Source of the DNA: Escherichia coli
Lineage (GTDB): Bacteria > Pseudomonadota > Gammaproteobacteria > Enterobacterales > Enterobacteriaceae
Assembly (NCBI RefSeq): GCF_013315695.1
Contig: NZ_CP054353.1
Direction: 5' to 3' (one strand)
Length of the DNA stretch: 64,000 nucleotides
A program made the position numbers and the translations under genes. A model generated the notes under the pieces. That model was not told the DNA's origin, made no database searches, and saw nothing but the letters and a program-made list of their open reading frames with translations. This document shows, piece by piece, positions 1 to 64,000 of this stretch (positions are counted from its first letter, which is position 1; the number at the start of each line of letters is the position of its first letter).

Positions 1-1041
1 AATGACATAGTAACCTCACTATACACAGATATAAAAGCACTGCAATTCTGGCTATTAATAGCAAAAATAGCAGTCAAATCAATATGAGGTAAAATTTTTT
101 GTTGATTTAATGGTTAAATAATAACTACAGTGTATTTTGCTGCTGAAGAAAGACAAAATGAATCTGTGTGTCCCCTCCTTCCCTTCGGAGCACATCCACT
201 ATTCAAATTTTACACAACCACGTACGAACAAAAAGCATCATCCCGGGTATTGCAGATACCGGTTTCCTGCCGGGAAGAATCATAAACAGAACACCGGGAA
301 TAACGCCTTCAGGAATCACCCCCCCCGATGAGAATGGATTAAAATAACACTTCTTCGACAAACACAAAAACAGCCTTCATTTTACATCATCATCCAGTTT
401 CAGTTAACCCCGGACGAGCGACAGTGTTTCAGTACAGGAATTAAAAGCCAGCTTTTGCTCAGTAAAACACACTCAACTAATAATATCTCAGCAGATATTA
501 TCCTGACCAGGACACCTCACATTACTGAATTCTCTTCCGACAGTATCACTGCACAAATAAAAAAGAACGGGATAAATATTCAGACCGGAAGAATGGTGTC
601 ACAAAAGCATTTAATCATTACGCATGACCAGGAAGGGAAACACTTAACCACATGGTATCAACAGATATCATTACGTGTGCACTCTTATAAAAAACACACA
701 GAAGAAGTAAGATAATTATAAACGTAAATTTAATATCTCCCACTGACATCTCCCCCACAATACACTAAAAAATACTCACAGCAGTAAACACAGACACACC
801 TGATAATCATACAGCCGATAAATATTTTCCCCTTTACGGAGAAATCAGCCTGCTGTTTAACAATAACGGCGTATTTTCATGGAAGGAGATCACCCAGTAA
901 CGGATAAGTCCTGATCTCCTTCATGTTAATACGCAACAATCCCATCGATTCAAAACAATTTCAGACAGATATTATCTCCGTGAATCCCCCGCCACCTTTC
1001 CGGTGCGCGGGGTTTTGTCTTTTTTCACCGGGAATACATGT

Positions 1042-1914
1042 ATGAATCCGTCTGATGCCATTGAGGCAATTGAAAAACCGCTCTCCTCCCTGCCTTACTC
1101 ACTTTCCCGTCACATCCTGGAACATCTGCGCAAACTCACCAGTCACGAACCCGTGATTGGCATTATGGGTAAAAGCGGGGCCGGTAAATCCTCACTCTGT
1201 AATGCACTGTTTCAGGGGGAGGTCACCCCGGTCAGTGATGTTCACGCCGGCACCCGGGAAGTGCGGCGCTTCCGTCTGAGTGGCCACGGTCACAGCATGG
1301 TTATCACTGACCTGCCCGGGGTGGGCGAGAGCCGGGACAGGGATGCAGAGTATGAAGCCCTGTACCGTGACATTCTGCCCGAACTGGACCTGGTGCTGTG
1401 GCTGATTAAAGCCGATGACCGCGCCCTGTCTGTGGATGAGTATTTCTGGCGACACATCCTGCACCGGGGACATCAGCAGGTGCTGTTTGTGGTGACGCAG
1501 GCCGACAAAACGGAGCCCTGCCATGAATGGGATATGGCCGGCATTCAGCCTTCTCCCGCACAGGCACAGAACATTCGGGAGAAAACGGAGGCGGTATTCC
1601 GTCTGTTCCGGCCCGTACATCCGGTTGTTGCCGTATCGGCCCGCACCGGCTGGGAACTGGATACGCTGGTCAGTGCGCTAATGACAGCACTTCCCGACCA
1701 TGCCGCCAGTCCCCTGATGACCCGCCTGCAGGACGAGCTGCGCACGGAATCTGTCCGCGCTCAGGCCCGTGAACAGTTTACCGGTGCGGTGGACCGGATA
1801 TTTGACACGGCGGAGAGCGTCTGTGTTGCCTCTGTTGCCCGTACGGTTCTGCGTGCCGTCCGTGACACGGTGGTCTCTGTTGCCCGCGCTGTATGGAACT
1901 GGATTTTCTTCTGA
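1042..1914 (+). CDS. YeeP/YkfA/YfjP-family GTPase-like protein (CP4-type island)
   Basis: ORF 1003..1914; likely start at internal ATG (MNPSDAIEAIEKP...). P-loop GKSGAGKSS and DLPG motif in translation; family typically sits upstream of flu in CP4-44-like islands. Confidence 0.8.
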   Translation: MNPSDAIEAIEKPLSSLPYSLSRHILEHLRKLTSHEPVIGIMGKSGAGKSSLCNALFQGEVTPVSDVHAGTREVRRFRLSGHGHSMVITDLPGVGESRDRDAEYEALYRDILPELDLVLWLIKADDRALSVDEYFWRHILHRGHQQVLFVVTQADKTEPCHEWDMAGIQPSPAQAQNIREKTEAVFRLFRPVHPVVAVSARTGWELDTLVSALMTALPDHAASPLMTRLQDELRTESVRAQAREQFTGAVDRIFDTAESVCVASVARTVLRAVRDTVVSVARAVWNWIFF

Positions 1915-2029
1915 ACAGTCTGCCAGGGAAATGCCTGATAACATTACGTTAACCAACTGAAAACATGACACAAACCCCTCATACTCCTCCTGTTTCTCTT
2001 GCGTGACCGCCTTGTCATTAATAGAATAA

Positions 2030-2070
2030 AACGATCGATAAAACAGGTATCTATCGTTGCTATCGATCGT
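2030..2070. promoter_or_regulatory. GATC cluster upstream of flu (candidate Dam/OxyR phase-variation switch)
   Basis: Canonical GATC at 2033-2036 and 2065-2068 in CGATCG contexts, with a GATC-like TATC at 2052-2055; position matches the agn43 regulatory region. Confidence 0.4.
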
Positions 2071-2285
2071 TTATAGTGGTTAATGGTCTGCGAAAAGGCA
2101 GCTGAATCTCTTCATCATGCAGAACGGAATTGCACACAACGGACTGATACTTCTCTGGCGGATGAGAGAGGGGAAGCATTTATGTCCGGGAAAAACCACT
2201 TTATCTGAGCATGCTGTTTTGTACCTGCCGGTATCCACATTTGTGGGTACCGGCTTTTTTATTCACCCTCTGTAAGGAAAAGCTG

Positions 2286-5200
2286 ATGAAACGACATCTG
2301 AACACCAGCTACAGGCTGGTATGGAATCACATTACGGGCACCCTGGTGGTGGCCTCCGAACTGGCCCGCTCACGGGGAAAACGCGCTGGTGTGGCGGTTG
2401 CGCTGTCTCTTGCTGCTGTCACATCAGTCCCGGCACTGGCTGCTGACAAGGTTGTACAGGCGGGAGAAACCGTGAACGACGGAACACTGACAAATCATGA
2501 CAACCAGATTGTCCTCGGTACGGCCAACGGAATGACCATCAGTACCGGTCTGGAGTATGGGCCGGATAACGAGGCCAATACCGGCGGACAATGGATACAA
2601 AATGGCGGTATCGCCAACAACACTACTTTCACCGGTGGTGGTCTTCAGAGAGTGAATGCCGGAGGAAGCGTTTCAGACACGGTTATCAGTGCCGGAGGCG
2701 GACAGAGCCTTCAGGGGCAGGCAGTGAACACCACTCTGAACGGCGGTGAGCAGTGGGTACATGAAGGCGGGATTGCAACGGGTACCGTCATTAATGAGAA
2801 GGGCTGGCAGGCCATCAAATCCGGCGCAGTGGCAACCGACACGGTTGTGAATACCGGCGCGGAAGGGGGACCGGATGCGGAAAATGGTGATACCGGGCAG
2901 ACCGTCTACGGAGATGCCGTACGCACCACCATCAATAAAAATGGTCGTCAGATTGTGGCTGCTGAAGGAACGGCAAATACCACTGTGGTTTATGCCGGCG
3001 GCGACCAGACTGTACATGGTCACGCACTGGATACCACGCTGAATGGGGGGTACCAGTATGTGCACAACGGCGGTACGGCGTCTGGCACTGTTGTAAACAG
3101 TGACGGCTGGCAGATTGTCAAAAACGGGGGTGTGGCCGGGAATACCACCGTTAATCAGAAGGGCAGACTGCAGGTGGACGCCGGTGGTACAGCCACGAAT
3201 GTCACCCTGAAGCAGGGCGGCGCACTGGTTACCAGTACGGCTGCAACCGTTACCGGCATAAACCGCCTGGGAGCATTCTCTGTTGTGGAGGGTAAAGCTG
3301 ATAATGTCGTACTGGAAAATGGCGGACGCCTGGATGTGCTGACCGGACACACAGCCACTAATACCCGCGTGGATGATGGCGGAACGCTGGATGTCCGCAA
3401 CGGTGGCACCGCCACCACCGTATCCATGGGAAATGGCGGTGTACTGCTGGCCGATTCCGGTGCCGCTGTCAGTGGTACCCGGAGCGACGGAAAGGCATTC
3501 AGTATCGGAGGCGGTCAGGCGGATGCCCTGATGCTGGAAAAAGGCAGTTCATTCACGCTGAACGCCGGTGATACGGCCACGGATACCACGGTAAATGGCG
3601 GACTGTTCACCGCCAGGGGCGGCACACTGGCGGGCACCACCACGCTGAATAACGGCGCCATACTTACCCTTTCCGGGAAGACGGTGAACAACGATACCCT
3701 GACCATCCGTGAAGGCGATGCACTCCTGCAGGGAGGCTCTCTCACCGGTAACGGCAGCGTGGAAAAATCAGGAAGTGGCACACTCACTGTCAGCAACACC
3801 ACACTCACCCAGAAAGCCGTCAACCTGAATGAAGGCACGCTGACGCTGAACGACAGTACCGTCACCACTGATGTCATTGCTCAGCGCGGTACAGCCCTGA
3901 AGCTGACCGGCAGCACTGTGCTGAACGGTGCCATTGACCCCACGAATGTCACTCTCGCCTCTGGTGCCACCTGGAATATTCCCGATAACGCCACGGTGCA
4001 GTCGGTGGTGGATGACCTCAGCCATGCCGGACAGATTCATTTCACCTCCACCCGCACAGGGAAGTTCGTACCGGCAACCCTGAAAGTGAAAAACCTGAAC
4101 GGACAGAATGGCACCATCAGCCTGCGTGTACGCCCGGATATGGCACAGAACAATGCTGACAGACTGGTCATTGACGGTGGCAGGGCAACCGGAAAAACCA
4201 TCCTGAACCTGGTGAACGCCGGCAACAGTGCGTCGGGGCTGGCGACCAGCGGTAAGGGTATTCAGGTGGTGGAAGCCATTAACGGTGCCACCACGGAGGA
4301 AGGGGCCTTTATCCAGGGGAATAAGCTGCAGGCCGGTGCCTTTAACTACTCCCTCAACCGGGACAGTGATGAGAGCTGGTATCTGCGCAGTGAAAATGCT
4401 TATCGTGCAGAAGTCCCCCTGTATGCCTCCATGCTGACACAGGCAATGGACTATGACCGGATTCTGGCAGGCTCCCGCAGCCATCAGACCGGTGTAAGCG
4501 GTGAAAATAACAGCGTCCGTCTCAGCATTCAGGGCGGTCATCTCGGTCACGATAACAACGGCGGTATTGCCCGTGGAGCCACGCCGGAAAGCAGCGGCAG
4601 CTATGGCTTCGTCCGTCTGGAGGGTGACCTGCTCAGAACAGAGGTTGCCGGTATGTCTGTGACCGCGGGGGTATATGGTGCTGCTGGCCATTCTTCCGTT
4701 GATGTTAAGGATGATGACGGCTCCCGTGCCGGCACGGTCCGGGATGATGCCGGCAGCCTGGGCGGATACCTGAATCTGATACACAACGCCTCCGGCCTGT
4801 GGGCTGACATTGTGGCCCAGGGAACCCGCCACAGCATAAAAGCCTCATCGGACAATAACGACTTCCGCGTCCGGGGCCGGGGCTGGCTGGGTTCGCTGGA
4901 AACCGGTCTGCCCTTCAGTATCACTGACAATCTGATGCTGGAGCCGCAACTGCAGTACACCTGGCAGGGACTCTCCCTGGATGACGGCCAGGATAACGCC
5001 AGTTATGTGAAGTTCGGGCATGGCAGTGCACAACATGTGCGTGCCGGTTTCCGTCTGGGCAGCCACAACGATATGACCTTTGGTGAAGGCACCTCATCCC
5101 GTGACACCCTGCGCGGCAGTGCCAAACACAGTGTGCGTGAACTGCCGGTGAACTGGTGGGTACAGCCTTCTGTTATCCGCACCTTCAGCTCCCGGGGGGA

Positions 5201-5405
5201 CATGAGCATGGGTACAGCCGCAGCCGGCAGTAACATGACGTTCTCACCGTCACAGAATGGTACGTCACTGGACCTGCAGGCCGGACTGGAAGCCCGTGTC
5301 CGGGAAAATATCACCCTGGGCGTTCAGGCAGGTTATGTCCACAGCGTCAGCGGCAGCAGCGCTGAAGGCTATAACGGTCAGGCCACGCTGAATGTGACCT
5401 TCTGA
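2286..5405 (+). CDS. flu: Antigen 43 self-associating autotransporter
   Basis: 1039-aa product from MKRHLNTSYRLVWNHITGTLVVASELARS..., extended signal peptide, Gly/Thr/Asn-rich beta-helix passenger, C-terminal beta-barrel ending ...LNVTF. Confidence 0.92.
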   Translation: MKRHLNTSYRLVWNHITGTLVVASELARSRGKRAGVAVALSLAAVTSVPALAADKVVQAGETVNDGTLTNHDNQIVLGTANGMTISTGLEYGPDNEANTGGQWIQNGGIANNTTFTGGGLQRVNAGGSVSDTVISAGGGQSLQGQAVNTTLNGGEQWVHEGGIATGTVINEKGWQAIKSGAVATDTVVNTGAEGGPDAENGDTGQTVYGDAVRTTINKNGRQIVAAEGTANTTVVYAGGDQTVHGHALDTTLNGGYQYVHNGGTASGTVVNSDGWQIVKNGGVAGNTTVNQKGRLQVDAGGTATNVTLKQGGALVTSTAATVTGINRLGAFSVVEGKADNVVLENGGRLDVLTGHTATNTRVDDGGTLDVRNGGTATTVSMGNGGVLLADSGAAVSGTRSDGKAFSIGGGQADALMLEKGSSFTLNAGDTATDTTVNGGLFTARGGTLAGTTTLNNGAILTLSGKTVNNDTLTIREGDALLQGGSLTGNGSVEKSGSGTLTVSNTTLTQKAVNLNEGTLTLNDSTVTTDVIAQRGTALKLTGSTVLNGAIDPTNVTLASGATWNIPDNATVQSVVDDLSHAGQIHFTSTRTGKFVPATLKVKNLNGQNGTISLRVRPDMAQNNADRLVIDGGRATGKTILNLVNAGNSASGLATSGKGIQVVEAINGATTEEGAFIQGNKLQAGAFNYSLNRDSDESWYLRSENAYRAEVPLYASMLTQAMDYDRILAGSRSHQTGVSGENNSVRLSIQGGHLGHDNNGGIARGATPESSGSYGFVRLEGDLLRTEVAGMSVTAGVYGAAGHSSVDVKDDDGSRAGTVRDDAGSLGGYLNLIHNASGLWADIVAQGTRHSIKASSDNNDFRVRGRGWLGSLETGLPFSITDNLMLEPQLQYTWQGLSLDDGQDNASYVKFGHGSAQHVRAGFRLGSHNDMTFGEGTSSRDTLRGSAKHSVRELPVNWWVQPSVIRTFSSRGDMSMGTAAAGSNMTFSPSQNGTSLDLQAGLEARVRENITLGVQAGYVHSVSGSSAEGYNGQATLNVTF

Positions 5406-5519
5406 CAGAACCATCGCCTCTCTGTGGTCCCGGTCATCATGATCGGGACCCGGACCGGCGCAACGGATATTCAACGCCACATTCGCTGGCATTAACAATA
5501 ACATGATATTCATCACGGA

Positions 5520-8042
5520 GTGACTATGTTACAGATAGTCGGCGCGCTGATCCTGCTGATCGCAGGATTTGCCATTCTTCGCCTTTTGTTCAGAGCATTA
5601 ATCAGCACGGCTTCTGCGCTGGCAGGGCTCATATTGCTGTGTCTGTTCGGCCCGGCCTTACTGGCTGGCTATATCACCGAACGCATAACCCGGTTGTTCC
5701 ATATTCGCTGGCTGGCAGGCGTATTTCTGACGATTGCCGGAATGATCATCAGCTTCATGTGGGGACTTGATGGTAAACATATCGCGCTGGAGGCTCACAC
5801 CTTTGACTCTGTGAAATTTATTCTGACCACCGCTCTCGCCGGTGGTCTGCTGGCTGTTCCCCTGCAGATCAAAAACATTCAGCAGAACGGGATCACACCA
5901 GAAGATATCAGCAAGGAAATTAACGGGTATTACTGCTGTTTTTATACTGCCTTTTTCCTTATGGCGTGTTCTGCATGCGCACCATTGATCGCGTTACAGT
6001 ACGATATTTCACCGTCACTGATGTGGTGGGGCGGGTTGTTGTACTGGCTGGCTGCATTAGTGACGCTGCTATGGGCGGCCAGCCAAATCCAGGCGCTGAA
6101 AAAACTGACCTGTGCCATCAGCCAGACACTGGAAGAACAACCGGTGCTCAACAGTAAATCGTGGCTGACCAGTTTGCAAAACGATTACAGCCTTCCTGAC
6201 TCACTGACGGAGCGCATCTGGCTGACGCTCATTTCTCAACGGATTTCCCGGGGAGAACTGAGGGAATTTGAACTGGCAGACGGAAACTGGCTACTGGACA
6301 ATGCCTGGTATGAAAGAAACATGGCGGGTTTCAACGAAAAGCTGAGAGAGAGCCTGTCATTTACCCCTGATGAACTGAAAACCCTCTTCCGGAACCGCCT
6401 GAATTTATCACCGGAAGCGAATGACGATTTTCTCGATCGTTGCCTGGACGGCGGTGACTGGTACCCCTTTTCAGAAGGTCGCCGTTTTGTATCATTCCAT
6501 CACGTGGATGAGCTTCGTATCTGTGCCTCCTGCGGGCTGACAGAAGTACATCATGCCCCGGAAAATCATAAGCCGGATCCGGAATGGTACTGCTCCTCTC
6601 TTTGTCGCGAAACAGAAACACTGTGTCAGGAAATTTATGAACGCCCTTACAACAGCTTTATTTCCGATGCAACGGCGAATGGTCTGATTCTCATGAAACT
6701 GCCGGAAACCTGGAGTACAAATGAGAAAATGTTTGCTTCCGGAGGGCAGGGACATGGGTTTGCCGCTGAACGGGGAAACCATATTGTCGACAGAGTCCGT
6801 CTGAAAAACGCACGGATCCTCGGTGATAATAATGCCAGAAATGGAGCAGACAGACTGGTCAGCGGAACAGAAATCCAGACGAAATATTGTTCAACTGCAG
6901 CCCGTAGCGTCGGTGCGGCATTCGACGGACAAAACGGACAGTATCGTTACATGGGAAATAATGGCCCCATGCAACTGGAAGTCCCCCGTGATCAGTATGC
7001 CGGCGCTGTTGAAACCATGAGGAATAAGATCCGCGAAGGTAAAGTACCCGGTGTAACCGATCCCGCAGAAGCGTCCAGGCTGATTCGTCGGGGACATCTG
7101 ACTTATACCCAGGCCCGTAATATCACCCGGTTCGGGACCATCGAATCGGTCACTTATGATATTGCCGAGGGTTCGGTTGTCAGTCTGGCGGCCGGAGGGA
7201 TCAGTTTTGCCCTGACGGCATCGGTCTTCTGGCTCAGCACCGGCGATCGCGATGCTGCCCTGCAGACAGCTGCTGTCCAGGCAGGAAAAACCTTCACCCG
7301 CACACTGGCTGTCTACGTCACAACCCAGCAACTCCACCGGCTCAGTGTTGTTCAGGGTATGCTGAAGCACATTGATTTTTCGACTGCCAGCTCGACTGTC
7401 CGACTGGCTCTTCAGAAGGGGACCAGTGCAGGAAATATCAGTGCCCTGAACAAAGTGATGAAGGGTACGCTGGTGACATCTCTGGCACTGGTAGCTGTCA
7501 CAACCGGCCCTGACATGATCAAAATGTTGCGGGGACGGATCTCCGGTACGCAGTTCATCAGGAATCTTGCCGTGGCATCTTCCGGTGTGGCAGGTGGTGC
7601 TGTCGGGTCAGTGGCGGGCGGAATACTGTTCAGTCCACTGGGACCATTTGGTGCACTGACAGGGCGTGTGGTTGGCGGTGTTCTGGGGGGAATGATTGCC
7701 TCCGCTGTATCAGGAAAAATTGCCGGAGCGCTGGTTGAAGAAGATCGCGTCAAAATTCTGGCAATGATTCAGGAGCAGGTGACATGGCTTGCCGGCAGTT
7801 TCCTGCTGACCGGACATGAGATTGAAAATCTGAACGCGAATCTGGCCCGTGTTATCGATCAGAATGCTCTGGAGATCATTTTCGCCGCCGGTATACAACA
7901 ACGGGCCGCGACCAATATGTTAATCAAACCACTGGTGGTCAGTATCATCAGGCAACGCCCCGTCATGGAATATGATGCATCCCATCTCGGCAATATGGTT
8001 AACCGACTGGAAGAAGCATTACCCCCGGAGTTACCGGCATAA
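5520..8042 (+). CDS. YeeR-like inner membrane protein (island-encoded, unknown function)
   Basis: 840-aa ORF with N-terminal hydrophobic segments, Cys-rich CASCGLTEVHH...WYCSSLC motif and C-terminal Gly-rich hydrophobic region; position after flu as in CP4-44. Confidence 0.6.
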   Translation: MTMLQIVGALILLIAGFAILRLLFRALISTASALAGLILLCLFGPALLAGYITERITRLFHIRWLAGVFLTIAGMIISFMWGLDGKHIALEAHTFDSVKFILTTALAGGLLAVPLQIKNIQQNGITPEDISKEINGYYCCFYTAFFLMACSACAPLIALQYDISPSLMWWGGLLYWLAALVTLLWAASQIQALKKLTCAISQTLEEQPVLNSKSWLTSLQNDYSLPDSLTERIWLTLISQRISRGELREFELADGNWLLDNAWYERNMAGFNEKLRESLSFTPDELKTLFRNRLNLSPEANDDFLDRCLDGGDWYPFSEGRRFVSFHHVDELRICASCGLTEVHHAPENHKPDPEWYCSSLCRETETLCQEIYERPYNSFISDATANGLILMKLPETWSTNEKMFASGGQGHGFAAERGNHIVDRVRLKNARILGDNNARNGADRLVSGTEIQTKYCSTAARSVGAAFDGQNGQYRYMGNNGPMQLEVPRDQYAGAVETMRNKIREGKVPGVTDPAEASRLIRRGHLTYTQARNITRFGTIESVTYDIAEGSVVSLAAGGISFALTASVFWLSTGDRDAALQTAAVQAGKTFTRTLAVYVTTQQLHRLSVVQGMLKHIDFSTASSTVRLALQKGTSAGNISALNKVMKGTLVTSLALVAVTTGPDMIKMLRGRISGTQFIRNLAVASSGVAGGAVGSVAGGILFSPLGPFGALTGRVVGGVLGGMIASAVSGKIAGALVEEDRVKILAMIQEQVTWLAGSFLLTGHEIENLNANLARVIDQNALEIIFAAGIQQRAATNMLIKPLVVSIIRQRPVMEYDASHLGNMVNRLEEALPPELPA

Positions 8043-8117
8043 CGGCTATTCTGCGCCTTTTACGCTTTATCACCTGATTTGTCAGTGTCATCGTCATGAC
8101 TCAGAGAGGTAAATACC

Positions 8118-8573
8118 ATGATTCACCTGTTCAAAACCTGCATGATTACCGCCTTCATTCTGGGGTTAACGTGGTCTGCCCCACTCCGGGCACAGGATCA
8201 ACGTTACATCAGTATACGCAATACAGATACGATATGGCTCCCGGGAAATATTTGTGCTTACCAGTTCCGGCTGGATAATGGCGGAAACGATGAAGGATTT
8301 GGCCCCCTCACCATCACTCTGCAACTCAAAGACAAATATGGTCAGACGCTGGTGACCAGAAAAATGGAAACGGAAGCTTTTGGTGACAGTAATGCCACGC
8401 GAACCACAGACGCATTTCTGGAAACGGAGTGCGTGGAAAATGTCGCCACAACCGAAATCATCAAAGCAACTGAAGAAAGTAACGGCCATCGTGTCAGTCT
8501 GCCGTTATCGGTTTTCAATCCCCAGGACTACCATCCACTGCTGATTACCGTTTCCGGAAAAAACGTTAACTGA
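8118..8573 (+). CDS. hypothetical exported protein (signal peptide)
   Basis: 151-aa ORF with N-terminal hydrophobic leader MIHLFKTCMITAFILGLTWSAPLRA; island context. Confidence 0.5.
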   Translation: MIHLFKTCMITAFILGLTWSAPLRAQDQRYISIRNTDTIWLPGNICAYQFRLDNGGNDEGFGPLTITLQLKDKYGQTLVTRKMETEAFGDSNATRTTDAFLETECVENVATTEIIKATEESNGHRVSLPLSVFNPQDYHPLLITVSGKNVN

Positions 8574-8651
8574 TCCCTGAAGTCAGTTTCATGCTTCAGC
8601 CTCTGTCACAACGCGTGGCAGAGGCTTTTTATTTATCAGGAGAAAACAGAT

Positions 8652-8885
8652 ATGCCGGGTTACACAGAGTATGTCCTGGCTGAAGGATCTTTCTCATACG
8701 GGCAGGCGGTTGCTGTCATAACCGCTTACCGCAATGTGTTTATCCAGGATGACCCGGGAATGCATTTCCGTCGGGTTATCCGCAACGCGGAAGGTCAGCG
8801 ACGCTGGCGCTGCCGGAATTCTGAACCCGATGCCGGAAAGGTGCTTAATACGCGGCTCGCCAGTGACGGTCTTCTCAGACAATAA
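8652..8885 (+). CDS. small hypothetical protein (possibly DUF905/YkfF-like)
   Basis: 77-aa ORF in the usual position of a small conserved gene upstream of the DUF932 gene; identity not verified. Confidence 0.3.
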
Positions 8886-8984
8886 ACGTCATTCATTTCA
8901 CCCATCAGGCCGCGTCTTCTCCGGGAGACGTGGCTTTTTCATTTATTACACCAGTAAATCTTAACCACCGATAAGGAGCAAATT

Positions 8985-9803
8985 ATGCGACTAGCCAGTC
9001 GTTTTGGTTATGCGAACCAGATACGCCGTGACCGTCCGCTGACACACGAAGAACTGATGCACTATGTGCCGGGGATTTTCGGGGAAGATAAACACACGTC
9101 CCGAAGCCAGAACTATACGTACATCCCCACCATCACCGTACTGGAAAGCCTGCAGCGGGAAGGCTTTCAGCCATTCTTCGCCTGCCAGACCCGCGTACGT
9201 GACCCGGACCGCCGGGAATACACCAAACACATGCTGCGTCTGCGGCGGGCCGGAGAGATAACCGGACAACATGTCCCTGAAATCATTCTGCTCAACTCCC
9301 ATGACGGTACCTCCAGCTACCAGATGCTGCCGGGTTACTTCAGGTTCGTCTGCCAGAACGGATGCGTCTGTGGTCAGTCTCTGGGGGAAGTGCGTGTTCC
9401 GCACCGGGGAAATGTGGTGGACAGAGTCATTGAAGGGGCTTACGAGGTGGTGGGCGTGTTTGACCGGATTGAGGAAAAGCGTGATGCCATGCAGTCGCTG
9501 ATTCTGCCGCCACCGGCACGCCAGGCGCTGGCACAGGCGGCACTGACTTACCGTTATGGTGACGAACATCAGCCCGTCACCACCGCCGACATTCTGACGC
9601 CACGACGCCGGGAGGATTACGGTAAGGACCTGTGGAGTGCTTATCAGACCATTCAGGAGAATATGCTTAAAGGCGGAATTTCAGGTCGCAGCGCTAAAGG
9701 AAAACGTATCCATACCCGTGCCATTCACAGCATTGACACTGACATTAAGCTCAACCGCGCATTGTGGGTGATGGCGGAAACCCTGCTGGAGAGCCTGCGC
9801 TGA
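8985..9803 (+). CDS. DUF932 family protein (YafZ/YfjQ-like)
   Basis: 272-aa ORF; size and order (before anti-restriction and RadC genes) match the CP4-type module. Confidence 0.7.
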   Translation: MRLASRFGYANQIRRDRPLTHEELMHYVPGIFGEDKHTSRSQNYTYIPTITVLESLQREGFQPFFACQTRVRDPDRREYTKHMLRLRRAGEITGQHVPEIILLNSHDGTSSYQMLPGYFRFVCQNGCVCGQSLGEVRVPHRGNVVDRVIEGAYEVVGVFDRIEEKRDAMQSLILPPPARQALAQAALTYRYGDEHQPVTTADILTPRRREDYGKDLWSAYQTIQENMLKGGISGRSAKGKRIHTRAIHSIDTDIKLNRALWVMAETLLESLR

Positions 9804-9857
9804 TTCAGCCATTACCCTGAAAACCACGCATTTATTTGTCCTTTAAGGAGTCATTTC

Positions 9858-10343
9858 ATGAAAACCATTTCACATAATTCCACCACATCTTCTGTTTCCG
9901 TAACCGCTGCATCAGGGAATGACCAGCCTCAGTTGGTTGCCACCCTCGTCCCTGATGAACAGCGCATCAGCTTCTGGCCGCAGCACTTTGGCCTCATTCC
10001 ACAGTGGGTGGCCCTGGAGCCCCGTGTCTTCGGCTGGATGGACCGTCTGTGTGAAGACTACTGCGGTGGTATCTGGAATCTGTACACCCTGAACAACGGC
10101 GGGGCATTTATGGCACCCGAACCGGATGACGATGATGACGAAACATGGGTACTGTTCAATGCCATGAACGGTAACCGCGCTGAAATGAGCCCGGAAGCCG
10201 CCGGCATTGCCGCCTGTCTGATGACGTACAGTCATCACGCCTGCCGTACGGAGTGTTATGCCATGACGGTTCATTATTACCGTCTGCGGGACTACGCCCT
10301 GCAGCATCCGGAATGCAACGCCATTATGCGCATCATCGACTGA
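9858..10343 (+). CDS. anti-restriction protein (ArdB/KlcA-like, YfjX/YafX family)
   Basis: 161-aa ORF with acidic stretch PEPDDDDDETW; conserved position upstream of RadC-like gene. Confidence 0.7.
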   Translation: MKTISHNSTTSSVSVTAASGNDQPQLVATLVPDEQRISFWPQHFGLIPQWVALEPRVFGWMDRLCEDYCGGIWNLYTLNNGGAFMAPEPDDDDDETWVLFNAMNGNRAEMSPEAAGIAACLMTYSHHACRTECYAMTVHYYRLRDYALQHPECNAIMRIID

Positions 10344-10358
10344 ATGGAGAGAAGTACA

Positions 10359-10835
10359 ATGCAACAGCTTTCCTTTCTGCCCGGAGAGATGACGCCCGGC
10401 GAGCGCAGCCTCATTCAACGGGCCCTGAAAACCCTGGACCGCCATCTTCATGAACCCGGCGTGGCCTTCACCTCCACCCGTGCGGCACGGGAATGGCTGA
10501 TTCTGAACATGGCGGGACTGGAGCGTGAAGAATTCCGGGTGCTGTATCTGAATAACCAGAATCAGCTGATTGCCGGTGAAACCCTCTTCACCGGCACCAT
10601 CAACCGCACGGAAGTCCATCCCCGGGAAGTGATTAAACGCGCCCTGTACCACAATGCCGCTGCCGTGGTGCTGGCACACAATCACCCGTCCGGTGAAGTC
10701 ACACCCAGCAAGGCAGACCGCCTTATCACGGAACGTCTGGTACAGGCACTGGGCCTGGTGGATATCCGGGTGCCGGACCATCTGATAGTCGGTGGCAGCC
10801 AGGTTTTCTCCTTTGCCGAACATGGTCTGCTTTAA
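10359..10835 (+). CDS. RadC-like JAB/JAMM domain protein (YeeS/YkfG/YfjY family)
   Basis: Translation contains HNHPSG JAMM motif (VLAHNHPSGEVTPS); start taken at MQQLSFLPGEM. Confidence 0.85.
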   Translation: MQQLSFLPGEMTPGERSLIQRALKTLDRHLHEPGVAFTSTRAAREWLILNMAGLEREEFRVLYLNNQNQLIAGETLFTGTINRTEVHPREVIKRALYHNAAAVVLAHNHPSGEVTPSKADRLITERLVQALGLVDIRVPDHLIVGGSQVFSFAEHGLL

Positions 10836-10897
10836 CCCGTCACAACCACATCACACCTGTTTTCACTTTTATCTTCTGTCTTCAGAGGTATCCCACT

Positions 10898-11119
10898 ATG
10901 AAAATCATCACCCGTGGCGAAGCCATGCGTATTCACCGTCAGCATCCGGCATCCCGTCTTTTTCCGTTCTGTACCGGCAAATACCGCTGGCACGGCAGTG
11001 CTGAAGCGTATACCGGTCGTGAAGTGCAGGATATTCCCGGTGTGCTGGCCGTGTTTGCAGAACGCCGTAAGGACAGTTTTGGTCCGTATGTCCGGCTGAT
11101 GAGCGTCACCCTGAACTGA
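10898..11119 (+). CDS. DUF987 protein (YeeT/YkfH-like)
   Basis: 73-aa ORF directly upstream of the antitoxin gene, conserved order. Confidence 0.65.
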   Translation: MKIITRGEAMRIHRQHPASRLFPFCTGKYRWHGSAEAYTGREVQDIPGVLAVFAERRKDSFGPYVRLMSVTLN

Positions 11120-11281
11120 TGTTCCGTCACCCGGAAAACGAGTACGACTGGCTGAGCTCAGACGCCGCTGTGGATGAGGCCCTACTCATCAACGAATACA
11201 CCTTCACCGAAGCCGGTCTGTGCACCGGCTGACCCGTCATCGTTAAACTATCATTCACCGATTTTCTGTGAGGATTTTATC

Positions 11282-11650
11282 GTGTCAGACACACTTTCCG
11301 GGACAACGCATCCCGATGACAATGACGACCATCCCTGGTGGGGACTACCCTGCACAGTGACGCCCTGTTTCGGCGCCCGTCTGGTGCAGGAGGGTAACCG
11401 GTTGCATTACCTTGCCGACCGTGCCGGTATCAGAGGCCGGTTCAGAGATGCGGATGCGTACCCTCTGGACCAGGCCTTTCCGCTGCTGATGAAACAACTG
11501 AAATTAATGCTCACCAGTGGTGAACTGAATCCCCGCCATCAGCATACCGTGACACTGTATGCGAAGGGGCTGACCTGTGAAGCAGACACCCTCGGCTCCT
11601 GTGGTTACGTTTATCTGGCTGTTTATCCGACACCTGAAACGAAAAAGTAA
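11282..11650 (+). CDS. CbeA/YeeU-family type IV antitoxin
   Basis: Product ...[48 protein letters not shown]...; probable GTG start at 11282 in frame with ORF 11174..11650. Confidence 0.8.
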
Positions 11651-11739
11651 ACCACCAGAATAACCTTCTGCTCCGGCCTGGTGTTTTCACCACGCCACTG
11701 TCCCATTTTTTATCTCTGCATATCAGGAAAATCTTCAGT

Positions 11740-12114
11740 ATGAAAACATTACCCGACACGCATGTACGGGAGGTATCGTGCTGCCCGTCTCCCGTCACCA
11801 TCTGGCAGACACTGCTCACCCGGTTACTGGACCAGCATTACAGCCTTACGCTGAATGACACACCGTTCGTGGATGAACGCGTGATTGAGCAGCATATTGA
11901 GGCAGGCATTTCACTGTGTGATGCAGTGAACTTTCTCGTGGAAAAATACGCACTGGTACGAACTGACCAGCCGGGATTCAGCGCAGGAGCCTCGTCGCAG
12001 TTAATCAACAGCATTGATATTCTCCGGGCTCGCCGGGCAACAGGCCTGATGACCCGCCACAACTACAGAACGGTGAACAATATCACCCTGGGTAAGTATC
12101 CGGAGGCGAAATGA
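11740..12114 (+). CDS. CbtA/YeeV-family type IV toxin (cytoskeleton-targeting)
   Basis: 124-aa [46 protein letters not shown]...; immediately downstream of antitoxin. Confidence 0.85.
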
Positions 12115-12602
12115 TGAAACTGGCCCTGACACTGGAAGCCGACAGTGTTAACGTACAGGCACTGAATATGGGGCGAATTGTCGTTGACATTGATGGTGTT
12201 AATCTCGCTGAACTGATTAACATGGTCTGCGATAACGGCTACTCCCTTCGTGTTGTTGATGAATCTGACCGGACCTCAGCAGACTGCACGCCACCATTTG
12301 TTGCCCTTACCGGCATACGCTGCAGTACCGCACATATCACGGAAACGGACAACGCCTGGCTGTACTCGCTGTCACACCAGACCAGTGACTTCGGTGAATC
12401 AGAATGGATTCATTTTACCGGTACCGGTTATCTGTTACGTACCGATGCGTGGTCATACCCGGTTCTGCGGCTTAAGCGCCTGGGGCTGTCAAAAACGTTC
12501 CGTCGTCTGGTCGTCACACTCATCCGGCGTTATGGTGTCAGTCTCATTCATCTGGATGCCAGTGCCGGATATCTGCCGGGTTTACCCACTTTCGACTGGT
12601 AA
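12111..12602 (+). CDS. YeeW-like protein
   Basis: 163-aa ORF overlapping the toxin stop (ATGA), conserved position after cbtA-like gene. Confidence 0.6.
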
Positions 12603-12618
12603 TCCGGAAATTCACAAC

Positions 12619-12795
12619 ATGAAATCATTAACCACGGAAACAGCGCTGGATATTCTGATTACGTGGCTGCAGGACAATATCGACTGCGAATCGGGAATTA
12701 TCTTCGACAACGATGAGGATAAAACAGGTTCGGCAGCACTGTTGCGCTGTATCGAACAGGCCAGGGAGGGTATCCGTACCCTGCGCCAACAGTAA
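12619..12795 (+). CDS. small island protein (YpjJ-like)
   Basis: 58-aa ORF MKSLTTETALDILITWLQDNIDCESGIIFDNDEDKTGSAALL...; ORF-track entry 12250..12795 is an upstream extension of this frame. Confidence 0.4.
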   Translation: MKSLTTETALDILITWLQDNIDCESGIIFDNDEDKTGSAALLRCIEQAREGIRTLRQQ

Positions 12796-13293
12796 CTTTT
12801 GCACCAGAACCAGTGAAGATCACTCACCCGATTTCACTTCCCTGACGTCAGCCTGAACACGGCTGGCGTTTTCATTTATAAACAGAAAGGAAAAATGATG
12901 ATGTCAGATACCACACTCTCCCGCCCGGAGGTGGTCAGCGGGCATACGGACGTTATCTATTCCACCTCAGTCTGCCACATTCTGGCTGTACGAAAGAGTA
13001 CACTGTTGCCAATCGACACAATTATCCGGCATCAAGTAAGCGATATCAGTTAACCGATATAGATGGGGAAGATGCTTTTATCCGGATTGGTTCTATCGCG
13101 ATGGTGCGAGTACCACTTGATGCAATGGAGCCTGTCGAGGAAGATGACGAGTAACAGAGCTCGGTATCTCAATCAGGACCTGATTGTCCTGGTTCGATGC
13201 CGAAAACCAGTGATTTTTCGTGTTGGTATCTGTGTTGGTATAGGATGGTGTTGTTTATTATTAACAATTTTAAATCATGAGGTTAAATCGCAT

Positions 13294-13316
13294 GTTTGAG
13301 TCCGGTCTTCGCACCA
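13294..13316 (+). repeat. tRNA-Leu (leuX-type) 3'-end-like sequence, probable island att remnant
   Basis: gtttgagtccggtcttcgcacca resembles the 3' end of a tRNA-Leu gene (GTTCGAGTCCGGCCTTCGGCACCA from memory); no upstream tRNA body. Confidence 0.4.
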
Positions 13317-13704
13317 CATCGTATGCAAATCGAGTCGCTCAAGGGCGGCTTTTTTTGTACCTGTGTTTTCACTACTTTGTTTGCATGTAACGCTGATAAT
13401 CTAAGAACTTCGGAAGCCCCATTTCCATCAATGATGTTCATTCATCATCCTGAAAATTAAGTAGATATAAAACTTCATTGCCTTGGTCTAATGGCACAGA
13501 AATAGATTGCATTTGGCGAGTGGCATTCTTAGTGCGTCGTTGTTTAGTCATGAAACGATGCGTAAAATTGCTGATTTTATGTGTCAAAGTCCCGCAACCG
13601 GAGATGGCCTTACTTCAATGATCAACCACTATTGACGTATCCTTTTAATATCTTGATTCAATTCAGCAGGTTATCGTCCAAAGTACAGCGAAGAGAGAGA
13701 AAAG

Positions 13705-16596
13705 ATGATTGGTACAACACCTTATCATGCGAAATATTTTGCGCATGAACTTTCCATTCTTCATTCAAACAATGGGGTGGACCGTCTGTCTCAATCGCTG
13801 TTTGATGCAAGCGTAGATCTAAACCCTCATCAAATTGAGGCGGCTCTTTTTGCTATCGAAAATCCGCTAAGCAAAGGTGTTGTGCTTGCCGATGAAGTTG
13901 GTTTGGGTAAAACCATTGAAGCTGGACTAGTGCTTTGCCAGTTGTGGGCTGAAAGAAAACGTAAACTGTTGATCATTTGTCCTGCTTCACTGCGTCGCCA
14001 ATGGGCGAGCGAGTTACAGGAAAAGTTCAATCTACCTTCTCAGGTGTTGGACGCGAAAATGTATAGCCAGCTTCAAAAAGAAGGGATCCATAATCCCTTA
14101 AATAATAAATCGATCACTATTATGTCATACCACTATGCTGCTCGGTTAGAAGAGAAATTGGTGGCTGAAATGTGGGATCTGGTTGTTATCGACGAAGCCC
14201 ATAAACTGCGTAATGCTCATCGAGAAAGCAACAAAATGGGGCAAGCGTTAAAGCGTGCGCTTGATGGGCGGAAGAAATTACTACTGACCGCAACGCCTTT
14301 ACAGAACTCGTTGATGGAACTGTATGGCATGTCGACGCTTATAGATGAACATACCTTCGGCGAAGTTAAAGCGTTCAGAAAGCAATATATGCAGGCAGAT
14401 AGCGATATTGCGGAGTTGAAGGGGCGATTGTCGCGTTTTATCAAACGAACTCTACGCAAGAATGTGCTGGAGTATATCAAGTATACAGAACGTAAAGCGA
14501 TCACTATTCCTTTCTATCCGAGCGAACAGGAGCAGGATCTTTATGAACGCGTACAAAAATTGCTTGAACGTGAGGATAGCTATGCCTTACCAAAACGACA
14601 CCGGCATCTGACGGGGCTTATACTCAGAAAACTACTTTCCTCAAGTACGAAAGCCGTATTGAATAACTTGCAGATCCTTAAGACTCGTTTAGAAAGGTTA
14701 AAGCTGGAAGGTATCGTTGAAGATGATATGGACATCATCCAACAGATCATAATGGATGATGATCTTGAAGATGACATCGTTGAAGATGCCGAATCAGTAG
14801 CGCCAGATACAGAGTGCAAATCTGTGGATTCAGATGCGCTTCAGGCAGAAATCAATGAGCTGGAATCACTCATTGTTAAAGCAGAACAGATTGGCACTGA
14901 TACCAAATCAAAAGAGTTGCTTTCTGGCCTGGAGCAAGGTTTTGCACAGCTTGCCGAAATGGGGGCTGCAAAAAAAGTCATCATCTTCACGGAGTCGATG
15001 CGAACTCAACAGTACCTTGCACATTTTCTGGAAAACAATGGCTACCAGGGAAAAGTAGTAACCTTTAGTGGCACAAACAATACACCGCAGGCAAACAAGA
15101 TCTACCAGCAATGGCGCGAGGAATATCAGGGATCTTCTCGTATTACCGGGTCGGCGCAAATTGATAAACGCTCGGCTTTGATCGACCACTTCAAAGATCA
15201 TGCTGAAATCATGATAGCTACAGAAGCTGCAGCTGAAGGGGTGAACCTGCAATTTTGTTCGCTACTGATCAATTACGATTTACCCTGGAACCCACAACGC
15301 ATTGAGCAGCGTATTGGACGTTGTCACCGATACGGGCAAAAATTTGATGTGGTTGTTATTAACTTCCTCAATCAGCGAAACCAGGCCGATCAACGCGTTC
15401 TTGAACTCTTAACTGAAAAGTTCAGCCTGTTTGATGGCGTGTTTGGCGCATCGGATAGTGTGCTTGGCAGCATAGAAAATGGTGTGGATTTTGAAAAAAG
15501 GATCCAGTCAATTTATGAGTCATGCCGTACCCCCGAGGAGATAGAGCTGGCTTTTGAAAGGTTGCAGAAAGAGCTGGAAGATGAAATCAATCTCAAGATG
15601 CAGAAGACGCAAGAACAGTTGCTTGAGCATTTTGATGAAGATATTCACGATATCCTTAAAATAAGGCTTGATGAAGCTCGGGAGCGCCTGGATAAAGTCG
15701 GTCGTTGGTTTTGGGCCGTGACCTGTCAGCAGCTCAAACAATATGCTGATTTTGATCATGAGCATCATCGTTTCACTTTACGTGAATCAGTCAATGAACT
15801 GCCTGTCGGGCAGTACCAGCTGTTGCGCAAAGATGGCAGGCAAAATAGTGCGTTACAAATGCAGGATCACCACAGTTTTGCATATCGGATCAATCATCCA
15901 CTGGGTGAGTACGTCATTGACGGAGCCAAAGCCCAGGAGACGAAAACAGCTGAAGTCATCTTCGATTACAGTAACCACACAACGAAAGTTTCGGTGGCTG
16001 AGCAGCTGAAAGGGCAATCAGGATGGTTAACACTAAATTTGCTTACTGTTGATGCGTTTAACAGGCAGCAATTTTTAGTCTTTACCGCGAAAACTGACAA
16101 CGGACGTGTGGTAGATGGTGAAGCTTGTAAACGTCTGTTCAACTTGTCTGCAATAACCAACGAAAAGCTGGATAATTCGGCAAGTTTAGATGCATTACCT
16201 GATGACTTGATCTTACTCAAGAACAGGCAAATTGACGCCAGGCTTGCAGAAGTTTTGGAGCAGAACAATGTCCTTTTTGAAGCGGAAAGAGATAAGCTGG
16301 AAAAATGGGCTGAAGACATGATCTTTGCGGCGGAAGAAGCATTACGCGATACCAAAATGCAAATCAAGTCGTTGAAGCGAGAAGCCAGGCTGGCGCAATC
16401 GATCGAAGAACAAAAGCAAAACCAGGAAAAGCTTAAGCTCCTGGAACGGCAGCAGAAGCGCCAACGTATGGAAATTTTTGACATTGAAGATGAGATCGCC
16501 GACAAGCGGGATGAACTCATCAGTGCCCTTGAAGAGCGGATGAAGCAAAAGACGGATATCACCGAGCTGTTTACCATCCGCTGGAAAGTTATTTAA
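13705..16596 (+). CDS. SNF2-family helicase-like ATPase with C-terminal coiled-coil region
   Basis: Motifs in translation: LADEVGLGKTIEAG (Walker A), VVIDEAHKLRN (DEAH-like), LLLTATPLQN, INYDLPWNPQRIEQRIGRCHRYGQ (motifs V-VI); C-terminal ~350 aa rich in E/K/Q heptad-like repeats. Strong RBS aagagagagaaaag before ATG. Confidence 0.85.
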   Translation: MIGTTPYHAKYFAHELSILHSNNGVDRLSQSLFDASVDLNPHQIEAALFAIENPLSKGVVLADEVGLGKTIEAGLVLCQLWAERKRKLLIICPASLRRQWASELQEKFNLPSQVLDAKMYSQLQKEGIHNPLNNKSITIMSYHYAARLEEKLVAEMWDLVVIDEAHKLRNAHRESNKMGQALKRALDGRKKLLLTATPLQNSLMELYGMSTLIDEHTFGEVKAFRKQYMQADSDIAELKGRLSRFIKRTLRKNVLEYIKYTERKAITIPFYPSEQEQDLYERVQKLLEREDSYALPKRHRHLTGLILRKLLSSSTKAVLNNLQILKTRLERLKLEGIVEDDMDIIQQIIMDDDLEDDIVEDAESVAPDTECKSVDSDALQAEINELESLIVKAEQIGTDTKSKELLSGLEQGFAQLAEMGAAKKVIIFTESMRTQQYLAHFLENNGYQGKVVTFSGTNNTPQANKIYQQWREEYQGSSRITGSAQIDKRSALIDHFKDHAEIMIATEAAAEGVNLQFCSLLINYDLPWNPQRIEQRIGRCHRYGQKFDVVVINFLNQRNQADQRVLELLTEKFSLFDGVFGASDSVLGSIENGVDFEKRIQSIYESCRTPEEIELAFERLQKELEDEINLKMQKTQEQLLEHFDEDIHDILKIRLDEARERLDKVGRWFWAVTCQQLKQYADFDHEHHRFTLRESVNELPVGQYQLLRKDGRQNSALQMQDHHSFAYRINHPLGEYVIDGAKAQETKTAEVIFDYSNHTTKVSVAEQLKGQSGWLTLNLLTVDAFNRQQFLVFTAKTDNGRVVDGEACKRLFNLSAITNEKLDNSASLDALPDDLILLKNRQIDARLAEVLEQNNVLFEAERDKLEKWAEDMIFAAEEALRDTKMQIKSLKREARLAQSIEEQKQNQEKLKLLERQQKRQRMEIFDIEDEIADKRDELISALEERMKQKTDITELFTIRWKVI

Positions 16597-16616
16597 TTGA
16601 TTTGAAAGAGAAAATA

Positions 16617-19600
16617 ATGAGTAAGTACAACGAATTAGTTAAGAAGCTAAAAGAAATTTTTCAGATTGATCGACCAGAACTGGATTTCGGTATTTATCGT
16701 ATTTTAAATGCGCGTGCTGATGAAATTAACGACTATCTGGATAATAAGCTGAAGGCCAAAATCCAGTCTGCGCTGGCGGATGCAGGAAATGCCAATAAAT
16801 CAGAATTAGAACATCAGTTGCAACTGACAATAAAAGCGGCAACTGATGCGGGTGTAGACCCTGCTGATAGCCCAAAAGTACAGGAGCTTAAAAAGCAACT
16901 GGCGGCTATGGCATCCGGAGCAAATGAGCATGAAAATGCAGTATTTTCCCATCTGCTCACTTTCTTTTCGCGTTATTATGACAACGGCGATTTTATCAGC
17001 AAACGCCGTTATAAAGGTAATACCTACGCCATCCCCTATTCTGGCGAAGAAGTGATGTTGCACTGGGCAAATAAGGACCAGTACTACATTAAAAGCGGTG
17101 AAAACTTCGCTAATTATTCGTTCAAATTAGAAGACGGTCGTAAAGTTAGCTTTAAATTGCTCGCAGCGGACACAGCAAAAGATAACCGTAAAGATAATGA
17201 ATTAGATCGCTGCTTTGTACTTATTGAGCCACATGTTCGTACCAAAATTGATGAAGAAGGCGATGAGTACGAACAAGAATATAAGCCAGTAGAAGTGGTG
17301 AAAAACTCATCTGTGGTGGACGGTAAACTCGTTGAAACAGAAGAGTTAGTTATTCACTTCGAATATAAGGCAATGAAAAAGGGCACTAAGCAGGATGCTT
17401 TAGTACAGTCCGCCATTTCAACAATTCTGGCAGATAAAACAGTTCAACAGCATTGGGTTGATCTTGCTAAACGTGCGCCAACAGAAAAGAATCCGTCACG
17501 TACAGAGTTGGAGCGTCACCTTACAACTTATACCCAGCGTAATACAGCAGACTACTTTATCCATAAAGATCTCGGTGGTTTTTTAACGAACGAACTGGAT
17601 TTTTATATTAAAAATGAAGTAATGAATCTCGATAATGTGCAAAATGCAGAAGTGTTTGCCAATGTTGAGAAACAATTGCGCATGATTCAATGTTTGCGTG
17701 CTGTTGCGCTGGAACTCATTACATTTTTGGCACAAATTGAGAATTTCCAGAAAAAACTTTGGACTAAGAAGAAGTTTGTTGTTGGGCATGAGTATCTTGT
17801 GTCACTTTCAAATCTATCAGATTCGCTTTACGATAAAATTCGAACTAATAAAGGGCAACATGATGAATGGGTTGAGCTTTATGCTGTAAATAAAATTCCT
17901 GGATATTCATTTCCATTCACAAAAGATTTCTTGTATAAAAATAATGGTATGATATTGGATACAAAATATTTTGATCCGTCATTTAAGGAGGTTTTTTTAA
18001 CAGAGTTAACTAATGTTGACGATAATTTAGATGGTCTCTTAATTAATTCAGATAATTATCAGGCCATTAATTTTTTGGAGGGGCGGTATAAGGACTCAAT
18101 AGACTGTCTTTATATTGATCCTCCGTATAATACTGCGGCTTCAGAAATTTTATATAAAAATGAATATAAGCACAGCAGCTGGAATTCATTAATGTATGAA
18201 AGGATATCTAAAAGCTATAATTTACTGAAAATTTCTGCAATTAATTTTACCGCGATAGATCATGCGGAATTATATAATCTTGGTAAGATCAAGGATGAAA
18301 TCTATGGAGAACAAAACAGGATAGCAGTTGTTACTGTTCAGCATAATCCTAAAGGGCGTAACCAGGCAAAGTTCTTTTCTGAAAATACTGAGTATATGTT
18401 AGTATATGCTAAAGATTTTAATGCTGCTAACTTTAACTCTGTAGCTATCGATGAGGATGTGCTTTTAACATTCACAGAACAAGATAATATAGGCCGTTAT
18501 CGTTGGGAAAACTTTATTCGTGCAAGAACAAGTTGGTCCAGAGCAAATAGACCAAATAACTGGTATCCTTTATACGTCTCTTCCGACTTAAAATCAATTT
18601 CTGTTGATTATGTAGATGGGTATATCGAAGTATATCCTACAACTAAACAGGGGGATTTTTCGTGGAAAAATATTAAAGAATCATTTGTTGAATTAAATAA
18701 AGATAATTATTTTAAAGCTGTAAATGAAAATGGAGAAATAAAAATCTATCATAAATATAGGGAGCAGCAAGTCTTTAAAAATCTTTGGATTGATAAGAAA
18801 TATCAGTCTGAGTTTAATGGTACAAATTTACTGAAAAACATACTTGGACAATCACTATTTGATTATCCGAAATCATTATATGCAGTACAAGATGCAATCA
18901 AAATGTCGACACCACACAATGGTATTGTATTGGACTATTTTGCAGGTTCAGGGACAACTTCTCATGCAGTAATAAACCTTAATAATTCAGATAATCTCTG
19001 TATGAAATTTATCAATGTTGAAATGGGTACTCATTTCAATACAGTAGTTATTCCAAGATTGAAGAAAATTGGATATTCAAACTTATGGAAACAATGTAAA
19101 CCAATCGGTAAACCTCAAAAAATGACTATCAAGTATTTGAAACTTGAAAGTTATGAGGATGCTCTTAATAATATACAATTACGAAGTTATTCATTGCATC
19201 AGGATATTTTCGACATTTTGGTGGAAGATGTAAAATCAGAGTTTGCTCTTAAATATATTTTTGAAAATGAATTATTTTATTCACTATTAAATACTGATAA
19301 TTTCAAAAAACCATTTAACTACGAAATGGATATTGCGACGGATTCCGCCGGTGCCACTGAGCGTAAAAACATCGATTTAGTTGAAACTTTCAATTATCTC
19401 ATTGGCTTACATGTGAAATCCATCGAATCTGATATCGCACGTGGCTATGTGCGTATTGAAGGAACGCTGCCAACAGGCGAGCGTACCCTTATTCTGTGGC
19501 GCGATTGCGACAAGATCGGTTATGAAGAATTGAATAAATATGCCAACCGATTTGATTTGTATGCAAAAGAAAACACGTTCGACGTTATCTACATCAATGG

Positions 19601-19721
19601 CGATCATAACTTACCTACCGCCTTTACCGTTGATGAAGAAGACGGCGAGATTGTTCGTAGCCTGAAAATTCGCCAGATCGAACCTGAATTCTTGAACCTG
19701 ATGTTTGCGGAGGAGGTTTAA
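16617..19721 (+). CDS. Mod-like amino-methyltransferase (beta-class, DPPY) with ~500-aa N-terminal domain of unknown function
   Basis: ORF 16602..19721; preferred start ATG 16617 (RBS gaaagag). DCLYIDPPYN (motif IV) precedes VLDYFAGSGTTSHAV (motif I) by ~270 aa, the order seen in Type III Mod enzymes. Stop overlaps SD of next gene. Confidence 0.85.
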   Translation: MSKYNELVKKLKEIFQIDRPELDFGIYRILNARADEINDYLDNKLKAKIQSALADAGNANKSELEHQLQLTIKAATDAGVDPADSPKVQELKKQLAAMASGANEHENAVFSHLLTFFSRYYDNGDFISKRRYKGNTYAIPYSGEEVMLHWANKDQYYIKSGENFANYSFKLEDGRKVSFKLLAADTAKDNRKDNELDRCFVLIEPHVRTKIDEEGDEYEQEYKPVEVVKNSSVVDGKLVETEELVIHFEYKAMKKGTKQDALVQSAISTILADKTVQQHWVDLAKRAPTEKNPSRTELERHLTTYTQRNTADYFIHKDLGGFLTNELDFYIKNEVMNLDNVQNAEVFANVEKQLRMIQCLRAVALELITFLAQIENFQKKLWTKKKFVVGHEYLVSLSNLSDSLYDKIRTNKGQHDEWVELYAVNKIPGYSFPFTKDFLYKNNGMILDTKYFDPSFKEVFLTELTNVDDNLDGLLINSDNYQAINFLEGRYKDSIDCLYIDPPYNTAASEILYKNEYKHSSWNSLMYERISKSYNLLKISAINFTAIDHAELYNLGKIKDEIYGEQNRIAVVTVQHNPKGRNQAKFFSENTEYMLVYAKDFNAANFNSVAIDEDVLLTFTEQDNIGRYRWENFIRARTSWSRANRPNNWYPLYVSSDLKSISVDYVDGYIEVYPTTKQGDFSWKNIKESFVELNKDNYFKAVNENGEIKIYHKYREQQVFKNLWIDKKYQSEFNGTNLLKNILGQSLFDYPKSLYAVQDAIKMSTPHNGIVLDYFAGSGTTSHAVINLNNSDNLCMKFINVEMGTHFNTVVIPRLKKIGYSNLWKQCKPIGKPQKMTIKYLKLESYEDALNNIQLRSYSLHQDIFDILVEDVKSEFALKYIFENELFYSLLNTDNFKKPFNYEMDIATDSAGATERKNIDLVETFNYLIGLHVKSIESDIARGYVRIEGTLPTGERTLILWRDCDKIGYEELNKYANRFDLYAKENTFDVIYINGDHNLPTAFTVDEEDGEIVRSLKIRQIEPEFLNLMFAEEV

Positions 19722-19723
19722 GA

Positions 19724-22700
19724 ATGGCTAAAAAACCGACCACCGGTAAAGCAGTTAAAAAAGAGACTAACAGCAAGCTGAGCTTTCATAAACAACTGGT
19801 TTTAAACCGCTTTATGTTCCATTTTTTCAAAGATGGCACATTGCAAGGTTTGAAGAATCGGTTAGGCGAGGATCGCTTTGAAGGCATCCATGAAGATGGC
19901 CAAAGCTTGTTCTTCCATGAGCTGAGTAACTATTTATTCGAGGTCGATCTAATCGATCTCGATGAACTGCGTCGTTACGATCTCAATATCGTGCAGCACT
20001 GGCAGCAGATAACCGAGCACCGTAATCGTAAAGAAGACACTGTGCTGAACATGAAATATTTTCAGTACTTGTCGCTTCTGTTTACCGAGATCTACCTGGA
20101 CTGGTACTTCAATCGTAAACAGCAATTACTCGATGGGCTAAATAACGAGCTGGCAGCATACAATGCTGAAAATGATAAAACAGCAAAAGACCGGGCTAAT
20201 CAGTTCAAATCATATGTTCTGGATGATTTGAATAAATTGGCATACTGGAACGCTACTGGTTCTGGTAAGACACTGCTATTACATGTCAATATTTTGCAAT
20301 ATTTACATTATTTCCAGAACGGTAATAGCCATCATTATCCGGATAAAATCATCCTGCTTACGCCGGATGAACGCCTGTCGAAGCAACATTTAGATGAACT
20401 GGAAAACTCAGGGTTTACCCAATACCAGTTGTTCGATAAGAGTAAATCAGCGCCCTTCAAAGGCACGATTGAAGTCATTGATATCAATAAACTTGATGAT
20501 AAAATGGGCGACAAAACTGTTGCCGTTGAGGCATTTGAAGGCAACAATCTGGTCCTGATTGATGAAGGGCATAAAGGCACAGGAAGTGCTGCTGGTGCCT
20601 GGATGCGCCGTCGTGACAAGTTAACTCGTGACGGATTTGCGTTTGAATATTCAGCAACTTTTGGCCAGGCAGTAGCCGGTGGCAATAATGTGGAGGCAGT
20701 TGAAACAGAAATTCAGAAGAAAAAAGCAAAGCTGCTTTTTGAAACAACTGCCTTAGGCAAATTGAGCGAAGAAGAGTTAGCACAAATAGCATTAACCAGC
20801 GAAGAACAACGTGATGCGCGTATTCAGGCGACGCGAGAAGTCTATGGGAAATCGATTCTGTTCGATTACTCCTATAAATTCTTCTATGAGGATGGTTATG
20901 GCAAAGAATCACTGATTCTTAACCTTAATCCGCAAGATGATAAAAAAGATGAGCGTCGGTATGAGTATTTTACCGCGTGTTTGCTCAGCTTTTATCAGCA
21001 ACAATATTTATTCAATAAAAATAAAGAAAAATTAAATGAATTTAATATCGAAAAACCGCTGTGGGTTTTTGTCGGTAATTCTGTAAGTGGTGAAGATTCA
21101 GACATTCACGCAGTATTGCGTTTTTTAGCATGGTTTTTAAACCACGAAACGCAGGCAAAAGCGTGGATTAACGATCTCATTAAAAATAAAGCGCGAATCC
21201 TCGATACCAAAGAGCGTAACATTTTTGAAAATCGCTTTACTGCACTAATGAACGCTCCGGAAGATATCTACGCAGATATTCTTTCTCGCTTGTTTAACAC
21301 CACTCACTCTGGTCAGCGACTGCGAGTTCTGAATTTAATAGGCAGTAAAGGTGAACTGGCATTACAGGTTGGTGAGGCCGAACCGTTTGGCCTTATCAAT
21401 ATTGGTGATGCACCGTCTCTTTACAAAATGTGTGAAGAGGATACGACATTTGATTATCAGAGAGATGATTTTGCAAAGTCGCTCTTTCATACGTTAAATG
21501 ACAAAGACTCGCGACTACATATTTTGATCGGCTCGCGAAAATTTACTGAAGGCTGGAGCAGTTGGCGCGTCTCAACGATGGGATTGCTCAATATGGGCCG
21601 TGGAGAAGGTTCACAGATCATTCAGTTATTTGGCCGTGGCGTTCGCCTTAAAGGTCGCAATTATTCTTTGAAACGCAGTACACCCGGTGAGCGTCCGAAA
21701 GGGTTGCATCTGGAAAAATTAGAGACACTGAATGTATTCGGTGTACGTGCCGATTACATGGCAACCTTTAAACAATACCTGGAAGATGAAGGGATTACGC
21801 CAAGTGACGAGATCCTTGAGCTGAATTTTGAAACTCGGCCAAATATGCCAGCAACCAGGCTTAAAACACTTAAGCTCAAAGATGGTTATAAAGATAATCA
21901 AAGACTCGGCTTTAAACGTGTCTATTTTCCCGAATTGTATGAAGTTCCTGCTGATTTTCAGGGGAAAATTAAGCAGCCGCATATTAAGCTGGACCTATAC
22001 CCGAAACTTGAGTCGATTGATACCAGCAGAAAAGGGGAAAATACTCCGGTTAACGTGCGTAATGAAGCGAAGTTAGATTATAAAATCATTAGTGCGTTTG
22101 ATTTTGATCGGCTTTATCTCGCCATTCAGAATTATAAACTACAACGCGGCTGGTCAAATTTACGTGTGGATAAACAACGTTTGATCGACTTTTGTACCGG
22201 TAAGACAAAGATCGGAAATAGTTGGTATACCCTTTTGATTCCAGCTTCAGAACTTGAGATTAAGCAATATGCAGATATTGCTAAGCAGGAAGATATTATG
22301 CTTCGTCTGCTGACTGATTATACTGATCGCTTTTACAACACATTGAAAAATGCTTATGAAGGTCAGTTTTATGAAGTCACGCAGGTGAAAGAAGATGATC
22401 CTGGTATGATCAAAATGTACCATTTCGAGATCGAAGAAACTGATGATGGGTTGGCATATGCCAGTCGGCTGGAACAATTACAACAATTGGTCATCGACGG
22501 CGAAATCGGTAAAGCAAAATCCTGGAGTGCATCCGGGATGGTTGCTATTACCTTTGATAAACATCTCTATTATCCACTTCTTTCGATTGAAAAAAATGCC
22601 AACATACCGCTAAAAATGCGACCGGCAGCACTGGGTGCATCAAGTGAGATTACTTTTGTCCATGATCTTCAGTCTTTTGTTGATTCGACAAAAGGGCAGA

Positions 22701-32103: not shown

Positions 32104-32829
32104 GTGAGTAATAAAAACGTCAATGTAAGGAAATCGCAGGAAATAACATTCTGCTTGCTGGCAGGTATCCTGATGTTCATGGCAATGATGGTTGCCGGAC
32201 GCGCTGAAGCGGGAGTGGCCTTAGGTGCGACTCGCGTAATTTATCCAGCAGGGCAAAAACAAGTGCAACTTGCCGTGACAAATAATGATGAAAATAGCAC
32301 CTATTTGATTCAATCATGGGTAGAAAATGCTGATGGTGTAAAGGATGGCCGTTTTATCGTGACGCCACCTCTGTTTGCGATGAAGGGAAAAAAAGAGAAT
32401 ACCTTGCGTATTCTTGATGCAACAAATAACCAATTGCCACAGGATCGGGAAAGTTTATTCTGGATGAATGTTAAAGCGATTCCGTCAATGGATAAATCAA
32501 AATTGACTGAGAATACGCTACAGCTCGCAATTATCAGCCGCATTAAACTGTACTATCGTCCGGCTAAATTAGCGTTGCCACCCGATCAGGCCGCAGAAAA
32601 ATTAAGATTTCGTCGTAGCGCGAATTCTCTGACGCTGATTAACCCGACACCCTATTACCTGACGGTAACAGAGTTGAATGCCGGAACCCGGGTTCTTGAA
32701 AATGCATTGGTGCCTCCAATGGGCGAAAGCGCGGTTAAATTGCCTTCTGATGCAGGAAGCAATATTACTTACCGAACAATAAATGATTATGGCGCACTTA
32801 CCCCCAAAATGACGGGCGTAATGGAATAA
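32104..32829 (+). CDS. fimC: periplasmic fimbrial chaperone
   Basis: 241-aa product with signal peptide; between fimI and fimD. Confidence 0.92.
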   Translation: MSNKNVNVRKSQEITFCLLAGILMFMAMMVAGRAEAGVALGATRVIYPAGQKQVQLAVTNNDENSTYLIQSWVENADGVKDGRFIVTPPLFAMKGKKENTLRILDATNNQLPQDRESLFWMNVKAIPSMDKSKLTENTLQLAIISRIKLYYRPAKLALPPDQAAEKLRFRRSANSLTLINPTPYYLTVTELNAGTRVLENALVPPMGESAVKLPSDAGSNITYRTINDYGALTPKMTGVME

Positions 32830-32892
32830 CGCAGGGGGATTTTCGCCTGAATAAAAAGAATTGACTGCCGGGTGATTTAAACCGGAGGAATA

Positions 32893-35529
32893 ATGTCATA
32901 TCTGAATTTAAGACTTTACCAGCGAAACACACAGTGCTTGCATATTCGTAAGCATCGTTTGGCTGGTTTTTTTGTCCGGCTCTTTGTTGCCTGTGCTTTT
33001 GCCGCACAGGCACCTTTGTCATCTGCCGAACTCTATTTTAACCCGCGTTTTTTAGCGGATGATCCCCAGGCTGTGGCTGATTTATCGCGTTTTGAGAATG
33101 GGCAAGAATTACCGCCAGGGACGTATCGTGTCGATATCTATTTGAATAATGGTTATATGGCAACGCGTGATGTCTCATTTAATACGGGCGACAGCGAACA
33201 AGGGATTGTTCCCTGCCTGACACGCGCGCAACTTGCCAGTATGGGGCTGAATACGGCTTCTGTCTCCGGTATGAATCTGCTGGCGGATGATGCCTGCGTG
33301 CCATTAACCTCAATGATCCATGACGCTACTGCGCATTTAGATGTTGGTCAGCAGCGACTCAACCTGACGATCCCTCAGGCATTTATGAGTAATCGCGCGC
33401 GTGGTTATATTCCTCCTGAGTTATGGGATCCCGGTATTAATGCCGGATTGCTCAATTATAATTTCAGCGGAAATAGTGTACAGAATCGAATTGGGGGTAA
33501 CAGCCATTATGCATATTTAAACCTACAGAGTGGGTTAAATATTGGTGCGTGGCGTTTATGCGACAATACCACCTGGAGTTATAACAGTAGCGACAGTTCA
33601 TCAGGTAGCAAAAATAAATGGCAGCATATCAATACCTGGCTTGAGCGAGACATAATTCCGTTACGTTCCCGGCTGACGCTGGGTGATGGTTATACTCAGG
33701 GCGATATTTTCGATGGTATTAACTTTCGCGGCGCACAATTGGCCTCAGATGACAATATGTTACCCGATAGCCAAAGAGGATTTGCCCCGGTGATCCACGG
33801 TATTGCTCATGGTACTGCACAGGTCACTATTAAACAAAATGGGTATGACATTTATAATAGTACGGTGCCACCGGGGCCTTTTACCATCAACGATATCTAT
33901 GCCGCAGGTAATAGTGGTGACTTGCAGGTAACGATTAAAGAGGCTGACGGCAGTACGCAGATTTTTACCGTACCCTATTCGTCAGTCCCGCTTTTGCAGC
34001 GTGAAGGGCATACACGTTATTCCATTACGGCAGGAGAATACCGTAGTGGAAATGCGCAGCAGGAAAAACCCCGCTTTTTCCAGAGTACATTACTCCACGG
34101 CCTTCCGGCTGGCTGGACAATATATGGTGGAACGCAACTGGCGGATCGTTATCGTGCGTTTAATTTCGGTATCGGGAAAAATATGGGGGCACTGGGCGCT
34201 CTGTCTGTGGATATGACGCAGGCTAATTCCACACTTCCCGATGACAGTCAGCATGACGGACAATCGGTGCGTTTTCTTTATAACAAATCGCTCAATGAGT
34301 CAGGCACGAATATTCAGTTAGTGGGTTACCGTTATTCGACCAGTGGGTATTTTAATTTCGCTGATACAACATACAGTCGAATGAATGGCTACAACATCGA
34401 AACACAGGATGGAGTTATTCAGGTTAAGCCGAAATTCACCGACTATTACAATCTCGCTTATAACAAACGCGGGAAATTACAACTCACCGTTACTCAGCAA
34501 CTCGGGCGCACATCAACACTGTATTTGAGTGGTAGCCATCAAACTTATTGGGGAACGAGTAATGTCGATGAGCAATTCCAGGCTGGATTAAATACTGCGT
34601 TCGAAGATATTAACTGGACGCTCAGCTATAGCCTGACGAAAAACGCCTGGCAAAAAGGACGGGATCAGATGTTAGCGCTTAACGTCAATATTCCTTTCAG
34701 CCACTGGCTGCGTTCTGACAGTAAATCTCAGTGGCGACATGCCAGTGCCAGCTACAGCATGTCACACGATCTCAACGGTCGGATGACCAATCTGGCCGGT
34801 ATATACGGTACGTTGCTGGAAGACAACGACCTCAGCTATAGCGTGCAAACCGGTTATGCCGGGGGAGGCGATGGAAATAGCGGAAGTACAGGCTACGCCA
34901 CGCTGAATTATCGCGGTGGTTACGGCAATGCCAATATCGGTTACAGCCATAGCGATGATATTAAGCAGCTCTATTACGGAGTCAGCGGTGGGGTACTGGC
35001 TCATGCCAATGGCGTAACGCTGGGGCAGCCGTTAAACGATACGGTGGTGCTTGTTAAAGCGCCTGGCGCAAAAGATGCAAAAGTCGAAAACCAGACAGGA
35101 GTGCGTACCGACTGGCGGGGTTATGCCGTGCTGCCTTATGCCACTGAATATCGGGAAAACAGAGTGGCGCTGGATACCAATACCCTGGCTGATAACGTCG
35201 ATTTAGATAATGCGGTCGCTAACGTTGTTCCCACCCGTGGGGCGATCGTGCGAGCAGAGTTTAAAGCGCGCGTTGGGATAAAACTGCTCATGACGCTAAC
35301 CCACAATAATAAGCCGCTGCTGTTTGGGGCGATGGTGACATCAGAGAGTAGCCAGAGTAGCGGCATTGTTGCGGATAATGGTCAGGTTTACCTCAGCGGA
35401 ATGCCTTTAGCGGGAAAAGTGCAGGTGAAATGGGGAGAAGAGGAAAATGCTCACTGTGTCGCCAATTATCAACTGCCACCAGAGAGTCAGCAGCAGTTAT
35501 TAACCCAGCTATCAGCTGAATGTCGTTAA
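32893..35529 (+). CDS. fimD: fimbrial outer-membrane usher
   Basis: 878-aa usher-size ORF. Confidence 0.92.
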   Translation: MSYLNLRLYQRNTQCLHIRKHRLAGFFVRLFVACAFAAQAPLSSAELYFNPRFLADDPQAVADLSRFENGQELPPGTYRVDIYLNNGYMATRDVSFNTGDSEQGIVPCLTRAQLASMGLNTASVSGMNLLADDACVPLTSMIHDATAHLDVGQQRLNLTIPQAFMSNRARGYIPPELWDPGINAGLLNYNFSGNSVQNRIGGNSHYAYLNLQSGLNIGAWRLCDNTTWSYNSSDSSSGSKNKWQHINTWLERDIIPLRSRLTLGDGYTQGDIFDGINFRGAQLASDDNMLPDSQRGFAPVIHGIAHGTAQVTIKQNGYDIYNSTVPPGPFTINDIYAAGNSGDLQVTIKEADGSTQIFTVPYSSVPLLQREGHTRYSITAGEYRSGNAQQEKPRFFQSTLLHGLPAGWTIYGGTQLADRYRAFNFGIGKNMGALGALSVDMTQANSTLPDDSQHDGQSVRFLYNKSLNESGTNIQLVGYRYSTSGYFNFADTTYSRMNGYNIETQDGVIQVKPKFTDYYNLAYNKRGKLQLTVTQQLGRTSTLYLSGSHQTYWGTSNVDEQFQAGLNTAFEDINWTLSYSLTKNAWQKGRDQMLALNVNIPFSHWLRSDSKSQWRHASASYSMSHDLNGRMTNLAGIYGTLLEDNDLSYSVQTGYAGGGDGNSGSTGYATLNYRGGYGNANIGYSHSDDIKQLYYGVSGGVLAHANGVTLGQPLNDTVVLVKAPGAKDAKVENQTGVRTDWRGYAVLPYATEYRENRVALDTNTLADNVDLDNAVANVVPTRGAIVRAEFKARVGIKLLMTLTHNNKPLLFGAMVTSESSQSSGIVADNGQVYLSGMPLAGKVQVKWGEEENAHCVANYQLPPESQQQLLTQLSAECR

Positions 35530-35538
35530 GGGGGCGTG

Positions 35539-36069
35539 ATGAGAAACAAACCTTTTTATCTTCTTTGCGCTTTTTTGTGGCTGGCGGTAAGTCACGCTTT
35601 GGCTGCGGATAGCACGATTACTATCCGCGGCTATGTCAGAGATAATGGCTGTAGTGTGGCCGCTGAATCAACCAATTTTACTGTTGATCTGATGGAAAAC
35701 GCGGCGAAGCAATTTAACAACATTGGCGCGACGACTCCTGTCGTTCCATTTCGTATTTTGCTGTCACCCTGTGGTAACGCCGTTTCTGCCGTAAAGGTTG
35801 GGTTTACTGGCGTTGCAGATAGCCACAATGCCAACCTGCTTGCACTTGAAAATACGGTGTCAGCGGCTGCGGGACTGGGAATACAGCTTCTGAATGAGCA
35901 ACAAAATCAGATACCCCTTAATGCCCCATCGTCCGCGATTTCGTGGACGACCCTGACGCCGGGTAAACCAAATACGCTGAATTTTTACGCCCGGCTAATG
36001 GCGACACAGGTGCCTGTCACTGCGGGGCATATCAATGCCACGGCTACCTTCACTCTTGAATATCAGTAA
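35539..36069 (+). CDS. fimF: type 1 fimbrial minor subunit FimF
   Basis: 176-aa pilin-like product [22 protein letters not shown]...TLEYQ. Confidence 0.9.
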
Positions 36070-36081
36070 CTGGAGATGCTC

Positions 36082-36585
36082 ATGAAATGGCGCAAACGTG
36101 GGTATTTATTGGCGGCAATATTGGCGCTCGCAAGTGCGACGATACAGGCAGCCGATGTCACCATCACGGTGAACGGTAAGGTCGTCGCTAAACCGTGCAC
36201 GGTTTCCACCACCAATGCCACGGTTGATCTCGGCGATCTTTATTCTTTCAGTCTTATGTCTGCCGGGGCGGCATCGGCCTGGCATGATGTTGCGCTTGAG
36301 TTGACTAATTGTCCGGTGGGAACGTCGAGGGTCACTGCCAGCTTCAGCGGGGCAGCCGACAGTACCGGATATTATAAAAATCAGGGGGCCGCGCAAAACA
36401 TCCAGTTAGAGCTACAGGATGACAGTGGCAACACATTGAATACTGGCGCAACCAAAACAGTTCAGGTGGATGATTCCTCACAATCAGCGCACTTCCCGTT
36501 ACAGGTCAGAGCATTGACGGTAAATGGCGGAGCCACTCAGGGAACCATTCAGGCAGTGATTAGCATCACCTATACCTACAGCTGA
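36082..36585 (+). CDS. fimG: type 1 fimbrial minor subunit FimG
   Basis: 167-aa product MKWRKRGYLLAAILALASATIQA... Confidence 0.9.
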   Translation: MKWRKRGYLLAAILALASATIQAADVTITVNGKVVAKPCTVSTTNATVDLGDLYSFSLMSAGAASAWHDVALELTNCPVGTSRVTASFSGAADSTGYYKNQGAAQNIQLELQDDSGNTLNTGATKTVQVDDSSQSAHFPLQVRALTVNGGATQGTIQAVISITYTYS

Positions 36586-36604
36586 ACCCGAAGAGATGAT
36601 TGTA

Positions 36605-37507
36605 ATGAAACGAGTTATTACCCTGTTTGCTGTACTGCTGATGGGCTGGTCGGTAAATGCCTGGTCATTCGCCTGTAAAACCGCCAATGGTACAGCTATC
36701 CCTATTGGCGGTGGCAGCGCTAATGTTTATGTAAACCTTGCGCCCGCCGTGAATGTGGGGCAAAACCTGGTCGTAGATCTTTCGACGCAAATCTTTTGCC
36801 ATAACGATTATCCGGAAACCATTACAGACTATGTCACACTGCAACGAGGCTCGGCTTATGGCGGCGTGTTATCTAATTTTTCCGGGACCGTAAAATATAG
36901 TGGCAGTAGCTATCCATTTCCTACCACCAGCGAAACGCCGCGCGTTGTTTATAATTCGAGAACGGATAAGCCGTGGCCGGTGGCGCTTTATTTGACGCCT
37001 GTGAGCAGTGCGGGCGGGGTGGCGATTAAAGCTGGCTCATTAATTGCCGTGCTTATTTTGCGACAGACCAACAACTATAACAGCGATGATTTCCAGTTTG
37101 TGTGGAATATTTACGCCAATAATGATGTGGTGGTGCCCACTGGCGGCTGTGATGTTTCTGCTCGTGATGTCACCGTTACTCTGCCGGACTACCCTGGTTC
37201 AGTGCCAATTCCTCTTACCGTTTATTGTGCGAAAAGCCAAAACCTGGGGTATTACCTCTCCGGCACAACCGCAGATGCGGGCAACTCGATTTTCACCAAT
37301 ACCGCGTCGTTTTCACCAGCGCAGGGCGTCGGCGTACAGTTGACGCGCAACGGTACGATTATTCCAGCGAATAACACGGTATCGTTAGGAGCAGTAGGAA
37401 CTTCGGCGGTAAGTCTGGGATTAACGGCAAATTACGCACGTACCGGAGGGCAGGTGACTGCAGGGAATGTGAAATCGATTATTGGCGTGACTTTTGTTTA
37501 TCAATAA
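36605..37507 (+). CDS. fimH: type 1 fimbrial mannose-binding adhesin
   Basis: 300-aa product MKRVITLFAVLLMGWSVNAWSFACKTANGTAIPIGGGSANVYVNLAPAVNVGQ...; lectin domain then pilin domain ending GVTFVYQ. Confidence 0.95.
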   Translation: MKRVITLFAVLLMGWSVNAWSFACKTANGTAIPIGGGSANVYVNLAPAVNVGQNLVVDLSTQIFCHNDYPETITDYVTLQRGSAYGGVLSNFSGTVKYSGSSYPFPTTSETPRVVYNSRTDKPWPVALYLTPVSSAGGVAIKAGSLIAVLILRQTNNYNSDDFQFVWNIYANNDVVVPTGGCDVSARDVTVTLPDYPGSVPIPLTVYCAKSQNLGYYLSGTTADAGNSIFTNTASFSPAQGVGVQLTRNGTIIPANNTVSLGAVGTSAVSLGLTANYARTGGQVTAGNVKSIIGVTFVYQ

Positions 37508-37579
37508 AAAAATTACAGCACATTGCTAATGCTGGTACCTGAGGCGCTACGCTATCAGACCTACAAAACCTGCACGTTA

Positions 37580-37622
37580 GCCCTTTGTAGGCCAGATAAG
37601 ACGCGTCAGCGTCGCATCTGGC
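37580..37622. repeat. REP-like extragenic palindrome
   Basis: gtaggccagataagacgcgtcagcgtcgcatctggc between fimH and gntP, REP-family pattern. Confidence 0.55.
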
Positions 37623-37654
37623 ATAAACAAAGCGTACTTTGCCGACAATCCGAA

Positions 37655-37689
37655 CAGAGCCTGCCATTGGCAGGCTCTGGTGTTCTTTT
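37655..37689. terminator. bidirectional rho-independent terminator between convergent fimH and gntP
   Basis: Hairpin cagagcctgcc-attgg-caggctctg followed by T-run gtgttctttta. Confidence 0.6.
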
Positions 37690-39031
37690 ACGCTACCATG
37701 CTAATAATCAGCACAATAATAAGCCCAACCACGGAGTTGACCAGCTCCAGCAGACCCCAGGTTTTCAACGTGTCTTTTACTGACAGGTCAAAGTATCCTT
37801 TGAACAACCAGAAAGAAGCATCGTTAATGTGGGTGAGGGTGTTGGAACCCGCAGCCGTCGCCAGTACCAGCAGCGCCGGATTCACGCCAACCAGCTGACC
37901 AGTTGCTGGATCAAGGATTGCAGCACTGATAATCCCGGCGGCGGTCATCGCCGAAACGACACCCTGACCCGTCGCCAGACGAATTAGCACAGTGATCAGC
38001 CATGCCATGATGTAGGGCGAGATATTGCCGTGGGACATCAACATGCCGATGGTGTCGCCAATGCCGGTGTCGATGATGGTCTGCTTCAGCACGCCACCCG
38101 CACCGATGATCAGAATCACCATTGCAATACTCTTCACCGCGCTTTCAAAAGCGTTCATCACCCACTGCATGTCATGACCACGTGCGGTGCCAAAGAGTAC
38201 GAATGCAACCACCATCGCAATAAACATTGCAATCGGCGAGGAACCGATAAAGTTAACCACTTCCCAGGCAGGGGTATCTTTTACCAGCCAGATATTGGCG
38301 ATGGTGGTAGAGATCATAATGATCGCCGGGATCAGCGGCACCAGAATCGAAACGCCGAAAGAGGGCAGATTATTCATATCTACCGGTTGATCTGCTTTCA
38401 GGAATGATGGCGTTGGGCGCTCAAGATTGCCGAGGAACTTCGGCAGGATCAGACCTGCGCAGATTACACTTGGGATCGTCACCAGTACGCCATAGATATA
38501 AACCATCCCCATATCCGCGCCATAAGCATTCACCAGCGCCACCGGACCCGGCTGCGGTGGGAACAGTGAATGTGCGGTAGTGGCAGCTGCTACTGCCGGG
38601 ATCGCCAGTTTCAGGAACGGAATTTTAGCTTCGGCGGCAATAACAATAACCAGCGGCGCTAACATGATAAAGGCCACTTCATAGAACATCGCCAGACCAA
38701 AAATCAGGCCGATGATAATCACCGACAGCTGTACATAGCGCAGACCGAGACGCGCCAGCAGCGTATGCGCTATCTGGTGAGCCGCGCCGGAGTCGACCAT
38801 CAATTTACCGATGACCGCACCGAACACCACGATGATAGCCAGTTCCCCCAGCGTGTTGCCGAAGCCCGCTTTCATAGTGTGCAGCAGCGACATCAAATCC
38901 ATGCCCGCCAGCATCCCGACGGACAGCGCCGCCACCAACAAAGCCACCATTGAATTGATTTTGAACTTCAAATTCAGTACCAGCATCAGGCCAATGCCGA
39001 ATACCACCCAGAGAATGTTAAGCACATGCAT
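37688..39031 (-). CDS. gntP: GntP-family gluconate/fructuronate transporter
   Basis: 447-aa polytopic membrane protein [24 protein letters not shown]...; next to fim and uxu as in E. coli. Confidence 0.9.
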
Positions 39032-39370
39032 AACGTTTTACCTTACCTGGTTGAACCGTTGTTATTTTGGGCGATATGTTATGTAAATTGGTCAACCATT
39101 GTTGCGATGAATGTCACATCCTCTGATCAATAACCATCGATTACCCTTTGCTGCAATTTGCAGCAACAACCATGAGAGTGAAATTCTTGTGATGTGGTTA
39201 ACCAATTTCAGAATTCGGGTTGACATGTCTTACCAAAAGGTAGAACTTATACGCCATCTCATCCGATGCAACGCCACGGCTGCGGTCTGGTTGTTCATCC
39301 GGATACCTAAACAACTCCAGGGTTCCGCGTCTCTTTGCTGTGGAACCCACTATGTGAAAGAGGAAAAATC

Positions 39371-40555
39371 ATGGAACAGACCTGGCGCTGGTACGGCCCA
39401 AACGATCCGGTTTCTTTAGCTGATGTCCGTCAGGCGGGCGCAACTGGCGTGGTTACCGCGCTGCACCATATCCCGAACGGCGAAGTATGGTCCGTAGAAG
39501 AGATCCTCAAACGCAAGGCGATCGTTGAAGACGCAGGCCTGGTGTGGTCTGTCGTAGAAAGCGTACCAATTCACGAAGATATCAAAACCCACACTGGCAA
39601 CTATGAGCAGTGGATCGCTAACTATCAGCAGACTCTGCGCAACCTGGCGCAGTGCGGCATTCGCACCGTGTGCTACAACTTCATGCCGGTGCTCGACTGG
39701 ACCCGTACTGACCTCGAATACGTGCTGCCAGACGGCTCCAAAGCGCTGCGCTTCGACCAGATCGAATTCGCTGCATTCGAAATGCATATCCTGAAACGTC
39801 CAGGCGCGGAAGCGGATTACACCGAAGAAGAAATTGCTCAGGCTGCTGTTCGCTTCGCCACTATGAGCGACGAAGACAAAGCGCGTCTGACCCGTAACAT
39901 CATTGCTGGTCTTCCGGGCGCGGAAGAAGGCTACACCCTCGACCAGTTCCGTAAACACCTGGAGCTGTACAAAGATATCGACAAAGCGAAGCTGCGCGAA
40001 AACTTTGCCGTCTTCCTGAAAGCGATTATTCCAGTTGCTGAAGAAGTCGGCGTGCGTATGGCTGTTCACCCGGACGATCCGCCGCGCCCGATCCTCGGCC
40101 TGCCGCGCATTGTTTCCACCATTGAAGATATGCAGTGGATGGTTGATACCGTAAACAGCATGGCAAACGGTTTTACCATGTGCACCGGTTCCTACGGCGT
40201 GCGTGCTGACAACGATCTGGTTGATATGATCAAGCAGTTCGGTCCGCGTATTTACTTCACCCATCTGCGCTCCACCATGCGTGAAGATAACCCGAAAACC
40301 TTCCACGAAGCGGCGCACCTGAACGGTGACGTTGATATGTACGAAGTGGTGAAAGCGATTGTTGAAGAAGAACACCGTCGTAAAGCGGAAGGCAAAGAAG
40401 ACCTGATCCCGATGCGTCCGGACCACGGTCATCAGATGCTGGACGACCTGAAGAAGAAAACCAACCCAGGTTACTCCGCAATTGGTCGTCTGAAAGGCCT
40501 GGCCGAAGTTCGCGGTGTCGAACTGGCGATCCAGCGCGCTTTCTTTAGCCGTTAA
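39371..40555 (+). CDS. uxuA: mannonate dehydratase
   Basis: 394-aa product [40 protein letters not shown]... Confidence 0.93.
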
Positions 40556-40635
40556 TATCCACCGGCATGGCTGCGCGCCGTGCCGGTTCCTTCTTCCTTG
40601 CCGTCACTCTTTGAAGACGGATTCTGGAGTTTACG

Positions 40636-42096
40636 ATGACTACTATTGTTGACAGCAATCTGCCGGTTGCCCGCCCGTCATGGGATCATTCTCGTCTGGA
40701 ATCACGCATTGTGCATCTCGGTTGCGGGGCGTTTCACCGCGCGCACCAGGCGCTGTATACCCATCATCTGCTGGAAAGCACCGACAGCGACTGGGGCATC
40801 TGCGAAGTTAACCTGATGCCAGGCAACGACCGCGTGCTGATCGAAAACCTGAAAAAACAGCAACTGCTGTACACCGTAGCGGAAAAAGGCGCAGAGAGCA
40901 CCGAGCTGAAAATTATCGGTTCGATGAAAGAAGCGCTGCATCCGGAAATCGATGGCTGCGAAGGTATTCTCAACGCGATGGCGCGTCCGCAAACGGCGAT
41001 TGTCTCTCTAACGGTCACGGAAAAAGGCTACTGCGCTGATGCGGCAAGCGGTCAACTGGATCTCAATAACCCACTGATCAAGCACGATCTGGAAAACCCG
41101 ACTGCGCCGAAGTCCGCGATTGGTTACATCGTCGAAGCCTTGCGTCTGCGTCGTGAAAAAGGGTTGAAAGCGTTTACGGTGATGTCCTGCGATAACGTGC
41201 GTGAAAACGGTCATGTGGCGAAGGTCGCGGTACTGGGGCTGGCTCAGGCGCGTGACCCGCAGCTGGCGGCATGGATTGAAGAAAATGTCACCTTCCCGTG
41301 CACCATGGTTGACCGCATCGTTCCGGCGGCGACGCCAGAAACCTTACAGGAAATTGCTGACCAGCTGGGTGTTTACGACCCGTGCGCCATTGCCTGCGAA
41401 CCGTTCCGTCAGTGGGTGATTGAAGATAACTTCGTTAATGGTCGCCCGGACTGGGATAAAGTGGGCGCACAGTTCGTTGCAGACGTTGTGCCGTTCGAAA
41501 TGATGAAGCTGCGTATGCTGAACGGCAGCCACTCTTTTCTGGCGTACCTCGGTTACCTCGGCGGCTATGAAACCATTGCCGACACCATGACTAACCCGGC
41601 TTATCGCAAAGCGGCCTTTGCCCTGATGATGCAGGAACAAGCGCCAACGCTGTCGATGCCGGAAGGTACAGACCTGAACGCCTATGCGACGCTGCTGATC
41701 GAGCGTTTCAGCAACCCGTCTCTGCGTCACCGTACCTGGCAGATTGCGATGGACGGCAGCCAGAAGTTACCGCAGCGTCTGCTGGACCCGGTGCGTCTGC
41801 ACCTGCAAAACGGCGGCAGCTGGCGTCACCTGGCGCTGGGCGTGGCTGGCTGGATGCGTTACACCCAGGGCGTGGATGAGCAGGGTAATGCCATTGACGT
41901 GGTCGACCCGATGCTGGCGGAGTTCCAGAAGATCAACGCGCAGTATCAGGGCGCAGACCGCGTGAAAGCGCTGCTGGGCCTGAGCGGTATTTTTGCCGAT
42001 GATCTGCCGCAGAATGCCGACTTTGTTGGCGCGGTGACGGCGGCATATCAGCAGCTGTGCGAACGCGGTGCGCGCGAGTGTGTGGCTGCGCTGTAA
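40636..42096 (+). CDS. uxuB: D-mannonate oxidoreductase
   Basis: 486-aa product MTTIVDSNLPVARPSWDHSRLESRIVHLGCGAFHRAHQALYTHHLL... Confidence 0.93.
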   Translation: MTTIVDSNLPVARPSWDHSRLESRIVHLGCGAFHRAHQALYTHHLLESTDSDWGICEVNLMPGNDRVLIENLKKQQLLYTVAEKGAESTELKIIGSMKEALHPEIDGCEGILNAMARPQTAIVSLTVTEKGYCADAASGQLDLNNPLIKHDLENPTAPKSAIGYIVEALRLRREKGLKAFTVMSCDNVRENGHVAKVAVLGLAQARDPQLAAWIEENVTFPCTMVDRIVPAATPETLQEIADQLGVYDPCAIACEPFRQWVIEDNFVNGRPDWDKVGAQFVADVVPFEMMKLRMLNGSHSFLAYLGYLGGYETIADTMTNPAYRKAAFALMMQEQAPTLSMPEGTDLNAYATLLIERFSNPSLRHRTWQIAMDGSQKLPQRLLDPVRLHLQNGGSWRHLALGVAGWMRYTQGVDEQGNAIDVVDPMLAEFQKINAQYQGADRVKALLGLSGIFADDLPQNADFVGAVTAAYQQLCERGARECVAAL

Positions 42097-42118
42097 CTAA
42101 CTGATTACCCTACAGACT

Positions 42119-42167
42119 TACTGGTCAATCAAACTGATATTTGGTTGACCAGTTTTCGTTTTTTTGC
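42119..42167 (+). terminator. rho-independent terminator after uxuB
   Basis: Hairpin ctggtcaa...ttgaccag followed by ttttcgttttttt. Confidence 0.6.
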
Positions 42168-42242
42168 CCACCTGTACGTGCCAACTTCCAGTGCTAATGG
42201 TATAGTTTGAGATTAACGGGGGCCGTAAAATTGCCCGTTGTA

Positions 42243-42272
42243 GGCCGGATAAGGCGTTCACGCCGCATCCGG
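42243..42272. repeat. REP element
   Basis: ggccggataaggcgttcacgccgcatccggc, canonical REP-type palindrome. Confidence 0.6.
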
Positions 42273-42310
42273 CAAAAATTTGATTAACCGCACCTAACGG
42301 ACACAACACC

Positions 42311-43084
42311 ATGAAATCTGCCACCTCTGCGCAAAGACCTTACCAGGAAGTCGGGGCGATGATCCGCGATCTGATCATAAAGACGCCGTACAACCCTGGC
42401 GAACGGCTGCCGCCGGAGCGTGAAATTGCAGAAATGCTTGATGTCACGCGGACGGTGGTACGTGAAGCGCTGATCATGCTGGAGATCAAAGGGCTGGTGG
42501 AAGTGCGTCGGGGTGCCGGTATCTATGTTCTTGATAGCTCAGGCAGCCAGAACACAGACGGTCCGGATGCCAACGTCTGCAATGATGCCGGTCCTTTTGA
42601 GCTGTTACAGGCGCGTCAGTTACTGGAAAGTAACATCGCGGAATTTGCCGCCCTGCAGGCTACCCGCGAAGATATCGTCAAAATGCGTCAGGCATTGCAA
42701 CTGGAAGAGCGTGAACTGGCTTCCAGCGCGCCGGGCAGCAGCGAAAGTGGTGACATGCAATTCCATCTCGCCATTGCCGAAGCGACGCATAACAGCATGC
42801 TGGTGGAGCTGTTCCGTCAGTCCTGGCAGTGGCGGGAAAACAATCCGATGTGGATCCAGTTGCACAGCCATCTGGATGACAGCCTGTATCGCAAAGAGTG
42901 GTTGGGCGATCACAAACAGATCCTCGCCGCGTTAATCAAAAAAGATGCCCGAGCGGCGAAGCTGGCAATGTGGCAGCATCTGGAAAACGTTAAGCAACGT
43001 CTGCTGGAATTCTCGAACGTTGACGATATTTATTTTGACGGCTATCTGTTTGATTCATGGCCGCTGGATAAAGTCGACGCCTGA
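42311..43084 (+). CDS. uxuR: GntR-family repressor of the uxu regulon
   Basis: 257-aa product with N-terminal wHTH and FadR-like C-terminal domain. Confidence 0.92.
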   Translation: MKSATSAQRPYQEVGAMIRDLIIKTPYNPGERLPPEREIAEMLDVTRTVVREALIMLEIKGLVEVRRGAGIYVLDSSGSQNTDGPDANVCNDAGPFELLQARQLLESNIAEFAALQATREDIVKMRQALQLEERELASSAPGSSESGDMQFHLAIAEATHNSMLVELFRQSWQWRENNPMWIQLHSHLDDSLYRKEWLGDHKQILAALIKKDARAAKLAMWQHLENVKQRLLEFSNVDDIYFDGYLFDSWPLDKVDA

Positions 43085-43243
43085 CTTATTATAATAAGCG
43101 CAAGGGTAAACGTTCCTTGCGCTTTCTTAAATTAAGAAGTCGCAATGAGTATTACTTTGTAAATTGCAGGGTATTGTTTAGCTATCTGTATAACCTGAAC
43201 GTGAGTACTCATTCTTCTCAGTGGCTATTTACCAATATAATTC

Positions 43244-44011
43244 GGTAATGACTCCAACTTATTGATAGTGTTTTATGTTCAGATAATGCCCGATGACTTT
43301 GTCATGCAGCTCCACCGATTTTGAGAACGACAGCGACTTCCGTCCCAGCCGTGCCAGGTGCTGCCTCAGATTCAGGTTATGCCGCTCAATTCGCTGCGTA
43401 TATCGCTTGCTGATTACGTGCAGCTTTCCCTTCAGGCGGGATTCATACAGCGGCCAGCCATCCGTCATCCATATCACCACGTCAAAGGGTGACAGCAGGC
43501 TCATAAGACGCCCCAGCGTCGCCATAGTGCGTTCACCGAATACGTGCGCAACAACCGTCTTCCGGAGCCTGTCATACGCGTAAAACAGCCAGCGCTGGCG
43601 CGATTTAGCCCCGACATAGCCCCACTGTTCGTCCATTTCCGCGCAGACGATGACGTCACTGCCCGGCTGTATGCGCGAGGTTACCGACTGCGGCCTGAGT
43701 TTTTTAAGTGACGTAAAATCGTGTTGAGGCCAACGCCCATAATGCGGGCTGTTGCCCGGCATCCAACGCCATTCATGGCCATATCAATGATTTTCTGGTG
43801 CGTACCGGGTTGAGAAGCGGTGTAAGTGAACTGCAGTTGCCATGTTTTACGGCAGTGAGAGCAGAGATAGCGCTGATGTCCGGCGGTGCTTTTGCCGTTA
43901 CGCACCACTCCGTCAGTAGCTGAACAGGAGGGACAGCTGATAGAAACAGAAGCCACTGGAGCACCTCAAAAACACCATCATACGCTAAATCAGTAAGTTG
44001 GCAGCATCACC
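43244..44011 (-). mobile_element. IS1 (768 bp), simple insertion with 9-bp target duplication
   Basis: Ends ggtaatgactccaacttattgatag ... cagtaagttggcagcatcacc; insA (43681..43956) and insB (43259..43762) ORFs; ATATAATTC at 43235-43243 and 44012-44020. Inserted 4 codons before the stop of the split yjiC-like gene. Confidence 0.93.
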
Positions 44012-44418
44012 ATATAATTCCATTCACCATTTTTTAATTCAAACAGCTCTGGAAGAGATGACGGTTGCAGAGTCATACGTTTGAGTGGTGCATTTTCATC
44101 ACCCGGGATAACTTTATATCCCATTTTTGCATGGATCTCCGCTGTACCGGGATAGGCTTCTATACCAATTATTGGGTCATTACCCAACTCAATATTAGCA
44201 TTAAGTAATGCGGCAAGGGCGAATCCGGAAGAGTTTGCCACCCCTGAGACAGTCATTATCTGATCAATATAGATATCAATCCTTGGCTGCTCATTGGTCC
44301 ATCTTTTTGCCTGAGAAGTTGGAAGAGTTGAAATATATCCTATCGTGGTTCCGGCGTAACCTGGAACATTGCAGCCAGGGCCTAATGTTATTTCATGAAC
44401 TGTATAGTCCTCAACAGG
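44012..44418 (-). pseudogene. C-terminal half of an IS1-split gene (yjiC-like by position)
   Basis: Minus-strand frame is open from the IS1 junction at 44418 (PVEDYTVHEITLGPGC...) through ...ELKNGEWNY into the IS1 at 44011; bypassing the IS1 the frame continues IGK-stop at 43225-43227. Confidence 0.6.
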
Positions 44419-45186
44419 GGTAATGACTCCAACTTACTGATAGTGTTTTATGTTCAGATAATGCCCGATGACCTTGTCATGCAGCTCCACCGATTTTGAG
44501 AACGACAGTGACTTCCGTCCCAGCCTTGCCAGATGTTGTCTCAGATTCAGATTATGTCGCTCAATGCGCTGAGTGTAACGCTTGCTGATAACGTGCAGCT
44601 TTCCCTTCAGGCGTGATTCATACAGCGGCCAGCCATCCGTCATCCATACCACGACCTCAAAGGCCGACAGCAGGCTCAGAAGACGCTCCAGTGTGGCCAG
44701 AGTGCGTTCACCGAAGACGTGCGCCACAACCGTCCTCCGTATCCTGTCATACGCGTAAAACAGCCAGCGCTGACGTGATTTAGCACCGACGTAGCCCCAC
44801 TGTTCGTCCATTTCAGCGCAGACAATCACATCACTGCCCGGTTGTATGCGCGAGGTTACCGACTGCGGCCTGAGTTTTTTAAGTGACGTAAAACCGTGTT
44901 GAGGCCAACGCCCATAATGCGTGCACTGGCGCGACATCCGACGCCATTCATGGCCATATCAATGATTTTCTGGTGCTTACCGGGCTGAGAGGCGGTATAA
45001 GTGAACTGTAGTTGCCATGTTTTACGGCAATGAGAGCAGAGATAGCGCTGATGTCCGGCAGTGCTTTTGCCGTTACGCACCACGCCTTCAGTAGCGGAGC
45101 AGGAAGGACATCTGATGGAAATGGAAGCCACGCAAGCACCTTAAAATCACCATCATACACTAAATCAGTAAGTTGGCAGCATTACC
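44419..45186 (-). mobile_element. IS1 variant copy (768 bp)
   Basis: Divergent insA/insB (Ins[17 protein letters not shown]...); left flank ctcaacagg is the reverse complement of CCTGTTGAG, which flanks the fourth IS1 copy at 58846-58854. Confidence 0.9.
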
Positions 45187-45456
45187 AAATTTTAATTACA
45201 CTTAAGGTGTATATTTTCTATGCAAGCCATCAATTAAAGAGGTGTAATGTGCTGATGACTATTTGTAATCGTTATACATTCTGACCTGGAGTCAGAAGGT
45301 ATTTCTCTGTCGGTGTGTTCACAGGCAGTGTGGTTGATTACATGAAATTCAGTACATTTGCAGTCTCGTTGCCCTTCTCGCCTGCCTTTCGTCATTACCG
45401 ACGGTATTGAATTTCGTTTTGCCCGTTGGGGTTCTCCGGACAAGGAGTTGTTTGTT

Positions 45457-46689
45457 ATGCCACGTTTTTTTGCCCGCCATGCCGCCACGCTGTTTTTCCC
45501 GATGGCGTTGATTTTGTATGATTTTGCCGCGTACCTGTCGACGGACCTGATTCAGCCGGGGATCATTAATGTGGTCCGTGATTTTAATGCCGATGTCAGT
45601 CTGGCCCCGGCAGCCGTCAGTCTCTATCTCGCGGGCGGTATGGCGTTACAGTGGCTGCTGGGGCCGCTTTCCGACAGGATTGGCCGCAGGCCGGTGCTGA
45701 TTACCGGGGCGCTAATATTTACCCTTGCCTGCGCTGCGACAATGTTCACAACGTCTATGACACAGTTTCTTATCGCGCGTGCAATTCAGGGCACCAGTAT
45801 CTGTTTTATTGCCACCGTTGGTTATGTCACGGTGCAGGAGGCGTTCGGCCAGACAAAAGGGATCAGGTTGATGGCGATTATCACCTCCATCGTACTGATT
45901 GCGCCGATTATCGGCCCGCTTTCCGGCGCAGCTCTGATGCACTTTGTACACTGGAAAGTCCTTTTTGCCATCATTGCGATTATGGGTTTTATCTCATTTG
46001 TTGGCTTACTGCTGGCGATGCCAGAGACGGTGAAGCGCGGCGCGGTTTCATTTAGCGCCAAAAGCGTCTTGCGCGATTTTCGTAATGTCTTTTGCAATCG
46101 GCTGTTCCTCTTTGGTGCAGCAACCATCTCTTTAAGCTATATCCCAATGATGAGCTGGGTGGCTGTCTCGCCGGTGATCCTGATTGACGCAGGCGGCTTA
46201 ACGACCTCGCAGTTCGCCTGGACACAGGTTCCGGTATTCGGCGCGGTGATTGTCGCGAATGCCATCGTGGCGCGTTTCGTTAAAGATCCGACCGAACCGC
46301 GCTTTATCTGGCGTGCCGTACCCATTCAACTGGTTGGCCTCGCGCTGTTGATTATCGGCAATCTGCTGTCACCGCACGTCTGGCTGTGGTCGGTGCTGGG
46401 CACCAGTCTGTATGCTTTCGGGATTGGTTTGATTATCCCGACCTTATTCCGCTTTACGCTGTTTTCCAATAAATTACCGAAAGGGACCGTCTCCGCATCG
46501 CTGAATATGGTGATCCTGATGGTGATGTCTGTCTCGGTCGAAATCGGCCGCTGGCTGTGGTTTAACGGCGGTCGCTTGCCGTTTCATCTGTTAGCCGTCG
46601 TGGCGGGCCTTATCGTCGTTTTCACCCTGGCGGGATTGCTTAATCGCGTGCGCCAACATCAGGCTGCCGAGCTGGCGGAGGAGCGGTGA
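45457..46689 (+). CDS. mdtM: MFS multidrug efflux transporter
   Basis: 410-aa product [35 protein letters not shown]...; 12-TM MFS; yjiN-mdtM synteny. Confidence 0.85.
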
Positions 46690-46729
46690 TTTTTGCGCGA
46701 TCCTGCCGTCAGGCTCTATTCTTAACATT

Positions 46730-48010
46730 ATGAATAAACTCATTGAACTCAGACGCGCCAAAATGTTGGCGCTCTCTTTACTGCTTATCGCCGCTGCTAC
46801 CTTTGTCGTTACGCTGTTTTTGCCACCCAATTTTTGGGTGAGCGGTGTGAAGGCGATTGCTGAAGCGGCGATGGTCGGCGCGCTGGCAGACTGGTTTGCG
46901 GTGGTGGCGCTGTTTCGCCGCGTGCCGATTCCGATCATTTCTCGTCATACGGCGATTATCCCGCGTAATAAAGACCGGATTGGCGAAAATCTCGGTCAGT
47001 TCGTGCAGGAAAAATTTCTCGATACCCAATCGCTGGTGGCATTGATTCGACGTCACGAACCGGTGTTGTTGATTGGCAACTGGTTTAGTCAGCCAGAAAA
47101 CGCCCGCCGCGTTGGTCAGCATCTGTTGCAGATCATGAGTGGTTTTCTTGAACTGACCGATGATGCGCGTATTCAGCGCCTGCTTAAGCGCGCAGTCCAT
47201 CGGGCGATTGATAAGATCGATCTTTCCGGCACCAGTGCGTTGATGCTGGAGAGTATGACCAAAAACGATCGTCATCAGGTGCTGCTGGATACGCTGATCG
47301 CGCAGTTGATTGCTCTTCTCCAGCGCGATAAATCGCGCAAGTTTATTGCCCAGCAAATTGTTCGCTGGCTGGAGAGCGAGCATCCGCTGAAAGCCAAAAT
47401 TTTGCCTACTGAATGGCTGGGCGAACATAGCGCGGAGTTGGTTTCTGACGCGGTGAATTCTTTGCTTGATGATATCAGCCGCGATCGTGTACATCAGATC
47501 CGCCATGCGTTTGATCGCGCCACTTTTGCCCTGATCGACAAGTTGAAAAACGATCCGGAAATGGCAGCGCGAGCCGATGCCGTAAAAAGTTATCTGAAAG
47601 AAGATGAAGCTTTTAACCGCTATCTCAGTGAATTGTGGGGGGATTTACGGGAATGGCTGAAAGCGGATATCGACAGTGAAGATTCTCGTGTGAAAGAACG
47701 TATCGCGCGGGCGGGTCAATGGTTTGGCGAAACGTTAATTGCCGATGATGCCTTGCGGGCGTCGTTAAATGGTCACCTGGAACAAGCCGCGCACCGCGTC
47801 GCGCCTGAGTTTTCCGCATTCCTGACGCGCCACATCAGCGATACGGTAAAAAGCTGGGATGCGCGGGATATGTCGCGGCAAATAGAGTTAAATATCGGCA
47901 AAGATCTGCAGTTTATCCGTGTCAACGGTACGCTGGTCGGCGGTTGTATTGGGCTAATTTTGTATTTGCTGTCGCAGCTCCCGGCCTTATTCCCCCTCAG
48001 CAATTTTTAG
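46730..48010 (+). CDS. yjiN: DUF445 inner membrane protein
   Basis: 426-aa [33 protein letters not shown]... Confidence 0.8.
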
Positions 48011-48125
48011 AAATCCATGAAAAACTAAGTGGCTAACCGCGAGAGAGATCAAATAAACCACACTAAAAGAATGGTAATAATGTGGCCTCTTTTCATTATC
48101 TCCCGTGGTACGGGGAAGGAAAATC

Positions 48126-51233
<3,108 letters not shown>

Positions 51234-51300
51234 CAGGCTGGCATGTTTCACCTTTTTGTTATTAACTTGTTAACAACAAAAATGACAAACAAGGTTAAAC

Positions 51301-52479
51301 ATGCCTTCGCCCTCGCATCCCGTAGAACGCTTTTCTTTCAGCACCGCGCTTTTCGGGATGCTGGTTCTGACCTTAGGTATGGGTTTAGGCCGCTTCCTTT
51401 ATACGCCTATGTTGCCCGTCATGATGGCGGAAGGATCGTTTTCATTTAGCCAGCTCTCGTGGATTGCCAGCGGCAACTATGCGGGGTATCTGGCTGGCAG
51501 TCTGCTATTTTCGTTTGGCGCATTTCACCAGCCATCGCGCCTGCGCCCATTTCTGTTGGCTTCTGCCCTAGCGAGCGGGTTGTTGATCCTCGCAATGGCA
51601 TGGTTGCTGCCATTTATTCTGGTGTTATTGATTCGCGTCCTGGCGGGTGTCGCCAGCGCCGGTATGCTGATTTTTGGTTCGACGCTGATTATGCAGCACA
51701 CGCGCCATCCTTTTGTGCTGGCAGCTTTGTTTTCTGGCGTTGGCATTGGCATCGCACTGGGCAATGAATATGTTCTGGCAGGCCTGCATTTTGACCTCTC
51801 CTCGCAAACGTTATGGCAAGGCGCCGGGGCGCTTTCTGGCATGATGCTGATTGCACTTACGCTTTTAATGCCCTCGAAAAAACACGCCATCACACCAATG
51901 CCATTGGCAAAAACGGAGCAACAGATAATGAGCTGGTGGTTACTGGCTATTCTGTACGGCCTGGCGGGATTTGGTTATATCATCGTCGCGACTTACCTGC
52001 CGCTCATGGCGAAAGATGCAGGCTCACCATTGTTAACCGCCCATCTCTGGACGTTAGTCGGCTTATCAATTGTGCCTGGTTGCTTTGGCTGGCTATGGGC
52101 AGCAAAACGTTGGGGGGCTTTGCCCTGCCTGACGGCGAATTTGCTGGTGCAGGCTATCTGTGTGCTGCTTACTCTCGCCAGCGACTCGCCTCTCTTGCTT
52201 ATCATCAGCAGTCTTGGTTTTGGCGGTACCTTTATGGGCACGACATCTCTGGTGATGACTATCGCCCGCCAACTGAGCGTACCGGGAAATCTCAATCTTT
52301 TAGGCTTTGTGACGCTCATTTACGGCATTGGACAAATCCTCGGCCCGGCGCTGACCAGTATGCTCGGCAATGGAACATCGGCGCTTGCCGGCGCCACTCT
52401 CTGCGGCGCGGCGGCGTTGTTTATTGCTGCGCTTATCAGCACAGTACAATTATTTAAGCTGCAAGTGGTCACTTCATGA
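51301..52479 (+). CDS. yjiJ: MFS-type inner membrane protein (DUF1228)
   Basis: 392-aa polytopic protein. Confidence 0.8.
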
Positions 52480-52491
52480 GGAGTGTTTCCC

Positions 52492-53046
52492 TTACCACTC
52501 AAGAAATTCGACCGCAACCGTTGATGTCAGCCAGACCCCGTTTTCCGCTTGCCAGAAAGGGAGGCCTCGTTTCGCCATTTCCTGTGCTTTGACGGTTAAA
52601 ATAACCGGCGATCCGTGTCTTGCTCCCACTTTGCGTGCCGTTGCTTCATCAGCAGAGAGATGTACGTAGTGACGCTCACCTGCAATCAGCCCCTGTTTTT
52701 TTATCTCGTCAAGGAAACGGCTTGCCGTACCGTGGTAGAGAAACTGTGGCGGTGTTTTTTCGGCAAAGGAAATAGCGACCTGCGAAGTCGAATGCCCCTG
52801 AACCGCGCGGATGCACCTACCATCACTGGAATAACTAAAACGCTTTTTATCGCTGGTGGCAACCACGGTATCCAGCAATGCACGGGTTAACCGCTTGCCC
52901 GCTTTTTGGGCACAAAGTATGAGCTTATCGATATCCGCCCATCCTTCACGGTCCAGTACGATACCAATCGCCTCCGGTTTGTGTCGGAGGACAAAACTTA
53001 AAAACTTGCTCGTATCCGCCAGCTCTTTTTCGTTGTACTTTGCCAT
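52492..53046 (-). CDS. kptA: RNA 2'-phosphotransferase (Tpt1 family)
   Basis: 184-aa product [43 protein letters not shown]... Confidence 0.9.
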
Positions 53047-53295
53047 CGCGTTTTCGTCCCTGGATTATCTGTTTTTTATTTACTATGTCATTGTCACTGG
53101 GTTTATGAATTTTCTGCAACTCAATCCTGCGTAGAACCTTTTCCACACAGCGTAATTTTACCGCTATGCAAAAAACGCATAGTCAGAAACATACTTGCAT
53201 TTTCCCCATACCCACATGGCTGATAAGGTTTTTCAGCTCCAGGAATTTTCCTGGCTCAAGCAACACACAAACACAAAAAAACAATGGGGATTGTT

Positions 53296-53979
53296 ATGAC
53301 ACAACAAGGGGATGCTGTAGCCGGGGAGCTGGCGACAGAAAAAGTGGGCATTAAAGGGTATCTGGCTTTTTTTCTCACCATAATCTTTTTTTCCGGTGTT
53401 TTTTCCGGGACAGACAGTTGGTGGCGCGTTTTTGATTTTTCCGTTCTGAACGGATCGTTTGGGCAACTGCCTGGTGCGAACGGAGCCACCACCTCGTTTC
53501 GCGGCGCGGGTGGCGCGGGGGCTAAAGATGGCTTTCTCTTTGCGCTGGAGCTGGCACCGTCAGTCATTCTCTCTCTGGGGATTATTTCAATTACCGATGG
53601 TCTTGGCGGATTACGCGCCGCGCAGCAGTTAATGACGCCAGTGCTAAAACCGTTGTTGGGCATTCCAGGGATCTGCTCGCTGGCGCTGATCGCTAACCTG
53701 CAAAACACCGATGCCGCCGCAGGTATGACCAAAGAGCTGGCGCAGGAAGGTGAAATTACCGAACGCGATAAAGTGATTTTCGCCGCATATCAAACCAGCG
53801 GTAGCGCCATTATCACCAACTACTTCTCTTCCGGCGTCGCGGTGTTTGCCTTTCTGGGCACGTCCGTAATCGTACCTTTAGCAGTCATCCTGGTGTTTAA
53901 ATTTGTCGGAGCCAACATTTTGCGCGTCTGGCTTAACTTCGAAGAACGTCGCAACCCAACGCAAGGAGCGCAAGCATGA
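53296..53979 (+). CDS. yjiH: nucleoside-recognition-domain inner membrane protein
   Basis: Start taken at MTQQGDAVAGELA within ORF 53284..53979. Confidence 0.8.
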   Translation: MTQQGDAVAGELATEKVGIKGYLAFFLTIIFFSGVFSGTDSWWRVFDFSVLNGSFGQLPGANGATTSFRGAGGAGAKDGFLFALELAPSVILSLGIISITDGLGGLRAAQQLMTPVLKPLLGIPGICSLALIANLQNTDAAAGMTKELAQEGEITERDKVIFAAYQTSGSAIITNYFSSGVAVFAFLGTSVIVPLAVILVFKFVGANILRVWLNFEERRNPTQGAQA

Positions 53980-54437
53980 CAACTCAGGTCCGCAAAAACG
54001 TCATGGATATGTTTATCGATGGTGCGCGCCGTGGCTTTACTATCGCCACGACCAACCTGCTGCCAAACGTGGTGATGGCGTTTGTCATCATTCAGGCGCT
54101 GAAAATTACCGGCCTGCTCGACTGGGTGGGGCATATCTGTGAACCCGTAATGGCGCTGTGGGGATTACCCGGTGAAGCGGCAACCGTCCTTTTAGCCGCA
54201 TTAATGAGTATGGGTGGCGCAGTCGGTGTTGCCGCCAGTCTGGCAACCGCTGGCGCATTAACCGGTCACGATGTCACCGTTTTACTGCCCGCGATGTATT
54301 TAATGGGCAACCCGGTGCAAAATGTCGGTCGCTGCCTGGGGACAGCCGAAGTGAATGCCAAATATTACCCGCATATCATTACGGTCTGCGTGATTAACGC
54401 ATTGCTGTCGATCTGGGTTATGCAGCTTATTGTTTAA
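53976..54437 (+). CDS. yjiG: SpmB-like inner membrane protein
   Basis: 153-aa ORF overlapping yjiH stop (ATGA). Confidence 0.8.
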   Translation: MTTQVRKNVMDMFIDGARRGFTIATTNLLPNVVMAFVIIQALKITGLLDWVGHICEPVMALWGLPGEAATVLLAALMSMGGAVGVAASLATAGALTGHDVTVLLPAMYLMGNPVQNVGRCLGTAEVNAKYYPHIITVCVINALLSIWVMQLIV

Positions 54438-54449
54438 CAAGGAGTTACC

Positions 54450-55622
54450 ATGATTGATTATACCGCAGCCGGTTTTACCCTGCTGCAGGGAGCGCATTTG
54501 TATGCGCCGGAAGATCGGGGAATTTGCGATGTCCTCGTCGCTAACGGCAAAATTATCGCCGTTGCCAGTAATATCCCTTCTGACATTGTACCGGACTGCA
54601 CGGTTGTCGATCTCAGCGGGCAGATCCTCTGCCCAGGTTTTATTGATCAACACGTCCATTTGATTGGCGGTGGCGGCGAAGCAGGTCCCACGACGCGCAC
54701 GCCGGAAGTGGCGTTAAGTCGTCTGACGGAAGCAGGCGTCACGTCAGTGGTTGGTCTGCTGGGCACCGACTCTATCTCTCGCCACCCGGAATCCCTGCTC
54801 GCCAAGACCCGTGCGCTCAATGAAGAAGGCATCAGCGCCTGGATGCTGACCGGCGCTTATCATGTCCCTTCCCGCACTATTACGGGTTCCGTGGAAAAAG
54901 ACGTGGCGATTATCGATCGCGTGATTGGCGTGAAATGCGCCATCTCTGATCACCGTTCTGCCGCACCGGACGTTTATCACCTGGCTAATATGGCGGCGGA
55001 ATCCCGCGTTGGCGGTTTGCTCGGCGGTAAACCTGGCGTCACCGTGTTCCACATGGGCGACAGCAAAAAGGCGTTACAGCCTGTCTATGACCTGCTGGAA
55101 AACTGCGATGTGCCGATTAGCAAGTTGCTGCCGACCCACGTTAACCGCAACGTTCCGTTGTTTGAGCAGGCGCTGGAGTTCGCGCGCAAAGGCGGCACCA
55201 TCGATATCACCAGCAGCATTGACGAACCAGTCGCCCCTGCCGAAGGTATTGCCCGCGCCGTTCAGGCGGGTATTCCGCTGGCACGCGTCACCCTCAGCTC
55301 CGACGGCAACGGTAGCCAGCCGTTCTTCGATGACGAAGGGAATTTAACCCATATCGGTGTTGCCGGTTTTGAAACGTTGCTGGAAACCGTGCAGGTGCTG
55401 GTCAAAGATTATGATTTCAGTATCAGCGATGCCCTGCGCCCGCTCACCAGTAGCGTAGCCGGTTTCCTTAACCTGAGCGGGAAAGGCGAAATTCTGCCAG
55501 GCAATGACGCAGACTTACTGGTCATGACGCCAGAATTACGTATTGAGCAGGTATACGCTCGCGGCAAGCTGATGGTCAAAGACGGCAAAGCCTGCGTGAA
55601 AGGAACGTTTGAAACGGCATAA
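54450..55622 (+). CDS. iadA: isoaspartyl dipeptidase
   Basis: 390-aa amidohydrolase with HVHLIGGGGE metal-binding motif. Confidence 0.9.
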   Translation: MIDYTAAGFTLLQGAHLYAPEDRGICDVLVANGKIIAVASNIPSDIVPDCTVVDLSGQILCPGFIDQHVHLIGGGGEAGPTTRTPEVALSRLTEAGVTSVVGLLGTDSISRHPESLLAKTRALNEEGISAWMLTGAYHVPSRTITGSVEKDVAIIDRVIGVKCAISDHRSAAPDVYHLANMAAESRVGGLLGGKPGVTVFHMGDSKKALQPVYDLLENCDVPISKLLPTHVNRNVPLFEQALEFARKGGTIDITSSIDEPVAPAEGIARAVQAGIPLARVTLSSDGNGSQPFFDDEGNLTHIGVAGFETLLETVQVLVKDYDFSISDALRPLTSSVAGFLNLSGKGEILPGNDADLLVMTPELRIEQVYARGKLMVKDGKACVKGTFETA

Positions 55623-55686
55623 ACGGTTGTCAGCCGCCCGAATGGACGTAGAATGCCCGCAAGGGCGGCTGACAGAGTAAAACGTA

Positions 55687-56598
55687 ATGGATGACTGTGG
55701 TGCGGTTTTGCATAATATTGAAACTAAATGGCTTTATGATTTTCTGACCCTGGAAAAATGCCGCAATTTTTCCCAGGCAGCAGTCAGTCGCAACGTCTCG
55801 CAACCGGCATTCAGCCGCCGCATCCGTGCGCTGGAACAGGCGATTGGCGTTGAATTGTTTAACCGCCAGGTGACGCCGCTGCAACTCTCGGAACAAGGTA
55901 AAATATTCCATTCGCAGATCCGCCATCTGTTGCAACAGTTAGAGAGCAACCTTGCAGAACTCCGTGGTGGCAGCGATTACGCGCAACGCAAAATTAAAAT
56001 AGCCGCTGCACACTCTCTTTCCCTCGGGCTGTTACCGTCCATTATCAGCCAGATGCCGCCGCTCTTTACCTGGGCAATTGAAGCTATTGATGTCGATGAA
56101 GCGGTCGATAAACTGCGTGAAGGGCAAAGTGACTGTATTTTTTCCTTTCACGACGAAGATTTGCTGGAAGCGCCGTTTGACCACATTCGCTTATTTGAAT
56201 CTCAATTGTTCCCCGTTTGCGCCAGTGACGAACACGGAGAAGCACTTTTTAACCTCGCGCAGCCACACTTTCCGTTACTGAATTACAGCCGCAACTCCTA
56301 CATGGGGCGATTGATTAATCGCACCCTGACGCGCCACAGTGAGTTAAGTTTCAGCACCTTTTTTGTCTCTTCGATGAGCGAGCTTTTAAAGCAGGTTGCC
56401 CTCGACGGCTGTGGGATTGCCTGGCTACCGGAATACGCCATCCAACAAGAAATTCGCAGCGGGCAGCTCGTTGTACTGAATCGGGACGAACTGGTGATCC
56501 CGATTCAGGCCTATGCATACCGGATGAATACCCGCATGAATCCAGTTGCCGAACGCTTCTGGCGTGAACTGCGCGAGCTGGAGATTGTGCTTAGCTGA
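55687..56598 (+). CDS. hypT: LysR-type transcriptional regulator (hypochlorite-responsive HypT/YjiE)
   Basis: 303-aa LysR-type product with N-terminal wHTH ([29 protein letters not shown]). Confidence 0.85.
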
Positions 56599-56983
56599 CA
56601 TTCTCCAGCGTCGCACTGCGCCAACCGCCATTATCCCAGACCAGATCAAACGTTAGCGATTCATCGTCGTGATACAGCATTATCTCAAGGCTGATCGCCA
56701 GAGTGTGGCAGTACGCTTCTTTCAAATTAACCTGCAACGCCGCAATCCGTGGCTCATGAAATAACAGTGCAGAACGCAGCTGACGGCAATACCAGCTCTG
56801 GAGATGTTTGTCGCTCGGGTTATGCACTTGCCACTCGGGCATGCCTGAAACAAGTAATGACGGTAATGCCGAATGAGGAGAATTAAAAAGAGTGAGGAGA
56901 TCGCTGCATACTGATTTACGCAGCGGTGACGTTTTATTGCCTGAAATTTCAGGTAAAACAGCCTGAAGTGATTGGCGCATCAT
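56591..56983 (-). CDS. iraD: anti-adaptor protein IraD
   Basis: 130-aa product [25 protein letters not shown]...; convergent with and overlapping hypT 3' end. Confidence 0.8.
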
Positions 56984-57440
56984 TTTGCGCACTCCTGACG
57001 TTTAGCAACATATGCGGCTTGCCCTGAACACCGGGCACCACTGTATTGATGCTCATTTTCCATAGCCATTCCCTTTTGTTCATTACATCCATGTCAGTCT
57101 GAGACAGGCCTGAATCCTGTCAGCAAAGTATAAAACCTTACTTGCCTATGAATATCTACTGACTTTTCAGGAAAAAAGTCATGATTTGATAAAAATCATC
57201 AAACTCAAAAAAAAACCGCTAGTATATTCTGAATATTCCGAATAGTTACGTAGATGAAAATACTTGTCACCACCGCTACTTAATTCCGGTGGGAAATTAT
57301 TTATTTCCGCATAATCAGCCATGTATTATTTAAAACAATTAGTTTGTAAATAATATAAATTGATAACATATCAAATACATCAAAAATACCATTCACAGGC
57401 ATTATTAATATAGACATCAATATAGCAACATCAAATTCCA

Positions 57441-58208
57441 GGTAATGACTCCAACTTATTGATAGTGTTTTATGTTCAGATAATGCCCGATGACTTTGTC
57501 ATGCAGCTCCACCGATTTTGAGAACGACAGCGACTTCCGTCCCAGCCGTGCCAGGTGCTGCCTCAGATTCAGGTTATGCCGCTCAATTCGCTGCGTATAT
57601 CGCTTGCTGATTACGTGCAGCTTTCCCTTCAGGCGGGATTCATACAGCGGCCAGCCATCCGTCATCCATATCACCACGTCAAAGGGTGACAGCAGGCTCA
57701 TAAGACGCCCCAGCGTCGCCATAGTGCGTTCACCGAATACGTGCGCAACAACCGTCTTCCGGAGCCTGTCATACGCGTAAAACAGCCAGCGCTGGCGCGA
57801 TTTAGCCCCGACATAGCCCCACTGTTCGTCCATTTCCGCGCAGACGATGACGTCACTGCCCGGCTGTATGCGCGAGGTTACCGACTGCGGCCTGAGTTTT
57901 TTAAGTGACGTAAAATCGTGTTGAGGCCAACGCCCATAATGCGGGCTGTTGCCCGGCATCCAACGCCATTCATGGCCATATCAATGATTTTCTGGTGCGT
58001 ACCGGGTTGAGAAGCGGTGTAAGTGAACTGCAGTTGCCATGTTTTACGGCAGTGAGAGCAGAGATAGCGCTGATGTCCGGCGGTGCTTTTGCCGTTACGC
58101 ACCACCCCGTCAGTAGCTGAACAGGAGGGACAGCTGATAGAAACAGAAGCCACTGGAGCACCTCAAAAACACCATCATACACTAAATCAGTAAGTTGGCA
58201 GCATCACC
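57441..58208 (-). mobile_element. IS1 (768 bp), simple insertion with 9-bp target duplication
   Basis: InsA/InsB proteins identical to the copy at 43244-44011; CAAATTCCA on both flanks. Start set from the ORF track; my base count of the printed lines gave 57439, a 2-bp ambiguity. Confidence 0.9.
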
Positions 58209-58431
58209 CAAATTCCAATTAGTAATAAGATATGCTTTTAAATTGCATGCAAATAATTTTAAATGAGCGTTTTTTGATACTTTAGAGTGTTTCCCACCAT
58301 TTAATATCACTGTGTAGAGTTGATATCACTACAACAGAAACATGCATGTCATTTGTTTACTTCTCTTTTTACTACAGAAAAATTTATCTATTTTTCTAAG
58401 CATCAGTGAAATACTCATAAAGGTAACTATT

Positions 58432-58854
58432 ATGTCTATGCCATTAAGCAATGCCCTTCAGAGTCAAATTATTACAGATAATCACTTCCTTCATCATCCA
58501 AAAGTCGACAGTGAGTTAACACGTAAACATGAACGTGGACGCATGGATACGGAAAATATCTATCTTCCGCCTCTTGCTCGTGGCAATAACCATAATTACG
58601 ATGGAAAAAGCGTTGTCGAAATTAGAAAACTTGATATTAGTAAAGAGTCCTGGCCATTTAATTATGTGACAGAAACATGCAGAGAATTCAATGGTATTAC
58701 AACAACAGGACGTATGCTCTATCGAAACTTGAAAATCACCTCAGCTTTAGACGAAATATATGGTGGTATATGTAAAAAGGCGCATGCTGCCACAGAGTTA
58801 GCAGAAGGATTACGGCTAAATTTATTTATGAAAAGCCCTTTCGATCCTGTTGAG
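58432..58854 (+). pseudogene. N-terminal half of the same IS1-split gene (yjiC-like by position)
   Basis: AT-rich frame MSMPLSNALQSQIITDNHFLHHPKVDSELTRK...LFMKSPFDPVE runs into the IS1 at 58855; joins the 44418 fragment across the CCTGTTGAG duplication to give ~276 aa. Confidence 0.6.
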
Positions 58855-59622
58855 GGTAATGCTGCCAACTTACTGATTTAGTGTATGATGGTGATTTTAA
58901 GGTGCTTGCGTGGCTTCCATTTCCATCAGATGTCCTTCCTGCTCCGCTACTGAAGGCGTGGTGCGTAACGGCAAAAGCACTGCCGGACATCAGCGCTATC
59001 TCTGCTCTCATTGCCGTAAAACATGGCAACTACAGTTCACTTATACCGCCTCTCAGCCCGGTAAGCACCAGAAAATCATTGATATGGCCATGAATGGCGT
59101 CGGATGTCGCGCCAGTGCACGCATTATGGGCGTTGGCCTCAACACGGTTTTACGTCACTTAAAAAACTCAGGCCGCAGTCGGTAACCTCGCGCATACAAC
59201 CGGGCAGTGATGTGATTGTCTGCGCTGAAATGGACGAACAGTGGGGCTACGTCGGTGCTAAATCACGTCAGCGCTGGCTGTTTTACGCGTATGACAGGAT
59301 ACGGAGGACGGTTGTGGCGCACGTCTTCGGTGAACGCACTCTGGCCACACTGGAGCGTCTTCTGAGCCTGCTGTCGGCCTTTGAGGTCGTGGTATGGATG
59401 ACGGATGGCTGGCCGCTGTATGAATCACGCCTGAAGGGAAAGCTGCACGTTATCAGCAAGCGTTACACTCAGCGCATTGAGCGACATAATCTGAATCTGA
59501 GACAACATCTGGCAAGGCTGGGACGGAAGTCACTGTCGTTCTCAAAATCGGTGGAGCTGCATGACAAGGTCATCGGGCATTATCTGAACATAAAACACTA
59601 TCAGTAAGTTGGAGTCATTACC
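58855..59622 (+). mobile_element. IS1 variant copy (768 bp), inverted relative to the copy at 44419-45186
   Basis: Left end ggtaatgctgccaacttactgat; insA 58910..59185 and insB 59104..59607 encode the same variant proteins as the 44419-45186 copy; left flank CCTGTTGAG. Confidence 0.9.
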
Positions 59623-59778
59623 CGACAGCGAGGTGTTTAGTGTGCCATGTCAGGCGAGAAATTCTATTGGATGAATCAAGTCCAACTTACTCATTGTCAA
59701 TTTCATGGTTGATTATTCGAAACGTGATGCTATTTCCAACATCAACGCTATAATTGCAGAATAATTGTAGATACATTT

Positions 59779-60068
59779 TTGTATATACAATTAGGGATGG
59801 CAATTATGCCAATGGAGTTTGAATGGGATGAAAACAAGGCCAAAAGTAATCGGGTGAAACATGGCATCCGCTTTGAAGATGCGGTGTTATTGTTTGATGA
59901 TCCACAACATTTGTCACAGCAAGAACGCATAGAAAACGGTGAGTATCGCTGGCAGACATTACGGCATCGTGGTTATTCTGGTTGCGCATACCATCCGTTT
60001 CGAAAGCGGAAATGAAATTATTCGAATCATCAGTGCACGAAAAGCAGATCGTAAAGAGAGGAATCGCT
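59779..60068 (+). pseudogene. BrnT-like (DUF497) toxin, frameshifted
   Basis: N-terminal MPMEFEWDENKAKSNRVKHGIRFEDAVLLFDDPQHLSQQERIENGEYRWQT then an aberrant tail; the expected C-terminus (...RFESGNEIIRIISARKADRKERNRYEHG) is encoded in another frame at ~59990-60070. Confidence 0.6.

Positions 60069-64000: not shown

Follow-up and report, generated by a model that had tools for sequence, protein, structure and literature searches.

The on/off switch of the adhesin gene agn43, a textbook example of bacterial epigenetic inheritance, normally works with three Dam methylation sites. The locus described here raises the question of whether a copy with two of these sites is still such a switch, and in what way it would differ from the three-site form. 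It lies in a 64 kb stretch of Escherichia coli DNA (the window), where an intact agn43 (flu) follows a yeeP-like GTPase gene and positions 1915 to 2285 are the intergenic stretch that separates the two. The original prediction, made from the letters of this stretch, placed GATC at 2033 and 2065 and took the TATC at 2052 to be a middle site that may have been lost. Both coordinates are exact (2033-2036 and 2065-2068), and the reading of the TATC is borne out by the comparison with other alleles given below.

The regulatory region and its two GATC sites

The gene downstream of the region is an Ag43 equivalog. Its product scores 1898 bits against the NCBIfam model NF033177 (auto_Ag43), which has a cut-off of 1200, and the sequence upstream of the CDS (2286-5405) is homologous to the region upstream of K-12 flu. 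The corresponding gene is annotated as agn43 in two isolates, AF3 and MSB1_4I, and the gene order YfjI, GTPase, agn43, yeeR-like is common to the window and to both of them. The upstream gene gives weak GTPase matches in an NCBIfam search and contains no GATC; the identical region in AF3 is 873 nt long and is annotated as a GTPase family protein. The features of the locus are listed in Table 1.

Table 1. Coordinates of known and predicted features at the agn43 locus, in positions of the window.
Feature	Position	Strand	Remarks
yeeP-like GTPase family gene	1042..1914	+	ORF ends at 1914; directly upstream of the regulatory region
-35-like hexamer TTGCGT (inferred by homology)	1999..2004	+	aligns with K-12 CTCTTGTCC; 17 bp upstream of the -10 hexamer
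Predicted OxyR half-site A, ATAGAATAAAACGAT	2021..2035	.	8/10 consensus bases; overlap with the -10 hexamer and with GATC-I (first three bases)
-10 hexamer TAGAAT (inferred)	2022..2027	+	invariant in all sampled alleles; inside AATAGAATAAAAC
agn43 leader, IsrC/IS102-like RNA	2031..2267	+	Rfam RF00124
GATC-I, kept	2033..2036	.	homologue of K-12 L001 2318; its G is the probable transcription start
Former GATC-II, now TATC	2052..2055	.	inactivated by G2052T
Predicted OxyR half-site B, ATCGTTGCTATCGAT	2053..2067	.	8/10 consensus bases; bracketed by GATC-II and GATC-III
GATC-III, kept	2065..2068	.	assigned from the sequence and same-class alleles
Terminator-like hairpin and T run	2227..2260	+	12 pairs (2227-2254); end of the leader; matches the 3' hairpin of the Rfam model
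agn43 (flu), intact, 1039 aa	2286..5405	+	ATG at 2286, frame open to 5405

The GATCs of K-12 MG1655 are at positions 2318, 2337 and 2350 of the K-12 sequence (L001), with spacings of 19 and 13 bp. Measured against this canonical arrangement of three GATCs, the window has only GATC-I and GATC-III, and the distance between them is 32 bp, the same as in K-12 (19 + 13). The nearest GATCs beyond these two are at positions 913 and 5441. Canonical sites at other positions would have spoken against a loss, and none is found within 1.1 kb upstream or 3.4 kb downstream.

The position homologous to 2052-2055 is GATC in all ten of the genome alleles sampled, namely nine of the same class as the window (L003-L011) and K-12. 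The nine alleles are from complete E. coli genomes, are 88-99% identical to the region and include O157:H7 cah, O104:H4 and O26. All nine read GGTAT(C/T)-GATC-GT, ungapped, where the window reads GGTATC-TATC-GT. Because the same-class alleles all have GATC there and no gaps, the TATC at 2052 is taken as the homologue of GATC-II with a G-to-T change. Judged by these alleles, GATC-II has become TATC through one derived substitution, G to T at 2052. A pairwise MAFFT alignment with K-12 gave another picture, with a 13 bp insertion between GATC-I and GATC-II and the loss of GATC-III, which is an artefact of an internal quasi-repeat, TATCGATCG. This reading was dropped because the same-class alleles show an ungapped single-base difference and because of the TATCGATCG repeat. 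The alignment with K-12 that had been proposed as a check misplaces the loss to GATC-III when it is done naively, and it is the same-class alleles that confirm the middle site. Sequencing error is rejected as the source of T2052, since three independent complete assemblies other than the window have the T as well.

The number of sites is not in itself unusual. Two GATCs in 371 bp compare with about 1.3 expected from the window-wide density, and the 230 GATCs across the 64 kb window, against 241 in shuffles, are at the level of chance. What gives the two-GATC observation its weight is not the count but homology and conservation.

The -10 hexamer is 6-11 bp upstream of the G of GATC-I, and the block AATAGAATAAAAC-GATC is invariant among the sampled genome alleles and metagenome contigs. 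A sigma-70 consensus scanner called no promoter, the -35 element being too weak, and the promoter elements are assigned by homology only. In the K-12 annotation the 5' end of isrC is exactly at the G of GATC-I; by homology, transcription in the window should start at G2033. The remark in the original prediction that isrC is annotated here in K-12 agrees with this annotation and with a match to Rfam RF00124 at 2031-2267, which has a score of 66.1 bits (gathering score 46, E = 2e-10) and covers the full model, positions 1-206. We equate RF00124 (IS102) with the IsrC family. Three pairs in the model's 5' hairpin are non-canonical in the window sequence, and the terminator-like hairpin is the best-conserved block between the window and K-12. 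As far as can be read from the sequence, nothing is damaged in GATC-I, GATC-III, the two promoter hexamers, the leader and its terminator hairpin, or the reading frame of agn43.

Rarity, constraint and carriers of the TATC allele

The allele class to which the window belongs is common: of 5,426 complete E. coli genomes, 3,246 have it. Only three of the 5,426, namely AF3, MSB1_4I and PCN061, contain the exact 66 bp core (2020-2085). When T2052 is changed to G, the 371 bp have an exact match in two genomes, AF14 and a sister isolate, and the number of records at 99% identity or more rises from 330 to 575. AF14 itself differs from the window at one position over 360 bp, which is 2052. By these comparisons G2052T is the derived state.

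Constraint on the sites was estimated from metagenomes, with a pattern scan in which the three tetranucleotides and the variable spacer positions were left free. It returned 120 contigs, 116 of which keep all three GATCs and 119 of which have GATC at the middle site. Over the same 49 bp of these 120 contigs, minor alleles have a mean frequency of 0.28% at the 12 GATC bases, against 21% at the 13 other free positions. Polymorphism at the GATC bases is thus about 75 times lower than at their free neighbours, across both allele classes. On this measure the three sites are under strong constraint in both classes.

Four metagenome contigs (L028, L067, L076 and L090) have each lost one site, in four different ways: site I reads AATC in one and GATG in another, site II reads AATC in a third, and site III reads TATC in the fourth. 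The change at site III of L067 turns TATCGATC into the tandem TATCTATC and is of the same kind as that in the window, where TATC-GATC becomes a perfect tandem TATC-TATC. As a matter of speculation, the tandem hints at a templated, repeat-driven mutation. Some of the metagenome contigs are of very low coverage and may contain assembly errors.

Two of the three genomes with the exact core are close relatives of the window strain. AF3, a blood isolate from the UK, is 99.83% identical to the window and MSB1_4I, from a rectal swab in Australia, 99.88%, over 6-8 kb. Both have an intact agn43 of 3,120 nt, and in each of them megablast matches the regulatory region to one location only. Since the window is identical to neither, it represents a further member of the group. 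The allele is thus carried by a small clade (the window strain, AF3 and MSB1_4I), and it is the only copy of the regulatory region that megablast finds there.

The third genome, that of the porcine strain PCN061 (L012, NZ_CP006636.1 319173-331238, locus 6001-7527), has the same TATC core in a diverged background, at 97.3% identity. There the core adjoins a type I restriction-modification system and precedes a frameshifted, truncated agn43. Compared with its nearest sampled relatives PCN061 differs at +31 (the T) and at +38, and at both positions it is as in the window type. On the sequence, a short recombination tract fits the T of PCN061 as well as recurrence does.

Because the TATC core of PCN061 stands before a truncated agn43, the variant can accompany decay of the locus. 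The substitution in the window could then be an early step of such decay under relaxed selection, in which regulated Ag43 is no longer needed and the regulatory mutation is the first lesion. Truncated ORFs behind two of the four metagenomic GATC-loss variants would agree with this, as would a nonsense mutation in the same lineage in fimB, the gene of the recombinase of another adhesin switch. The agn43 ORF of 1039 aa is nevertheless intact in the window, AF3 and MSB1_4I. Truncation is also frequent behind three-GATC alleles (16/91), and with 2/4 on the other side the numbers are too few and the association is not significant; the low-coverage contigs among the metagenomes may, moreover, carry assembly errors. 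Decay is accordingly considered improbable as the explanation of the window's allele.

Other features of the stretch

The agn43 CDS (3,120 bp, 2286-5405) contains no GATC. The same is true of K-12 flu and of 76 of 78 intact agn43 alleles, a set that covers both length classes; the remaining two alleles have one GATC each. Permutation of synonymous codons, with the protein and the codon usage kept, leads to an expectation of 8.8 GATCs in the CDS, and none of 1,000 permutations had zero. Markov models give 9.4 (first-order) and 7.9 (second-order). The CDS is also without TCGA (5.5 expected) and AATT (4.6 expected). The yeeR-like gene just downstream of agn43 has 19 GATCs in 2.5 kb. The GATCs of the switch are isolated in 4.5 kb (914-5440) that are otherwise GATC-free. 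The absence of GATC from the agn43 CDS was not found mentioned in the accessible literature. Possible reasons for it are insulation from processive Dam or from SeqA clusters, or reduced MutH-directed repair.

The fimB gene of the window (28752-29354) has a nonsense mutation, Q162*, by a change of CAG to TAG (stop codon 29235-29237), which shortens FimB from 200 to 161 aa. The part lost presumably includes the catalytic C-terminal region, by membership of the tyrosine-recombinase family. The annotation of MSB1_4I shows the same internal stop, and the exact fimB 61-mer is present in 8 of the 5,426 genomes, including AF3 and MSB1_4I, both of which carry the TATC allele before an intact agn43. The fim switch region (30428-30925) is collinear with the MG1655 reference. 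A fimB nonsense mutation in the TATC lineage means that a second adhesin phase switch is altered there.

At about 13,700-23,100 (positions 4490198-4499597 of the MSB1_4I record) there are, going by the annotation of MSB1_4I, genes for an SNF2-related protein, a site-specific DNA methyltransferase of 1,034 aa and a DEAD/DEAH-box helicase family protein. The three genes form a cluster that has the look of a defence or restriction island, with a CP4-44-like island on one side and nanC on the other. If the lineage has a second methyltransferase, for adenine or cytosine, this could matter for the reading of methylome data. IS1 copies are found at about 43,200-45,200 and 57,400-59,600, two with 99.3-99.6% and two with about 91% identity to IS1A of PCN061. 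According to the MSB1_4I annotation they flank a truncated DUF2686 gene near mdtM and uxuR.

Predicted OxyR half-sites and the probable working of the two-site switch

Binding sites for OxyR were sought with the consensus of the dimer half-site, ATAGnTnnnAnCTAT (15 bp, 10 consensus bases), followed by a test for a spacing of 32 bp, which is the canonical centre-to-centre distance for reduced OxyR (PMC4856963). Half-sites A and B of Table 1, beginning at 2021 and 2053, are the only pair with at least 8/10 consensus bases at this spacing in the 64 kb, where shuffles lead one to expect 0.005. A spacing of 22 bp gives no pair with at least 8/10 anywhere in the window. The 37 bp consensus of the oxidised form matched in several equal-scoring registers, was uninformative and was replaced by the half-site scan. 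Arrangements of the gtr or opvAB type, in which three or more half-sites let OxyR sit in one of two mutually exclusive places, are not found either, as the window has one pair only.

The same pair is predicted in K-12, at L001 2306 and 2338, in the same positions relative to the rest of the region. In the context G-ATCGTTGCTATCGAT-C, GATC-II and GATC-III bracket half-site B and are 13 bp apart. Polymorphism within half-site B falls mainly at the central non-consensus positions 7-9, with the exception of position 6 (a consensus T), which varies in 8 of the 120 contigs. G2052 is one base off half-site B and is the sole base of GATC-II outside the predicted 15 bp consensus. The T should therefore remove one methylation target and spare the OxyR consensus. 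Each predicted half-site keeps one methylatable edge, GATC-I for A and GATC-III for B.

One of the equal-scoring registers puts a half-site at 2049-2063, where G2052 is the conserved G of ATAG and the T lowers the score from 8 to 7 of 10. As a consensus base G2052 could in that register contribute to binding, so that its change could weaken OxyR binding and push the switch towards ON. The substitution might instead be felt in the leader RNA; there it is G20U, falls within the 5' hairpin as modelled by Rfam (IS102) and shifts the predicted fold from a GATC-I/II pairing to a GATC-I/III pairing. In either case agn43 would be ON-biased or derepressed. Mutations of opvAB GATCs that spared the consensus still altered expression in a dam background, which lends this some weight. 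The register common to K-12 and gtr, however, puts G2052 outside the consensus. The energies of the two leader folds, -14.6 and -13.3 kcal/mol, represent a small change, and neither fold exceeds shuffled sequences (z about -1.7). An effect mainly through weaker OxyR binding or the leader RNA is judged very improbable.

The locus resembles known Dam/OxyR switches to different degrees. With K-12 agn43 it shares the gene, the invariant block up to GATC-I, the span between the outer GATCs, the predicted half-site pair, the leader RNA family and the terminator hairpin. It is unlike K-12 in its middle site, and in the 15 bp that separate GATC-I from GATC-II, as over most of the leader, it is of the other, commoner allele class; against records of the K-12 type megablast matches only query bases 308-371 (window 2222-2285). 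The three-GATC regions of the same class (AF14, FDAARGOS_497, O157:H7 cah) are identical or nearly so over the 371 bp, but keep GATC-II, and some have DUF905 and DUF932 genes after agn43 rather than a yeeR-like gene. In the gtr operons of Salmonella and phage P22, as with the predicted half-sites here, half-sites are bracketed by pairs of GATCs 13 bp apart (PMC2909390) and are spaced as reduced OxyR requires; a further likeness is the mutual block, of OxyR by methylation and of Dam by OxyR. Unlike the window with its one predicted pair, gtr has a set of three half-sites and offers OxyR two alternative positions, of which one activates and the other represses, whereas OxyR is solely a repressor at agn43. 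Salmonella opvAB also has half-sites 32 bp apart for reduced OxyR, overlapped by single GATCs that suffice for a working switch (PMC4856963), but it differs in having four of each, half-sites and GATCs, in the role of OxyR as an activator, and in the place of the switch, which is upstream of the promoter, while that of agn43 lies across the transcription start. No natural two-GATC allele is described in the accessible literature, which also yielded nothing relevant on single-site mutants of agn43 and outside of which are the primary papers on single-site mutagenesis of agn43. By its sequence the window holds the known agn43 switch region, of the common non-K-12 allele class and in a rare point-mutant form that lacks one defining trait of the canonical type, the three GATCs.

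By analogy with these systems, it is probable that the region is a two-site form of the agn43 Dam/OxyR phase switch that still depends on Dam and OxyR, with a less stable ON state and a population biased towards OFF. An OxyR tetramer in the reduced-form mode would bind half-sites A and B, 32 bp apart. Its span, 2021-2067, would cover the -10 hexamer and the transcription start and so repress by occlusion. GATC-I would be at the edge of half-site A, and GATC-II and GATC-III at the two edges of half-site B. T2052 would abolish Dam methylation at site II and leave the OxyR consensus untouched, in the manner of the engineered changes of GATC to CATC. The gtr and opvAB studies changed this same base of GATC to block methylation, and the CATC and GATG mutations of gtr were picked because the OxyR consensus is unaltered by them (PMC2909390).

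The switch would be expected still to phase-vary in dependence on Dam and OxyR, because each half-site keeps one methylatable edge, as in opvAB. In opvAB single-site mutants the sizes of the ON and OFF subpopulations shift and bistability is not abolished. At agn43, how far OxyR affinity drops is stated to depend on how many GATCs there are (PMC2909390), and OxyR can bind hemimethylated DNA after replication, which has been described as the key step from ON to OFF (PMC3145626, PMC13337833). In the two-site form fewer methyl groups would oppose OxyR, on fully methylated and on hemimethylated DNA. The ON state would thus be inherited less stably and the ON-to-OFF rate would be higher. Escape from OFF would have fewer routes, and the net bias of the population would be towards Ag43-OFF. 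The direction and size of this effect rest on analogy and reasoning, and the OxyR register is a consensus prediction. The original prediction held that methylation-dependent switching could be altered; the analogies suggest that the alteration is a changed ON/OFF bias rather than a loss of switching.

Part of this evidence would serve as well for a substitution that is functionally silent, with two methylated GATCs, one per half-site, excluding OxyR as well as three do, with switching rates unchanged and the T drifting neutrally. A methylatable edge is kept on each predicted half-site, and opvAB functions with one GATC per regulated half-site. Single-GATC losses occur elsewhere at low frequency, in 4 of 120 metagenome contigs and in two cases before intact genes, and the variant has lasted long enough to turn up in samples from both the UK and Australia. 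The low polymorphism of the GATCs relative to their neighbours in both allele classes points the other way, to purifying selection on each site, as does the occurrence of the exact variant in just 3/5,426 genomes. Neutrality is thus possible but unlikely.

The two-site allele might, on the other hand, be an adaptive re-tuning, in which altered rates or bias were selected in a human-associated lineage (blood, gut). This is regarded as distinctly doubtful. If true, adhesin phase variation would have been re-programmed in a coordinated way, through G2052T and the inactivation of FimB together. The two-site switch would, in addition, serve as a ready natural test of the buffering of epigenetic inheritance by several methylation sites, as reportedly put forward by Lim and van Oudenaarden in 2007.

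No new mechanism is implied by the two-site allele, which probably shifts the frequency of switching and creates nothing new. A clinical lineage in which the sole copy has two sites, and which is one base from the three-site allele of AF14, is material of an isogenic style. Such material could show how many methylation sites are needed and how their number sets switching rates. The strain itself may differ in the fraction of cells that express Ag43, aggregate and form biofilms.

Follow-up and report, generated by a model that had tools for sequence, protein, structure and literature searches.

An ArdB-family anti-restriction gene at the attR-proximal end of a leuX island in Escherichia coli, and the Type III-like operon beside it

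Introduction

The stretch of Escherichia coli DNA analysed here (64,000 nucleotides of contig NZ_CP054353.1; hereafter the window) carries an anti-restriction gene and, a few kilobases further along the same strand, three genes that resemble a restriction-modification system. This raises the question of whether the two belong to one mobile element, which would evade restriction on entering a new host and then install restriction of its own, or whether they merely lie side by side. A preliminary description of this DNA, made from its letters, had placed both in a single island. On the basis of the comparisons given below, we regard a different explanation as very probable, namely that the gene is an allele of the island clade of ardB acting against Type I restriction and standing in a module at the attR end of the island, and that the operon is a separate islet in the chromosomal flank.

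Results and Discussion

The open reading frame encodes a protein of the ArdB/KlcA family

The open reading frame at 9858..10343 (+) is intact from its ATG start to its TGA stop, and a Shine-Dalgarno sequence, AAGGAG (9845..9850, +), can be seen in the sequence 7 nt 5' of the ATG. The 161-aa product (18.2 kDa) is acidic, with a pI of 4.74, and ends in ...MRIID, with Asp161 as its last residue; it is thus a small acidic protein with the conserved C-terminal Asp, as expected of a family member. It matches the PF03230 profile 'Antirestrict' over its whole length (1-92 of 92; 127.4 bits against a cutoff of 25, E=2.4e-37), and among PDB sequences it matches 2WJ9 (E=3.9e-99) and, over residues 22-161, KlcA of plasmid pBP136 (2KMG, E=1.1e-20). 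The family match is far above chance. The globular fold seen in 2WJ9 and 2KMG can be assigned by sequence alone, through a core identity of 97.1% to the crystallised 2WJ9 chain. A location on a mobile or formerly mobile element, likewise expected of the family, is also found: the gene lies in a leuX-integrated island bounded by att sites, with a tyrosine integrase in a relative. The antisense open reading frame overlapping ardB (9912..10823, 303 aa) gave no family match.

The closest known protein is ArdB_CFT, the product of ORF14 of PAI II of the uropathogenic E. coli CFT073 (NP_752219), which Serfiotis-Mitsa et al. (PMC2836571) characterised along with five other family members; the native residues of 2WJ9 match its 157-aa sequence. 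The two proteins belong to the same clade and length class, come from tRNA-linked islands and share the DDDDDE loop and the C-terminal IID. They are identical at 133 of 137 positions (97.1%) over residues 25-161, the core substitutions being L30I, A52T, D66N and N157S (window residue first). They differ in the N-terminal tail, which is 4 aa longer in the window protein, and in location, since the window island lies at leuX and the CFT073 copy in PAI II. The assignment to ArdB/KlcA in the preliminary description was therefore right, and the identity to ArdB_CFT strengthens it.

In K-12, YfjX/LfgA (CP4-57) and YafX (CP4-6) show 75% and 73% core identity to the window protein, and their genes likewise lie directly upstream of those for a RadC/JAB protein, a DUF987 protein and a CbeA/CbtA-type pair. 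Both are 152 aa long, with shorter N-terminal tails and an acidic loop shorter by 2 residues. KlcA of pBP136 (2KMG) and ArdB of pKM101 and R64 share with the window protein the Pfam family, the C-terminal Asp, the small size and the acidity, and they act against Type I restriction with little or no anti-modification activity (PMC2836571, PMC12429846). However, these plasmid proteins are only about 28-39% identical to it, are about 141-142 aa long, lack the N-terminal tail and are mostly encoded on conjugative plasmids. ArdA and Ocr have the same Type I target and the same role on mobile elements, but their fold is unrelated: they are DNA mimics which bind the methylase core and block modification as well, whereas ArdB/KlcA proteins are globular, do not mimic DNA and spare modification (PMC2836571, PMC10149784). 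The RefSeq accessions of ArdB and of the proteins encoded by the three operon genes retrieved no paper in a literature search. The gene itself is already known, as a further allele of the ArdB_CFT/YfjX kind.

The ardB core is under strong purifying selection

We aligned ten ardB alleles, from the window, seven other strains, yfjX and yafX. All ten are intact and end in ...IID, and all indels are multiples of three. By the Nei-Gojobori method the dN/dS of the core is 0.077, which indicates strong purifying selection, while the first 27 codons (9858..9938, +) form a hypervariable N-terminal tail with a dN/dS of 0.65, relaxed constraint and in-frame indels of 6-21 nt between alleles. KlcA has no counterpart of this tail, its alignment beginning at residue 22 of the window protein.

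The open reading frame was matched in 4488 of 5426 complete E. coli genomes (83%), at 12502 places or about 3 copies in each, only 7 of these places being plasmid-borne. In 4419 of the 4488 genomes at least one place covers at least 80% of the frame, and among 40 evenly spaced hits from 4496 ardB records only the weakest (28% of the query) turned out, when inspected, to be a truncated fragment lying beside transposase remnants. The preliminary description had named wide degradation in relatives as evidence that would speak against its reading; with every aligned allele intact and the core so constrained, this is not what we find. Homologues from plasmids amount to at least 5000 records, of which 3885 of the best 5000 lie on conjugative plasmids, and since they are only about 28-39% identical, the chromosomal-island proteins form a clade of their own.

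ardB is the second gene of an eight-gene module

The module is conserved, and all of its eight genes are co-oriented. A terminator-like hairpin (8907..8936, +; 13-bp stem with 7 GC pairs, followed by a T run) closes a DUF905 gene 5' of the module, which then starts with a DUF932 gene of the YafZ/YfjQ-like type (8985..9803, +; PF06067, E=5.1e-51, and annotation in the relative). After ardB comes a gene for a RadC-like JAB protease, a paralogue of K-12 YfjY/LfgB (10359..10835, +; PF04002, E=1.5e-44), separated from the ardB stop by 15 nt, or by 0 nt should translation begin at the alternative ATG (10344). There follow a DUF987 gene (YeeT/YpjJ-like; 10898..11119, +; PF06174, E=1.5e-40), a type IV antitoxin gene of the CbeA/YeeU family (11282..11650, +; PF06154, E=8.2e-53, start taken from the annotation of the relative), a type IV toxin gene of the CbtA family (11740..12114, +; PF06755, E=2.5e-60), a DUF5983 (YeeW-like) gene (12111..12602, +; PF25638 and PF19419) and, at the module end, a DUF957 gene (12619..12795, +), known from the RefSeq annotation of the relative; its product had no Pfam match at E<=0.01. 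A second terminator-like hairpin, found by hairpin scan, closes the module (12844..12870, +). A promoter scan of 7900-13800 found no sigma-70-like site on the + strand.

The 4.8-kb module was matched in 5150 of the 5426 complete genomes, at a median of 3 places per genome. In some other copies cbtA and the DUF5983, DUF957 and DUF905 genes are pseudogenes, while ardB and radC stay intact. The window is chromosomal, and its closest match is NZ_OZ547117 (99.5% over 8900..13700, 100% over the operon); its annotation, mapped to the window, places genes for a GTPase, Ag43, YeeR, IrmA and DUF905 before the DUF932 gene. A literature search linking DUF932, RadC and anti-restriction to plasmid leading regions yielded nothing useful.

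All 24 differences between the window and this relative over 8900..13700 are confined to three patches, 9194..9299, 10190..10318 and 10532..10664, which fall in the DUF932 gene, the 3' third of ardB and radC, and 11000..28000 is identical in the two. As 8 of the 9 changes in the ardB patch are synonymous and most match the allele of strain CP196316, the pattern suggests gene conversion between paralogous island copies. Elsewhere, positions 1..1000 of the window (GC 0.39) show 236 mismatches to the relative in an ungapped comparison, against only 57 in the next 32 kb, and the likely cause is an indel, or replacement of a segment, upstream of the GTPase gene.

ArdB probably acts against Type I restriction

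The function of ArdB_CFT has been assayed in vivo. The ardB_CFT gene raised the plating of unmodified lambda 710-fold on EcoKI, 54-fold on EcoAI, 199-fold on EcoR124I and 1174-fold on StySBLI hosts (PMC2836571, Table 2), with anti-modification values of at most 6 (PMC2836571). YafX and YfjX also relieved Type I restriction in vivo and behaved similarly (PMC2836571). Expressed in a cell, near-identical ArdB proteins thus lower restriction by Type I enzymes of families IA to ID by a factor of 10 to 1000 or more and have little effect on methylation. Since ArdB_CFT is 97% identical to the window protein in the core, the assay against Type I systems proposed in the preliminary description has in essence been published already for a near-identical protein.

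As for the mechanism, the family does not act by DNA mimicry, it neither bound nor inhibited EcoKI in vitro, and its action is independent of ClpXP (PMC2836571). BlihIA was inhibited in vitro by a family member at 30-fold molar excess, an effect lost on deletion of the C-terminal Asp, and the corresponding residue of ArdB(R64), D141, is required for activity (PMC12429846). Non-specific DNA binding has been reported for the family, and a block of HsdR translocation has been proposed (PMC10149784). According to this current proposal, the protein would bind DNA non-specifically, for which it requires its C-terminal Asp, present in the window protein as D161, and would thereby hinder translocation or cleavage by HsdR. 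When island DNA enters a new host unmethylated, early expression of ArdB would hold off Type I cleavage. The host methylase would meanwhile mark the island DNA, which would become protected because ArdB spares modification.

In an established host, expression of the ArdB operon would be held low. The EcoKI host carrying only the vector still restricted lambda in the published assays (PMC2836571). Any chromosomal copies of ardB in that host were therefore not silencing restriction. We assume that this host was a K-12 derivative carrying yafX and yfjX. No transfer genes of the island were seen within the window and the island integrase of the closest relative is a pseudogene, thus the role at entry may be historical for this particular copy.

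A rather unlikely alternative is that the resident ArdB-RadC operon has been domesticated and serves host stress physiology, anti-restriction being no longer the role under selection. The paralogous genes yfjX(lfgA)-yfjY(lfgB)-ypjJ-yfjZ-ypjF of K-12 form a single operon, which MqsA represses and oxidative stress induces; LfgB, the paralogue of the RadC-like protease, is reported to degrade the antitoxin MqsA (PMC10846083). The strong purifying selection on ardB despite a pseudogene integrase in the closest relative, together with the retention of about three copies per genome, would also fit this alternative. However, the phenotype of the lfgA deletion could not be complemented and was ascribed to polarity on lfgB (PMC10846083), so no host function has been shown for the ArdB paralogue itself. 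Moreover, YfjX and YafX are themselves active in anti-restriction (PMC2836571), and patchy gene conversion with recent spread could equally keep the reading frames intact.

The island ends at attR, upstream of the operon

A degenerate direct repeat of the 3' end of the leuX tRNA-Leu gene, GTTTGAGTCCGGTCTTCGCACCA, lies at 13294..13316 (+) and represents attR. It corresponds to the last ~23 nt of leuX, from which it departs by one substitution and one deletion inside the core. Because of this 1-nt deletion a gapless search of the window for the full leuX 3' end found no match, and the site was located by a pattern search with a shorter core followed by alignment. Past attR, alignment and the hairpin scan place a copy of the leuX terminator in the chromosomal flank (13332..13351, +). 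NZ_CP116241 shows the same region without the island: here, 390 bp separate an intact and unoccupied leuX from the same SNF2 gene downstream, and the DNA from attR to the SNF2 start codon in the window, including the leuX terminator, is colinear with the DNA that follows leuX in this genome.

In NZ_OZ547117 the att core is found also at leuX and between a P4-like satellite and the integrase of a large island, which gives the order leuX, satellite, att, island of ~77 kb, attR, operon. The satellite (28629..40882 of the extracted locus, upstream of the window) carries int, psu, delta, sid, an icd-like gene and the alpha primase-helicase; the large island contains grp, fec, virK/capU and Ag43, with the ArdB module at its far end. 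The integrase of the large island is a pseudogene with an internal stop, and this larger member of the tandem array has probably lost the capacity for excision by itself. The island also carries many IS elements and pseudogenes. By these comparisons we place the ArdB module at the attR-proximal (right) end of a leuX-integrated pathogenicity island.

ArdB and the operon appear to be separate units at a tRNA hotspot

The preliminary description held that one island carries both ArdB and the operon, about 4 kb apart. The distance was roughly right, as the operon starts at 13705, 3.36 kb past the ardB stop, but the claim of a common island is not borne out, since attR lies between the two. As the att sites bound the island before the operon, the operon would stay behind in the chromosome if attL and attR recombined and the island were excised.

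The idea that the operon and the anti-restriction gene travel in one island, first evading and then installing restriction, could draw on their distance and common orientation, on the exact island-end/attR/SNF2 junction shared by 101 of 5426 genomes, and on the intact catalytic motifs of the operon. Besides the position of attR, the distribution of the two units argues against it. The operon directly follows an empty leuX in 36 of 5426 genomes, and in NCTC8623 only a P4-like satellite stands at leuX before it. Conversely, roughly 600 records have the same island end at leuX and lack the operon, a figure estimated from the rank positions of hits with 51% coverage. The prevalence of ardB and of the operon is ~24-fold apart (4488 versus 190 of 5426 genomes), their GC contents differ (~55% for the ArdB module, 32-45% for the operon), and two terminators intervene. 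We consider travel in a single island very unlikely. ArdB and the operon are instead best read, from their sequence context, as separate units abutting at the leuX hotspot, so that their pairing would be incidental.

The neighbouring operon is Type III-like with an additional SNF2 gene

The first gene of the operon, outside the island (13705..16596, +), encodes a SNF2 helicase of 963 aa with intact GLGKT, DEAH and QRxGR motifs. Its best PADLOC and NCBIfam matches are to DrmD, but the score of 667 bits is below the equivalog cutoff of 950.

The second gene (16617..19721, +) encodes a Type III-like Mod methyltransferase of 1034 aa, which matches PF01555 (E=8.3e-25), the PADLOC model MTase_III (1551 bits) and the EcoP15I Mod chain 4ZCF_A (E=3e-25). 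The motif DPPY at residue 501 precedes FAGSG at 775, the DPPY-before-FxGxG order of the beta-class N6-adenine methyltransferases and of EcoP15I-type Mod proteins. Compared with the 644-aa EcoP15I Mod chain, the protein has conserved N- and C-terminal extensions of ~390 and ~145 aa. In three alleles, that of the window and two others, these N-terminal ~390 aa and C-terminal ~145 aa are near-invariant, while the central ~500 aa (residues ~390-890), which contain the methylase and target-recognition region, are conserved at motif level only. The variation of the centre looks like cassette-style swapping of specificity.

The third gene (19724..23104, +) encodes a Type III Res-like helicase-nuclease of 1126 aa, which matches PF04851 (E=5.4e-8) and, over its full length, the PADLOC model REase_III (2306 bits). 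It combines SF2 helicase motifs (GSGKT at 179, DEGH at 280) with a C-terminal PD-(D/E)xK nuclease (PD at 1023, DPK at 1043). A comparison with PDB sequences gave no match to any solved structure. The operon was present in 190 of 5426 complete E. coli genomes, and in most of these just 84% of it was matched at megablast level.

The operon departs from the canonical two-gene mod-res arrangement in having three genes, including the upstream SNF2 helicase. We classify it, by its motifs and profile matches, as Type III-like with an additional SNF2 gene. Two other assignments were tried and rejected. Class 1 DISARM does not fit, as the SNF2 protein falls below the DrmD cutoff and the third protein has no match to DrmA, DUF1998 (DrmB) or PLD (DrmC). 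ARMADA systems consist of a BrxHII-like helicase, a PglX-like methylase and a YprA-family (DUF1998) helicase, with a GajB-like helicase added in type II (bioRxiv 2025.09.15.676423, 2025.09.22.677730); neither type I nor type II fits, as Mod is Type III-like and not PglX-like, and there is no DUF1998/YprA match and no fourth, UvrD-like gene. The SNF2/Mod/Res triad is also absent from the domain-centric defence-discovery paper.

Further remnants lie between the operon and a truncated nanS. A gene for a phosphorothioate-DNA-dependent restriction endonuclease (23765..24186, -) is frameshifted and truncated in the window and intact in NZ_CP116241, and an HNH endonuclease remnant is found at 24300..24404 (+). 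The gap between leuX and nanS is a small graveyard, and a hotspot, of defence genes. Beyond it, a premature stop (...TRLI*DYLG...) interrupts fimB (28752..29354), which encodes the recombinase of the type 1 fimbrial switch, at codon 162. The closest relative, NZ_OZ547117, shares this stop, and the annotation of that genome gives fimE as intact.

ArdB is not expected to act on the operon

In published work, Type I systems of both E. coli and Bacillus were inhibited by ArdB(R64), and the Type III system EcoPI and BREX were unaffected (PMC10149784). If this specificity can be carried over from a distant homologue, the operon would not be an expected target of the window ArdB, and the independent distributions of the two point the same way. 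It is still conceivable that ArdB modulates its SNF2/Mod/Res neighbour, for example by delaying restriction while the genome is being methylated, and what speaks for this is proximity and common orientation only. Beyond the inactivity of ArdB(R64) on EcoPI and BREX, the operon occurs without an adjacent ardB in at least 37 genomes and ardB without the operon in more than 4000, so we find such modulation extremely unlikely.

That ardB is a decaying, functionless relic, as the IS elements and pseudogenes of the island, the pseudogene integrase of the relative and the decay of cbtA and the DUF5983, DUF957 and DUF905 genes in some copies might suggest, is scarcely credible, given the core dN/dS of 0.077, the exclusively in-frame indels, the retained C-terminal Asp and ribosome-binding site, and the 4419 of 4488 matched genomes in which at least 80% of the frame is covered.

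Implications

As a discovery the gene carries little weight, being a near-copy of a crystallised and assayed protein and occurring in 83% of complete E. coli genomes. The consequence is rather one of correction: to annotate or model the SNF2/Type III-like operon together with the ArdB island, as a single cargo of anti-defence plus defence, would be a mistake. More generally, where two units lie close together in a tRNA hotspot, this says little about co-mobility as long as their att sites have not been located.

A further reading, quite unlikely in our judgement, concerns the ~3 chromosomal copies of ArdB per genome. Rather than being left over from the entry of islands, these may constitute a stress-inducible switch under host control, co-transcribed with the RadC/JAB and CbeA/CbtA genes, which on derepression would transiently silence the Type I restriction of the cell in trans. 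Such a switch would explain the strong purifying selection on ardB in islands with decayed integrases. If this reading were true, the switch would open the cell to foreign DNA, or would shield the chromosome from damage at times of disturbed Type I specificity or methylation.

Follow-up and report, generated by a model that had tools for sequence, protein, structure and literature searches.

A probable attR at a displaced leuX 3′ end between a CP4-type module and a restriction operon in Escherichia coli

Between a CP4-type gene module and a three-gene defence operon of Escherichia coli lies what is very probably the attR (positions 13222-13358) left by the integration at leuX of an island with a P4-family integrase; the site would now be a fossil, with the operon outside it. 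The window, by which we mean the whole 64-kb stretch of DNA that was analyzed, runs from the distal part of the leuX-associated variable region into nanM, nanC, the fim operon, and uxu of the E. coli chromosome. The assignment draws on sequence identity, synteny, partner repeats, and arm geometry, from which we infer binding by the integrase and the loss of excision.

In the proposed course of events, an island equipped with a P4-family integrase would have integrated site-specifically into leuX, the tRNA-Leu(CAA) gene, thereby separating the tRNA gene from its trailer and terminator. The junction left behind would consist of a P arm with two arm-type repeats, a defective 20-bp core, and the leuX trailer and terminator. 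The attR would then form the distal limit of approximately 87 kb of integrase-delivered DNA, namely a P4-like satellite and a 76.7-kb composite ending in a CP4-type module, and the SNF2/Mod/Res operon would start past the displaced terminator, in a slot that holds differing restriction systems depending on the strain.

The displaced leuX end and its integrase arm

The tRNA-like end, gtttgagtccggtcttcgcacca, occupies positions 13294-13316 on the plus strand. The K-12 leuX gene ends in ...GGTTCGAGTCCGGCCTTCGGCACCA (also given as ...GCCGGTTCGAGTCCGGCCTTCGGCACCA), from which the window copy departs by two C>T changes and one absent G, leaving 21 of 24 aligned positions that match. An ungapped 24-mer search missed the copy because of the 1-nt deletion, and an 18-mer test was used in its place: the pattern GTTCGAGTCCGGCCTTCG, drawn from leuX and not from the window, finds its sole window match (two or fewer mismatches allowed) at 13294-13311 with two mismatches, against 0.00 matches in 100 dinucleotide shuffles. 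Only the 3′ T-loop, the T-stem, and the acceptor strand of a tRNA are present; a cloverleaf with D, anticodon, and T arms is not. ARAGORN called 0 tRNA genes in the 64-kb window, and Rfam returned no match at 13294-13316 at either the gathering or the E ≤ 10 threshold (weak matches nearby to snoR160, MIR5298, HOTAIRM1_2, and C0299 were set aside as chance). The original prediction, namely a tRNA-Leu 3′ end without any tRNA body, is upheld by the 18-mer match, with none by chance, and by the negative ARAGORN and Rfam searches. It had also placed the repeat between the last CP4-type gene and a three-gene operon, which the window annotation (taken from MSB1_4I) bears out: DUF5983, DUF957, and two gene fragments precede it, and the operon spans 13705-23104.

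As a displaced and defective leuX 3′ end, the attR core covers 13292-13316 on the plus strand (ATG followed by TTTGAGTCCGGTCTTCGCACCA) and is homologous to the 20-bp att core of satellite phage P4, GAGTCCGGCCTTCGGCACCA. The P4 reference attP reads …cattaacttattttgATGTTT-GAGTCCGGCCTTCGGCACCA-ttcttac…, where the annotation places the att core in the last 20 bases before the flank and, further upstream, a pair of 12-nt arm repeats. Directly left of the core, ATGTTT is common to the window and the P4 attP (gATGTTT-GAGTCCGGCCTTCGGCACCA), at the place where leuX itself has CCGGTTC. The left boundary of homology falls exactly where the P4 att core begins on its left side.

Further upstream on the plus strand, two direct repeats of GTTGGTAT are found at 13222-13229 and 13234-13241, at a 12-nt spacing. 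Measured from the core GAG, their GTTGGTA motifs begin 76 and 64 nt upstream; in P4, the repeats annotated as "attP arm sequence repeats" (two copies of GGGGGCA) begin 75 and 63 nt before the core. GTTGGTA also occurs in the int-proximal arm beside the PAI II536 and K-12 IntB integrases, and a third element type, in strain 47-1826, has GTGGGTA starting 77 nt before the core and GCGGGTA 12 nt further on. Judging by this geometry, the window pair presumably represents the integrase arm-binding sites of the P arm.

On the other side of the core, positions 13317-13358 (plus strand) hold the displaced leuX trailer and a Rho-independent terminator, with a hairpin at 13332-13351 and a T-run at 13350-13356. 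The terminator scan gives an 8-pair stem followed by the T-run, and the centroid fold shows the hairpin too. The same sequence stands directly 3′ of an intact leuX in A26 and GB089. The site is more than a 23-nt scar: it is a full attR, with arm-type repeats and a displaced leuX terminator.

However it arose, the good Rho-independent terminator at 13332-13356, which separates the CP4-type genes from the operon, would keep read-through from reaching the SNF2 gene, and the block is conserved in many genomes. Both points would suit a functional small RNA or regulatory element, be it a transcribed tRNA-fragment mimic or an insulating terminator. We nevertheless find such a role very unlikely: the site corresponds to no Rfam family, there is no plus-strand promoter-like site within 12800-13800, the fold of 13290-13365 is no more stable than that of shuffled sequences (z=-0.11), and the conservation is accounted for by shared descent of an att site.

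To the left of the core, positions 12398-13291 (plus strand) represent the right-end segment of a CP4-type or PAI II536-type island, comprising the 3′ part of the DUF5983 gene, the DUF957 gene, two gene fragments (one of a helix-turn-helix regulator), and the att P arm. Together with the core and terminator (12398-13358), the segment is 93.1% identical over 961 nt to positions 4836500-4837454 of the E. coli 536 record, the right end of PAI II536. Primer Concat 1, published for detecting the circular form of PAI II536 (PMC3202238), matches the window at 13082-13101 with 1 mismatch.

The E. coli 042 copy at the same position reads ATGTTTGAGTCCGGCCTTCGCACCA, and the C>T change at 13306 is private to the window copy. 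A hybrid leuX carrying the window 3′ part is still called as a tRNA by ARAGORN in silico, but with its acceptor stem shifted and a C·C mismatch. With one G absent and two C>T changes, the window copy probably could not restore the tRNA precisely.

Partner repeats, the unoccupied site, and the variable slot

An att remnant calls for a partner, and the partner repeats lie beyond the 64-kb window. They were read not in the source strain but in MSB1_4I, which is the best match to window positions 1-25000 (99.9% identity). There, an intact leuX (record 4587501-4587585) is situated 87.5 kb upstream of the window copy, and next to it comes a 10.8-kb P4-like satellite with integrase, psu, delta-like, and primase genes. 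A second displaced copy, gATGTTTGAGTCCGGCCTTCGCACCA (ATGTTTGAGTCCGGCCTTCGCACCA; record 4576712-4576737), is located 76.7 kb upstream of the window copy and is 25/25 identical to the copy in E. coli 042; behind it come a terminator and an integrase pseudogene, annotated with an internal stop. The original prediction had proposed an alignment to leuX and to a proximal att site upstream of the window, and this alignment indeed yields both, the latter beside an integrase pseudogene. MSB1_4I thus offers an intact tRNA gene and a partner repeat at the integrase-proximal end, in the same orientation as the window copy.

The 76.7 kb between the second copy and the window copy contain IS elements, a grp microcompartment, virK/lpxM, fec, and the CP4-type module, and the MSB1_4I annotation lists no further integrase between the two displaced copies. 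Beside the pseudo-integrase, the arm carries GCGGGTAC / GCGGGTAT / GTACCCAC repeats of the GCGGGTA type, whereas the window P arm is of the GTTGGTA type. Because these arm-repeat types are mismatched, the 76.7 kb must be read as a composite with ends from different elements and not as one intact island; the segment is best explained, on the evidence of its arms, as a fusion of at least two islands. The picture of a single island that ends here is thereby only half retained: the terminus stands, yet the DNA to its left is a composite with two integrase types at its ends.

A cognate functional integrase, of the IntB or PAI II536 type, is absent from the annotation of the composite. We file the attR as a fossil because the integrase present is a pseudogene of the other arm type and the core has lost a G; with its core mutated and its cognate integrase missing, the site has presumably lost the ability to support excision.

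Elsewhere to the left of the attR, positions 2031-2267 match the Rfam IS102 (IsrC) small RNA at 66 bits, above the gathering score, just upstream of an Ag43 gene; the same arrangement of IS102 (IsrC) and then Ag43 is known from the K-12 CP4-44 prophage. To the right of the attR, fimB (28752-29354) is cut short by a stop at codon 162, ahead of the region with the C-terminal catalytic tyrosine, and in MSB1_4I the gene is annotated as a pseudogene with an internal stop. FimB expression depends on leuX.

The distal flank was defined by searching window positions 13160-14700 against 5,426 complete E. coli genomes. Matches occur in 2148/5426 genomes, and most of the sampled rows span only the first 156-204 nt of the query; in many genomes, identity with the window stops at 13358-13363 and gives way to divergence. 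In A26, on the other hand, the match begins at query base 135, i.e., at window position 13294, where it overlaps an annotated tRNA-Leu. The gene order of A26 is ahr, leuX, SNF2, methyltransferase, helicase, hypothetical gene, restriction-gene fragments, nanS′, and nanM. Its intact leuX (…CTTCGGCACCA) is followed by catcgtatgtaaatcgagtcgctcaagggcggcttttttt… and then by the same leader as in the window, and BLAST finds the two sequences colinear over 13294-17783 (97.9%) and 19280-26000 (98.0%). Since colinearity starts at 13294, everything to the right of this position is the DNA downstream of leuX without an insertion, and what lies to the left is inserted DNA. A26 therefore represents the unoccupied site, in which the tRNA gene abuts the distal flank. 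With the leuX match syntenic and the A26 alignment starting at exactly 13294, the predicted identity of the repeat as an att remnant of a tRNA-integrated island is confirmed.

These data also bear on the simplest objection, namely that the repeat resembles leuX by chance or is a decayed duplicate of a tRNA gene that owes nothing to site-specific integration. The absent tRNA body and the imperfect match to leuX would allow such an origin. The absence of any match in the shuffles speaks against it, as does the homology to A26, which begins exactly at the core and runs for kilobases. The boundary moreover falls on the edge of the P4 core, the arm repeats lie at P4 spacing, and a partner copy stands beside an integrase. 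The partner copy, the colinearity with A26, and the shuffle test refute the objection, and we consider it close to impossible.

Past the terminator, the same P arm, core, and terminator carry varied right flanks across E. coli genomes. The slot holds an Eco31I-family type II system and McrBC in ATCC 25922, a membrane protein and a phosphorothioate-dependent endonuclease in 47-1826, and an HNH endonuclease in isolate 2-101; in R4, an IS21 element has inserted into the core end. This R4 element (~7156), an IS21-family ISEc12, sits within the last core bases (…CTTCGCACC|tgcg…) and parts the core from the terminator. In the window, the stretch from the operon to nanM (~23764-25169) carries fragments of a phosphorothioate-dependent restriction endonuclease without its N-terminus, a piece of an HNH endonuclease, and a truncated nanS. 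Strains 536 and 47-1826 have an intact form of the first endonuclease, as 2-101 does of the HNH gene; by this comparison, the fragments look like the remains of earlier slot occupants.

Could the distal flank itself be part of another island? An integrase gene comes after the same terminator block in GB089 and other strains, and the window and A26 part from the GB089-type arrangement 7 nt past the T-run (gtacctg|tgtttt vs gtgcctg|aaatcc). Going by these arrangements, the distal flank may be what remains of an older island and not ancestral chromosome. In that case, the site would double as the left junction of another, earlier leuX island, one that contained the defence operon and has lost its integrase and right repeat, making the operon cargo of a tandem array of islands and not chromosomal flank. 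Pointing in this direction are the trailer and terminator followed by a P4-family integrase gene in arrangements of the GB089, OkiPb01713, and UC4224 type, the portability of the operon (93.8% identity beside tia in FDAARGOS_1261), and the truncation of the far-side nanS in every strain examined. On the contrary, the 64-kb window holds no integrase and no further leuX-like repeat, and A26 has no other mobility gene between leuX and nanS′. We regard such an older island as possible, if on the unlikely side; it would add to, and is compatible with, the attR assignment proposed here.

The defence operon and the missing G of displaced cores

The operon is preceded by a leader region (13359-13704, plus strand) that is colinear with A26 downstream of the intact leuX and lies outside the att-bounded island. 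All three of its genes are on the plus strand. The first (13705-16596) encodes a DrmD-like SNF2-family helicase of 963 aa (PADLOC DrmD PDLC02619, E=4e-199; RefSeq "SNF2-related protein"). The second (16602-19721) encodes a Mod-like type III methyltransferase of 1039 aa, which fits PADLOC MTase_III PDLC03646 over its full length (E=0), and the third (19724-23104) a Res-like type III restriction enzyme of 1126 aa, a DEAD/DEAH helicase that likewise fits PADLOC REase_III PDLC03654 over its full length (E=0). By these PADLOC models, the adjacent Mod and Res genes that define a type III system are present, and the operon is thus predicted to combine a type III restriction-modification pair with an SNF2 helicase. 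A DISARM assignment was rejected, as only the DrmD-like protein is present and the other two proteins fit type III Mod and Res over their full length; the annotation near the operon holds neither a DUF1998 nor a PLD partner (the DISARM core of DrmA, DrmB, and DrmC is absent).

The middle of the Mod gene (17783-19280) shows only ~10-50% identity to the A26 allele over alignment columns ~400-950, and both ends are nearly identical. This looks like a swapped target-recognition region, which would imply another specificity in an otherwise 98%-identical operon.

With tolerances of up to 3 mismatches or 4 edits, no second leuX-like copy was found in the 64-kb window, and the defence operon consequently lacks flanking leuX repeats. 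In FDAARGOS_1261, the operon recurs at 93.8% identity, from about window position 13481, in an unrelated island beside tia and CS1-type fimbrial genes. This locus (12001-23031) comprises SNF2/Mod/Res, a small hypothetical gene, and a phosphorothioate-endonuclease pseudogene at ~94% identity, with transposase fragments flanking. Judged from this locus, the SNF2/Mod/Res module appears to move without leuX sequences. The operon also follows a P4-like attR in one IMG/VR contig and a CP4-type attR in the window and 96 other genomes. Since it abuts an intact leuX in A26, sits within an unrelated island in FDAARGOS_1261, and follows different attRs, it is a separate module and not cargo of the CP4-type island. 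The original prediction had left a choice between a separate module and the terminus of the island for the defence cassette. A26, FDAARGOS_1261, and ATCC 25922 settle this choice: the operon lies beyond the att-bounded DNA, as a module of its own.

Returning to the core, the absent G turns out to be a general trait. Displaced copies read …CCTTCG-CACCA, one G short, nearly without exception: the G is absent in all sampled E. coli junctions, in 8/8 IMG/VR P4-like prophage ends with six different right flanks, and in 55/57 metagenomic copies. The loss spans three element arms and at least seven right flanks. Only functional leuX, the P4 reference attP, and the remaining 2/57 metagenomic copies have the GG form. 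These two GG-keeping cores lie at 250-274 and 1748-1772 of their contigs, and in one of them a P4-like arm runs into the native catcgtatgc terminator flank, the arrangement to be expected after a recent integration into an intact leuX. A scan of genome contigs for the core brought up a sole contig, a mislabelled MAG with an E. coli junction, which is uninformative on other species.

The position of the missing G is altered in other ways as well. Strain 536 lacks two bases there, and strains 2-101 (~7139-7180), KTa005 (~515-560), and 15.03CC (~539-585; all locus coordinates) carry the 8-bp CCTTCGCA in three or four tandem copies. These expansions are suggestive of a local mutational hotspot.

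Two placements of the crossover were weighed and rejected. An exchange to the left of the G fits the behavior of PAI II536 and the P4 attP, yet it predicts GG at the internal junctions of tandem arrays; an exchange to the right fits the linkage of the lesion to the element arms, yet it conflicts with PAI II536 and P4. The circular attP of P4-like satellites (core followed by TT) was sought in metagenomes, and none was found. The loss of the G could be recurrent or under selection, with leuX held "hostage" by its islands as a result, an idea that we rate as rather improbable. Were it true, and were strands exchanged left of the G as the experiments on PAI II536 imply, any excision would leave leuX with the defective end, and loss of an island would cost the cell its tRNA5-Leu, stabilizing whole tandem arrays. 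Alternatively, the position may be the cleavage site of the integrase, with the lesion made by the enzyme. A near-universal deletion of a single G could bear on the stabilization of tRNA-linked islands.

Comparison with known leuX-linked elements

The kind of feature described here is already known, and the current understanding of it is unchanged. Both the P4 core and the direct leuX repeats that accompany PAI II536-type islands were recognized decades ago. What is added is the exact position of the boundary, the recognition that the array is tandem and composite, and the finding that the defence module is independent. For annotation, the value of the site is that of a base-exact boundary between ~87 kb of integrase-delivered DNA and the distal DNA. 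A tandem, composite array with mismatched ends and without a working recombination module is best treated as fixed.

With satellite phage P4, whose attP and attB serve for comparison, the site shares the core GAGTCCGGCCTTCGGCACCA at the leuX 3′ end, ATGTTT to its left, and paired arm repeats ~63/75 nt upstream. It differs in the arm repeats (GGGGGCA in P4 versus GTTGGTA in the window), in a P arm that is otherwise diverged, in a core without one G, and in that no P4 genes adjoin it.

A second point of comparison is provided by the tRNA-anchored defence hotspots. Variable islands are anchored at leuX in both E. coli and Salmonella (PMC9009780), 18 defence hotspots of E. coli are located at tRNA loci (PMC10121019), and leuX is a recognized anchor of hypervariable, defence-rich DNA (PMC9009780, PMC10121019, PMC7545054). 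In line with this, different restriction and defence systems lie downstream of leuX depending on the strain. The window operon differs from such hotspots in being distal to the attR, outside the integrase-bounded element, and without a mobility gene of its own.

The closest relative is the attR of PAI II536, which shares the locus, a P arm with two copies of GTTGGTAT, a displaced terminator, and a defective copy of the leuX 3′ end. The two copies are not the same: strain 536 has ATGTTCGAGTCCGGCCTTCG--ACCA (two bases missing, TTC), whereas the window has ATGTTTGAGTCCGGtCTTCG-CACCA. The left end of PAI II536 shows leuX, then an GTTGGTAC…GTACCAAC arm and an intact integrase. Thus, the cognate integrase adjoins leuX in strain 536, whereas in the window's strain (as read through MSB1_4I) leuX is followed by a P4-like satellite and then by a pseudogene integrase of the other arm type. 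The cargo differs as well, with hly, prf, and hek in 536 versus grp, fec, virK, and Ag43 in the window's strain. PAI II536 excises, circularizes, and reintegrates into leuX via a P4-like integrase (PMC3202238). Taken together with these mobility data, the 93% match identifies the window site as the orthologue of an experimentally characterized attR.

What the first reader, a model, noticed from the sequence alone, without database searches (positions are those of the whole stretch)
16617..18100. ~500-aa N-terminal domain of unknown function fused to the methyltransferase
The catalytic DPPY motif sits about 500 residues into the protein; Type III Mod enzymes normally have a short N-terminus. 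The upstream region (e.g. YRILNARADEINDYLDN..., FFSRYYDNGDFISKRRYKGNTYAIPYSGEEV...) has no motif I recognise. It could be a sensor, an interaction module for the SNF2 protein, or a second enzymatic domain.
Basis: seen in the sequence. Interest (0 to 1): 0.6.

Follow-up and report, generated by a model that had tools for sequence, protein, structure and literature searches.

The report
Conserved unknown N-terminal module, Type III-like methylase
The methyltransferase of an E. coli restriction-modification-like gene cluster really does carry a roughly 470-residue N-terminal region that matches nothing known, but this region is the standard, very highly conserved build of a large, uncharacterised group of Type III-like systems and most likely serves as a scaffold for the partner restriction enzyme rather than as a one-off fusion.

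Summary
The ORF at 16617-19721 encodes a 1034-aa protein. DPPY lies at residues 501-504, and only residues 495-804 match a Pfam family (N6_N4_Mtase).

The first ~470 residues match nothing in Pfam, NCBIfam, PHROGs or PDB sequences. A confident AlphaFold model (pLDDT 87.6) finds no fold relative in the PDB or in an AFDB sample.

It is not a fusion artefact:
- The same architecture occurs in 148 complete E. coli genomes.
- It occurs in at least 583 species, bacterial and archaeal.
- It defines 2342 50%-identity clusters.
- PADLOC's Type III methyltransferase model PDLC03646 covers it end to end.

The N-terminal and C-terminal regions are more conserved than the catalytic/TRD core. N-region divergence tracks that of the downstream 1126-aa Res-like helicase-nuclease (r = 0.95) but not the core (r = -0.10). 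Res is always present. The SNF2 gene is missing from 19 of 80 loci, at least 6 with ample flanks, with no loss of N-region conservation.

Best reading, which is inferred: a constant scaffold for Mod dimerisation and Res docking in an expanded Type III-like R-M clade. An SNF2-only docking role or a second enzyme is disfavoured. A sensor role is untested.

This is a new variant of a known kind, of moderate interest.

The parts
13705..16596 (+). SNF2-family ATPase, 963 aa, DrmD-like. Walker A GLGKT is at aa 66-70 and DEAH at aa 163-166. It is the first gene of the cassette and is an accessory that is frequent but not universal in the family.
   Evidence: Pfam SNF2-rel_dom 1.3e-36 and Helicase_C 2.7e-19. 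PADLOC DrmD 4.4e-199. NCBIfam DISARM_DrmD_b scores 667 bits, below the curated cut-off of 950. A homologue is present in 61 of 80 related loci.
16617..19721 (+). Long Mod-like DNA methyltransferase, 1034 aa, beta-class, N6/N4 type. This is the whole gene.
   Evidence: PADLOC MTase_III PDLC03646 matches full length. PDB sequence matches to EcoP15I Mod and two other Mod-type methyltransferases (6k0w, 7dsu) begin at aa 469 or later.
16617..16976 (+). N-region part 1 (aa 1-120). Short helices followed by a long antiparallel helical hairpin (H34-77, H86-120). It is moderately conserved. The hairpin is missing in the distant Rhodothermus-type subfamily.
   Evidence: AlphaFold secondary structure. 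Conservation 0.40-0.72. The hhalign alignment with the 899-aa Rhodothermus Mod starts at about query aa 102.
16977..17384 (+). N-region part 2 (aa 121-256). A beta-rich subdomain preceded by the most conserved stretch of the protein (aa 116-160, FFSRYY..GDFIS.RRYK..YAIPY.GEEV.LHWAN.DQYYIKS). This stretch and aa 187-193 are predicted with low confidence.
17385..18026 (+). N-region part 3 (aa 257-470). A helical subdomain with conserved motifs NT.DYFIHKDLGGFL..ELDFYIKNEV and FLAQ.E.FQKKLW.KKKFV. It is shared with a second PADLOC Type III MTase family. The loop near aa 423-436 tolerates insertions.
   Evidence: PADLOC PDLC03638 matches aa 237-469 (4.5e-21). Conservation 0.71-0.82. A DUF559 domain is inserted in this loop in P0114.
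18027..19091 (+). Catalytic MTase core with a variable target-recognition region. DPPY is at nt 18117-18128, the TRD spans about aa 561-750, and motif I FAGSGTT is at nt 18939-18959.
   Evidence: Pfam PF01555 at aa 495-804. Motif positions. The TRD is the least conserved segment, 0.21-0.40. Its divergence is uncoupled from the rest of the protein (r = -0.10).
19092..19721 (+). Conserved acidic C-terminal region (aa 826-1034, net charge -14) plus the stop codon. It has no Pfam or NCBIfam match.
   Evidence: Its divergence correlates with that of Res (r = 0.86).
19724..23104 (+). Long Res-like subunit, 1126 aa. It is an SF2 ATPase (GSGKT at aa 179-183, DEGH at aa 280-283) with a C-terminal PD...DxK nuclease motif (P1023-D1024, D1043-P-K1045). 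It starts 2 nt after the Mod stop codon.
   Evidence: PADLOC REase_III PDLC03654 matches full length. Pfam ResIII 2.7e-07. The motifs are conserved in 56-58 of 59 homologues. A homologue was found downstream of Mod in all 68 loci that contain both the Mod C-terminal region and downstream sequence.

Best explanation
The ~470-residue N-terminal region is the constant, family-defining scaffold of the modification subunit in an expanded clade of Type III-like restriction-modification systems, here called long Mod plus long Res. Most of these systems also carry a DrmD-like SNF2 ATPase. The variable middle of the protein (the TRD inside a beta-class DPPY methyltransferase) reads the DNA sequence and methylates it. 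The conserved N-terminal and C-terminal regions do not set specificity. They most likely hold the complex together in two ways: the long helical hairpin contributes to Mod-Mod dimerisation, and the hyper-conserved, poorly modelled loops (aa 135-149 and 187-193) together with the helical subdomain form the docking and communication surface for the Res helicase-nuclease. Specificity can therefore change by TRD replacement without disturbing the assembly. Shown here: architecture, conservation pattern, co-occurrence and co-divergence. Inferred: dimerisation, Res docking and restriction activity.
For: (1) The N region (aa 116-160, 300-340, 360-400) and the C region are more conserved than the catalytic/TRD core. 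(2) Across related loci, identity of the N region to the E. coli protein correlates with that of Res (r = 0.95, rho 0.91, n = 61) and of the Mod C-terminal region (r = 0.86). It does not correlate with the MTase core/TRD (r = -0.10), and correlates less well with SNF2 (r = 0.75, rho 0.57). (3) A Res homologue lies downstream in all 68 loci that contain both the Mod C-terminal region and downstream sequence. Even the distant Rhodothermus Mod pairs with a distant Res. (4) The most conserved segments are the only parts modelled with pLDDT below 50 in an otherwise confident model. This is typical of segments that become ordered only on binding a partner. (5) pTM rises from 0.71 for the N region alone to 0.84 for the full-length protein, which suggests the N region packs against the rest of Mod. 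(6) The N subregions are net acidic (pI 5.2-6.0), which argues against a large non-specific DNA-binding surface. (7) Precedent from EcoP15I: the short Mod NTD forms the Mod2 dimer interface and the CTD contacts Res (PMC4490356). (8) Res carries conserved ATPase and PD...DxK motifs, so the cassette looks like a working R-M system.
Against: There is no direct evidence of any contact. No multimer prediction or model coordinates were available. The co-divergence measure uses identity to a single reference and is not corrected for phylogeny, so genes that are simply co-inherited would also correlate. Low pLDDT in conserved loops could equally mean DNA or ligand binding. Short basic motifs (RRYK, KDNRKDN, KKLW.KKKF) could touch DNA. 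No family member has a published biochemical characterisation that I could find.
Confidence: 0.5

Rival explanations
1. The N-terminal region is the docking module that recruits the SNF2 ATPase to the methyltransferase.
For: An SNF2 gene is adjacent in 61 of 80 loci (55 upstream, 6 directly after Res) and on Klebsiella IncF plasmids. In other systems (DISARM class 1, ARMADA), SNF2 helicases also pair with large methyltransferases.
Against: 19 of 80 loci have no SNF2 homologue. At least 6 of these have 3.5 kb or more of flank on both sides (for example L042 Marinicella and L077). The Hymenobacter and haloarchaeal plasmid copies also show no annotated SNF2 gene in the 8-9 kb flanks viewed. In the SNF2-less loci the full N region is kept, and no 15-residue window loses conservation. 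SNF2 divergence tracks the N region less well than Res divergence does (rho 0.57 against 0.91).
Confidence: 0.15
2. The N-terminal region is an independent functional domain: either a second enzyme, or a sensor or allosteric switch that gates restriction. For example, it might detect a phage protein, a nucleotide signal or a DNA end.
For: Many polar residues are invariant in the family (R119, D125, N152, D154, Q155, Y157, K159, D312, H316, E326, E375, K386, Q414). Conservation exceeds that of the catalytic domain. The fold has no known relative, so a new activity cannot be excluded.
Against: There is no profile or fold similarity to any enzyme or sensor family. In the distant Rhodothermus subfamily, which shares aa ~105-470 at hhalign probability 100, residues D125, N152, D154, Q155, H316 and E326 are all replaced, while aromatic and hydrophobic positions are kept. 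That pattern fits an interface or core better than an active site, although it rests on a single sequence. Sensors in defence systems usually evolve fast, and this region evolves slowly.
Confidence: 0.15
3. The N-terminal region is an extra DNA-binding clamp or track that holds the enzyme on DNA beside the recognition site or during translocation.
For: There are conserved basic motifs in low-confidence loops (R130-R131-Y-K133, K188..R191-K192) and the motif K379-K380-L-W-x-K384-K385-K386. Type III enzymes must stay on DNA during long-range communication.
Confidence: 0.15
4. The long ORF is an artefact: two genes joined by a sequencing or assembly error, or a decayed pseudogene.
For: One metagenomic contig shows the N region as a separate 437-aa ORF followed 249 nt later by a 527-aa MTase ORF (L093).
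Against: The sequence is 100% identical over 11 kb in independent complete genomes, and the cassette is present in 148 E. coli genomes. Uninterrupted ORFs of more than 950 aa were recovered in 65 of 80 species' loci. Sequence conservation points to strong purifying selection. The full-length AlphaFold model has pTM 0.84.
Confidence: 0.01

Closest known systems
Classical Type III restriction-modification (EcoP15I/EcoP1I Mod and Res; PDB 4ZCF)
   Same: Both have a beta-class amino-methyltransferase with DPPY (motif IV) before FxGxG (motif I) and a TRD between them. In both, mod is immediately followed by res. In both, Res is an SF2 ATPase with a C-terminal PD-(D/E)xK nuclease. By sequence, EcoP15I Mod is the best PDB match to the catalytic part (3.1e-25).
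   Different: Mod here is 1034 aa against 644 aa. It has about 470 residues before the MTase fold, where EcoP15I has a 47-residue NTD, and a 209-residue acidic C-terminal region against about 105 residues. Res is 1126 aa and has no PDB match by sequence. Most members add an SNF2 ATPase gene. Nothing is known of its recognition site, stoichiometry or cleavage mode.
PADLOC/REBASE-derived Type III clusters MTase_III PDLC03646 and REase_III PDLC03654
   Same: The window's Mod and Res match these profiles end to end (1551 and 2306 bits). The family is therefore already catalogued as Type III R-M, N-terminal region included.
   Different: These are sequence clusters only. They give no domain annotation and no function for the N-terminal region, and SNF2 is not part of the model.
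DISARM class 1 (DrmD-DrmMI-DrmA-DrmB-DrmC)
   Same: An SNF2 helicase gene most similar to DrmD sits directly upstream of a large adenine-methyltransferase gene in a defence island.
   Different: There are no DrmA, DrmB (DUF1998) or DrmC (PLD) genes. The methyltransferase is PF01555 (DPPY), not pfam13659. The SNF2 protein scores below the NCBIfam DrmD_b cut-off.
ARMADA (ArmA SNF2 / ArmB PglX-like MTase / ArmC YprA helicase)
   Same: An SNF2 helicase is paired with a large methyltransferase that has a long region preceding its catalytic motifs. ARMADA is also found on E. coli islands at tRNA genes.
   Different: ArmB is a gamma-class NPPW, YeeA/PglX-like enzyme. ARMADA requires a YprA-like helicase. 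Neither is present here, and PADLOC gave no PglX or DrmMI hits to the N region even at E<=10.
Rhodothermus-type shorter 'long Mod' subfamily (for example WP_014072507.1, 899 aa), possibly corresponding to PADLOC PDLC03638 (816-position model; correspondence not tested)
   Same: It shares aa ~105-470 of the N region, the MTase core and the C-terminal region (hhalign probability 100, 772 aligned columns; PDLC03638 matches aa 237-469). It is also followed by a DEAD/DEAH helicase gene.
   Different: It lacks the long N-terminal helical hairpin. Overall identity is 24%, and the polar residues invariant in the window's family are replaced.

Membership tests
Type III restriction-modification system | Mod is a beta-class N6A/N4C methyltransferase: motif IV (DPPY) lies N-terminal to motif I (FxGxG), with the TRD between them. 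| tested here: met
   DPPY at aa 501-504 and FAGSGTT at aa 775-781. Pfam PF01555 at aa 495-804. EcoP15I Mod matches at 3.1e-25. The variable segment lies at aa 561-750.
Type III restriction-modification system | Res has SF2 helicase-like ATPase motifs and a PD-(D/E)xK endonuclease domain at the C-terminus. | tested here: met
   Pfam ResIII/DEAD at aa 167-313. GSGKT, DEGH, and PD(1023-1024)...D1043-P-K1045 are conserved in 56-58 of 59 homologues. This is motif-level evidence only; no fold or activity was tested.
Type III restriction-modification system | mod and res are adjacent and co-directional in one operon. | tested here: met
   There is a 2-nt gap with a GGAGGAGG ribosome-binding site. 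Res is downstream of Mod in all 68 informative loci, although 26 of them have 0.4-2.8 kb inserted between the two genes.
Type III restriction-modification system | Mod has the compact architecture of characterised enzymes: a short NTD of about 50 aa, MTase plus TRD, and a CTD of about 100 aa. | tested here: not met
   About 470 aa precede the MTase fold and 209 aa follow it, compared with NTD aa 14-60 and CTD aa 539-644 in EcoP15I.
Type III restriction-modification system | Mod2Res1-2 complex; hemimethylation of a short asymmetric site; ATP-dependent cleavage that requires two inversely oriented unmodified sites. | not testable with these tools
   This needs a methylome, biochemistry or a structure. 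No publication on this family was found.
DISARM class 1 | Core triplet of DrmA (helicase), DrmB (DUF1998) and DrmC (PLD). | tested here: not met
   The cassette has only three genes. The third matches only REase_III in PADLOC. The flanking genes in the RefSeq record are unrelated.
DISARM class 1 | DrmD SNF2 helicase. | tested here: inconclusive
   PADLOC DrmD PDLC02619 scores 4.4e-199 but covers only aa 31-684. NCBIfam DISARM_DrmD_b scores 667 bits against a cut-off of 950.
DISARM class 1 | DrmMI adenine methylase of the pfam13659 type. | tested here: not met
   Pfam gives only PF01555. There were no DrmMI hits in PADLOC.
ARMADA | YprA-like helicase plus a PglX-like (NPPW, gamma-class) methyltransferase. 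| tested here: not met
   The methyltransferase here is DPPY, beta-class. No YprA/DUF1998 gene is present.
Hma system | HmaA SNF2-nuclease, HmaB DUF1156 methyltransferase and HmaC DUF499 ATPase. | tested here: not met
   HmaA is only a secondary hit for the SNF2 protein (5.5e-58). No DUF1156 or DUF499 proteins are present.

The most novel reading that the evidence does not exclude
The N-terminal region is a previously undescribed fold that acts as the regulatory hub of a distinct three-enzyme defence machine. It would couple sequence recognition by Mod to two different ATP-driven motors (Res and the SNF2 remodeller). Its hyper-conserved disordered loops would work as a switch that licenses cleavage only on unmodified DNA. 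On this reading the 'long Mod/long Res/SNF2' clade is mechanistically separate from classical Type III enzymes.
Probability: 0.2. Interest if true: 0.65.

Novelty: new variant of a known kind. Interest (0 to 1): 0.45.

Why it matters
This clade is widespread. It occurs in at least 583 of about 100,000 species genomes, in phyla from Pseudomonadota to Planctomycetota, Bacteroidota, Bacillota and haloarchaea. It is also present in 148 complete E. coli genomes and on conjugative Klebsiella IncF plasmids. Nearly half of its methyltransferase, and much of its Res, has no annotated domain, no solved relative and no published biochemistry. The N-terminal region is the most conserved part of the system, so it is probably central to how the complex assembles or is controlled. 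Working this out would extend the Type III paradigm, which rests essentially on EcoP1I/EcoP15I. It would also explain why an SNF2 motor is so often attached, and it would give Pfam-type resources a new domain family. The modular layout, with a constant N/C scaffold and a swappable TRD, may also be useful for engineering specificity.

Tried and rejected
- **Profile and sequence searches of the N region.** Pfam on the single sequence and on a 16-sequence alignment, NCBIfam, PHROGs, and PDB by phmmer and by profile gave nothing beyond the protein's own PADLOC clusters.
- **Fold searches with the confident N-region model.**
  - Foldseek against the PDB: best E 0.38, TM below 0.13.
  - All were treated as generic helix or beta-sandwich matches.
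- **PD-(D/E)xK nuclease idea for aa 125-147 (GD...EVK).** Rejected. The lysine is M147 in the window protein, the segment is modelled as coil, and no nuclease fold was found.
- **HKD/PLD idea for H316-K-D.** Rejected, because the spacing is wrong.
- **DISARM, ARMADA, Hma and BREX membership.** Rejected on gene content and methyltransferase class.
- **Phase variation.** No simple-sequence repeats lie in or upstream of mod.
- **Upstream HTH_17 regulator.** This small gene is seen in other loci, but there is no intact copy directly upstream of SNF2 in the window.
- **Stand-alone or differently fused copies of the N region.** Only two exceptions were found: one possibly split metagenomic gene and one in-frame DUF559 insertion. 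The top 150 representatives all carry the region at the N-terminus of proteins that are about 1000-1150 aa when full length.
- **Literature.** Searches by accession and by keyword found no paper on this cassette.
- **Not possible here.** Multimer prediction, access to model coordinates or PAE, and viewing the weaker hits (E between 1e-3 and 1e-30) of the representative search.
Full report
**Where the window comes from.** The window is E. coli chromosome. Bases 13000-24000 are 100% identical to NZ_OZ547117.1 and to other complete genomes. The region lies in a CP4-like island next to the nan/fim genes. Its G+C content is low: 40% over the cassette and 35.7% for the methyltransferase gene, against 48% for the whole window. 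This indicates horizontal acquisition.

**The cassette.** Three tightly packed + strand genes form it:
- an SNF2 ATPase (13705-16596, 963 aa);
- the methyltransferase in question (ATG 16617 to stop 19721, 1034 aa), starting 20 nt after the SNF2 stop;
- a 1126-aa helicase-like protein (19724-23104), starting 2 nt after the methyltransferase stop, behind a GGAGGAGG ribosome-binding site.

**The observation.** It is correct.
- DPPY lies at aa 501-504 and motif I (FAGSGTT) at aa 775-781.
- Pfam recognises only aa 495-804 (N6_N4_Mtase).
- PDB sequence matches (EcoP15I Mod and two other Mod-type methyltransferases) begin at aa 469 or later.
- In EcoP15I Mod the N-terminal domain is aa 14-60 and the MTase domain starts at aa 62.
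- In the AlphaFold model of the present protein the MTase fold begins near aa 471.

The unexplained region is therefore aa 1-470 (nt 16617-18026). There is also an unannotated acidic C-terminal region, aa 826-1034.

**Not an artefact and not a one-off fusion.**
- The cassette is present at 80% or more coverage in 148 of 5426 complete E. coli genomes.
- The N region alone retrieves 2342 50%-identity cluster representatives at E<=1e-3, and 868 at E<=1e-30. In all of the best 150 it sits at the N-terminus, and the full-length ones are about 1000-1150 aa.
They span Pseudomonadota, Chlorobiota, Planctomycetota, Verrucomicrobiota, Bacteroidota, Acidobacteriota, Chloroflexota, Bacillota, Spirochaetota and others.
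- Plasmid copies exist on Klebsiella IncF plasmids and on haloarchaeal plasmids.
- PADLOC's Type III methyltransferase model PDLC03646 covers the protein from residue 1 to 1034, and REase_III PDLC03654 covers the downstream protein.

The long N-terminus is therefore the normal build of an already catalogued but unstudied Type III-like cluster.

**What the region looks like.** AlphaFold2 with an 89-sequence alignment gives confident models: N region alone pLDDT 87.6 and pTM 0.71, full length pLDDT 86.8 and pTM 0.84. The model has three parts:
- aa 1-120: short helices plus a long antiparallel helical hairpin (H34-77, H86-120);
- aa 121-256: a beta-rich subdomain;
- aa 257-470: a helical subdomain.

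No relative was found by any method:
- Pfam on the sequence and on an N-only alignment, NCBIfam, PHROGs;
- PDB by sequence and by profile;
- Foldseek against the PDB, best E 0.38;

The only outside match is a second PADLOC Type III family, PDLC03638, to aa 237-469. An hhalign comparison shows that an 899-aa Rhodothermus marinus plasmid methyltransferase shares everything from about aa 102 onward (probability 100) but lacks the helical hairpin. That gene is also followed by a helicase gene. The core of the N region is therefore older than this family, and the hairpin is a lineage-specific addition or loss.

**Conservation.** The N region is the best-conserved part of the protein. Mean column conservation is 0.74-0.87 for aa 121-160, 0.77-0.82 for aa 301-340 and 0.71-0.77 for aa 361-400. 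The TRD (aa 561-750) scores only 0.21-0.40. The two segments the model cannot place (pLDDT below 50: aa 135-149 and 187-193) fall inside strongly conserved sequence. This combination is typical of segments that become ordered only on binding a partner.

**Gene context.** I ran tblastn with the window's proteins against 80 loci from different species.
- A Res homologue lies downstream of Mod in all 68 loci that contain both the Mod C-terminal region and downstream sequence.
- An SNF2 homologue is upstream in 55 loci. It lies directly after Res in 6 loci (Pasteurellaceae, Cardiobacterium, Neisseria, Moraxella).
- SNF2 is absent in 19 loci, of which at least 6 have 3.5 kb or more of flank on both sides. 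The Hymenobacter and Halobacterium plasmid copies also show no annotated SNF2 gene in the 8-9 kb flanks viewed.
- The SNF2-less loci keep the whole N region. Comparing conservation in 15-residue windows between 54 SNF2-positive and 11 SNF2-less proteins shows no segment that relaxes.
- Identity to the E. coli protein across loci correlates between the N region and Res (r = 0.95, rho 0.91) and between the N region and the Mod C-terminus (r = 0.86). It correlates less with SNF2 (r = 0.75, rho 0.57) and not at all with the MTase core/TRD (r = -0.10).

The correlation measure is crude because it uses one reference and no phylogenetic correction. The contrast between Res and the TRD is nevertheless large. 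It fits a constant N/C scaffold that co-evolves with Res while the specificity module is exchanged.

**The partner proteins.**
- Res has the Walker A motif GSGKT, DEGH, and a C-terminal P1023-D1024...D1043-P-K1045 motif. These are conserved in 56-58 of 59 homologues. This is the Type III Res layout of ATPase followed by a PD-(D/E)xK nuclease.
- SNF2 is closest to DISARM DrmD (PADLOC 4.4e-199) but scores below the NCBIfam DrmD_b cut-off, 667 against 950 bits.
- The cassette is not DISARM: it has no DrmA, DrmB or DrmC, and its MTase is PF01555 rather than pfam13659.
- It is not ARMADA: it has no YprA helicase, and ARMADA's MTase is NPPW, PglX-like.
- It is not Hma, which uses DUF1156 and DUF499 proteins.

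**Interpretation.** The best-supported reading is that the N region is the constant scaffold of an expanded Type III-like Mod subunit. By analogy with EcoP15I, where the short NTD intertwines to form the Mod2 dimer and the CTD contacts Res, I infer two roles. The helical hairpin contributes to dimerisation. The hyper-conserved loops and the helical subdomain dock and communicate with Res. These contacts are inferred, not shown. Confidence is about 0.5.

The rival readings fare as follows:
- **SNF2-only docking** is disfavoured by the SNF2-less loci.
- **A second enzyme** is disfavoured by the lack of any fold or profile match. In addition, the polar residues invariant in the family (D125, N152, D154, Q155, H316, E326) are replaced in the Rhodothermus subfamily, while aromatic and hydrophobic positions persist (a single sequence).
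- **A large DNA-binding surface** is disfavoured by the net negative charge of all three subregions, although short basic motifs could touch DNA.
- **A sensor or allosteric role** is untested. The slow evolution of the region argues against direct recognition of fast-evolving phage factors.

**Novelty and interest.** The kind of system (Type III-like R-M) is known, and the family is already clustered in PADLOC. The N region itself has no domain entry, no structural relative and no literature that I could find. It defines a widespread clade whose Mod and Res are each far larger than the EcoP15I paradigm and which usually carries a third, SNF2, motor. I rate this a new variant of a known kind, with interest 0.45.

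Noticed in passing
window 16617-19721 (aa 135-149 = nt 17019-17063; aa 187-193 = nt 17175-17195): The only low-confidence stretches of the AlphaFold models (pLDDT below 50) coincide with some of the most conserved sequence in the whole protein: YAIPY.GEEV.LHW and AKDNRKD. This suggests partner-induced folding. The partner is unidentified.
   Followed up: partly
L010, L013, L017, L019, L021, L029, L034, L038, L061, L067, L071, L082 and others; L002-L004; L089: In 26 of 68 loci the Mod-Res junction carries 0.4-2.8 kb of inserted genes. Examples are an AAA_15/AAA_21 ATPase plus DUF4276 pair, a PADLOC PDC-S02 PD-DExK protein, and a nucleotidyltransferase pair. The junction looks like a hotspot for embedded defence genes inside the operon.
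   Followed up: partly
plasmid hits H22-H54, e.g. NZ_AP027966.1 8900-9202: A fragment of about 100 aa that is 72% identical to Res aa 654-754 occurs on roughly 190 Escherichia, Klebsiella and Salmonella plasmids, usually annotated as 'DUF1158 domain-containing protein'. It is apparently a widely disseminated remnant of a related Res gene.
   Followed up: no
L046, L049, L050, L051, L059, L072: In Pasteurellaceae, Cardiobacterium, Neisseria and Moraxella the SNF2 gene lies directly after Res (gaps of 3-38 nt) rather than before Mod. The three genes are therefore shuffled as a unit.
   Followed up: partly
P0114 / L091 2750-4761 (Methylovulum MAG): A DUF559/MTES_1575 endonuclease-like domain is inserted in frame in the variable loop of the N region (equivalent to aa ~425-435). 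The same loop carries long insertions in other members (P0133, P0141).
   Followed up: partly
L093 162-3307 (metagenomic contig): The N region is encoded as a separate 437-aa ORF, followed 249 nt later by a 527-aa MTase ORF. This is either a genuine split or a frameshifted pseudogene.
   Followed up: no
window ~23765-24500 (RefSeq locus L001 24766-25494): Immediately downstream of the cassette, on the opposite strand, lie pseudogene remnants of a phosphorothioated-DNA-binding restriction endonuclease and of an HNH endonuclease. The site has evidently hosted other defence genes.
   Followed up: no
window ~28752-29354 (fimB) and ~30909-31463 (fimA): In the identical RefSeq record, fimB and fimA are both flagged as pseudogenes with internal stops. 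The window's fimB ORF is 161 aa.
   Followed up: no
window 13041-13704: Related loci carry a small HTH_17 gene that overlaps or abuts the SNF2 start (L002-L005; an unclassified HTH regulator gene at the same position on the Klebsiella plasmid L087). The window has only an annotated HTH pseudogene fragment about 550 nt upstream and no intact small ORF at that position. The putative regulator seems to have been lost here.
   Followed up: partly
window 9858-10343: The same island encodes an annotated antirestriction protein and a CbtA/YeeU toxin-antitoxin pair upstream of the R-M-like cassette.
   Followed up: no

Follow-up and report, generated by a model that had tools for sequence, protein, structure and literature searches.

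Introduction

In Type III R-M systems, the Mod protein provides the recognition for Res. Cleavage by these systems depends on ATP and on two unmethylated sites in inverse orientation, and Mod carries out hemimethylation. Mosaic mod genes with AT-rich variable domains are already established among these systems, and the case described here is an incremental advance, i.e., a known phenomenon in an uncharacterised enzyme family.

The modA genes of Haemophilus influenzae and of the pathogenic Neisseria contain a variable region (DRD) of 594-750 nt (or 895 nt), whose alleles are >95% identical within a class and about 30-38% identical (aa) between classes (PMC1557822; PMC3311624). The catalytic motifs of modA sit in the conserved domains (Bayliss 2006, PMC1557822). 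In modA12, the GC content of the DRD is 28% versus 40% in the flanks and the diversity is 0.2% versus 1.5-2.4%, and an en-bloc replacement has been described (PMC3311624). In H. pylori, the TRDs move between non-orthologous Type III mod genes of one genome through the homology of conserved motifs (Furuta & Kobayashi 2012, PMC3467074). There, recombination has been proposed at short DNA stretches encoding these motifs, the phylogeny of the TRD disagrees with that of the remaining protein and TRD homologues occur in distant bacteria. Further systems of reference are EcoP1I/EcoP15I (structure 4ZCF, PMC4490356) and Class 1 DISARM (DrmD, DrmMI and DrmA/B/C).

The locus analysed here lies in a 64-kb stretch of Escherichia coli DNA, the whole of which is designated the window. 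The initial annotation of this DNA had noticed a sharp break in base composition inside a methyltransferase gene and proposed that a specificity/catalytic module had been swapped in by recombination. The AT-rich block is very probably an interchangeable specificity module of the Mod protein in a Type III-like R-M operon, exchanged between strains by recombination. As in modA, the gene has conserved 5' and 3' parts, a hypervariable centre that is lower in GC than the flanks and discrete allele classes, and is accompanied by a conserved res. In contrast to modA, the exchanged cassette of E. coli measures 1.5 kb and holds both DPPY and FxGxG, the conserved flanks being family-specific arms placed outside the MTase fold. 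In addition, the operon includes a SNF2 gene, its mod shows neither a repeat tract nor phase variation, and E. coli is not naturally transformable as Haemophilus and Neisseria are, and uptake sequences play no role.

Organization of the SNF2-Mod-Res operon

The three genes, SNF2, mod and res, span positions 13705-23104 of the plus strand (Table 1). The operon is located in a genomic island, which adjoins a tRNA-Leu gene in related strains. A plasmid search with the mod gene returned no match; therefore, the system appears to be chromosomal and island-borne. The RefSeq start of mod is the ATG at 16617, versus the upstream TTG used here.

Table 1. Features of the operon and of its mod gene (window coordinates)
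Feature	Position	Strand	Characteristics
SNF2-family helicase gene, DrmD-like	13705..16596	+	963 aa; first gene of the operon
Type III-like Mod gene	16602..19721	+	1039-aa ORF from TTG 16602
Conserved N-terminal arm of Mod, aa 1-394	16602..17783	+	GC 0.40; 96-98% nt and ~99% aa identity among the five E. coli classes
Candidate recombination anchor	17727..17786	+	Peak of nt conservation across the family, next to the left junction; codes for FQKKLW.KKKFV
Exchangeable AT-rich cassette, class A, aa 395-894	17784..19282	+	Whole MTase core and TRD; 1.5 kb
DPPY, motif IV, aa 506-509	18117..18128	+	Invariant in 69/69 family sequences and in the five E. coli alleles
Approximate TRD, aa 561-755	18282..18866	+	GC3 trough of the family at its deepest
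FAGSGT, motif I (AdoMet binding), aa 780-785	18939..18956	+	F/G/S/T columns (nearly) invariant in the family; aligned with its EcoP15I Mod counterpart
Conserved C-terminal arm of Mod, aa 895-1039	19283..19721	+	GC 0.415; 94-98% nt identity among classes
Type III-like Res gene	19724..23104	+	1126 aa; SF2 helicase and C-terminal PD-(D/E)xK-like motif

The SNF2 protein is matched by the Pfam profiles SNF2-rel_dom (1.3e-36) and Helicase_C and by the PADLOC DrmD model (662 bits). As in Class 1 DISARM, this DrmD-like helicase is encoded directly upstream of a large adenine methyltransferase. However, an assignment to Class 1 DISARM is rejected: the score against NCBIfam DISARM_DrmD_b (667 bits) is under the cut-off of 950, and DrmA, DrmB (DUF1998) and DrmC were not found, the third gene matching only the REase_III profile and the annotated neighbours being unrelated.

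Mod is a beta-class N6-adenine MTase with DPPY (motif IV), TRD and FxGxG (motif I) in this order, and is homologous to known Type III Mods. The matches to solved Type III Mods fall inside the cassette, at aa 474-877 of the ORF (the search itself was numbered from the ATG). The initial annotation had placed the DPPY core, a presumed TRD and FxGxG in the AT-rich block; this holds, and the swapped unit covers the full MTase core with the TRD. The cassette is roughly the equivalent of an entire Mod core of the classical Type III kind, and the two arms are SNF2-Mod-Res-specific additions. Neither arm has a Pfam or PDB match; in the AlphaFold model, a helical linker of low confidence precedes the C-terminal one. 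Mod is ~400 aa longer than in EcoP1I/EcoP15I, and both arms are absent from EcoP15I Mod.

Res is recognized by PADLOC REase_III (PDLC03654, 2306 bits) and Pfam ResIII (5e-8), and its motif residues E975, P1023-D1024, [D/E]1043-P-[K/H]1045 and K1056 are kept in 52/52 family members. On the other hand, a phmmer comparison with EcoP15I Res yields no hit even at E<=1, the PDB sequence search with Res returned nothing meaningful and NCBIfam holds no equivalog for either Mod or Res. Classical Type III mechanics may not fully hold for this operon, since its Res has no detectable similarity to EcoP15I Res and a third gene, encoding the SNF2 protein, is present.

The gene res lies downstream of mod in 61 of the 65 family loci. 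The SNF2 gene is upstream and on the same strand in at least 43 of the 65, a count limited by contig ends, and is found downstream of res in two Pasteurellaceae. This helicase gene belongs to the unit, which does not match the two-gene mod-res layout of Type III systems. A literature search on the combination of SNF2 and Type III (including PMC11232893) yielded no description of a three-gene SNF2-Mod-Res system.

Base composition of mod

The GC content is 0.31 over the cassette versus about 0.40-0.42 in the flanking parts of mod. In 300-nt windows, it remains at 0.27-0.36 throughout 17800-19350, versus 0.37-0.47 elsewhere in the operon. Maximum-likelihood segmentation of the whole operon with two breakpoints places the low-GC segment at 17555-19335 (GC 0.309 versus 0.436 and 0.406 outside), with an LLR of 42.1; the null obtained from 100 shuffles of 30-nt blocks has a mean of 6.5 and a maximum of 13.9. 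The step far exceeds chance, and the sharp break reported inside the MTase gene is confirmed. The flanks, on the other hand, are not GC-balanced as had been stated. They are well under the E. coli backbone of the window (0.515), and the whole operon is foreign in composition. The AT-richness also ascribed to parts of Res is confined to two short spots (150-nt windows at 20924, GC 0.31, and at 22874, GC 0.29), neither of which is an allelic break; five Res alleles have equal length and are at least 92% identical in each 150-nt window.

The drop in GC is for the most part synonymous, with a GC3 of 0.24 in the block, 0.37 in the 5' part of mod and 0.44 in the 3' part. At 4-fold degenerate sites the corresponding values are 0.19, 0.37 and 0.51, compared with 0.485 in SNF2 and 0.46 in Res. 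The amino-acid shift is smaller, the FYMINK residues accounting for 0.40 in the block versus 0.33. This enrichment agrees with an intrinsic constraint operating without any exchange, whereby the amino acids or a weak selection on codons make the segment AT-rich and the alleles arose in place, through point mutation under diversifying selection. However, amino-acid composition is rejected as the source of the dip, because the GC of 4-fold sites also falls, to a level for which amino-acid content cannot account.

Cassette classes and their junctions

The mod gene is carried by 166 of 5,426 complete E. coli genomes. All but two of these carriers (164) fall into five discrete classes of cassette, with 16, 34, 18, 91 and 5 genomes. 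Examples are 2017.04.03CC and D8 (class A), NCTC86 and A3 (B), O157:H16 Santai (C), FORC_031 (D) and GF130 (E). Within a class, nearly every copy shows an identity of 99% or more. The classes are 50-56% identical to one another at the nucleotide level, versus 94-98% in the arms, and no intermediates between them occur among the carrier genomes. Even in the DPPY and FxGxG regions, two classes share only 41-52% identity, and the GC of all five cassettes is 0.31-0.34. SNF2, Res and the mod flanks are 94-100% identical between strains with differing cassettes. Compared with an alternative E. coli allele (L001), identity along the operon is 94-100% and drops to 23-66% between about 17787 and 19280. 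The junctions are sharp (17783/17784 and about 19282/19283) and coincide with the composition step. These junctions, classes and conserved flanks, obtained by alignment to homologous operons, support the proposal that a specificity/catalytic module was swapped by recombination.

The conservation peak that abuts the left junction has a mean pairwise nucleotide identity of 0.70-0.74 (66 sequences) and is among the top 20 conserved 30-nt windows of the gene; within it, 17766-17783 gives exact matches of 16-18 nt to distant genera. This peak may serve as a recombination anchor, similarly to the short motif-encoding stretches proposed for H. pylori mod. At the right junction, the association with a peak of conservation is only loose; the strongest peak lies ~100 nt downstream.

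Switching within a genome, either from silent copies by a site-specific recombinase, in the style of the Type I hsdS shufflon, or through a phase-variable mod of the phasevarion kind, is common among R-M specificity genes (PMC5909438). It is extremely improbable for this locus. Searches of the window with blastn and tblastn find no second copy or fragment of mod, and the median number of mod places per carrier genome is one. No significant inverted or direct repeats exist at the junctions and no recombinase gene adjoins the operon; thus, the locus shows none of the hallmarks of a shufflon (a recombinase, inverted repeats, silent copies). The operon also lacks simple-sequence tracts, TRF showing only two trivial 2-copy arrays in 13000-24000, and the repeat tract in or before mod that characterizes phasevarions is missing.

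Decoupled histories of cassette and background

The cassette of the window differs from that of the operon L002 at 7 positions in 1499 nt (0.47%), whereas SNF2, both arms and Res diverge by 2.75-3.4%. As in modA, the variable part is less diverse than the flanks. Conversely, the operons L005 and L006 have identical N-terminal arms and carry cassettes B and E, and an identical Res protein (WP_001085525.1) is paired with cassette B and with cassette C. One cassette is thus found in diverged flanks and different cassettes in near-identical flanks, the pattern of an en-bloc exchange. Between the window and L002, divergence drops sharply at the junctions, which could mean a frequent shuffling of arm polymorphisms among classes, instead of a single recent transfer of the cassette; recombination would be involved either way.

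The same decoupling is observed across 66 family members. In some pairs the arms are 92-95% identical yet the cassettes 39-53%, and in others the arms are 38-46% identical yet the cassettes 58-65%. Of the 2145 pairs, 362 show a higher similarity in the cassette than in the arms. As judged from these alignments, cassette and arm histories are incongruent across the family. Divergence in place under an intrinsic constraint is contradicted by this incongruence, by the discrete classes without intermediates and by the finding of the same cassette in diverged backgrounds and of different cassettes in identical ones.

A deeper level of mosaicism is suggested by the TRD. The TRD of cassette A is 24-30% identical to those of the other E. 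coli cassettes, and 64-70% identical to those found in other Mods, both long-armed ones and classical short ones of Type III. The classical short Mods that share this type of TRD have catalytic regions only 36-42% identical to cassette A. TRDs therefore seem to move also between differing methyltransferase frameworks, a nested level that matches the situation of H. pylori mod in both the incongruence of the TRD and its homologues in distant bacteria. In H. pylori the movement is between loci of one genome, whereas here it would take place between Mod architectures of different phyla, with no donor identified.

The family-wide GC3 trough

The cassette has a lower GC3 than the arms in 65/65 species/loci (mean -0.158, p=2e-12), and the trough is deepest at aa 530-780. 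It is present even in hosts with an arm GC3 of 0.85. The cassette GC3 follows the relation 0.13 + 0.50 x arm GC3 and correlates with the host GC3 (r=0.79), cassette and arm values becoming equal only at a GC3 of ~0.25. The composition of the N-terminal arm follows the host GC across the family. The low GC is a standing property of the module in every host examined, always under that of the arms and with half their steepness relative to host GC. The initial annotation had held that homologues with the same composition profile would speak against a swap. The same trough does occur in all 65 species; the objection nevertheless fails, as the homologues are themselves mosaic.

Poorly conserved stretches of the arms are also slightly poor in GC3, which goes in the direction of an intrinsic constraint. 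However, their shift is only -0.04 to -0.09 versus -0.22 to -0.28 in the trough core, and low sequence conservation is rejected as the cause of the trough. Taken with the synonymous drop and the decoupled histories, an intrinsic constraint without exchange is highly improbable.

The sharp and largely synonymous step could also be read as the un-ameliorated scar of a single recent horizontal import, in which a low-GC donor contributed the central segment, and low-GC taxa such as Tenacibaculum and Flavobacterium are indeed among the named relatives of this cassette. Against this stand the equally AT-rich composition of all five E. coli cassettes and the trough shared by every species, GC3-rich hosts included. 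Furthermore, no full-length relative of cassette A outside E. coli exceeds 59% identity (64% for a single 299-aa fragment); a recent donor is thus not visible among 5.8 billion proteins. Finally, the correlation with host GC3 implies a long residence or an exchange among similar hosts. A single import is improbable and, as the sole explanation, already largely refuted. Since the AT-richness is common to the whole family, it marks a chronically mobile module and not one recent import. The low GC is best read as belonging to DNA whose turnover between lineages outpaces its amelioration, with a bias towards AT.

Proposed mechanism and significance

In the exchange between strains favoured here, near-identical arms and neighbour genes would allow DNA from a strain with a different cassette to recombine homologously in the arms, the resident cassette being replaced en bloc. 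An en-bloc replacement through recombination in the flanks is likewise the mechanism of modA, a type of allelic replacement in which different alleles methylate different sequences. The arms may dock Mod to Res and/or to the SNF2 protein. Because Mod supplies the recognition of Res in Type III systems, one cassette swap should, by analogy, alter the methylation and restriction specificities together, with Res unchanged.

For annotation, a sharp GC trough within the gene of an R-M methyltransferase is a reliable sign of the exchangeable specificity module and is not to be read as one recent transfer from a low-GC donor. Should conserved adaptor arms indeed accept a whole MTase core in exchange for another, with no re-tuning of Res or SNF2, this would be useful for engineering R-M specificity. 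A more speculative and rather unlikely extension is that SNF2-Mod-Res is a widespread, uncharacterised "plug-and-play" defence, with the arms as adaptors for any complete Type III MTase core and the cores and TRDs as a cross-phylum gene pool with its own AT-shifted equilibrium. Were it true, R-M specificity modules would in general have an AT bias, possibly a selected one, which would not simply be a mark of origin and might arise from transient xenogeneic silencing after a swap or from exclusion from GC-biased recombinational repair. In E. coli itself, the five discrete cassettes placed in otherwise near-identical three-gene operons of 164 sequenced strains constitute a natural experiment.

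Operon Organization and Genomic Setting

The window belongs to the E. coli chromosome, and several complete genomes match its mod at 100%. Mod and Res match the PADLOC profiles of the Type III methyltransferase and restriction enzyme from end to end (1551 and 2306 bits, respectively), and the only domain recognised by Pfam on Mod is N6_N4_Mtase at aa 500-809. The SNF2 helicase that belongs to the E. coli unit is DrmD-like, with a score under the NCBIfam cut-off. The operon is not DISARM because neither DrmA nor DrmB is present with it, and a literature search found no paper on a three-gene SNF2-Mod-Res system. Res has no detectable sequence similarity to EcoP15I Res and retains a conserved PD...(D/E)-P-(K/H) motif. 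Of 52 family Res proteins, 15 have histidine in place of the lysine of the putative (D/E)-x-K nuclease motif (22850-22858, Res aa 1043-1045), but all have K1056, which may therefore be the true catalytic lysine.

Features of the SNF2-Mod-Res operon and of its mod alleles
Feature	Position	Strand	Genomes	Remark
SNF2 helicase, DrmD-like	13705-16596	+		first operon gene
Mod methyltransferase, 1039 aa	16602-19721	+		second operon gene
Res helicase-nuclease, 1126 aa	19724-23104	+		third operon gene
Class A cassette (window)			16	cassette search
Class B cassette			34	cassette search
Class C cassette			18	cassette search
Class D cassette			91	cassette search
Class E cassette			5	cassette search
Interrupted/truncated class D mod	L007 5796-6493; L008 3786-4483; L009 4872-5852			fetched loci; also genome matches H65, H103-H105

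In a strain identical over mod, the operon lies on a horizontally acquired island with Ag43, an antirestriction gene and YeeU/CbtA genes, followed downstream by nanS/M/C and the fim operon; the island edge in a related strain carries a tRNA-Leu gene and an integrase gene. With a GC of 0.36-0.445 versus 0.515 in the backbone, the entire operon is compositionally foreign to E. coli. At about 13000, where the SNF2-Mod-Res module begins, GC drops from 0.51-0.56 on the side of the CP4-like island genes (Ag43, antirestriction, YeeU/CbtA) to about 0.42, and truncated regulator pseudogenes lie at this boundary (16300-16553 in the fetched locus L090). The operon seems to have entered the island as an insertion of its own.

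Downstream of res, the stretch 23350-23800 is very AT-rich (GC 0.23-0.25) and lies around and beyond a small minus-strand ORF (23151-23453, 100 aa) without a family match. Strain D8 (L002, class A) is unalignable with the window at 23481-23679 (identity 0.03-0.41), therefore a second variable spot exists at the operon edge. At about 23760-24400 (L090 27162-27801) lies what is left of two genes, for a "phosphorothioated DNA-binding restriction endonuclease" and for an HNH endonuclease, both pseudogenes in the window and in D8. The first, of which strain A3024 has an unbroken copy (873 nt, L001 16183-17055), is a second defence gene in decay on the same island. Two more low-GC stretches exist. 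That at 1-1000 (0.39) is intergenic and separates a truncated yfjI-like gene from a GTPase gene; that at 27000-30000 (0.365-0.376), placed by mapping to L090, takes in nanC, fimB and the long intergenic region between them.

Exchangeable Cassettes at the Centre of mod

The initial annotation had described an AT-rich break within mod at about 17.8-19.35 kb and read it as a module swapped in by recombination. The break is real and lies where it was placed: the GC of 300-nt sliding windows is 0.27-0.36 over 17800-19350 versus 0.37-0.47 elsewhere in the operon, and the best two-breakpoint segmentation (17555-19335, GC 0.309) has a log-likelihood gain of 42.1, whereas 100 block shuffles reached at most 13.9. 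Most of the drop is synonymous: GC3 is 0.24 versus 0.37 and 0.44 at the 5' and 3' ends of mod, and GC at 4-fold degenerate sites is 0.19 versus 0.37-0.51 in the arms, SNF2 and Res.

The swapped-module reading is supported by the alignment of homologous operons, which gives sharp breakpoints at 17783 and about 19283. The mod gene is carried by 166 of 5,426 complete E. coli genomes; the match to the window gene is full-length in 16, and in the remaining carriers only the two ends match (52% of the query, ~97% identity), the gene lengths being nearly equal. In a sliding comparison with the class B operon of A3024, identity is 94-100% in SNF2, the first 1.18 kb and last 0.44 kb of mod, and Res, versus 23-66% between about 17787 and 19280; it stops directly after ...AAGAAGTTTGTTGTT (17783) and returns as sharply at about 19283. 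The cassette classes, defined from representatives of every length class, are five, and together they account for 164 of the 166 carriers. In each class the cassette is ~1.5 kb long and AT-rich (GC 0.31-0.34); DNA identity is 50-56% between classes and at least 99% within classes for nearly all copies, and the surrounding arms are 94-98% identical. The matches H94-H101 look like outliers but belong to class D and are interrupted by IS1 or IS5.

Class D mod has been hit repeatedly by IS1, IS5 or ISKpn26, which interrupt or truncate it, with res intact downstream. The class B copies include L001, with an internal stop, and L005, with a frameshift, as well as the intact copies of NCTC86 and A3. 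These lesions suggest that the system is recurrently inactivated through Mod.

In the protein, the classes hardly differ over aa 1-394 and 895-1039, and all of Mod between these arms is replaced. Since this includes the surroundings of DPPY (aa 506-509) and FAGSGT (aa 780-785), the cassette is essentially a whole classical Type III Mod core. The arms, which have no relative in Pfam or PDB, are family-specific additions. In the predicted model of Mod (pLDDT 81, pTM 0.74) the left junction comes after a long helix and a loop and the right one closes a helical linker of lower confidence, as would suit domain boundaries at both sites.

Several comparisons are evidence that cassettes and arms have separate histories. 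The cassette A shared by the window and D8 has 7 differences in 1499 nt (0.47%), versus a divergence of 2.75-3.4% in SNF2, both arms and Res. The operons L005 and L006 have identical N-arms with cassettes B and E, and L005 and L001 have cassettes 99% identical and arms 96% identical. NCTC86 (cassette B) and O157:H16 Santai (cassette C) have an identical Res protein, WP_001085525.1. Parts of res had also been described as AT-rich: two short AT-rich spots exist, but they are not mosaic, since the Res alleles all share a length of 3381 nt and in no 150-nt window fall below 92% identity.

Mechanism of Exchange

The cassette change is an allelic replacement between strains. A shufflon was rejected, because no second mod copy or fragment occurs within the 64-kb window, a search of the junctions yielded no meaningful repeats and no recombinase gene adjoins the operon; a phasevarion was rejected because no simple-sequence tract was found. 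Within E. coli, the near-identical arms and neighbour genes offer kilobases of homology, in which a double crossover would swap the cassette. Between diverged operons, exchange may use the conserved stretch 17727-17786, which abuts the left junction and ranks among the best-conserved parts of the gene in nucleotide sequence (mean pairwise identity 0.70-0.74 in 66 sequences), with exact 16-18-nt matches to distant genera at 17766-17783. At the right junction the conservation peaks are weaker or about 100 nt off.

A Family-Wide AT Trough

The family was scanned with one genome per species (173 relatives), and 80 loci were fetched from Proteobacteria, Chlorobi, Bacteroidetes, Firmicutes, Spirochaetes, Poribacteria and one Methanoperedens MAG. 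In the 65 full-length loci, res lies downstream in 61 and SNF2 upstream in at least 43. In many relatives (L016, L022, L026, L030, L039, L043, L067, L080 and others) mod and res are about 1-2 kb apart versus 2 nt in E. coli, which implies an extra gene between them in those lineages. Two Pasteurellaceae, Necropsobacter and Haemophilus paraphrohaemolyticus, have SNF2 downstream of res (L038 6339-7919, L041 11436-12848), keeping the three-gene association in a changed order.

The GC3 of the cassette-homologous segment is below that of the arms of the same gene in 65/65 loci (mean difference -0.158, Wilcoxon p=2e-12), as in Alterinioella (arm 0.85, cassette 0.56) and a Bacteroidales MAG (0.80 and 0.42); total GC is lower in 59/65. 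The family-averaged trough has its lowest values (-0.22 to -0.28) over aa 530-780 and extends by shoulders to about aa 400 and 860. Low conservation alone cannot explain it, because poorly conserved arm stretches reach a GC3 deficit of only -0.04 to -0.09. Identity to the E. coli cassette is flat (0.28-0.43) and is no higher in Shewanella xiamenensis, with arms 87% identical. Pairwise, arms 92-95% identical accompany cassettes 39-53% identical and arms 38-46% identical accompany cassettes 58-65% identical; in 362 of the 2145 pairs, cassette similarity exceeds arm similarity.

Simple mixing of cassettes among hosts predicts cassettes GC-richer than the arms in AT-rich hosts, a pattern absent for GC3. 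The regression gives cassette GC3 = 0.13 + 0.50 x arm GC3 (r=0.79), with equality only at a GC3 of about 0.25; the cassette therefore ameliorates partially and is always AT-shifted. With the trough present in every full-length locus, the dip in the window is a lasting feature of the module and does not record a single recent import. It is compatible with the AT-richness that mobile and newly acquired DNA generally shows, as reportedly described by Rocha & Danchin in 2002 and by Daubin et al. in 2003; AT-biased mutation in a segment unable to recombine with other alleles is an alternative possible cause.

Relation to Known Mosaic Methyltransferases

Among 5.8 billion proteins, the best full-length relatives of cassette A outside E. 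coli are 49-59% identical, and one 299-aa fragment is 64% identical. The relatives include some truncated long-armed Mods and many short Mods of the classical Type III kind (PF12564 + PF01555, about 640 aa). These short Mods, e.g., that of Tenacibaculum maritimum (protein match P0029), have TRDs 64-70% identical to that of cassette A, whereas their catalytic regions are only 36-42% identical. These alignments show a second, nested mosaic level, in which the TRD type is common to different methyltransferase frameworks. Such sharing resembles H. pylori, where TRDs move between non-orthologous mod genes by recombination across 8-117 bp of similar sequence that encodes motifs (PMC3467074).

In overall pattern, the closest likeness is to modA of Haemophilus and Neisseria, which has a hypervariable centre and conserved ends (PMC1557822). 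Its DRDs are replaced en bloc, with a GC of 28% versus 40% in the flanks (PMC3311624, Table 2 and text) and a diversity of 0.2% versus 1.5-2.4% (PMC3311624). However, the catalytic motifs of modA lie in the conserved domains, whereas those of the E. coli mod are inside the exchanged 1.5-kb unit. The arms that flank this unit are conserved and lie outside the MTase fold, and phase variation is absent. Mosaic mod genes are well known, and the E. coli case is a variant of them. What is new is the clean five-allele cassette series in E. coli, the exchange of the whole methyltransferase core between adaptor arms, and the AT trough in 65 species, which makes it a general and directional property of the module.

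Follow-up and report, generated by a model that had tools for sequence, protein, structure and literature searches.

The yjiC locus and its four IS1 copies

Within the window, by which we mean the whole 64,000-nucleotide stretch of Escherichia coli DNA analysed here, there is no contiguous, translatable yjiC. The gene lies in two halves on opposite strands, 14.4 kb apart, because the block from 45187 to 58854, which holds mdtM to iraD and the 5' half of yjiC, is inverted. The locus is laid out as follows.

42311-43084, plus strand: uxuR, the left-hand neighbour, convergent with yjiC (context)
43225-43243, minus strand: displaced final yjiC codons (..I G K stop) and, at 43235-43243, one of the two target duplication copies of IS1-a (ATATAATTC on the plus strand)
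43244-44011, minus strand: IS1-a, IS1A-type, a simple insertion in the final yjiC codons with 9-bp target duplication ATATAATTC
44012-44418, minus strand: yjiC 3' fragment, codons 139-273, PVEDYTVHEITLG...EWNY, in ancestral orientation and convergent with uxuR
44410-44418, in the yjiC 3' fragment: target duplication copy CTCAACAGG (reverse complement of CCTGTTGAG)
44419-45186, minus strand: IS1-b, IS1F-type, new copy; IRR end, new junction with yjiC 3'; IRL end, ancestral junction with the mdtM upstream region
45187-58854: inverted block of 13,668 bp, with 16 intact genes (mdtM, yjiN, yjiM, yjiL, ytiA, yjiK, yjiJ, kptA, yjiH, yjiG, iadA, hypT, iraD, idlP, ytiD, ytiC), followed by IS1-c and the 5' half of yjiC
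57441-58208, minus strand: IS1-c, IS1A-type, a simple insertion with target duplication CAAATTCCA at 57432-57440 and 58209-58217
58432-58854, plus strand: yjiC 5' fragment, codons 1-141, MSMPLS...KSPFDPVE, inverted
58846-58854, in the yjiC 5' fragment: target duplication copy CCTGTTGAG
58855-59622, plus strand: IS1-d, IS1F-type, inverted relative to IS1-a, -b, and -c; IRR end, ancestral brnT-side junction; IRL end, new junction with yjiC 5'
59806-60371, plus strand: brnT (frameshifted) and brnA, neighbours of the resident IS1F on the right in the ancestral arrangement (context)

All four IS1 copies are 768 bp long, end in IS1 terminal inverted repeats (GGTAATGACTCCAACTTA... and ...TAAGTTGGCAGCATYACC), and contain ORFs of 91 and 167 aa (the insA and insB' frames) with the A6C frameshift motif TTAAAAAAC; RefSeq annotates a programmed frameshift. 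IS1-b and IS1-d have the same sequence (100% identity), with differences from IS1-a and IS1-c at 69 to 70 positions. Direct 9-bp target duplications border IS1-a and IS1-c, and an inverted 9-bp pair accompanies IS1-b and IS1-d. Comparison with the IS1F of K-12 (insA7/insB7, next to fecI) gave 5 mismatches in 768 positions and the same terminal repeats. The K-12 insB7, however, is a pseudogene with an internal stop, whereas both the insA and insB frames are open in IS1-b and IS1-d, which RefSeq annotates as encoding a programmed-frameshift transposase.

The two IS1A-type insertions are events separate from the inversion, IS1-a being earlier and IS1-c later. IS1-a, whose annotation reads IS1A family transposase, replaces the final three residues of YjiC (IGK) with MVMLPTY. 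The same 3'-end insertion, a marker of its age, is found in 243 complete genomes, and where it occurs alone RefSeq keeps yjiC as an intact gene of 280 aa. IS1-c lies in the ytiC/yjiC intergenic region (29% GC), upstream of both genes, at a distance of 24 bp from ytiC and of 224 bp from the yjiC start; this insertion was not found in any complete genome and is private to this strain. A preliminary description of this DNA had counted two IS1 hits in the gene and a third upstream. That count stands, with the qualification that the mid-gene hit probably represents a single event, from which two IS1F copies and an inversion resulted. The same description left unstated that the 14-kb separation of the halves reflects an inversion, with identical IS1 copies in opposite orientation at its two ends.

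Identity of the divided gene

The preliminary description had proposed that a plus-strand fragment ending ...KSPFDPVE at 58854 and a minus-strand fragment starting PVEDYTVHEITLG at 44418 join in frame across the CCTGTTGAG duplication to give a yjiC-like protein of about 276 aa. The coordinates, the sequences, and both copies of the duplication were verified. Joining plus-strand positions 58432-58854 to minus-strand positions 44418-44012, with one CCTGTTGAG copy removed and the IS1 at 43244-44011 skipped, produced an open frame of exactly 276 aa counted from MSMPLS, or 306 aa if the upstream ATG at 58342 is used, with no further stop or frameshift inside it. Removal of IS1-a and one copy of its target duplication restored the ending ...EWNYIGK-stop, as had also been anticipated. 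In the window itself, the frame of the 5' fragment continues for 8 codons into IS1-d (GNAANLLI-stop).

The check suggested at the outset, comparison of the joined fragments with YjiC, returned a full-length match. The 831-nt reconstruction is 99.8% identical over its full length to annotated contiguous yjiC, which is present at this DNA identity in 4,882 of 5,426 complete E. coli genomes. Pfam PF10887 (DUF2686/YjiC) matched it with 514.4 bits (7.6e-155; gathering score, 25 bits), residues 1 to 276 aligning with profile positions 1 to 285 of 285, so that the whole reconstruction belongs to one protein family and did not, as the preliminary description had allowed, fail to match YjiC or any single family. 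In BLAST alignments against an intact locus the two halves abut, and their overlap is exactly the target duplication. These three results lead us to reject a chance join. With the inversion undone, yjiC has uxuR, with which it is convergent, on one side and the ytiC-ytiD-idlP-iraD unit on the other, and its flanks are collinear with annotated loci; the placement between uxuR and iraD given in the preliminary description thus agrees with other E. coli genomes. Judged by sequence, the predicted product of the reconstruction is full-length YjiC (DUF2686), and yjiC in this strain is a recently made pseudogene.

The yjiC of E. coli K-12 (DUF2686, or "YjfZ/YjiC family") has the same locus and length (276 aa) and shares about 95% protein identity with the common alleles; here, by contrast, the gene is a pseudogene in two inverted pieces whose final three codons are also displaced by an IS1A. 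Two genomes that share the arrangement, AF3 and MSB1_4I, carry each half as a partial pseudogene in RefSeq, the 3' half being called a partial DUF2686 family protein missing its N-terminus.

Searches for a function of YjiC yielded only DUF2686 in Pfam, no match in NCBIfam, nothing credible in the PDB by sequence or profile search (top match, E 0.08), and only Escherichia-type fragments among 1.84 billion representative proteins. An AlphaFold2 model built with 7 input sequences had a mean pLDDT of 33.5. An impression that the C-terminal half is GNAT-like found no support and was dropped.

Origin of the inversion

The arrangement that preceded the inversion is preserved in other genomes. A single IS1F lies between brnT and mdtM in EC6622 and about 1,006 other genomes; in EC6622, yjiC is contiguous and the IS1F differs from IS1-b and IS1-d by 1 nt. 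Relative to intact loci, the block is reversed yet otherwise collinear, and its breakpoints coincide exactly with the target duplication. The inversion is also present in two independently finished genomes, AF3 (UK) and MSB1_4I (Australia), with 99.2 to 100% identity across both junctions. This sharing argues that it is not an assembly artefact. Repeats of 768 bp can be wrongly joined in short-read assemblies, and a mis-oriented block would leave yjiC with a mere simple IS1 insertion. Undoing the inversion, however, still leaves each end of the block with an IS1F, against one in EC6622-type relatives, and we consider an artefact very improbable. A composite transposon, an IS1F-flanked block inserted from elsewhere, would formally have two inverted IS1 copies bracketing 13.7 kb, but this reading, the least probable of all, is already refuted by collinearity with intact loci, as the block consists of the native yjiC neighbours, their order unchanged, with the missing half of yjiC itself at its end, and its outer flanks have no direct 9-bp duplication.

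From the observed structure, its single-IS ancestral state, and the shared derived state, we infer, with a probability of roughly 70%, that the inversion and the new IS copy arose in one step, when the resident IS1F moved into yjiC by intramolecular replicative transposition. The donor would be the IS1F-type element between brnT and mdtM, 13.7 kb from yjiC. Through replicative transposition within the chromosome, with attack on the opposite strand ("in trans"), it would have entered yjiC, and this single event would have duplicated the IS, left the two copies inverted, and flipped everything between donor and target. The 9-bp target CCTGTTGAG would end up twice, in opposite orientations, outside one IS and inside the other; the 3' half of yjiC would stay beside uxuR while the 5' half and the promoter region moved to the block's opposite end. 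The signature of such trans-transposition is present, namely, identical inverted IS copies, a target duplication in an inverted pair, and one old and one new junction for each copy, and relatives exist in which the donor site holds one IS and the target is intact. The neighbouring IS1F is indicated as the donor because IS1F is rare in AF3 and MSB1_4I and other insertions nearby are not IS1F. These two genomes contain at least 40 IS1 pieces yet only 3 IS1F-type places (the types were separated with a short IS1F query, E≤1e-35), two of which flank the inversion. The resident IS1F has no target duplication of its own (TTAAAATTT versus CGACAGCGA), and therefore its history is not simple.

The alternative that survives best requires two steps: a simple insertion of IS1F in yjiC, opposite to the resident IS1F and with a 9-bp duplication, followed by RecA-dependent recombination between the 768-bp inverted repeats, which would flip the 13.7-kb block. 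Bacterial inversions commonly arise by recombination between inverted IS copies. This route predicts the structure exactly as observed, down to the inverted halves of the target duplication and the one old and one new flank of each IS copy, and no sequence feature separates the two routes. Its first step is plausible, since simple IS1 insertions in the same orientation occur 4 to 13 bp from the site in EC190486 and 98193. Against it, an IS1F insertion in yjiC without the inversion was not found when 5,426 complete genomes were queried with a synthetic yjiC5'-IS1F-yjiC3' sequence, although this sublineage is represented by just three genomes. There was no exact match and no single-piece one near 100%; the best was 97% in 4 pieces, and in such matches IS1 lay elsewhere in the vicinity, never within the yjiC coding sequence. 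The search was read by ranking only, as the 217 records at ≥80% coverage conflate a nearby IS1A with two yjiC halves. Moreover, the three insertion-carrying genomes (this strain, AF3, and MSB1_4I) all have the block in the same orientation, and the inserted copy is a rare IS1F identical to the nearest resident copy, although IS1A is more than 10 times as abundant in these genomes. The two-step route also needs two events where one suffices. We regard it as the less likely origin, though one of appreciable weight. The k-mers TCGATCCTGTTGAGGGTAATGCTGCC and GGAGTCATTACCCCTGTTGAGGACTAT bear on the choice between the routes, the latter being specific to an uninverted insertion.

IS1-mediated intramolecular rearrangements, both adjacent deletions and inversions, were reportedly seen in plasmid assays by Turlan and Chandler in 1995, work to which both PMC12428005 and PMC4471558 refer; the element family and the mechanism class (donor retained) are the same, whereas the present case occurred naturally on a chromosome and is fixed in a small lineage. 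When IS1 moved within the chromosome, only replicative movement was seen in 210 tested events (PMC12428005). Against the one-step reading, the K-12 IS1F was reported to contribute little to transposition (PMC12428005), but the K-12 copy has an insB stop codon that is absent from the copies here. In the closest parallel, documented on clinical plasmids for IS26 and Tn4401 (He et al. 2015, PMC4471558), there are likewise identical inverted IS copies, a target duplication in an inverted pair, an interrupted gene in two inverted halves, and a relative with one IS copy. That relative was argued to imply a one-step event, which was thus inferred there as it is here. The two cases differ in element (IS1F isoform here, IS26 there), duplication length (9 versus 8 bp), and replicon (chromosome versus plasmid).

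Recurrent IS1 insertion around yjiC and significance

Across genomes, a 1.76-kb region around yjiC contains at least 10 independent IS1 insertion sites, of which three lie in a 23-bp stretch. At least 8 further independent IS1 insertions around the gene are found in other genomes, which makes a hotspot plausible. The other independent insertions in yjiC or beside it number seven, all of the IS1A type, and two slightly more distant ones, in uxuR and at idlP/iraD, are of a third IS1 type. Frameshifted yjiC alleles also occur. The preliminary suggestion of a dispensable gene or a hotspot therefore remains plausible on real but incompletely sampled support. A narrower version is more doubtful. The 23-bp yjiC stretch AAGCCCTTTCGATCCTGTTGAG, or the 1.1-kb AT-rich yjiC "promoter island" region, might be an orientation-biased IS1 hotspot that depends on local DNA structure or an H-NS/IHF-type host protein; otherwise, loss of yjiC might have been selected repeatedly.

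Rearrangements such as this IS1-bounded inversion are ordinary and well understood, and this case leaves knowledge of IS1 and of YjiC unchanged. For annotation, it means that a single gene underlies two "partial DUF2686" pseudogenes located 14 kb from each other. As a clean natural IS1 inversion in which the single-IS ancestor and the product are both visible, it could be used for teaching or for benchmarking rearrangement callers. In a small lineage, a 13.7-kb block with mdtM, hypT, iraD, and 13 more intact genes is inverted. The recurrent IS1 hits near yjiC hint at a local hotspot; if it is real, loss of yjiC would recur in unrelated E. coli lineages.

Reconstruction of yjiC and the inverted block

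The preliminary description had proposed that two gene fragments join in frame across a target duplication into a yjiC-like protein of ~276 amino acids (aa) that ends in IGK once an IS1 copy at 43244-44011 (IS1-a) is bypassed. We joined the fragments in silico, omitting one copy of CCTGTTGAG, and bypassed IS1-a with one copy of its target-site duplication (TSD).

58432-58854, plus strand, 5' half of yjiC
44012-44418, minus strand, 3' half of yjiC (reverse complement used)
43234-43225, 3' end of the frame beyond IS1-a

The joined frame was open over 276 codons and ended ...EWNYIGK*, as proposed. Its product matched the DUF2686 family (PF10887) end to end (514 bits), and its DNA was 99.8% identical to annotated contiguous yjiC over all 831 nt, which confirmed the identity. 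Matches to yjiC were found in 4,896 of 5,426 complete E. coli genomes, with at least 80% covered in one place in 4,882. In the intact locus of strain Z1323PEC0010 (L001), the two halves abut at 20415-20424, the duplicated target. Since the joined gene carries no further stop or frameshift, the split is recent.

Comparison with L001 accounts for the separation of the halves. Window segments 45186-57440 and 58209-58855 are collinear with L001 7533-20424, and segments 37655-43243 and 44009-44418 have the opposite orientation; block 45187-58854 is therefore inverted relative to uxuR and everything left of it. The block holds mdtM, yjiN, yjiM, yjiL, ytiA, yjiK, yjiJ, kptA, yjiH, yjiG, iadA, hypT, iraD, idlP, ytiD, and ytiC, followed by the yjiC 5' half, and all 16 complete genes are intact. 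Its edges are two identical, mutually inverted IS1F copies, IS1-b and IS1-d.

IS1 copies in the window (768 bp each)
IS1-a, 43244-44011, IS1A-type (type from annotation)
IS1-b, 44419-45186, IS1F isoform
IS1-c, 57441-58208, IS1A-type (type from annotation)
IS1-d, 58855-59622, IS1F isoform, inverted relative to the other three

IS1-a and IS1-c differ at 2 positions, IS1-b and IS1-d at none, and the two pairs from each other at 69 to 70. Ordinary direct 9-bp TSDs flank IS1-a (ATATAATTC) and IS1-c (CAAATTCCA) and are absent at IS1-b and IS1-d. In their place, IS1-b is preceded on its left by CTCAACAGG (44410-44418) and IS1-d, likewise on its left, by the reverse complement CCTGTTGAG (58846-58854). 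IS1-b/d have 5 mismatches in 768 bp to K-12 IS1F (L011 4473-5240), and their insB frame is open, whereas K-12 insB7 has an internal stop. In K-12 the IS1F isoform has been described as almost inactive; in the window's lineage it has moved at least once.

Ancestral and derived arrangements across genomes

Strain EC6622 has the uninverted order yjiA, brnA, brnT (frameshifted), one IS1F, mdtM ... iraD, yjiC, IS1A, uxuR, which bears out the earlier placement of yjiC between uxuR and iraD. Its IS1F (L003 16002-16769) differs from IS1-b/d by one base, and its flanks are ...CTCGCTGTCG (toward brnT) and AAATTTTAATTA... (toward mdtM). Both flanks are the same in the window, where they are split over two copies, the brnT side on IS1-d and the mdtM side on IS1-b. 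A 1,971-bp query for the single-IS1F brnT/mdtM junction was covered to at least 80% in 1,006 genomes. Both inversion junctions were found in exactly two complete genomes, in which RefSeq annotates the yjiC halves as two partial DUF2686 pseudogenes.

Complete genomes carrying the inversion
AF3, NZ_OZ547117.1, UK, blood
MSB1_4I, NZ_LR898874.1, Australia, rectal swab

Over 17.5 kb, 4 substitutions and IS1-c separate the window from AF3; IS1-c is absent from AF3 and MSB1_4I and occurs at its site in no complete genome. These few differences and the private IS1-c indicate that the window derives from a third genome very closely related to the two.

Neighboring features were also noted. The type 1 fimbria switch recombinase gene fimB (28752-29354) has an internal stop (...DTRLI*DYLGH...), as annotated in MSB1_4I. 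The brnT/brnA toxin-antitoxin pair (59806-60371) adjoins IS1-d, with brnT frameshifted and brnA intact. By collinearity with annotated MSB1_4I (NZ_LR898874.1 4487000-4514000), positions ~1-26000 appear to be a genomic island; the annotation places there Ag43, a CbtA/YeeU toxin-antitoxin pair, an antirestriction protein, and a large SNF2/DNA methyltransferase/DEAD-box helicase trio that looks like a defense system.

Origin of the inversion and order of events

The observed structure is the textbook outcome of intramolecular replicative transposition in trans. The resident IS1F would attack a target on the same molecule, which would duplicate the element in inverted copies, flip the donor-to-target interval, and leave the two target copies in inverted orientation, one external to one IS and the other internal to the second. 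To our knowledge, replicative transposition from a same-molecule donor always yields an inversion or deletion and never a simple insertion. He et al. documented this signature in IS26 and Tn4401 and argued that a single step becomes likelier when a relative has just one of the paired IS copies (PMC4471558). Within the chromosome, IS1 is reported to transpose replicatively, with the donor retained in 210 of 210 events examined (PMC12428005).

Simple insertion into yjiC followed by RecA recombination between inverted copies would give an identical end product, with no sequence feature to discriminate the two routes. Against these two steps, an uninverted IS1F insertion at CCTGTTGAG was found in none of 5,426 genomes, and all three carriers share one orientation. 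The type of the new copy also bears on the choice: at least 40 IS1 pieces occur in AF3 and MSB1_4I, yet only three IS1F-type places, two of which flank the block. Of the other independent insertions, the seven in or beside yjiC all belong to the IS1A type, and the two slightly more distant ones, in uxuR and between idlP and iraD, represent a third type. A new copy of a rare type, identical to one 13.7 kb away, points to the neighboring resident IS1F as donor. For these reasons we favor one-step replicative transposition (probability roughly 0.7) and consider the two-step route rather unlikely; an artefact or some other explanation is very improbable.

Four events are placed in order. (i) IS1F reached the brnT/mdtM position, where 1,006 genomes share it. 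The resident element lacks a TSD (TTAAAATTT versus CGACAGCGA; old junctions in the window, 45186/45187 and 59622/59623), and other strains carry there yjiP/rpn, yjiR, yjiS, and restriction genes or a penicillin acylase, which suggests that the yjiP-yjiS/restriction-gene region was lost in an earlier deletion or replacement associated with IS1. (ii) IS1-a entered the last codons of yjiC. This insertion is common to 243 genomes, including ATCC 8739 and ML35, and by itself changes the C-terminal IGK to MVMLPTY; for EC6622, which has this IS1A, the RefSeq annotation retains a YjiC of 280 aa. (iii) The block inverted with duplication of IS1F, as seen in three genomes. (iv) IS1-c inserted in the window's strain only, upstream of both ytiC (by 24 bp) and the start of yjiC (by 224 bp). 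It also lies ~460 bp ahead of the start codon of iraD, in the AT-rich divergent yjiC/ytiC-ytiD-idlP-iraD control region, and could change expression of iraD, which encodes an RpoS stabilizer.

IS1 insertions around yjiC

The preliminary description had counted two IS1 insertions in yjiC and a third upstream, and the sites agree: b/d and a lie in the gene and c in the ytiC/yjiC spacer. It had further suggested a dispensable gene or a hotspot, and the matches listed across genomes gave at least ten independent sites.

IS1 insertion sites (L001 coordinates; yjiC is 20001-20831)
19326-19333, 2406_w1_hybrid, between idlP and iraD, third type (95.8% to IS1-b)
19778-19786, window (IS1-c), ytiC/yjiC intergenic, IS1A
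19877-19886, BE311 (same hit pattern in F41, K99S, EC24.26), ytiC/yjiC intergenic, IS1A
20402-20410, 98193, in yjiC, IS1A
20404-20412, EC190486, in yjiC, IS1A
20416-20424, window (IS1-b/d), in yjiC, IS1F
20704-20713, YZ22PE67 (same hit pattern in YZ22PE68, YZ22PE106), in yjiC, IS1A
20817-20825, 243 genomes (IS1-a), last codons of yjiC, IS1A
20829-20837, PEC41, at yjiC stop codon, IS1A
21079-21087, DETEC-E480 (same hit pattern in DETEC-P622), in uxuR, third type (95.8% to IS1-b)

Among the matches listed, at least three independent insertions fall within a 23-bp stretch inside yjiC, in the same orientation. EC190486 (L012 3065-3832; TSD GCCCTTTCG) and 98193 (L013 3063-3830; TSD GAGCCCTTT) carry simple IS1A insertions 4 to 13 bp from the 58846-58854 site. 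Because these two came from a query aimed at that site, and each search is represented by its top matches, the clustering is suggestive rather than measured. IS1 prefers AT-rich targets; GC content is 40% in yjiC, 29% in the ytiC/yjiC spacer, and 48% in the window. The yjiC/iraD spacer is among the AT-rich "promoter islands" of K-12, which are linked to H-NS binding (PMC3661553). As for dispensability, some yjiC alleles are frameshifted with no IS involved (L005 3981-4731, L006 2714-3464), matching the reference locus in two pieces that meet near L001 20686-20704, which is consistent with an easily lost gene.

The YjiC family was found in Escherichia and Shigella only. Neither sequence nor profile comparison gave a relative with a known structure, and the family has no NCBIfam model; its AlphaFold2 model was unusable (pLDDT 33.5). 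A yjiC transposon mutant of an atypical EPEC strain was biofilm deficient (PMC4100040), and AZT induces yjiC together with iraD, independently of LexA (PMC11228462).

The two-piece yjiC reflects an ordinary inversion mediated by an IS, a known kind of event, which turned this gene of unknown function into a pseudogene; both pieces already carry annotations in public genomes. The one mildly interesting lead is a possible local IS1 hotspot at yjiC.

Follow-up and report, generated by a model that had tools for sequence, protein, structure and literature searches.

A 14-kb inversion in an Escherichia coli chromosome bracketed by two IS1F copies, with one target duplication from yjiC divided between them

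Background

Target-primed intramolecular attack "in trans" by a transposable element yields an inversion together with inverted target repeats, an outcome typical of IS1/Tn9 and IS26 (PMC9330008). One-step intramolecular replicative transposition is documented for IS1 (PMC9330008, PMC4471558), and intrachromosomal IS1 transposition has been reported as replicative (PMC12428005); these three sources constitute the IS1-specific support, our literature search having found no paper on IS1 with duplicative inversion. Here we analyse a 64-kb stretch of an E. coli chromosome (the window), in which comparison with relatives reveals a flipped segment of about 14 kb bracketed by two inverted IS1F copies. 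As in the "in trans" cases of IS26, Tn4401 and IS1/Tn9 (He et al. 2015, PMC4471558; reviewed in PMC9330008), an inverted IS pair brackets the inverted segment, a repeat of target length (9 bp for IS1) stands once at each copy in mutually inverted orientation, the ancestor has one copy, and either copy still has one old junction. Unlike those cases, the window is chromosomal and carries IS1F, instead of IS26 on a resistance plasmid, and its donor had no target duplication, hence the single visible repeat pair; the single step is what we infer for it.

Inversions bounded by IS1 and IS150 in experimentally evolved E. coli B reportedly arose by homologous recombination between inverted IS copies. 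The present inversion resembles them in being IS-bounded, with exchanged flanks and split duplications, but both copies pre-exist there, whereas here relatives have just one copy at the locus and a second appears only where the inversion is present. The site itself can be compared with the "empty" immigration control region between yjiN/mdtM and yjiA described by Raleigh and co-workers (reviewed in PMC12707154): the hsd/mcr/mrr cassette is likewise absent between mdtM and yjiA, but the window's site is occupied by IS1F and a brnTA toxin-antitoxin pair.

Extent and gene content of the inverted segment

We located the exact breakpoints by blastn of the window against strain LSN03-016011/A, a close un-inverted relative whose coordinates are given as L003. 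The window is collinear with L003 up to L003 position 4349, a left flank that includes the yjiC 3' half; window 44418-57440 corresponds to L003 18001-4979 on the minus strand with 99.78% identity, and window 58209-58855 to L003 4987-4340, again on the minus strand. The unique inverted segment is 45187-58854 and begins within yjiC (DUF2686), which the left breakpoint cuts into two halves that now stand 14 kb apart in opposite orientation, so that yjiC is inactivated by the event. The features are listed below, with the annotation of the first part of the inverted segment transferred from strain AF3.

43244-44011, minus strand: IS1A-type copy A, simply inserted at the yjiC 3' end and flanked by ATATAATTC at 43235-43243 and 44012-44020
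44012-44418, minus strand: yjiC 3' (C-terminal) half in ancestral orientation; AF3 annotation "DUF2686 family protein, missing N-terminus"
44419-45186, minus strand: IS1F-type copy B, IRR left and IRL right; the IRR/yjiC junction is new, the IRL/mdtM-upstream junction (aaattttaa...) ancestral
45187-57431: inverted unique segment, first part, all genes reversed relative to K-12; in order mdtM, yjiN, yjiM, yjiL, ytiA, yjiK, yjiJ, kptA, yjiH, yjiG, iadA, hypT, iraD, idlP, ytiD, ytiC
45457-46689, plus strand: mdtM, within the inverted segment
between yjiJ and yjiH, minus strand: kptA, within the inverted segment
56591-56983, minus strand: iraD, within the inverted segment
57301-57417, minus strand: ytiC, within the inverted segment
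57441-58208, minus strand: IS1A-type copy C, simply inserted upstream of ytiC at a distance of 24 bp and flanked by CAAATTCCA at 57432-57440 and 58209-58217
58432-58854, plus strand: yjiC 5' (N-terminal) half, inverted; AF3 annotation "DUF2686, missing C-terminus"
58855-59622, plus strand: IS1F-type copy D, IRL left and IRR right; the IRL/yjiC junction is new, the IRR/brnT-side junction (cgacagcga...) ancestral
59623-61361: right flank, un-inverted, with brnT, brnA and yjiA
59806-60082, plus strand: brnT, frameshifted
60069-60371, plus strand: brnA
60405-61361, minus strand: yjiA

When annotations are compared with K-12 MG1655, the order of the block from mdtM to iraD is reversed, which together with the blastn alignment upholds the reversal proposed in a preliminary description of this DNA. 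The extent given there, iraD to mdtM, needs correction at one end, the breakpoint sitting within yjiC and not at iraD; that account left out yjiC, which the AF3 annotation and blastn identify as the target, present in two halves. It had also raised the question of whether the window's order is ancestral, and this is answered in the negative by the standard order of K-12 and five other genomes (LSN03-016011/A, EC190486, 98193, 300709 and ET881).

The IS1F pair and the divided target duplication

Copies B and D show 0 mismatches over 768 nt with one another and about 70 with the two IS1A-type copies (70 against copy A), and a repeat search returned arms at 44418-45186 and 58855-59623 of 769 nt that are 100% complementary. 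Both copies are 768 bp long with IRL GGTAATGCTGCCAACTTACTGAT and IRR GGTAATGACTCCAACTTACTGAT, in keeping with the imperfect termini of about 23 bp starting GGTRATG that characterise IS1. Both have uninterrupted reading frames for insA (91 aa) and insB (167 aa), with the A6C motif AAAAAAC, as expected for the insA/insB' -1 frameshift, at IS1F position 307. The IS1F of K-12 (NC_000913.3, 4518472-4519239) has the same length and terminal repeats and differs from the window copy at 5 of 768 positions, but its insB is pseudogenised, whereas the AF3 copy identical to that of the window is labelled by PGAP as a non-pseudo "IS1 family transposase, programmed frameshift", i.e. a functional frameshifted transposase.

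The 9-mer CTCAACAGG forms the end of the yjiC 3' half at 44410-44418, adjoining IRR of copy B, and its reverse complement CCTGTTGAG forms the end of the 5' half at 58846-58854, adjoining IRL of copy D. Each of the two occurs once in the 64-kb window, and the probability of a chance 9-mer match at two fixed positions is 3.8e-6. Because the intact yjiC of LSN03-016011/A contains the 9-mer once (L003 position 4341), its two mutually inverted occurrences in the window identify it as a true target duplication, of the 9-bp length usual for IS1. The outer flanks are unlike each other (at IRL of copy B, read in that copy's orientation, ttaaaattt; at IRR of copy D, cgacagcga) and form no second duplication. 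Each present copy has one ancestral and one new junction, copy B keeping the mdtM-side/IRL junction and copy D the IRR/brnT-side junction, a structure expected of one-step intramolecular replicative transposition and equally of an insertion with later homologous recombination.

Several of these points had been anticipated: the inverted pair of one IS1 variant, the single 9-bp duplication shared out over both copies, and the canonical (IS1A-type) copies as simple insertions, which their intact duplications ATATAATTC and CAAATTCCA confirm. The preliminary description was silent on the second flank pair. As regards the IS1A-type copies, copy A predates the inversion, since it occupies the identical site in LSN03-016011/A, ET881, AF3 and MSB1_4I, and copy C postdates it, since it was not found in AF3 or MSB1_4I, which both share the inversion.

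Relatives and genome survey

LSN03-016011/A, a relative and not a direct ancestor, carries a single IS1F, between mdtM and brnT, with 1 mismatch over 768. Its donor flanks, ...AATTAAAATTT before and CGACAGCGAGG... after the element, are exactly the two ancestral junction flanks of the window, and they show that the donor IS1F in relatives was already devoid of a target duplication of its own; yjiC is intact in this strain, with no IS1F at the CTCAACAGG site.

We next consider the survey sample of 5,426 complete genomes. Two genomes alone match the new junctions over their full length in a single piece, AF3 from the UK and MSB1_4I from Australia; both are inverted, so that all three assemblies of the clade, the window included, carry the inversion. 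Neither an un-inverted genome with two copies nor a simple IS1F insertion at the CTCAACAGG site was found among the 5,426, an absence that argues only weakly, the clade comprising just three assemblies. At least 1112 of the 5,426 genomes contain the IRR|brnT junction, and at least 1006 have mdtM-IS1F-brnT as one place; with these and a further junction count of at least 450, and with two left-flank alleles, rearranged donors are not cleanly countable. Between mdtM and yjiA, IS1F and brnTA here occupy the site that in K-12 holds the immigration control region, and a resident IS1F at the border of that region is seen in about one fifth of complete E. coli genomes.

A second rearrangement was found in strain 720632, where a 6-kb inversion (mdtM..yjiJ') is bounded by two identical IS copies of 767 nt. 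The donor junctions are the same as those of the window lineage, and the target, GTGGATTGC in yjiJ, is again 9 bp and split likewise. Its junction occurs in no other genome of the 5,426, nor does an un-inverted two-copy state for that event; it is an independent event from the same donor with the same architecture. Other matches followed up revealed no further inversion: DAX4 is not comparable (yjiC-IS1-yjiA with the whole block absent, the IS in opposite orientation and no brnTA), DETEC-P622 has a simple IS1 insertion in uxuR, and ET881 shows the standard order with a "dienelactone hydrolase" left-flank allele.

Mechanism of the inversion

The second IS1F copy and the flip both appear to derive from one old resident IS1F attacking nearby yjiC. 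We consider it somewhat probable that this happened as a duplicative inversion, in one step of intramolecular replicative transposition. At the outset one old IS1F copy would reside between brnT and the region upstream of mdtM, where K-12 has its restriction immigration control region. Transposase would link both ends of this element to CTCAACAGG in yjiC, 13.7 kb distant in the same chromosome and cut with a 9-bp stagger, and replication through IS1F after this "in trans" attack (the Shapiro-type intramolecular route) would generate the second copy in inverted orientation. The same step would invert everything between donor and target (the yjiC 5' half, ytiC/ytiD/idlP/iraD ... mdtM), place the 9-bp target once at either new junction, the two occurrences in opposite orientations, and knock out yjiC, with the mdtM|IS1F and IS1F|brnT junctions unaltered. 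The IS1A-type element upstream of ytiC would have inserted later, in the window's own lineage. The observations agree with this course: the inverted IS pair brackets the inverted segment, the target repeats are inverted, each copy has one ancestral junction, and LSN03-016011/A, again as a relative and not the direct ancestor, has a single donor IS and none at the target.

The preliminary description had attributed the rearrangement to homologous recombination between two pre-existing copies; of this, the inversion and the split duplication stand, while recombination as the cause is not established, the closest un-inverted relative having one IS1F and 0 of the 5,426 genomes combining the yjiC insertion with an un-inverted order. 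Under such a two-step course, IS1F would make a simple insertion in yjiC, with a direct 9-bp duplication and in inverted orientation to the resident copy, and a RecA-dependent crossover between the 768-bp inverted repeats would then flip 13.7 kb and spread the duplication over both copies. The end product predicted is the one seen, since the two routes are formally identical in end structure and are not separable by sequence alone. Recombination between pre-existing copies would predict two different duplications, each split over the pair; the CTCAACAGG pair is split, and ttaaaattt and cgacagcga are unmatched, but the donor has no duplication in relatives, and the flanks weigh neither way. IS1 often makes simple insertions, IS-IS recombination is the usual textbook source of IS-bounded inversions, and yjiC has been hit repeatedly by simple IS1 insertions in the same orientation, two IS1A insertions lying 11 and 13 bp from the CTCAACAGG site and oriented as an intermediate would be. 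Position 190 is C in copy B and T in copy D of AF3 and MSB1_4I, and T in both copies of the window, a pattern that suggests gene conversion, i.e. homologous interaction between B and D. Polymorphisms inside the IS were also considered as crossover markers and gave no mechanism signal, the window copies being identical and AF3 and MSB1_4I having one differing site. Against the two-step course, however, the un-inverted two-copy genome is absent among the 5,426 for the yjiC event as well as for the 720632 event, all three clade assemblies are inverted, and two rare events would be needed instead of one, and this twice independently from the same donor. We regard recombination between two resident copies as quite possible but short of probable.

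Two further explanations fare much worse. Identical 768-bp repeats are a classic source of misjoins, and a repeat-induced misassembly over the IS1 copies could mimic an inversion, but the same four junctions recur base for base in AF3 and MSB1_4I, complete genomes of different countries of origin that were sequenced independently. The copies in these genomes can be told apart (by the C/T difference at position 190 and, in MSB1_4I, by a copy B lacking 14 bp), and a 9-bp target duplication is not something a misjoin would produce; an artefact is very unlikely. That the window preserves the ancestral orientation and K-12-type genomes a derived one is close to inconceivable, as K-12 and every other inspected genome have the standard order with yjiC intact or simply interrupted, and a split yjiC with a duplicated 9-mer can only be derived, the intact yjiC of relatives refuting the idea.

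Implications and further observations

Duplicative inversion by a resident IS1F would be a textbook type of transposon-driven rearrangement, which is already known and presents no challenge to current understanding. Its importance is modest and lies in offering a clean, fully resolved natural inversion made by IS1, with an identifiable donor and 9-bp target, an identifiable arrangement before the event, and a second, independent event from the same donor. The inversion serves as a clade marker for the lineage of AF3, MSB1_4I and the window, and its identical 768-bp repeats 14 kb apart are a warning for assemblers. A broader idea, put forward tentatively and in our judgement rather unlikely, is that the old resident IS1F bordering the immigration control region acts as a recurrent local generator of one-step yjiC-mdtM duplicative inversions, possibly also of adjacent deletions, with mid-yjiC as a preferred IS1 target; if true, this would be natural-population evidence for Shapiro-type intramolecular replicative transposition by a chromosomal IS1.

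GC skew of the inverted block against its flanks was noise at 12 kb, with no sign flip discernible. Judging from the K-12 map, the inversion would have made mdtM…hypT, formerly head-on to replication, co-directional with it.

IS1 copies and gene order

We observe four IS1 elements in the window, copies A to D from left to right:

Copy A, 43244-44011, IS1A type, perfect direct 9-bp duplication ATATAATTC
Copy B, 44419-45186, IS1F type, reads ctcaacagg-IRR…IRL-aaattttaa
Copy C, 57441-58208, IS1A type, perfect direct 9-bp duplication CAAATTCCA
Copy D, 58855-59622, IS1F type, reads cctgttgag-IRL…IRR-cgacagcga

Copies A and C differ at 2 of 768 positions and, with their perfect direct duplications, are simple insertions, as the preliminary description held. 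Copies B and D are identical in sequence and inverted in orientation, and their variant, roughly 9% divergent from the IS1A type, is IS1F, since the annotated IS1F of K-12 MG1655 mismatches it at only 5 of 768 positions. Both retain intact insA (91 aa) and insB (167 aa) frames and the A6C frameshift motif. The 9-mer is split over the two IS1F copies as first described, one repeat per copy and mutually inverted. Each 9-mer occurs once in the 64-kb window (chance match at two fixed positions, p = 3.8e-6), and the remaining two flanks of B and D do not match each other.

The gene order, annotated from the near-identical complete genome AF3 (NZ_OZ547117.1), is as follows:

Left: uxuR; IS1A; yjiC 3' half (minus strand); IS1F
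Block: mdtM, yjiN, yjiM, yjiL, ytiA, yjiK, yjiJ, kptA, yjiH, yjiG, iadA, hypT, iraD, idlP, ytiD, ytiC
Right: yjiC 5' half (plus strand); IS1F; brnT (frameshifted), brnA, yjiA, yjiX, btsT

The order in K-12 is uxuR, yjiC, ytiC … iraD, hypT … mdtM, the immigration control region (~19 kb) and yjiA, so the block is inverted in the window. The iraD-to-mdtM inversion proposed earlier is thus borne out in being reversed relative to K-12, but its left breakpoint lies inside yjiC (DUF2686) and not between uxuR and iraD.

The pre-event arrangement

Strain LSN03-016011/A (L003) is 99.8-99.9% identical to the window over the region, has the standard gene order and also carries copy A. Its yjiC is intact (843 bp) and contains CTCAACAGG once (position 4341), and its single IS1F (1/768 mismatch), located with the mdtM upstream region on one side and brnT on the other, reads …AATTAAAATTT-IS1F-CGACAGCGAGG…, which are exactly the flanks of B and D that do not match each other in the window. 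The blastn alignments are:

Window 40070-44418, L003 1-4349, plus
Window 44418-57440, L003 18001-4979, minus
Window 58209-58855, L003 4987-4340, minus
Window 58855-64000, L003 17233-22378, plus

It follows from this map that the window holds two copies of the 9 bp found at L003 4341-4349, that the ancestral mdtM-side-IRL junction is kept in B and the ancestral IRR-brnT junction in D, and that both yjiC junctions are new. Separately, window 58209-58855 (yjiC 5' half and yjiC-ytiC intergenic region) shares just 96.5% identity with LSN03-016011/A (22 mismatches over 648 bp), against 99.8-99.9% in the surrounding 18 kb, which could reflect either a patch of recombination or local hypervariability.

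Distribution of the inversion

Among 5,426 complete genomes, single-piece full-length matches to the yjiC-IS1F-IRR and yjiC-IS1F-IRL junctions were confined to AF3, from blood in the UK, and MSB1_4I, from a rectal swab in Australia, and a simple IS1F insertion at this yjiC site was found in none. Both genomes have the window's inversion without copy C, so this copy was inserted afterwards, within the lineage of the window. At position 190 (window 44997 and 59044) B and D of the window both carry T; in AF3 and MSB1_4I only D does, and B keeps the ancestral C, which is also present in the IS1F of LSN03, 720632, 300709 and K-12. Copy B of MSB1_4I has in addition a 14-bp deletion. Because the copies differ at position 190 in these two genomes, the perfect B/D identity in the window is secondary and is most simply attributed to gene conversion between B and D.

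The resident IS1F as a recurrent donor

The whole immigration control region of K-12 (L002 17791-36909, rpnD to mrr) is replaced by the resident IS1F together with brnTA, which explains why this donor lacked a target duplication from the outset. Its IRR-brnT junction occurs in 1112 of the 5,426 complete genomes and its mdtM-side junction in 450, indicating an old, widely inherited element.

Upon examining strain 720632 (L006, NZ_CP025842.1 2397759-2405562), we find the donor junctions on opposite strands, 7 kb apart, with the annotated order brnT, IS1F, yjiJ 5' part, yjiK … mdtM, IS1F, rest of yjiJ, kptA … and the flanks tcgctgtcg-IRR…IRL-gcaatccac and attaaaattt-IRL…IRR-gtggattgc. The architecture is that of the window, with the old junctions kept and a different 9-bp target, GTGGATTGC of yjiJ, divided between the copies in inverted orientation. 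This inversion spans 6 kb (mdtM..yjiJ'), is bounded by IS1F and arose independently from the same donor; its junction was found in no other of the complete genomes searched. The two IS1F copies are identical (767 nt) and share a 1-bp deletion. As this deletion puts the transposase out of frame, an element already defective before the inversion must have been mobilised in trans.

The resident IS1F beside brnT (window 58855-60400; L003 17233-18800; L007 11256-12120) has two left-flank alleles, one being the K-12-like mdtM upstream region (450 genomes) and the other a "dienelactone hydrolase" gene fragment, with homology between them stopping 21 bp inside mdtM. The BrnTA toxin gene brnT (window 59806-60082) is frameshifted in the window lineage and LSN03-016011/A and intact in 720632, 300709 and ET881; brnA is intact. 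Strain DAX4 (L009, NZ_CP126343.1) has uxuR, yjiC, IS1 and yjiA, lacking the iraD…mdtM block and brnTA with IS1 at the junction, an arrangement suggestive of a deletion of the iraD…mdtM segment in association with IS1.

yjiC as an IS1 target

Three independent IS1 insertions in the same orientation fall within 13 bp in the middle of yjiC (window 44400-44440 / 58830-58860), namely the window's IS1F event and two simple IS1A insertions:

EC190486, L004 3132-3899, intact duplication CGAAAGGGC
98193, L005 3134-3901, intact duplication AAAGGGCTC

Many more IS1 copies lie in or beside yjiC in other genomes, and by this insertion record the middle of the gene is a local IS1 hot spot.

One step or two

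In intramolecular replicative (target-primed) transposition, an "in trans" attack duplicates the IS in inverted orientation, simultaneously inverts the intervening DNA and leaves one target repeat with each copy, mutually inverted; the window has the structure expected of such a reaction. This reaction has been described for IS26 and Tn4401 (PMC4471558) and is listed as typical for IS1/Tn9 (PMC9330008), and intrachromosomal IS1 transposition is reported to be replicative (PMC12428005). From the genome comparisons, we lean slightly towards such a single duplicative inversion as the origin of the window's arrangement, since the relatives are single-copy, the genome collection contains no un-inverted intermediate for either independent event, the clade's three assemblies all carry the inversion and fewer events are needed.

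The recombination between inverted copies put forward in the preliminary description fits the end product, but one-step transposition yields an identical one, and the sequence is compatible with both. An inverted simple IS1F insertion followed by a RecA-dependent crossover is a plausible route to which we give rather less than even chances: yjiC has been hit repeatedly by simple IS1 insertions, those of IS1A in EC190486 and 98193 lie 11 and 13 bp away, with intact duplications, in the orientation expected of the intermediate, and the gene conversion suggested at position 190 implies that the copies do recombine. An artefact or an ancestral order is, even jointly, very improbable; repeat collapse as the source of the arrangement is excluded by independent assemblies with distinguishable copies and by the genuine 9-bp duplication.

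Consequences and other features of the window

The inversion switched the strand of the genes mdtM to hypT and split yjiC, which is predicted to be inactivated. At the IS copies, mdtM, with IS1F 270 bp ahead of its start codon, and brnT both keep the context they had in the ancestor. Copy C, the later IS1A insertion, is 24 bp from ytiC on its upstream side, within the distal part of the region upstream of iraD. IS-bounded and duplicative inversions have long been known, and the present case adds a further, well-resolved example that also marks the lineage; the recurrence of the IS1F bordering the immigration control region as a donor and the IS1 hot spot in mid-yjiC are by-products of mild interest.

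Elsewhere, both the window and AF3 have an internal stop codon in fimB, the gene for the type 1 fimbrial switch recombinase, and fimA is intact in the window with an internal stop annotated in AF3 (window 28752-29354 and 30909-31463). By collinearity with AF3 (99.86% identity), window ~1000-24500 is a low-GC island containing Ag43, YeeR, an antirestriction protein and the CbtA/YeeU toxin-antitoxin pair. The island also holds a three-gene SNF2-related / DNA methyltransferase / DEAD-box helicase cluster (~13705-23104), which looks like a defence system and is followed by fragments of a phosphorothioate-dependent restriction endonuclease.
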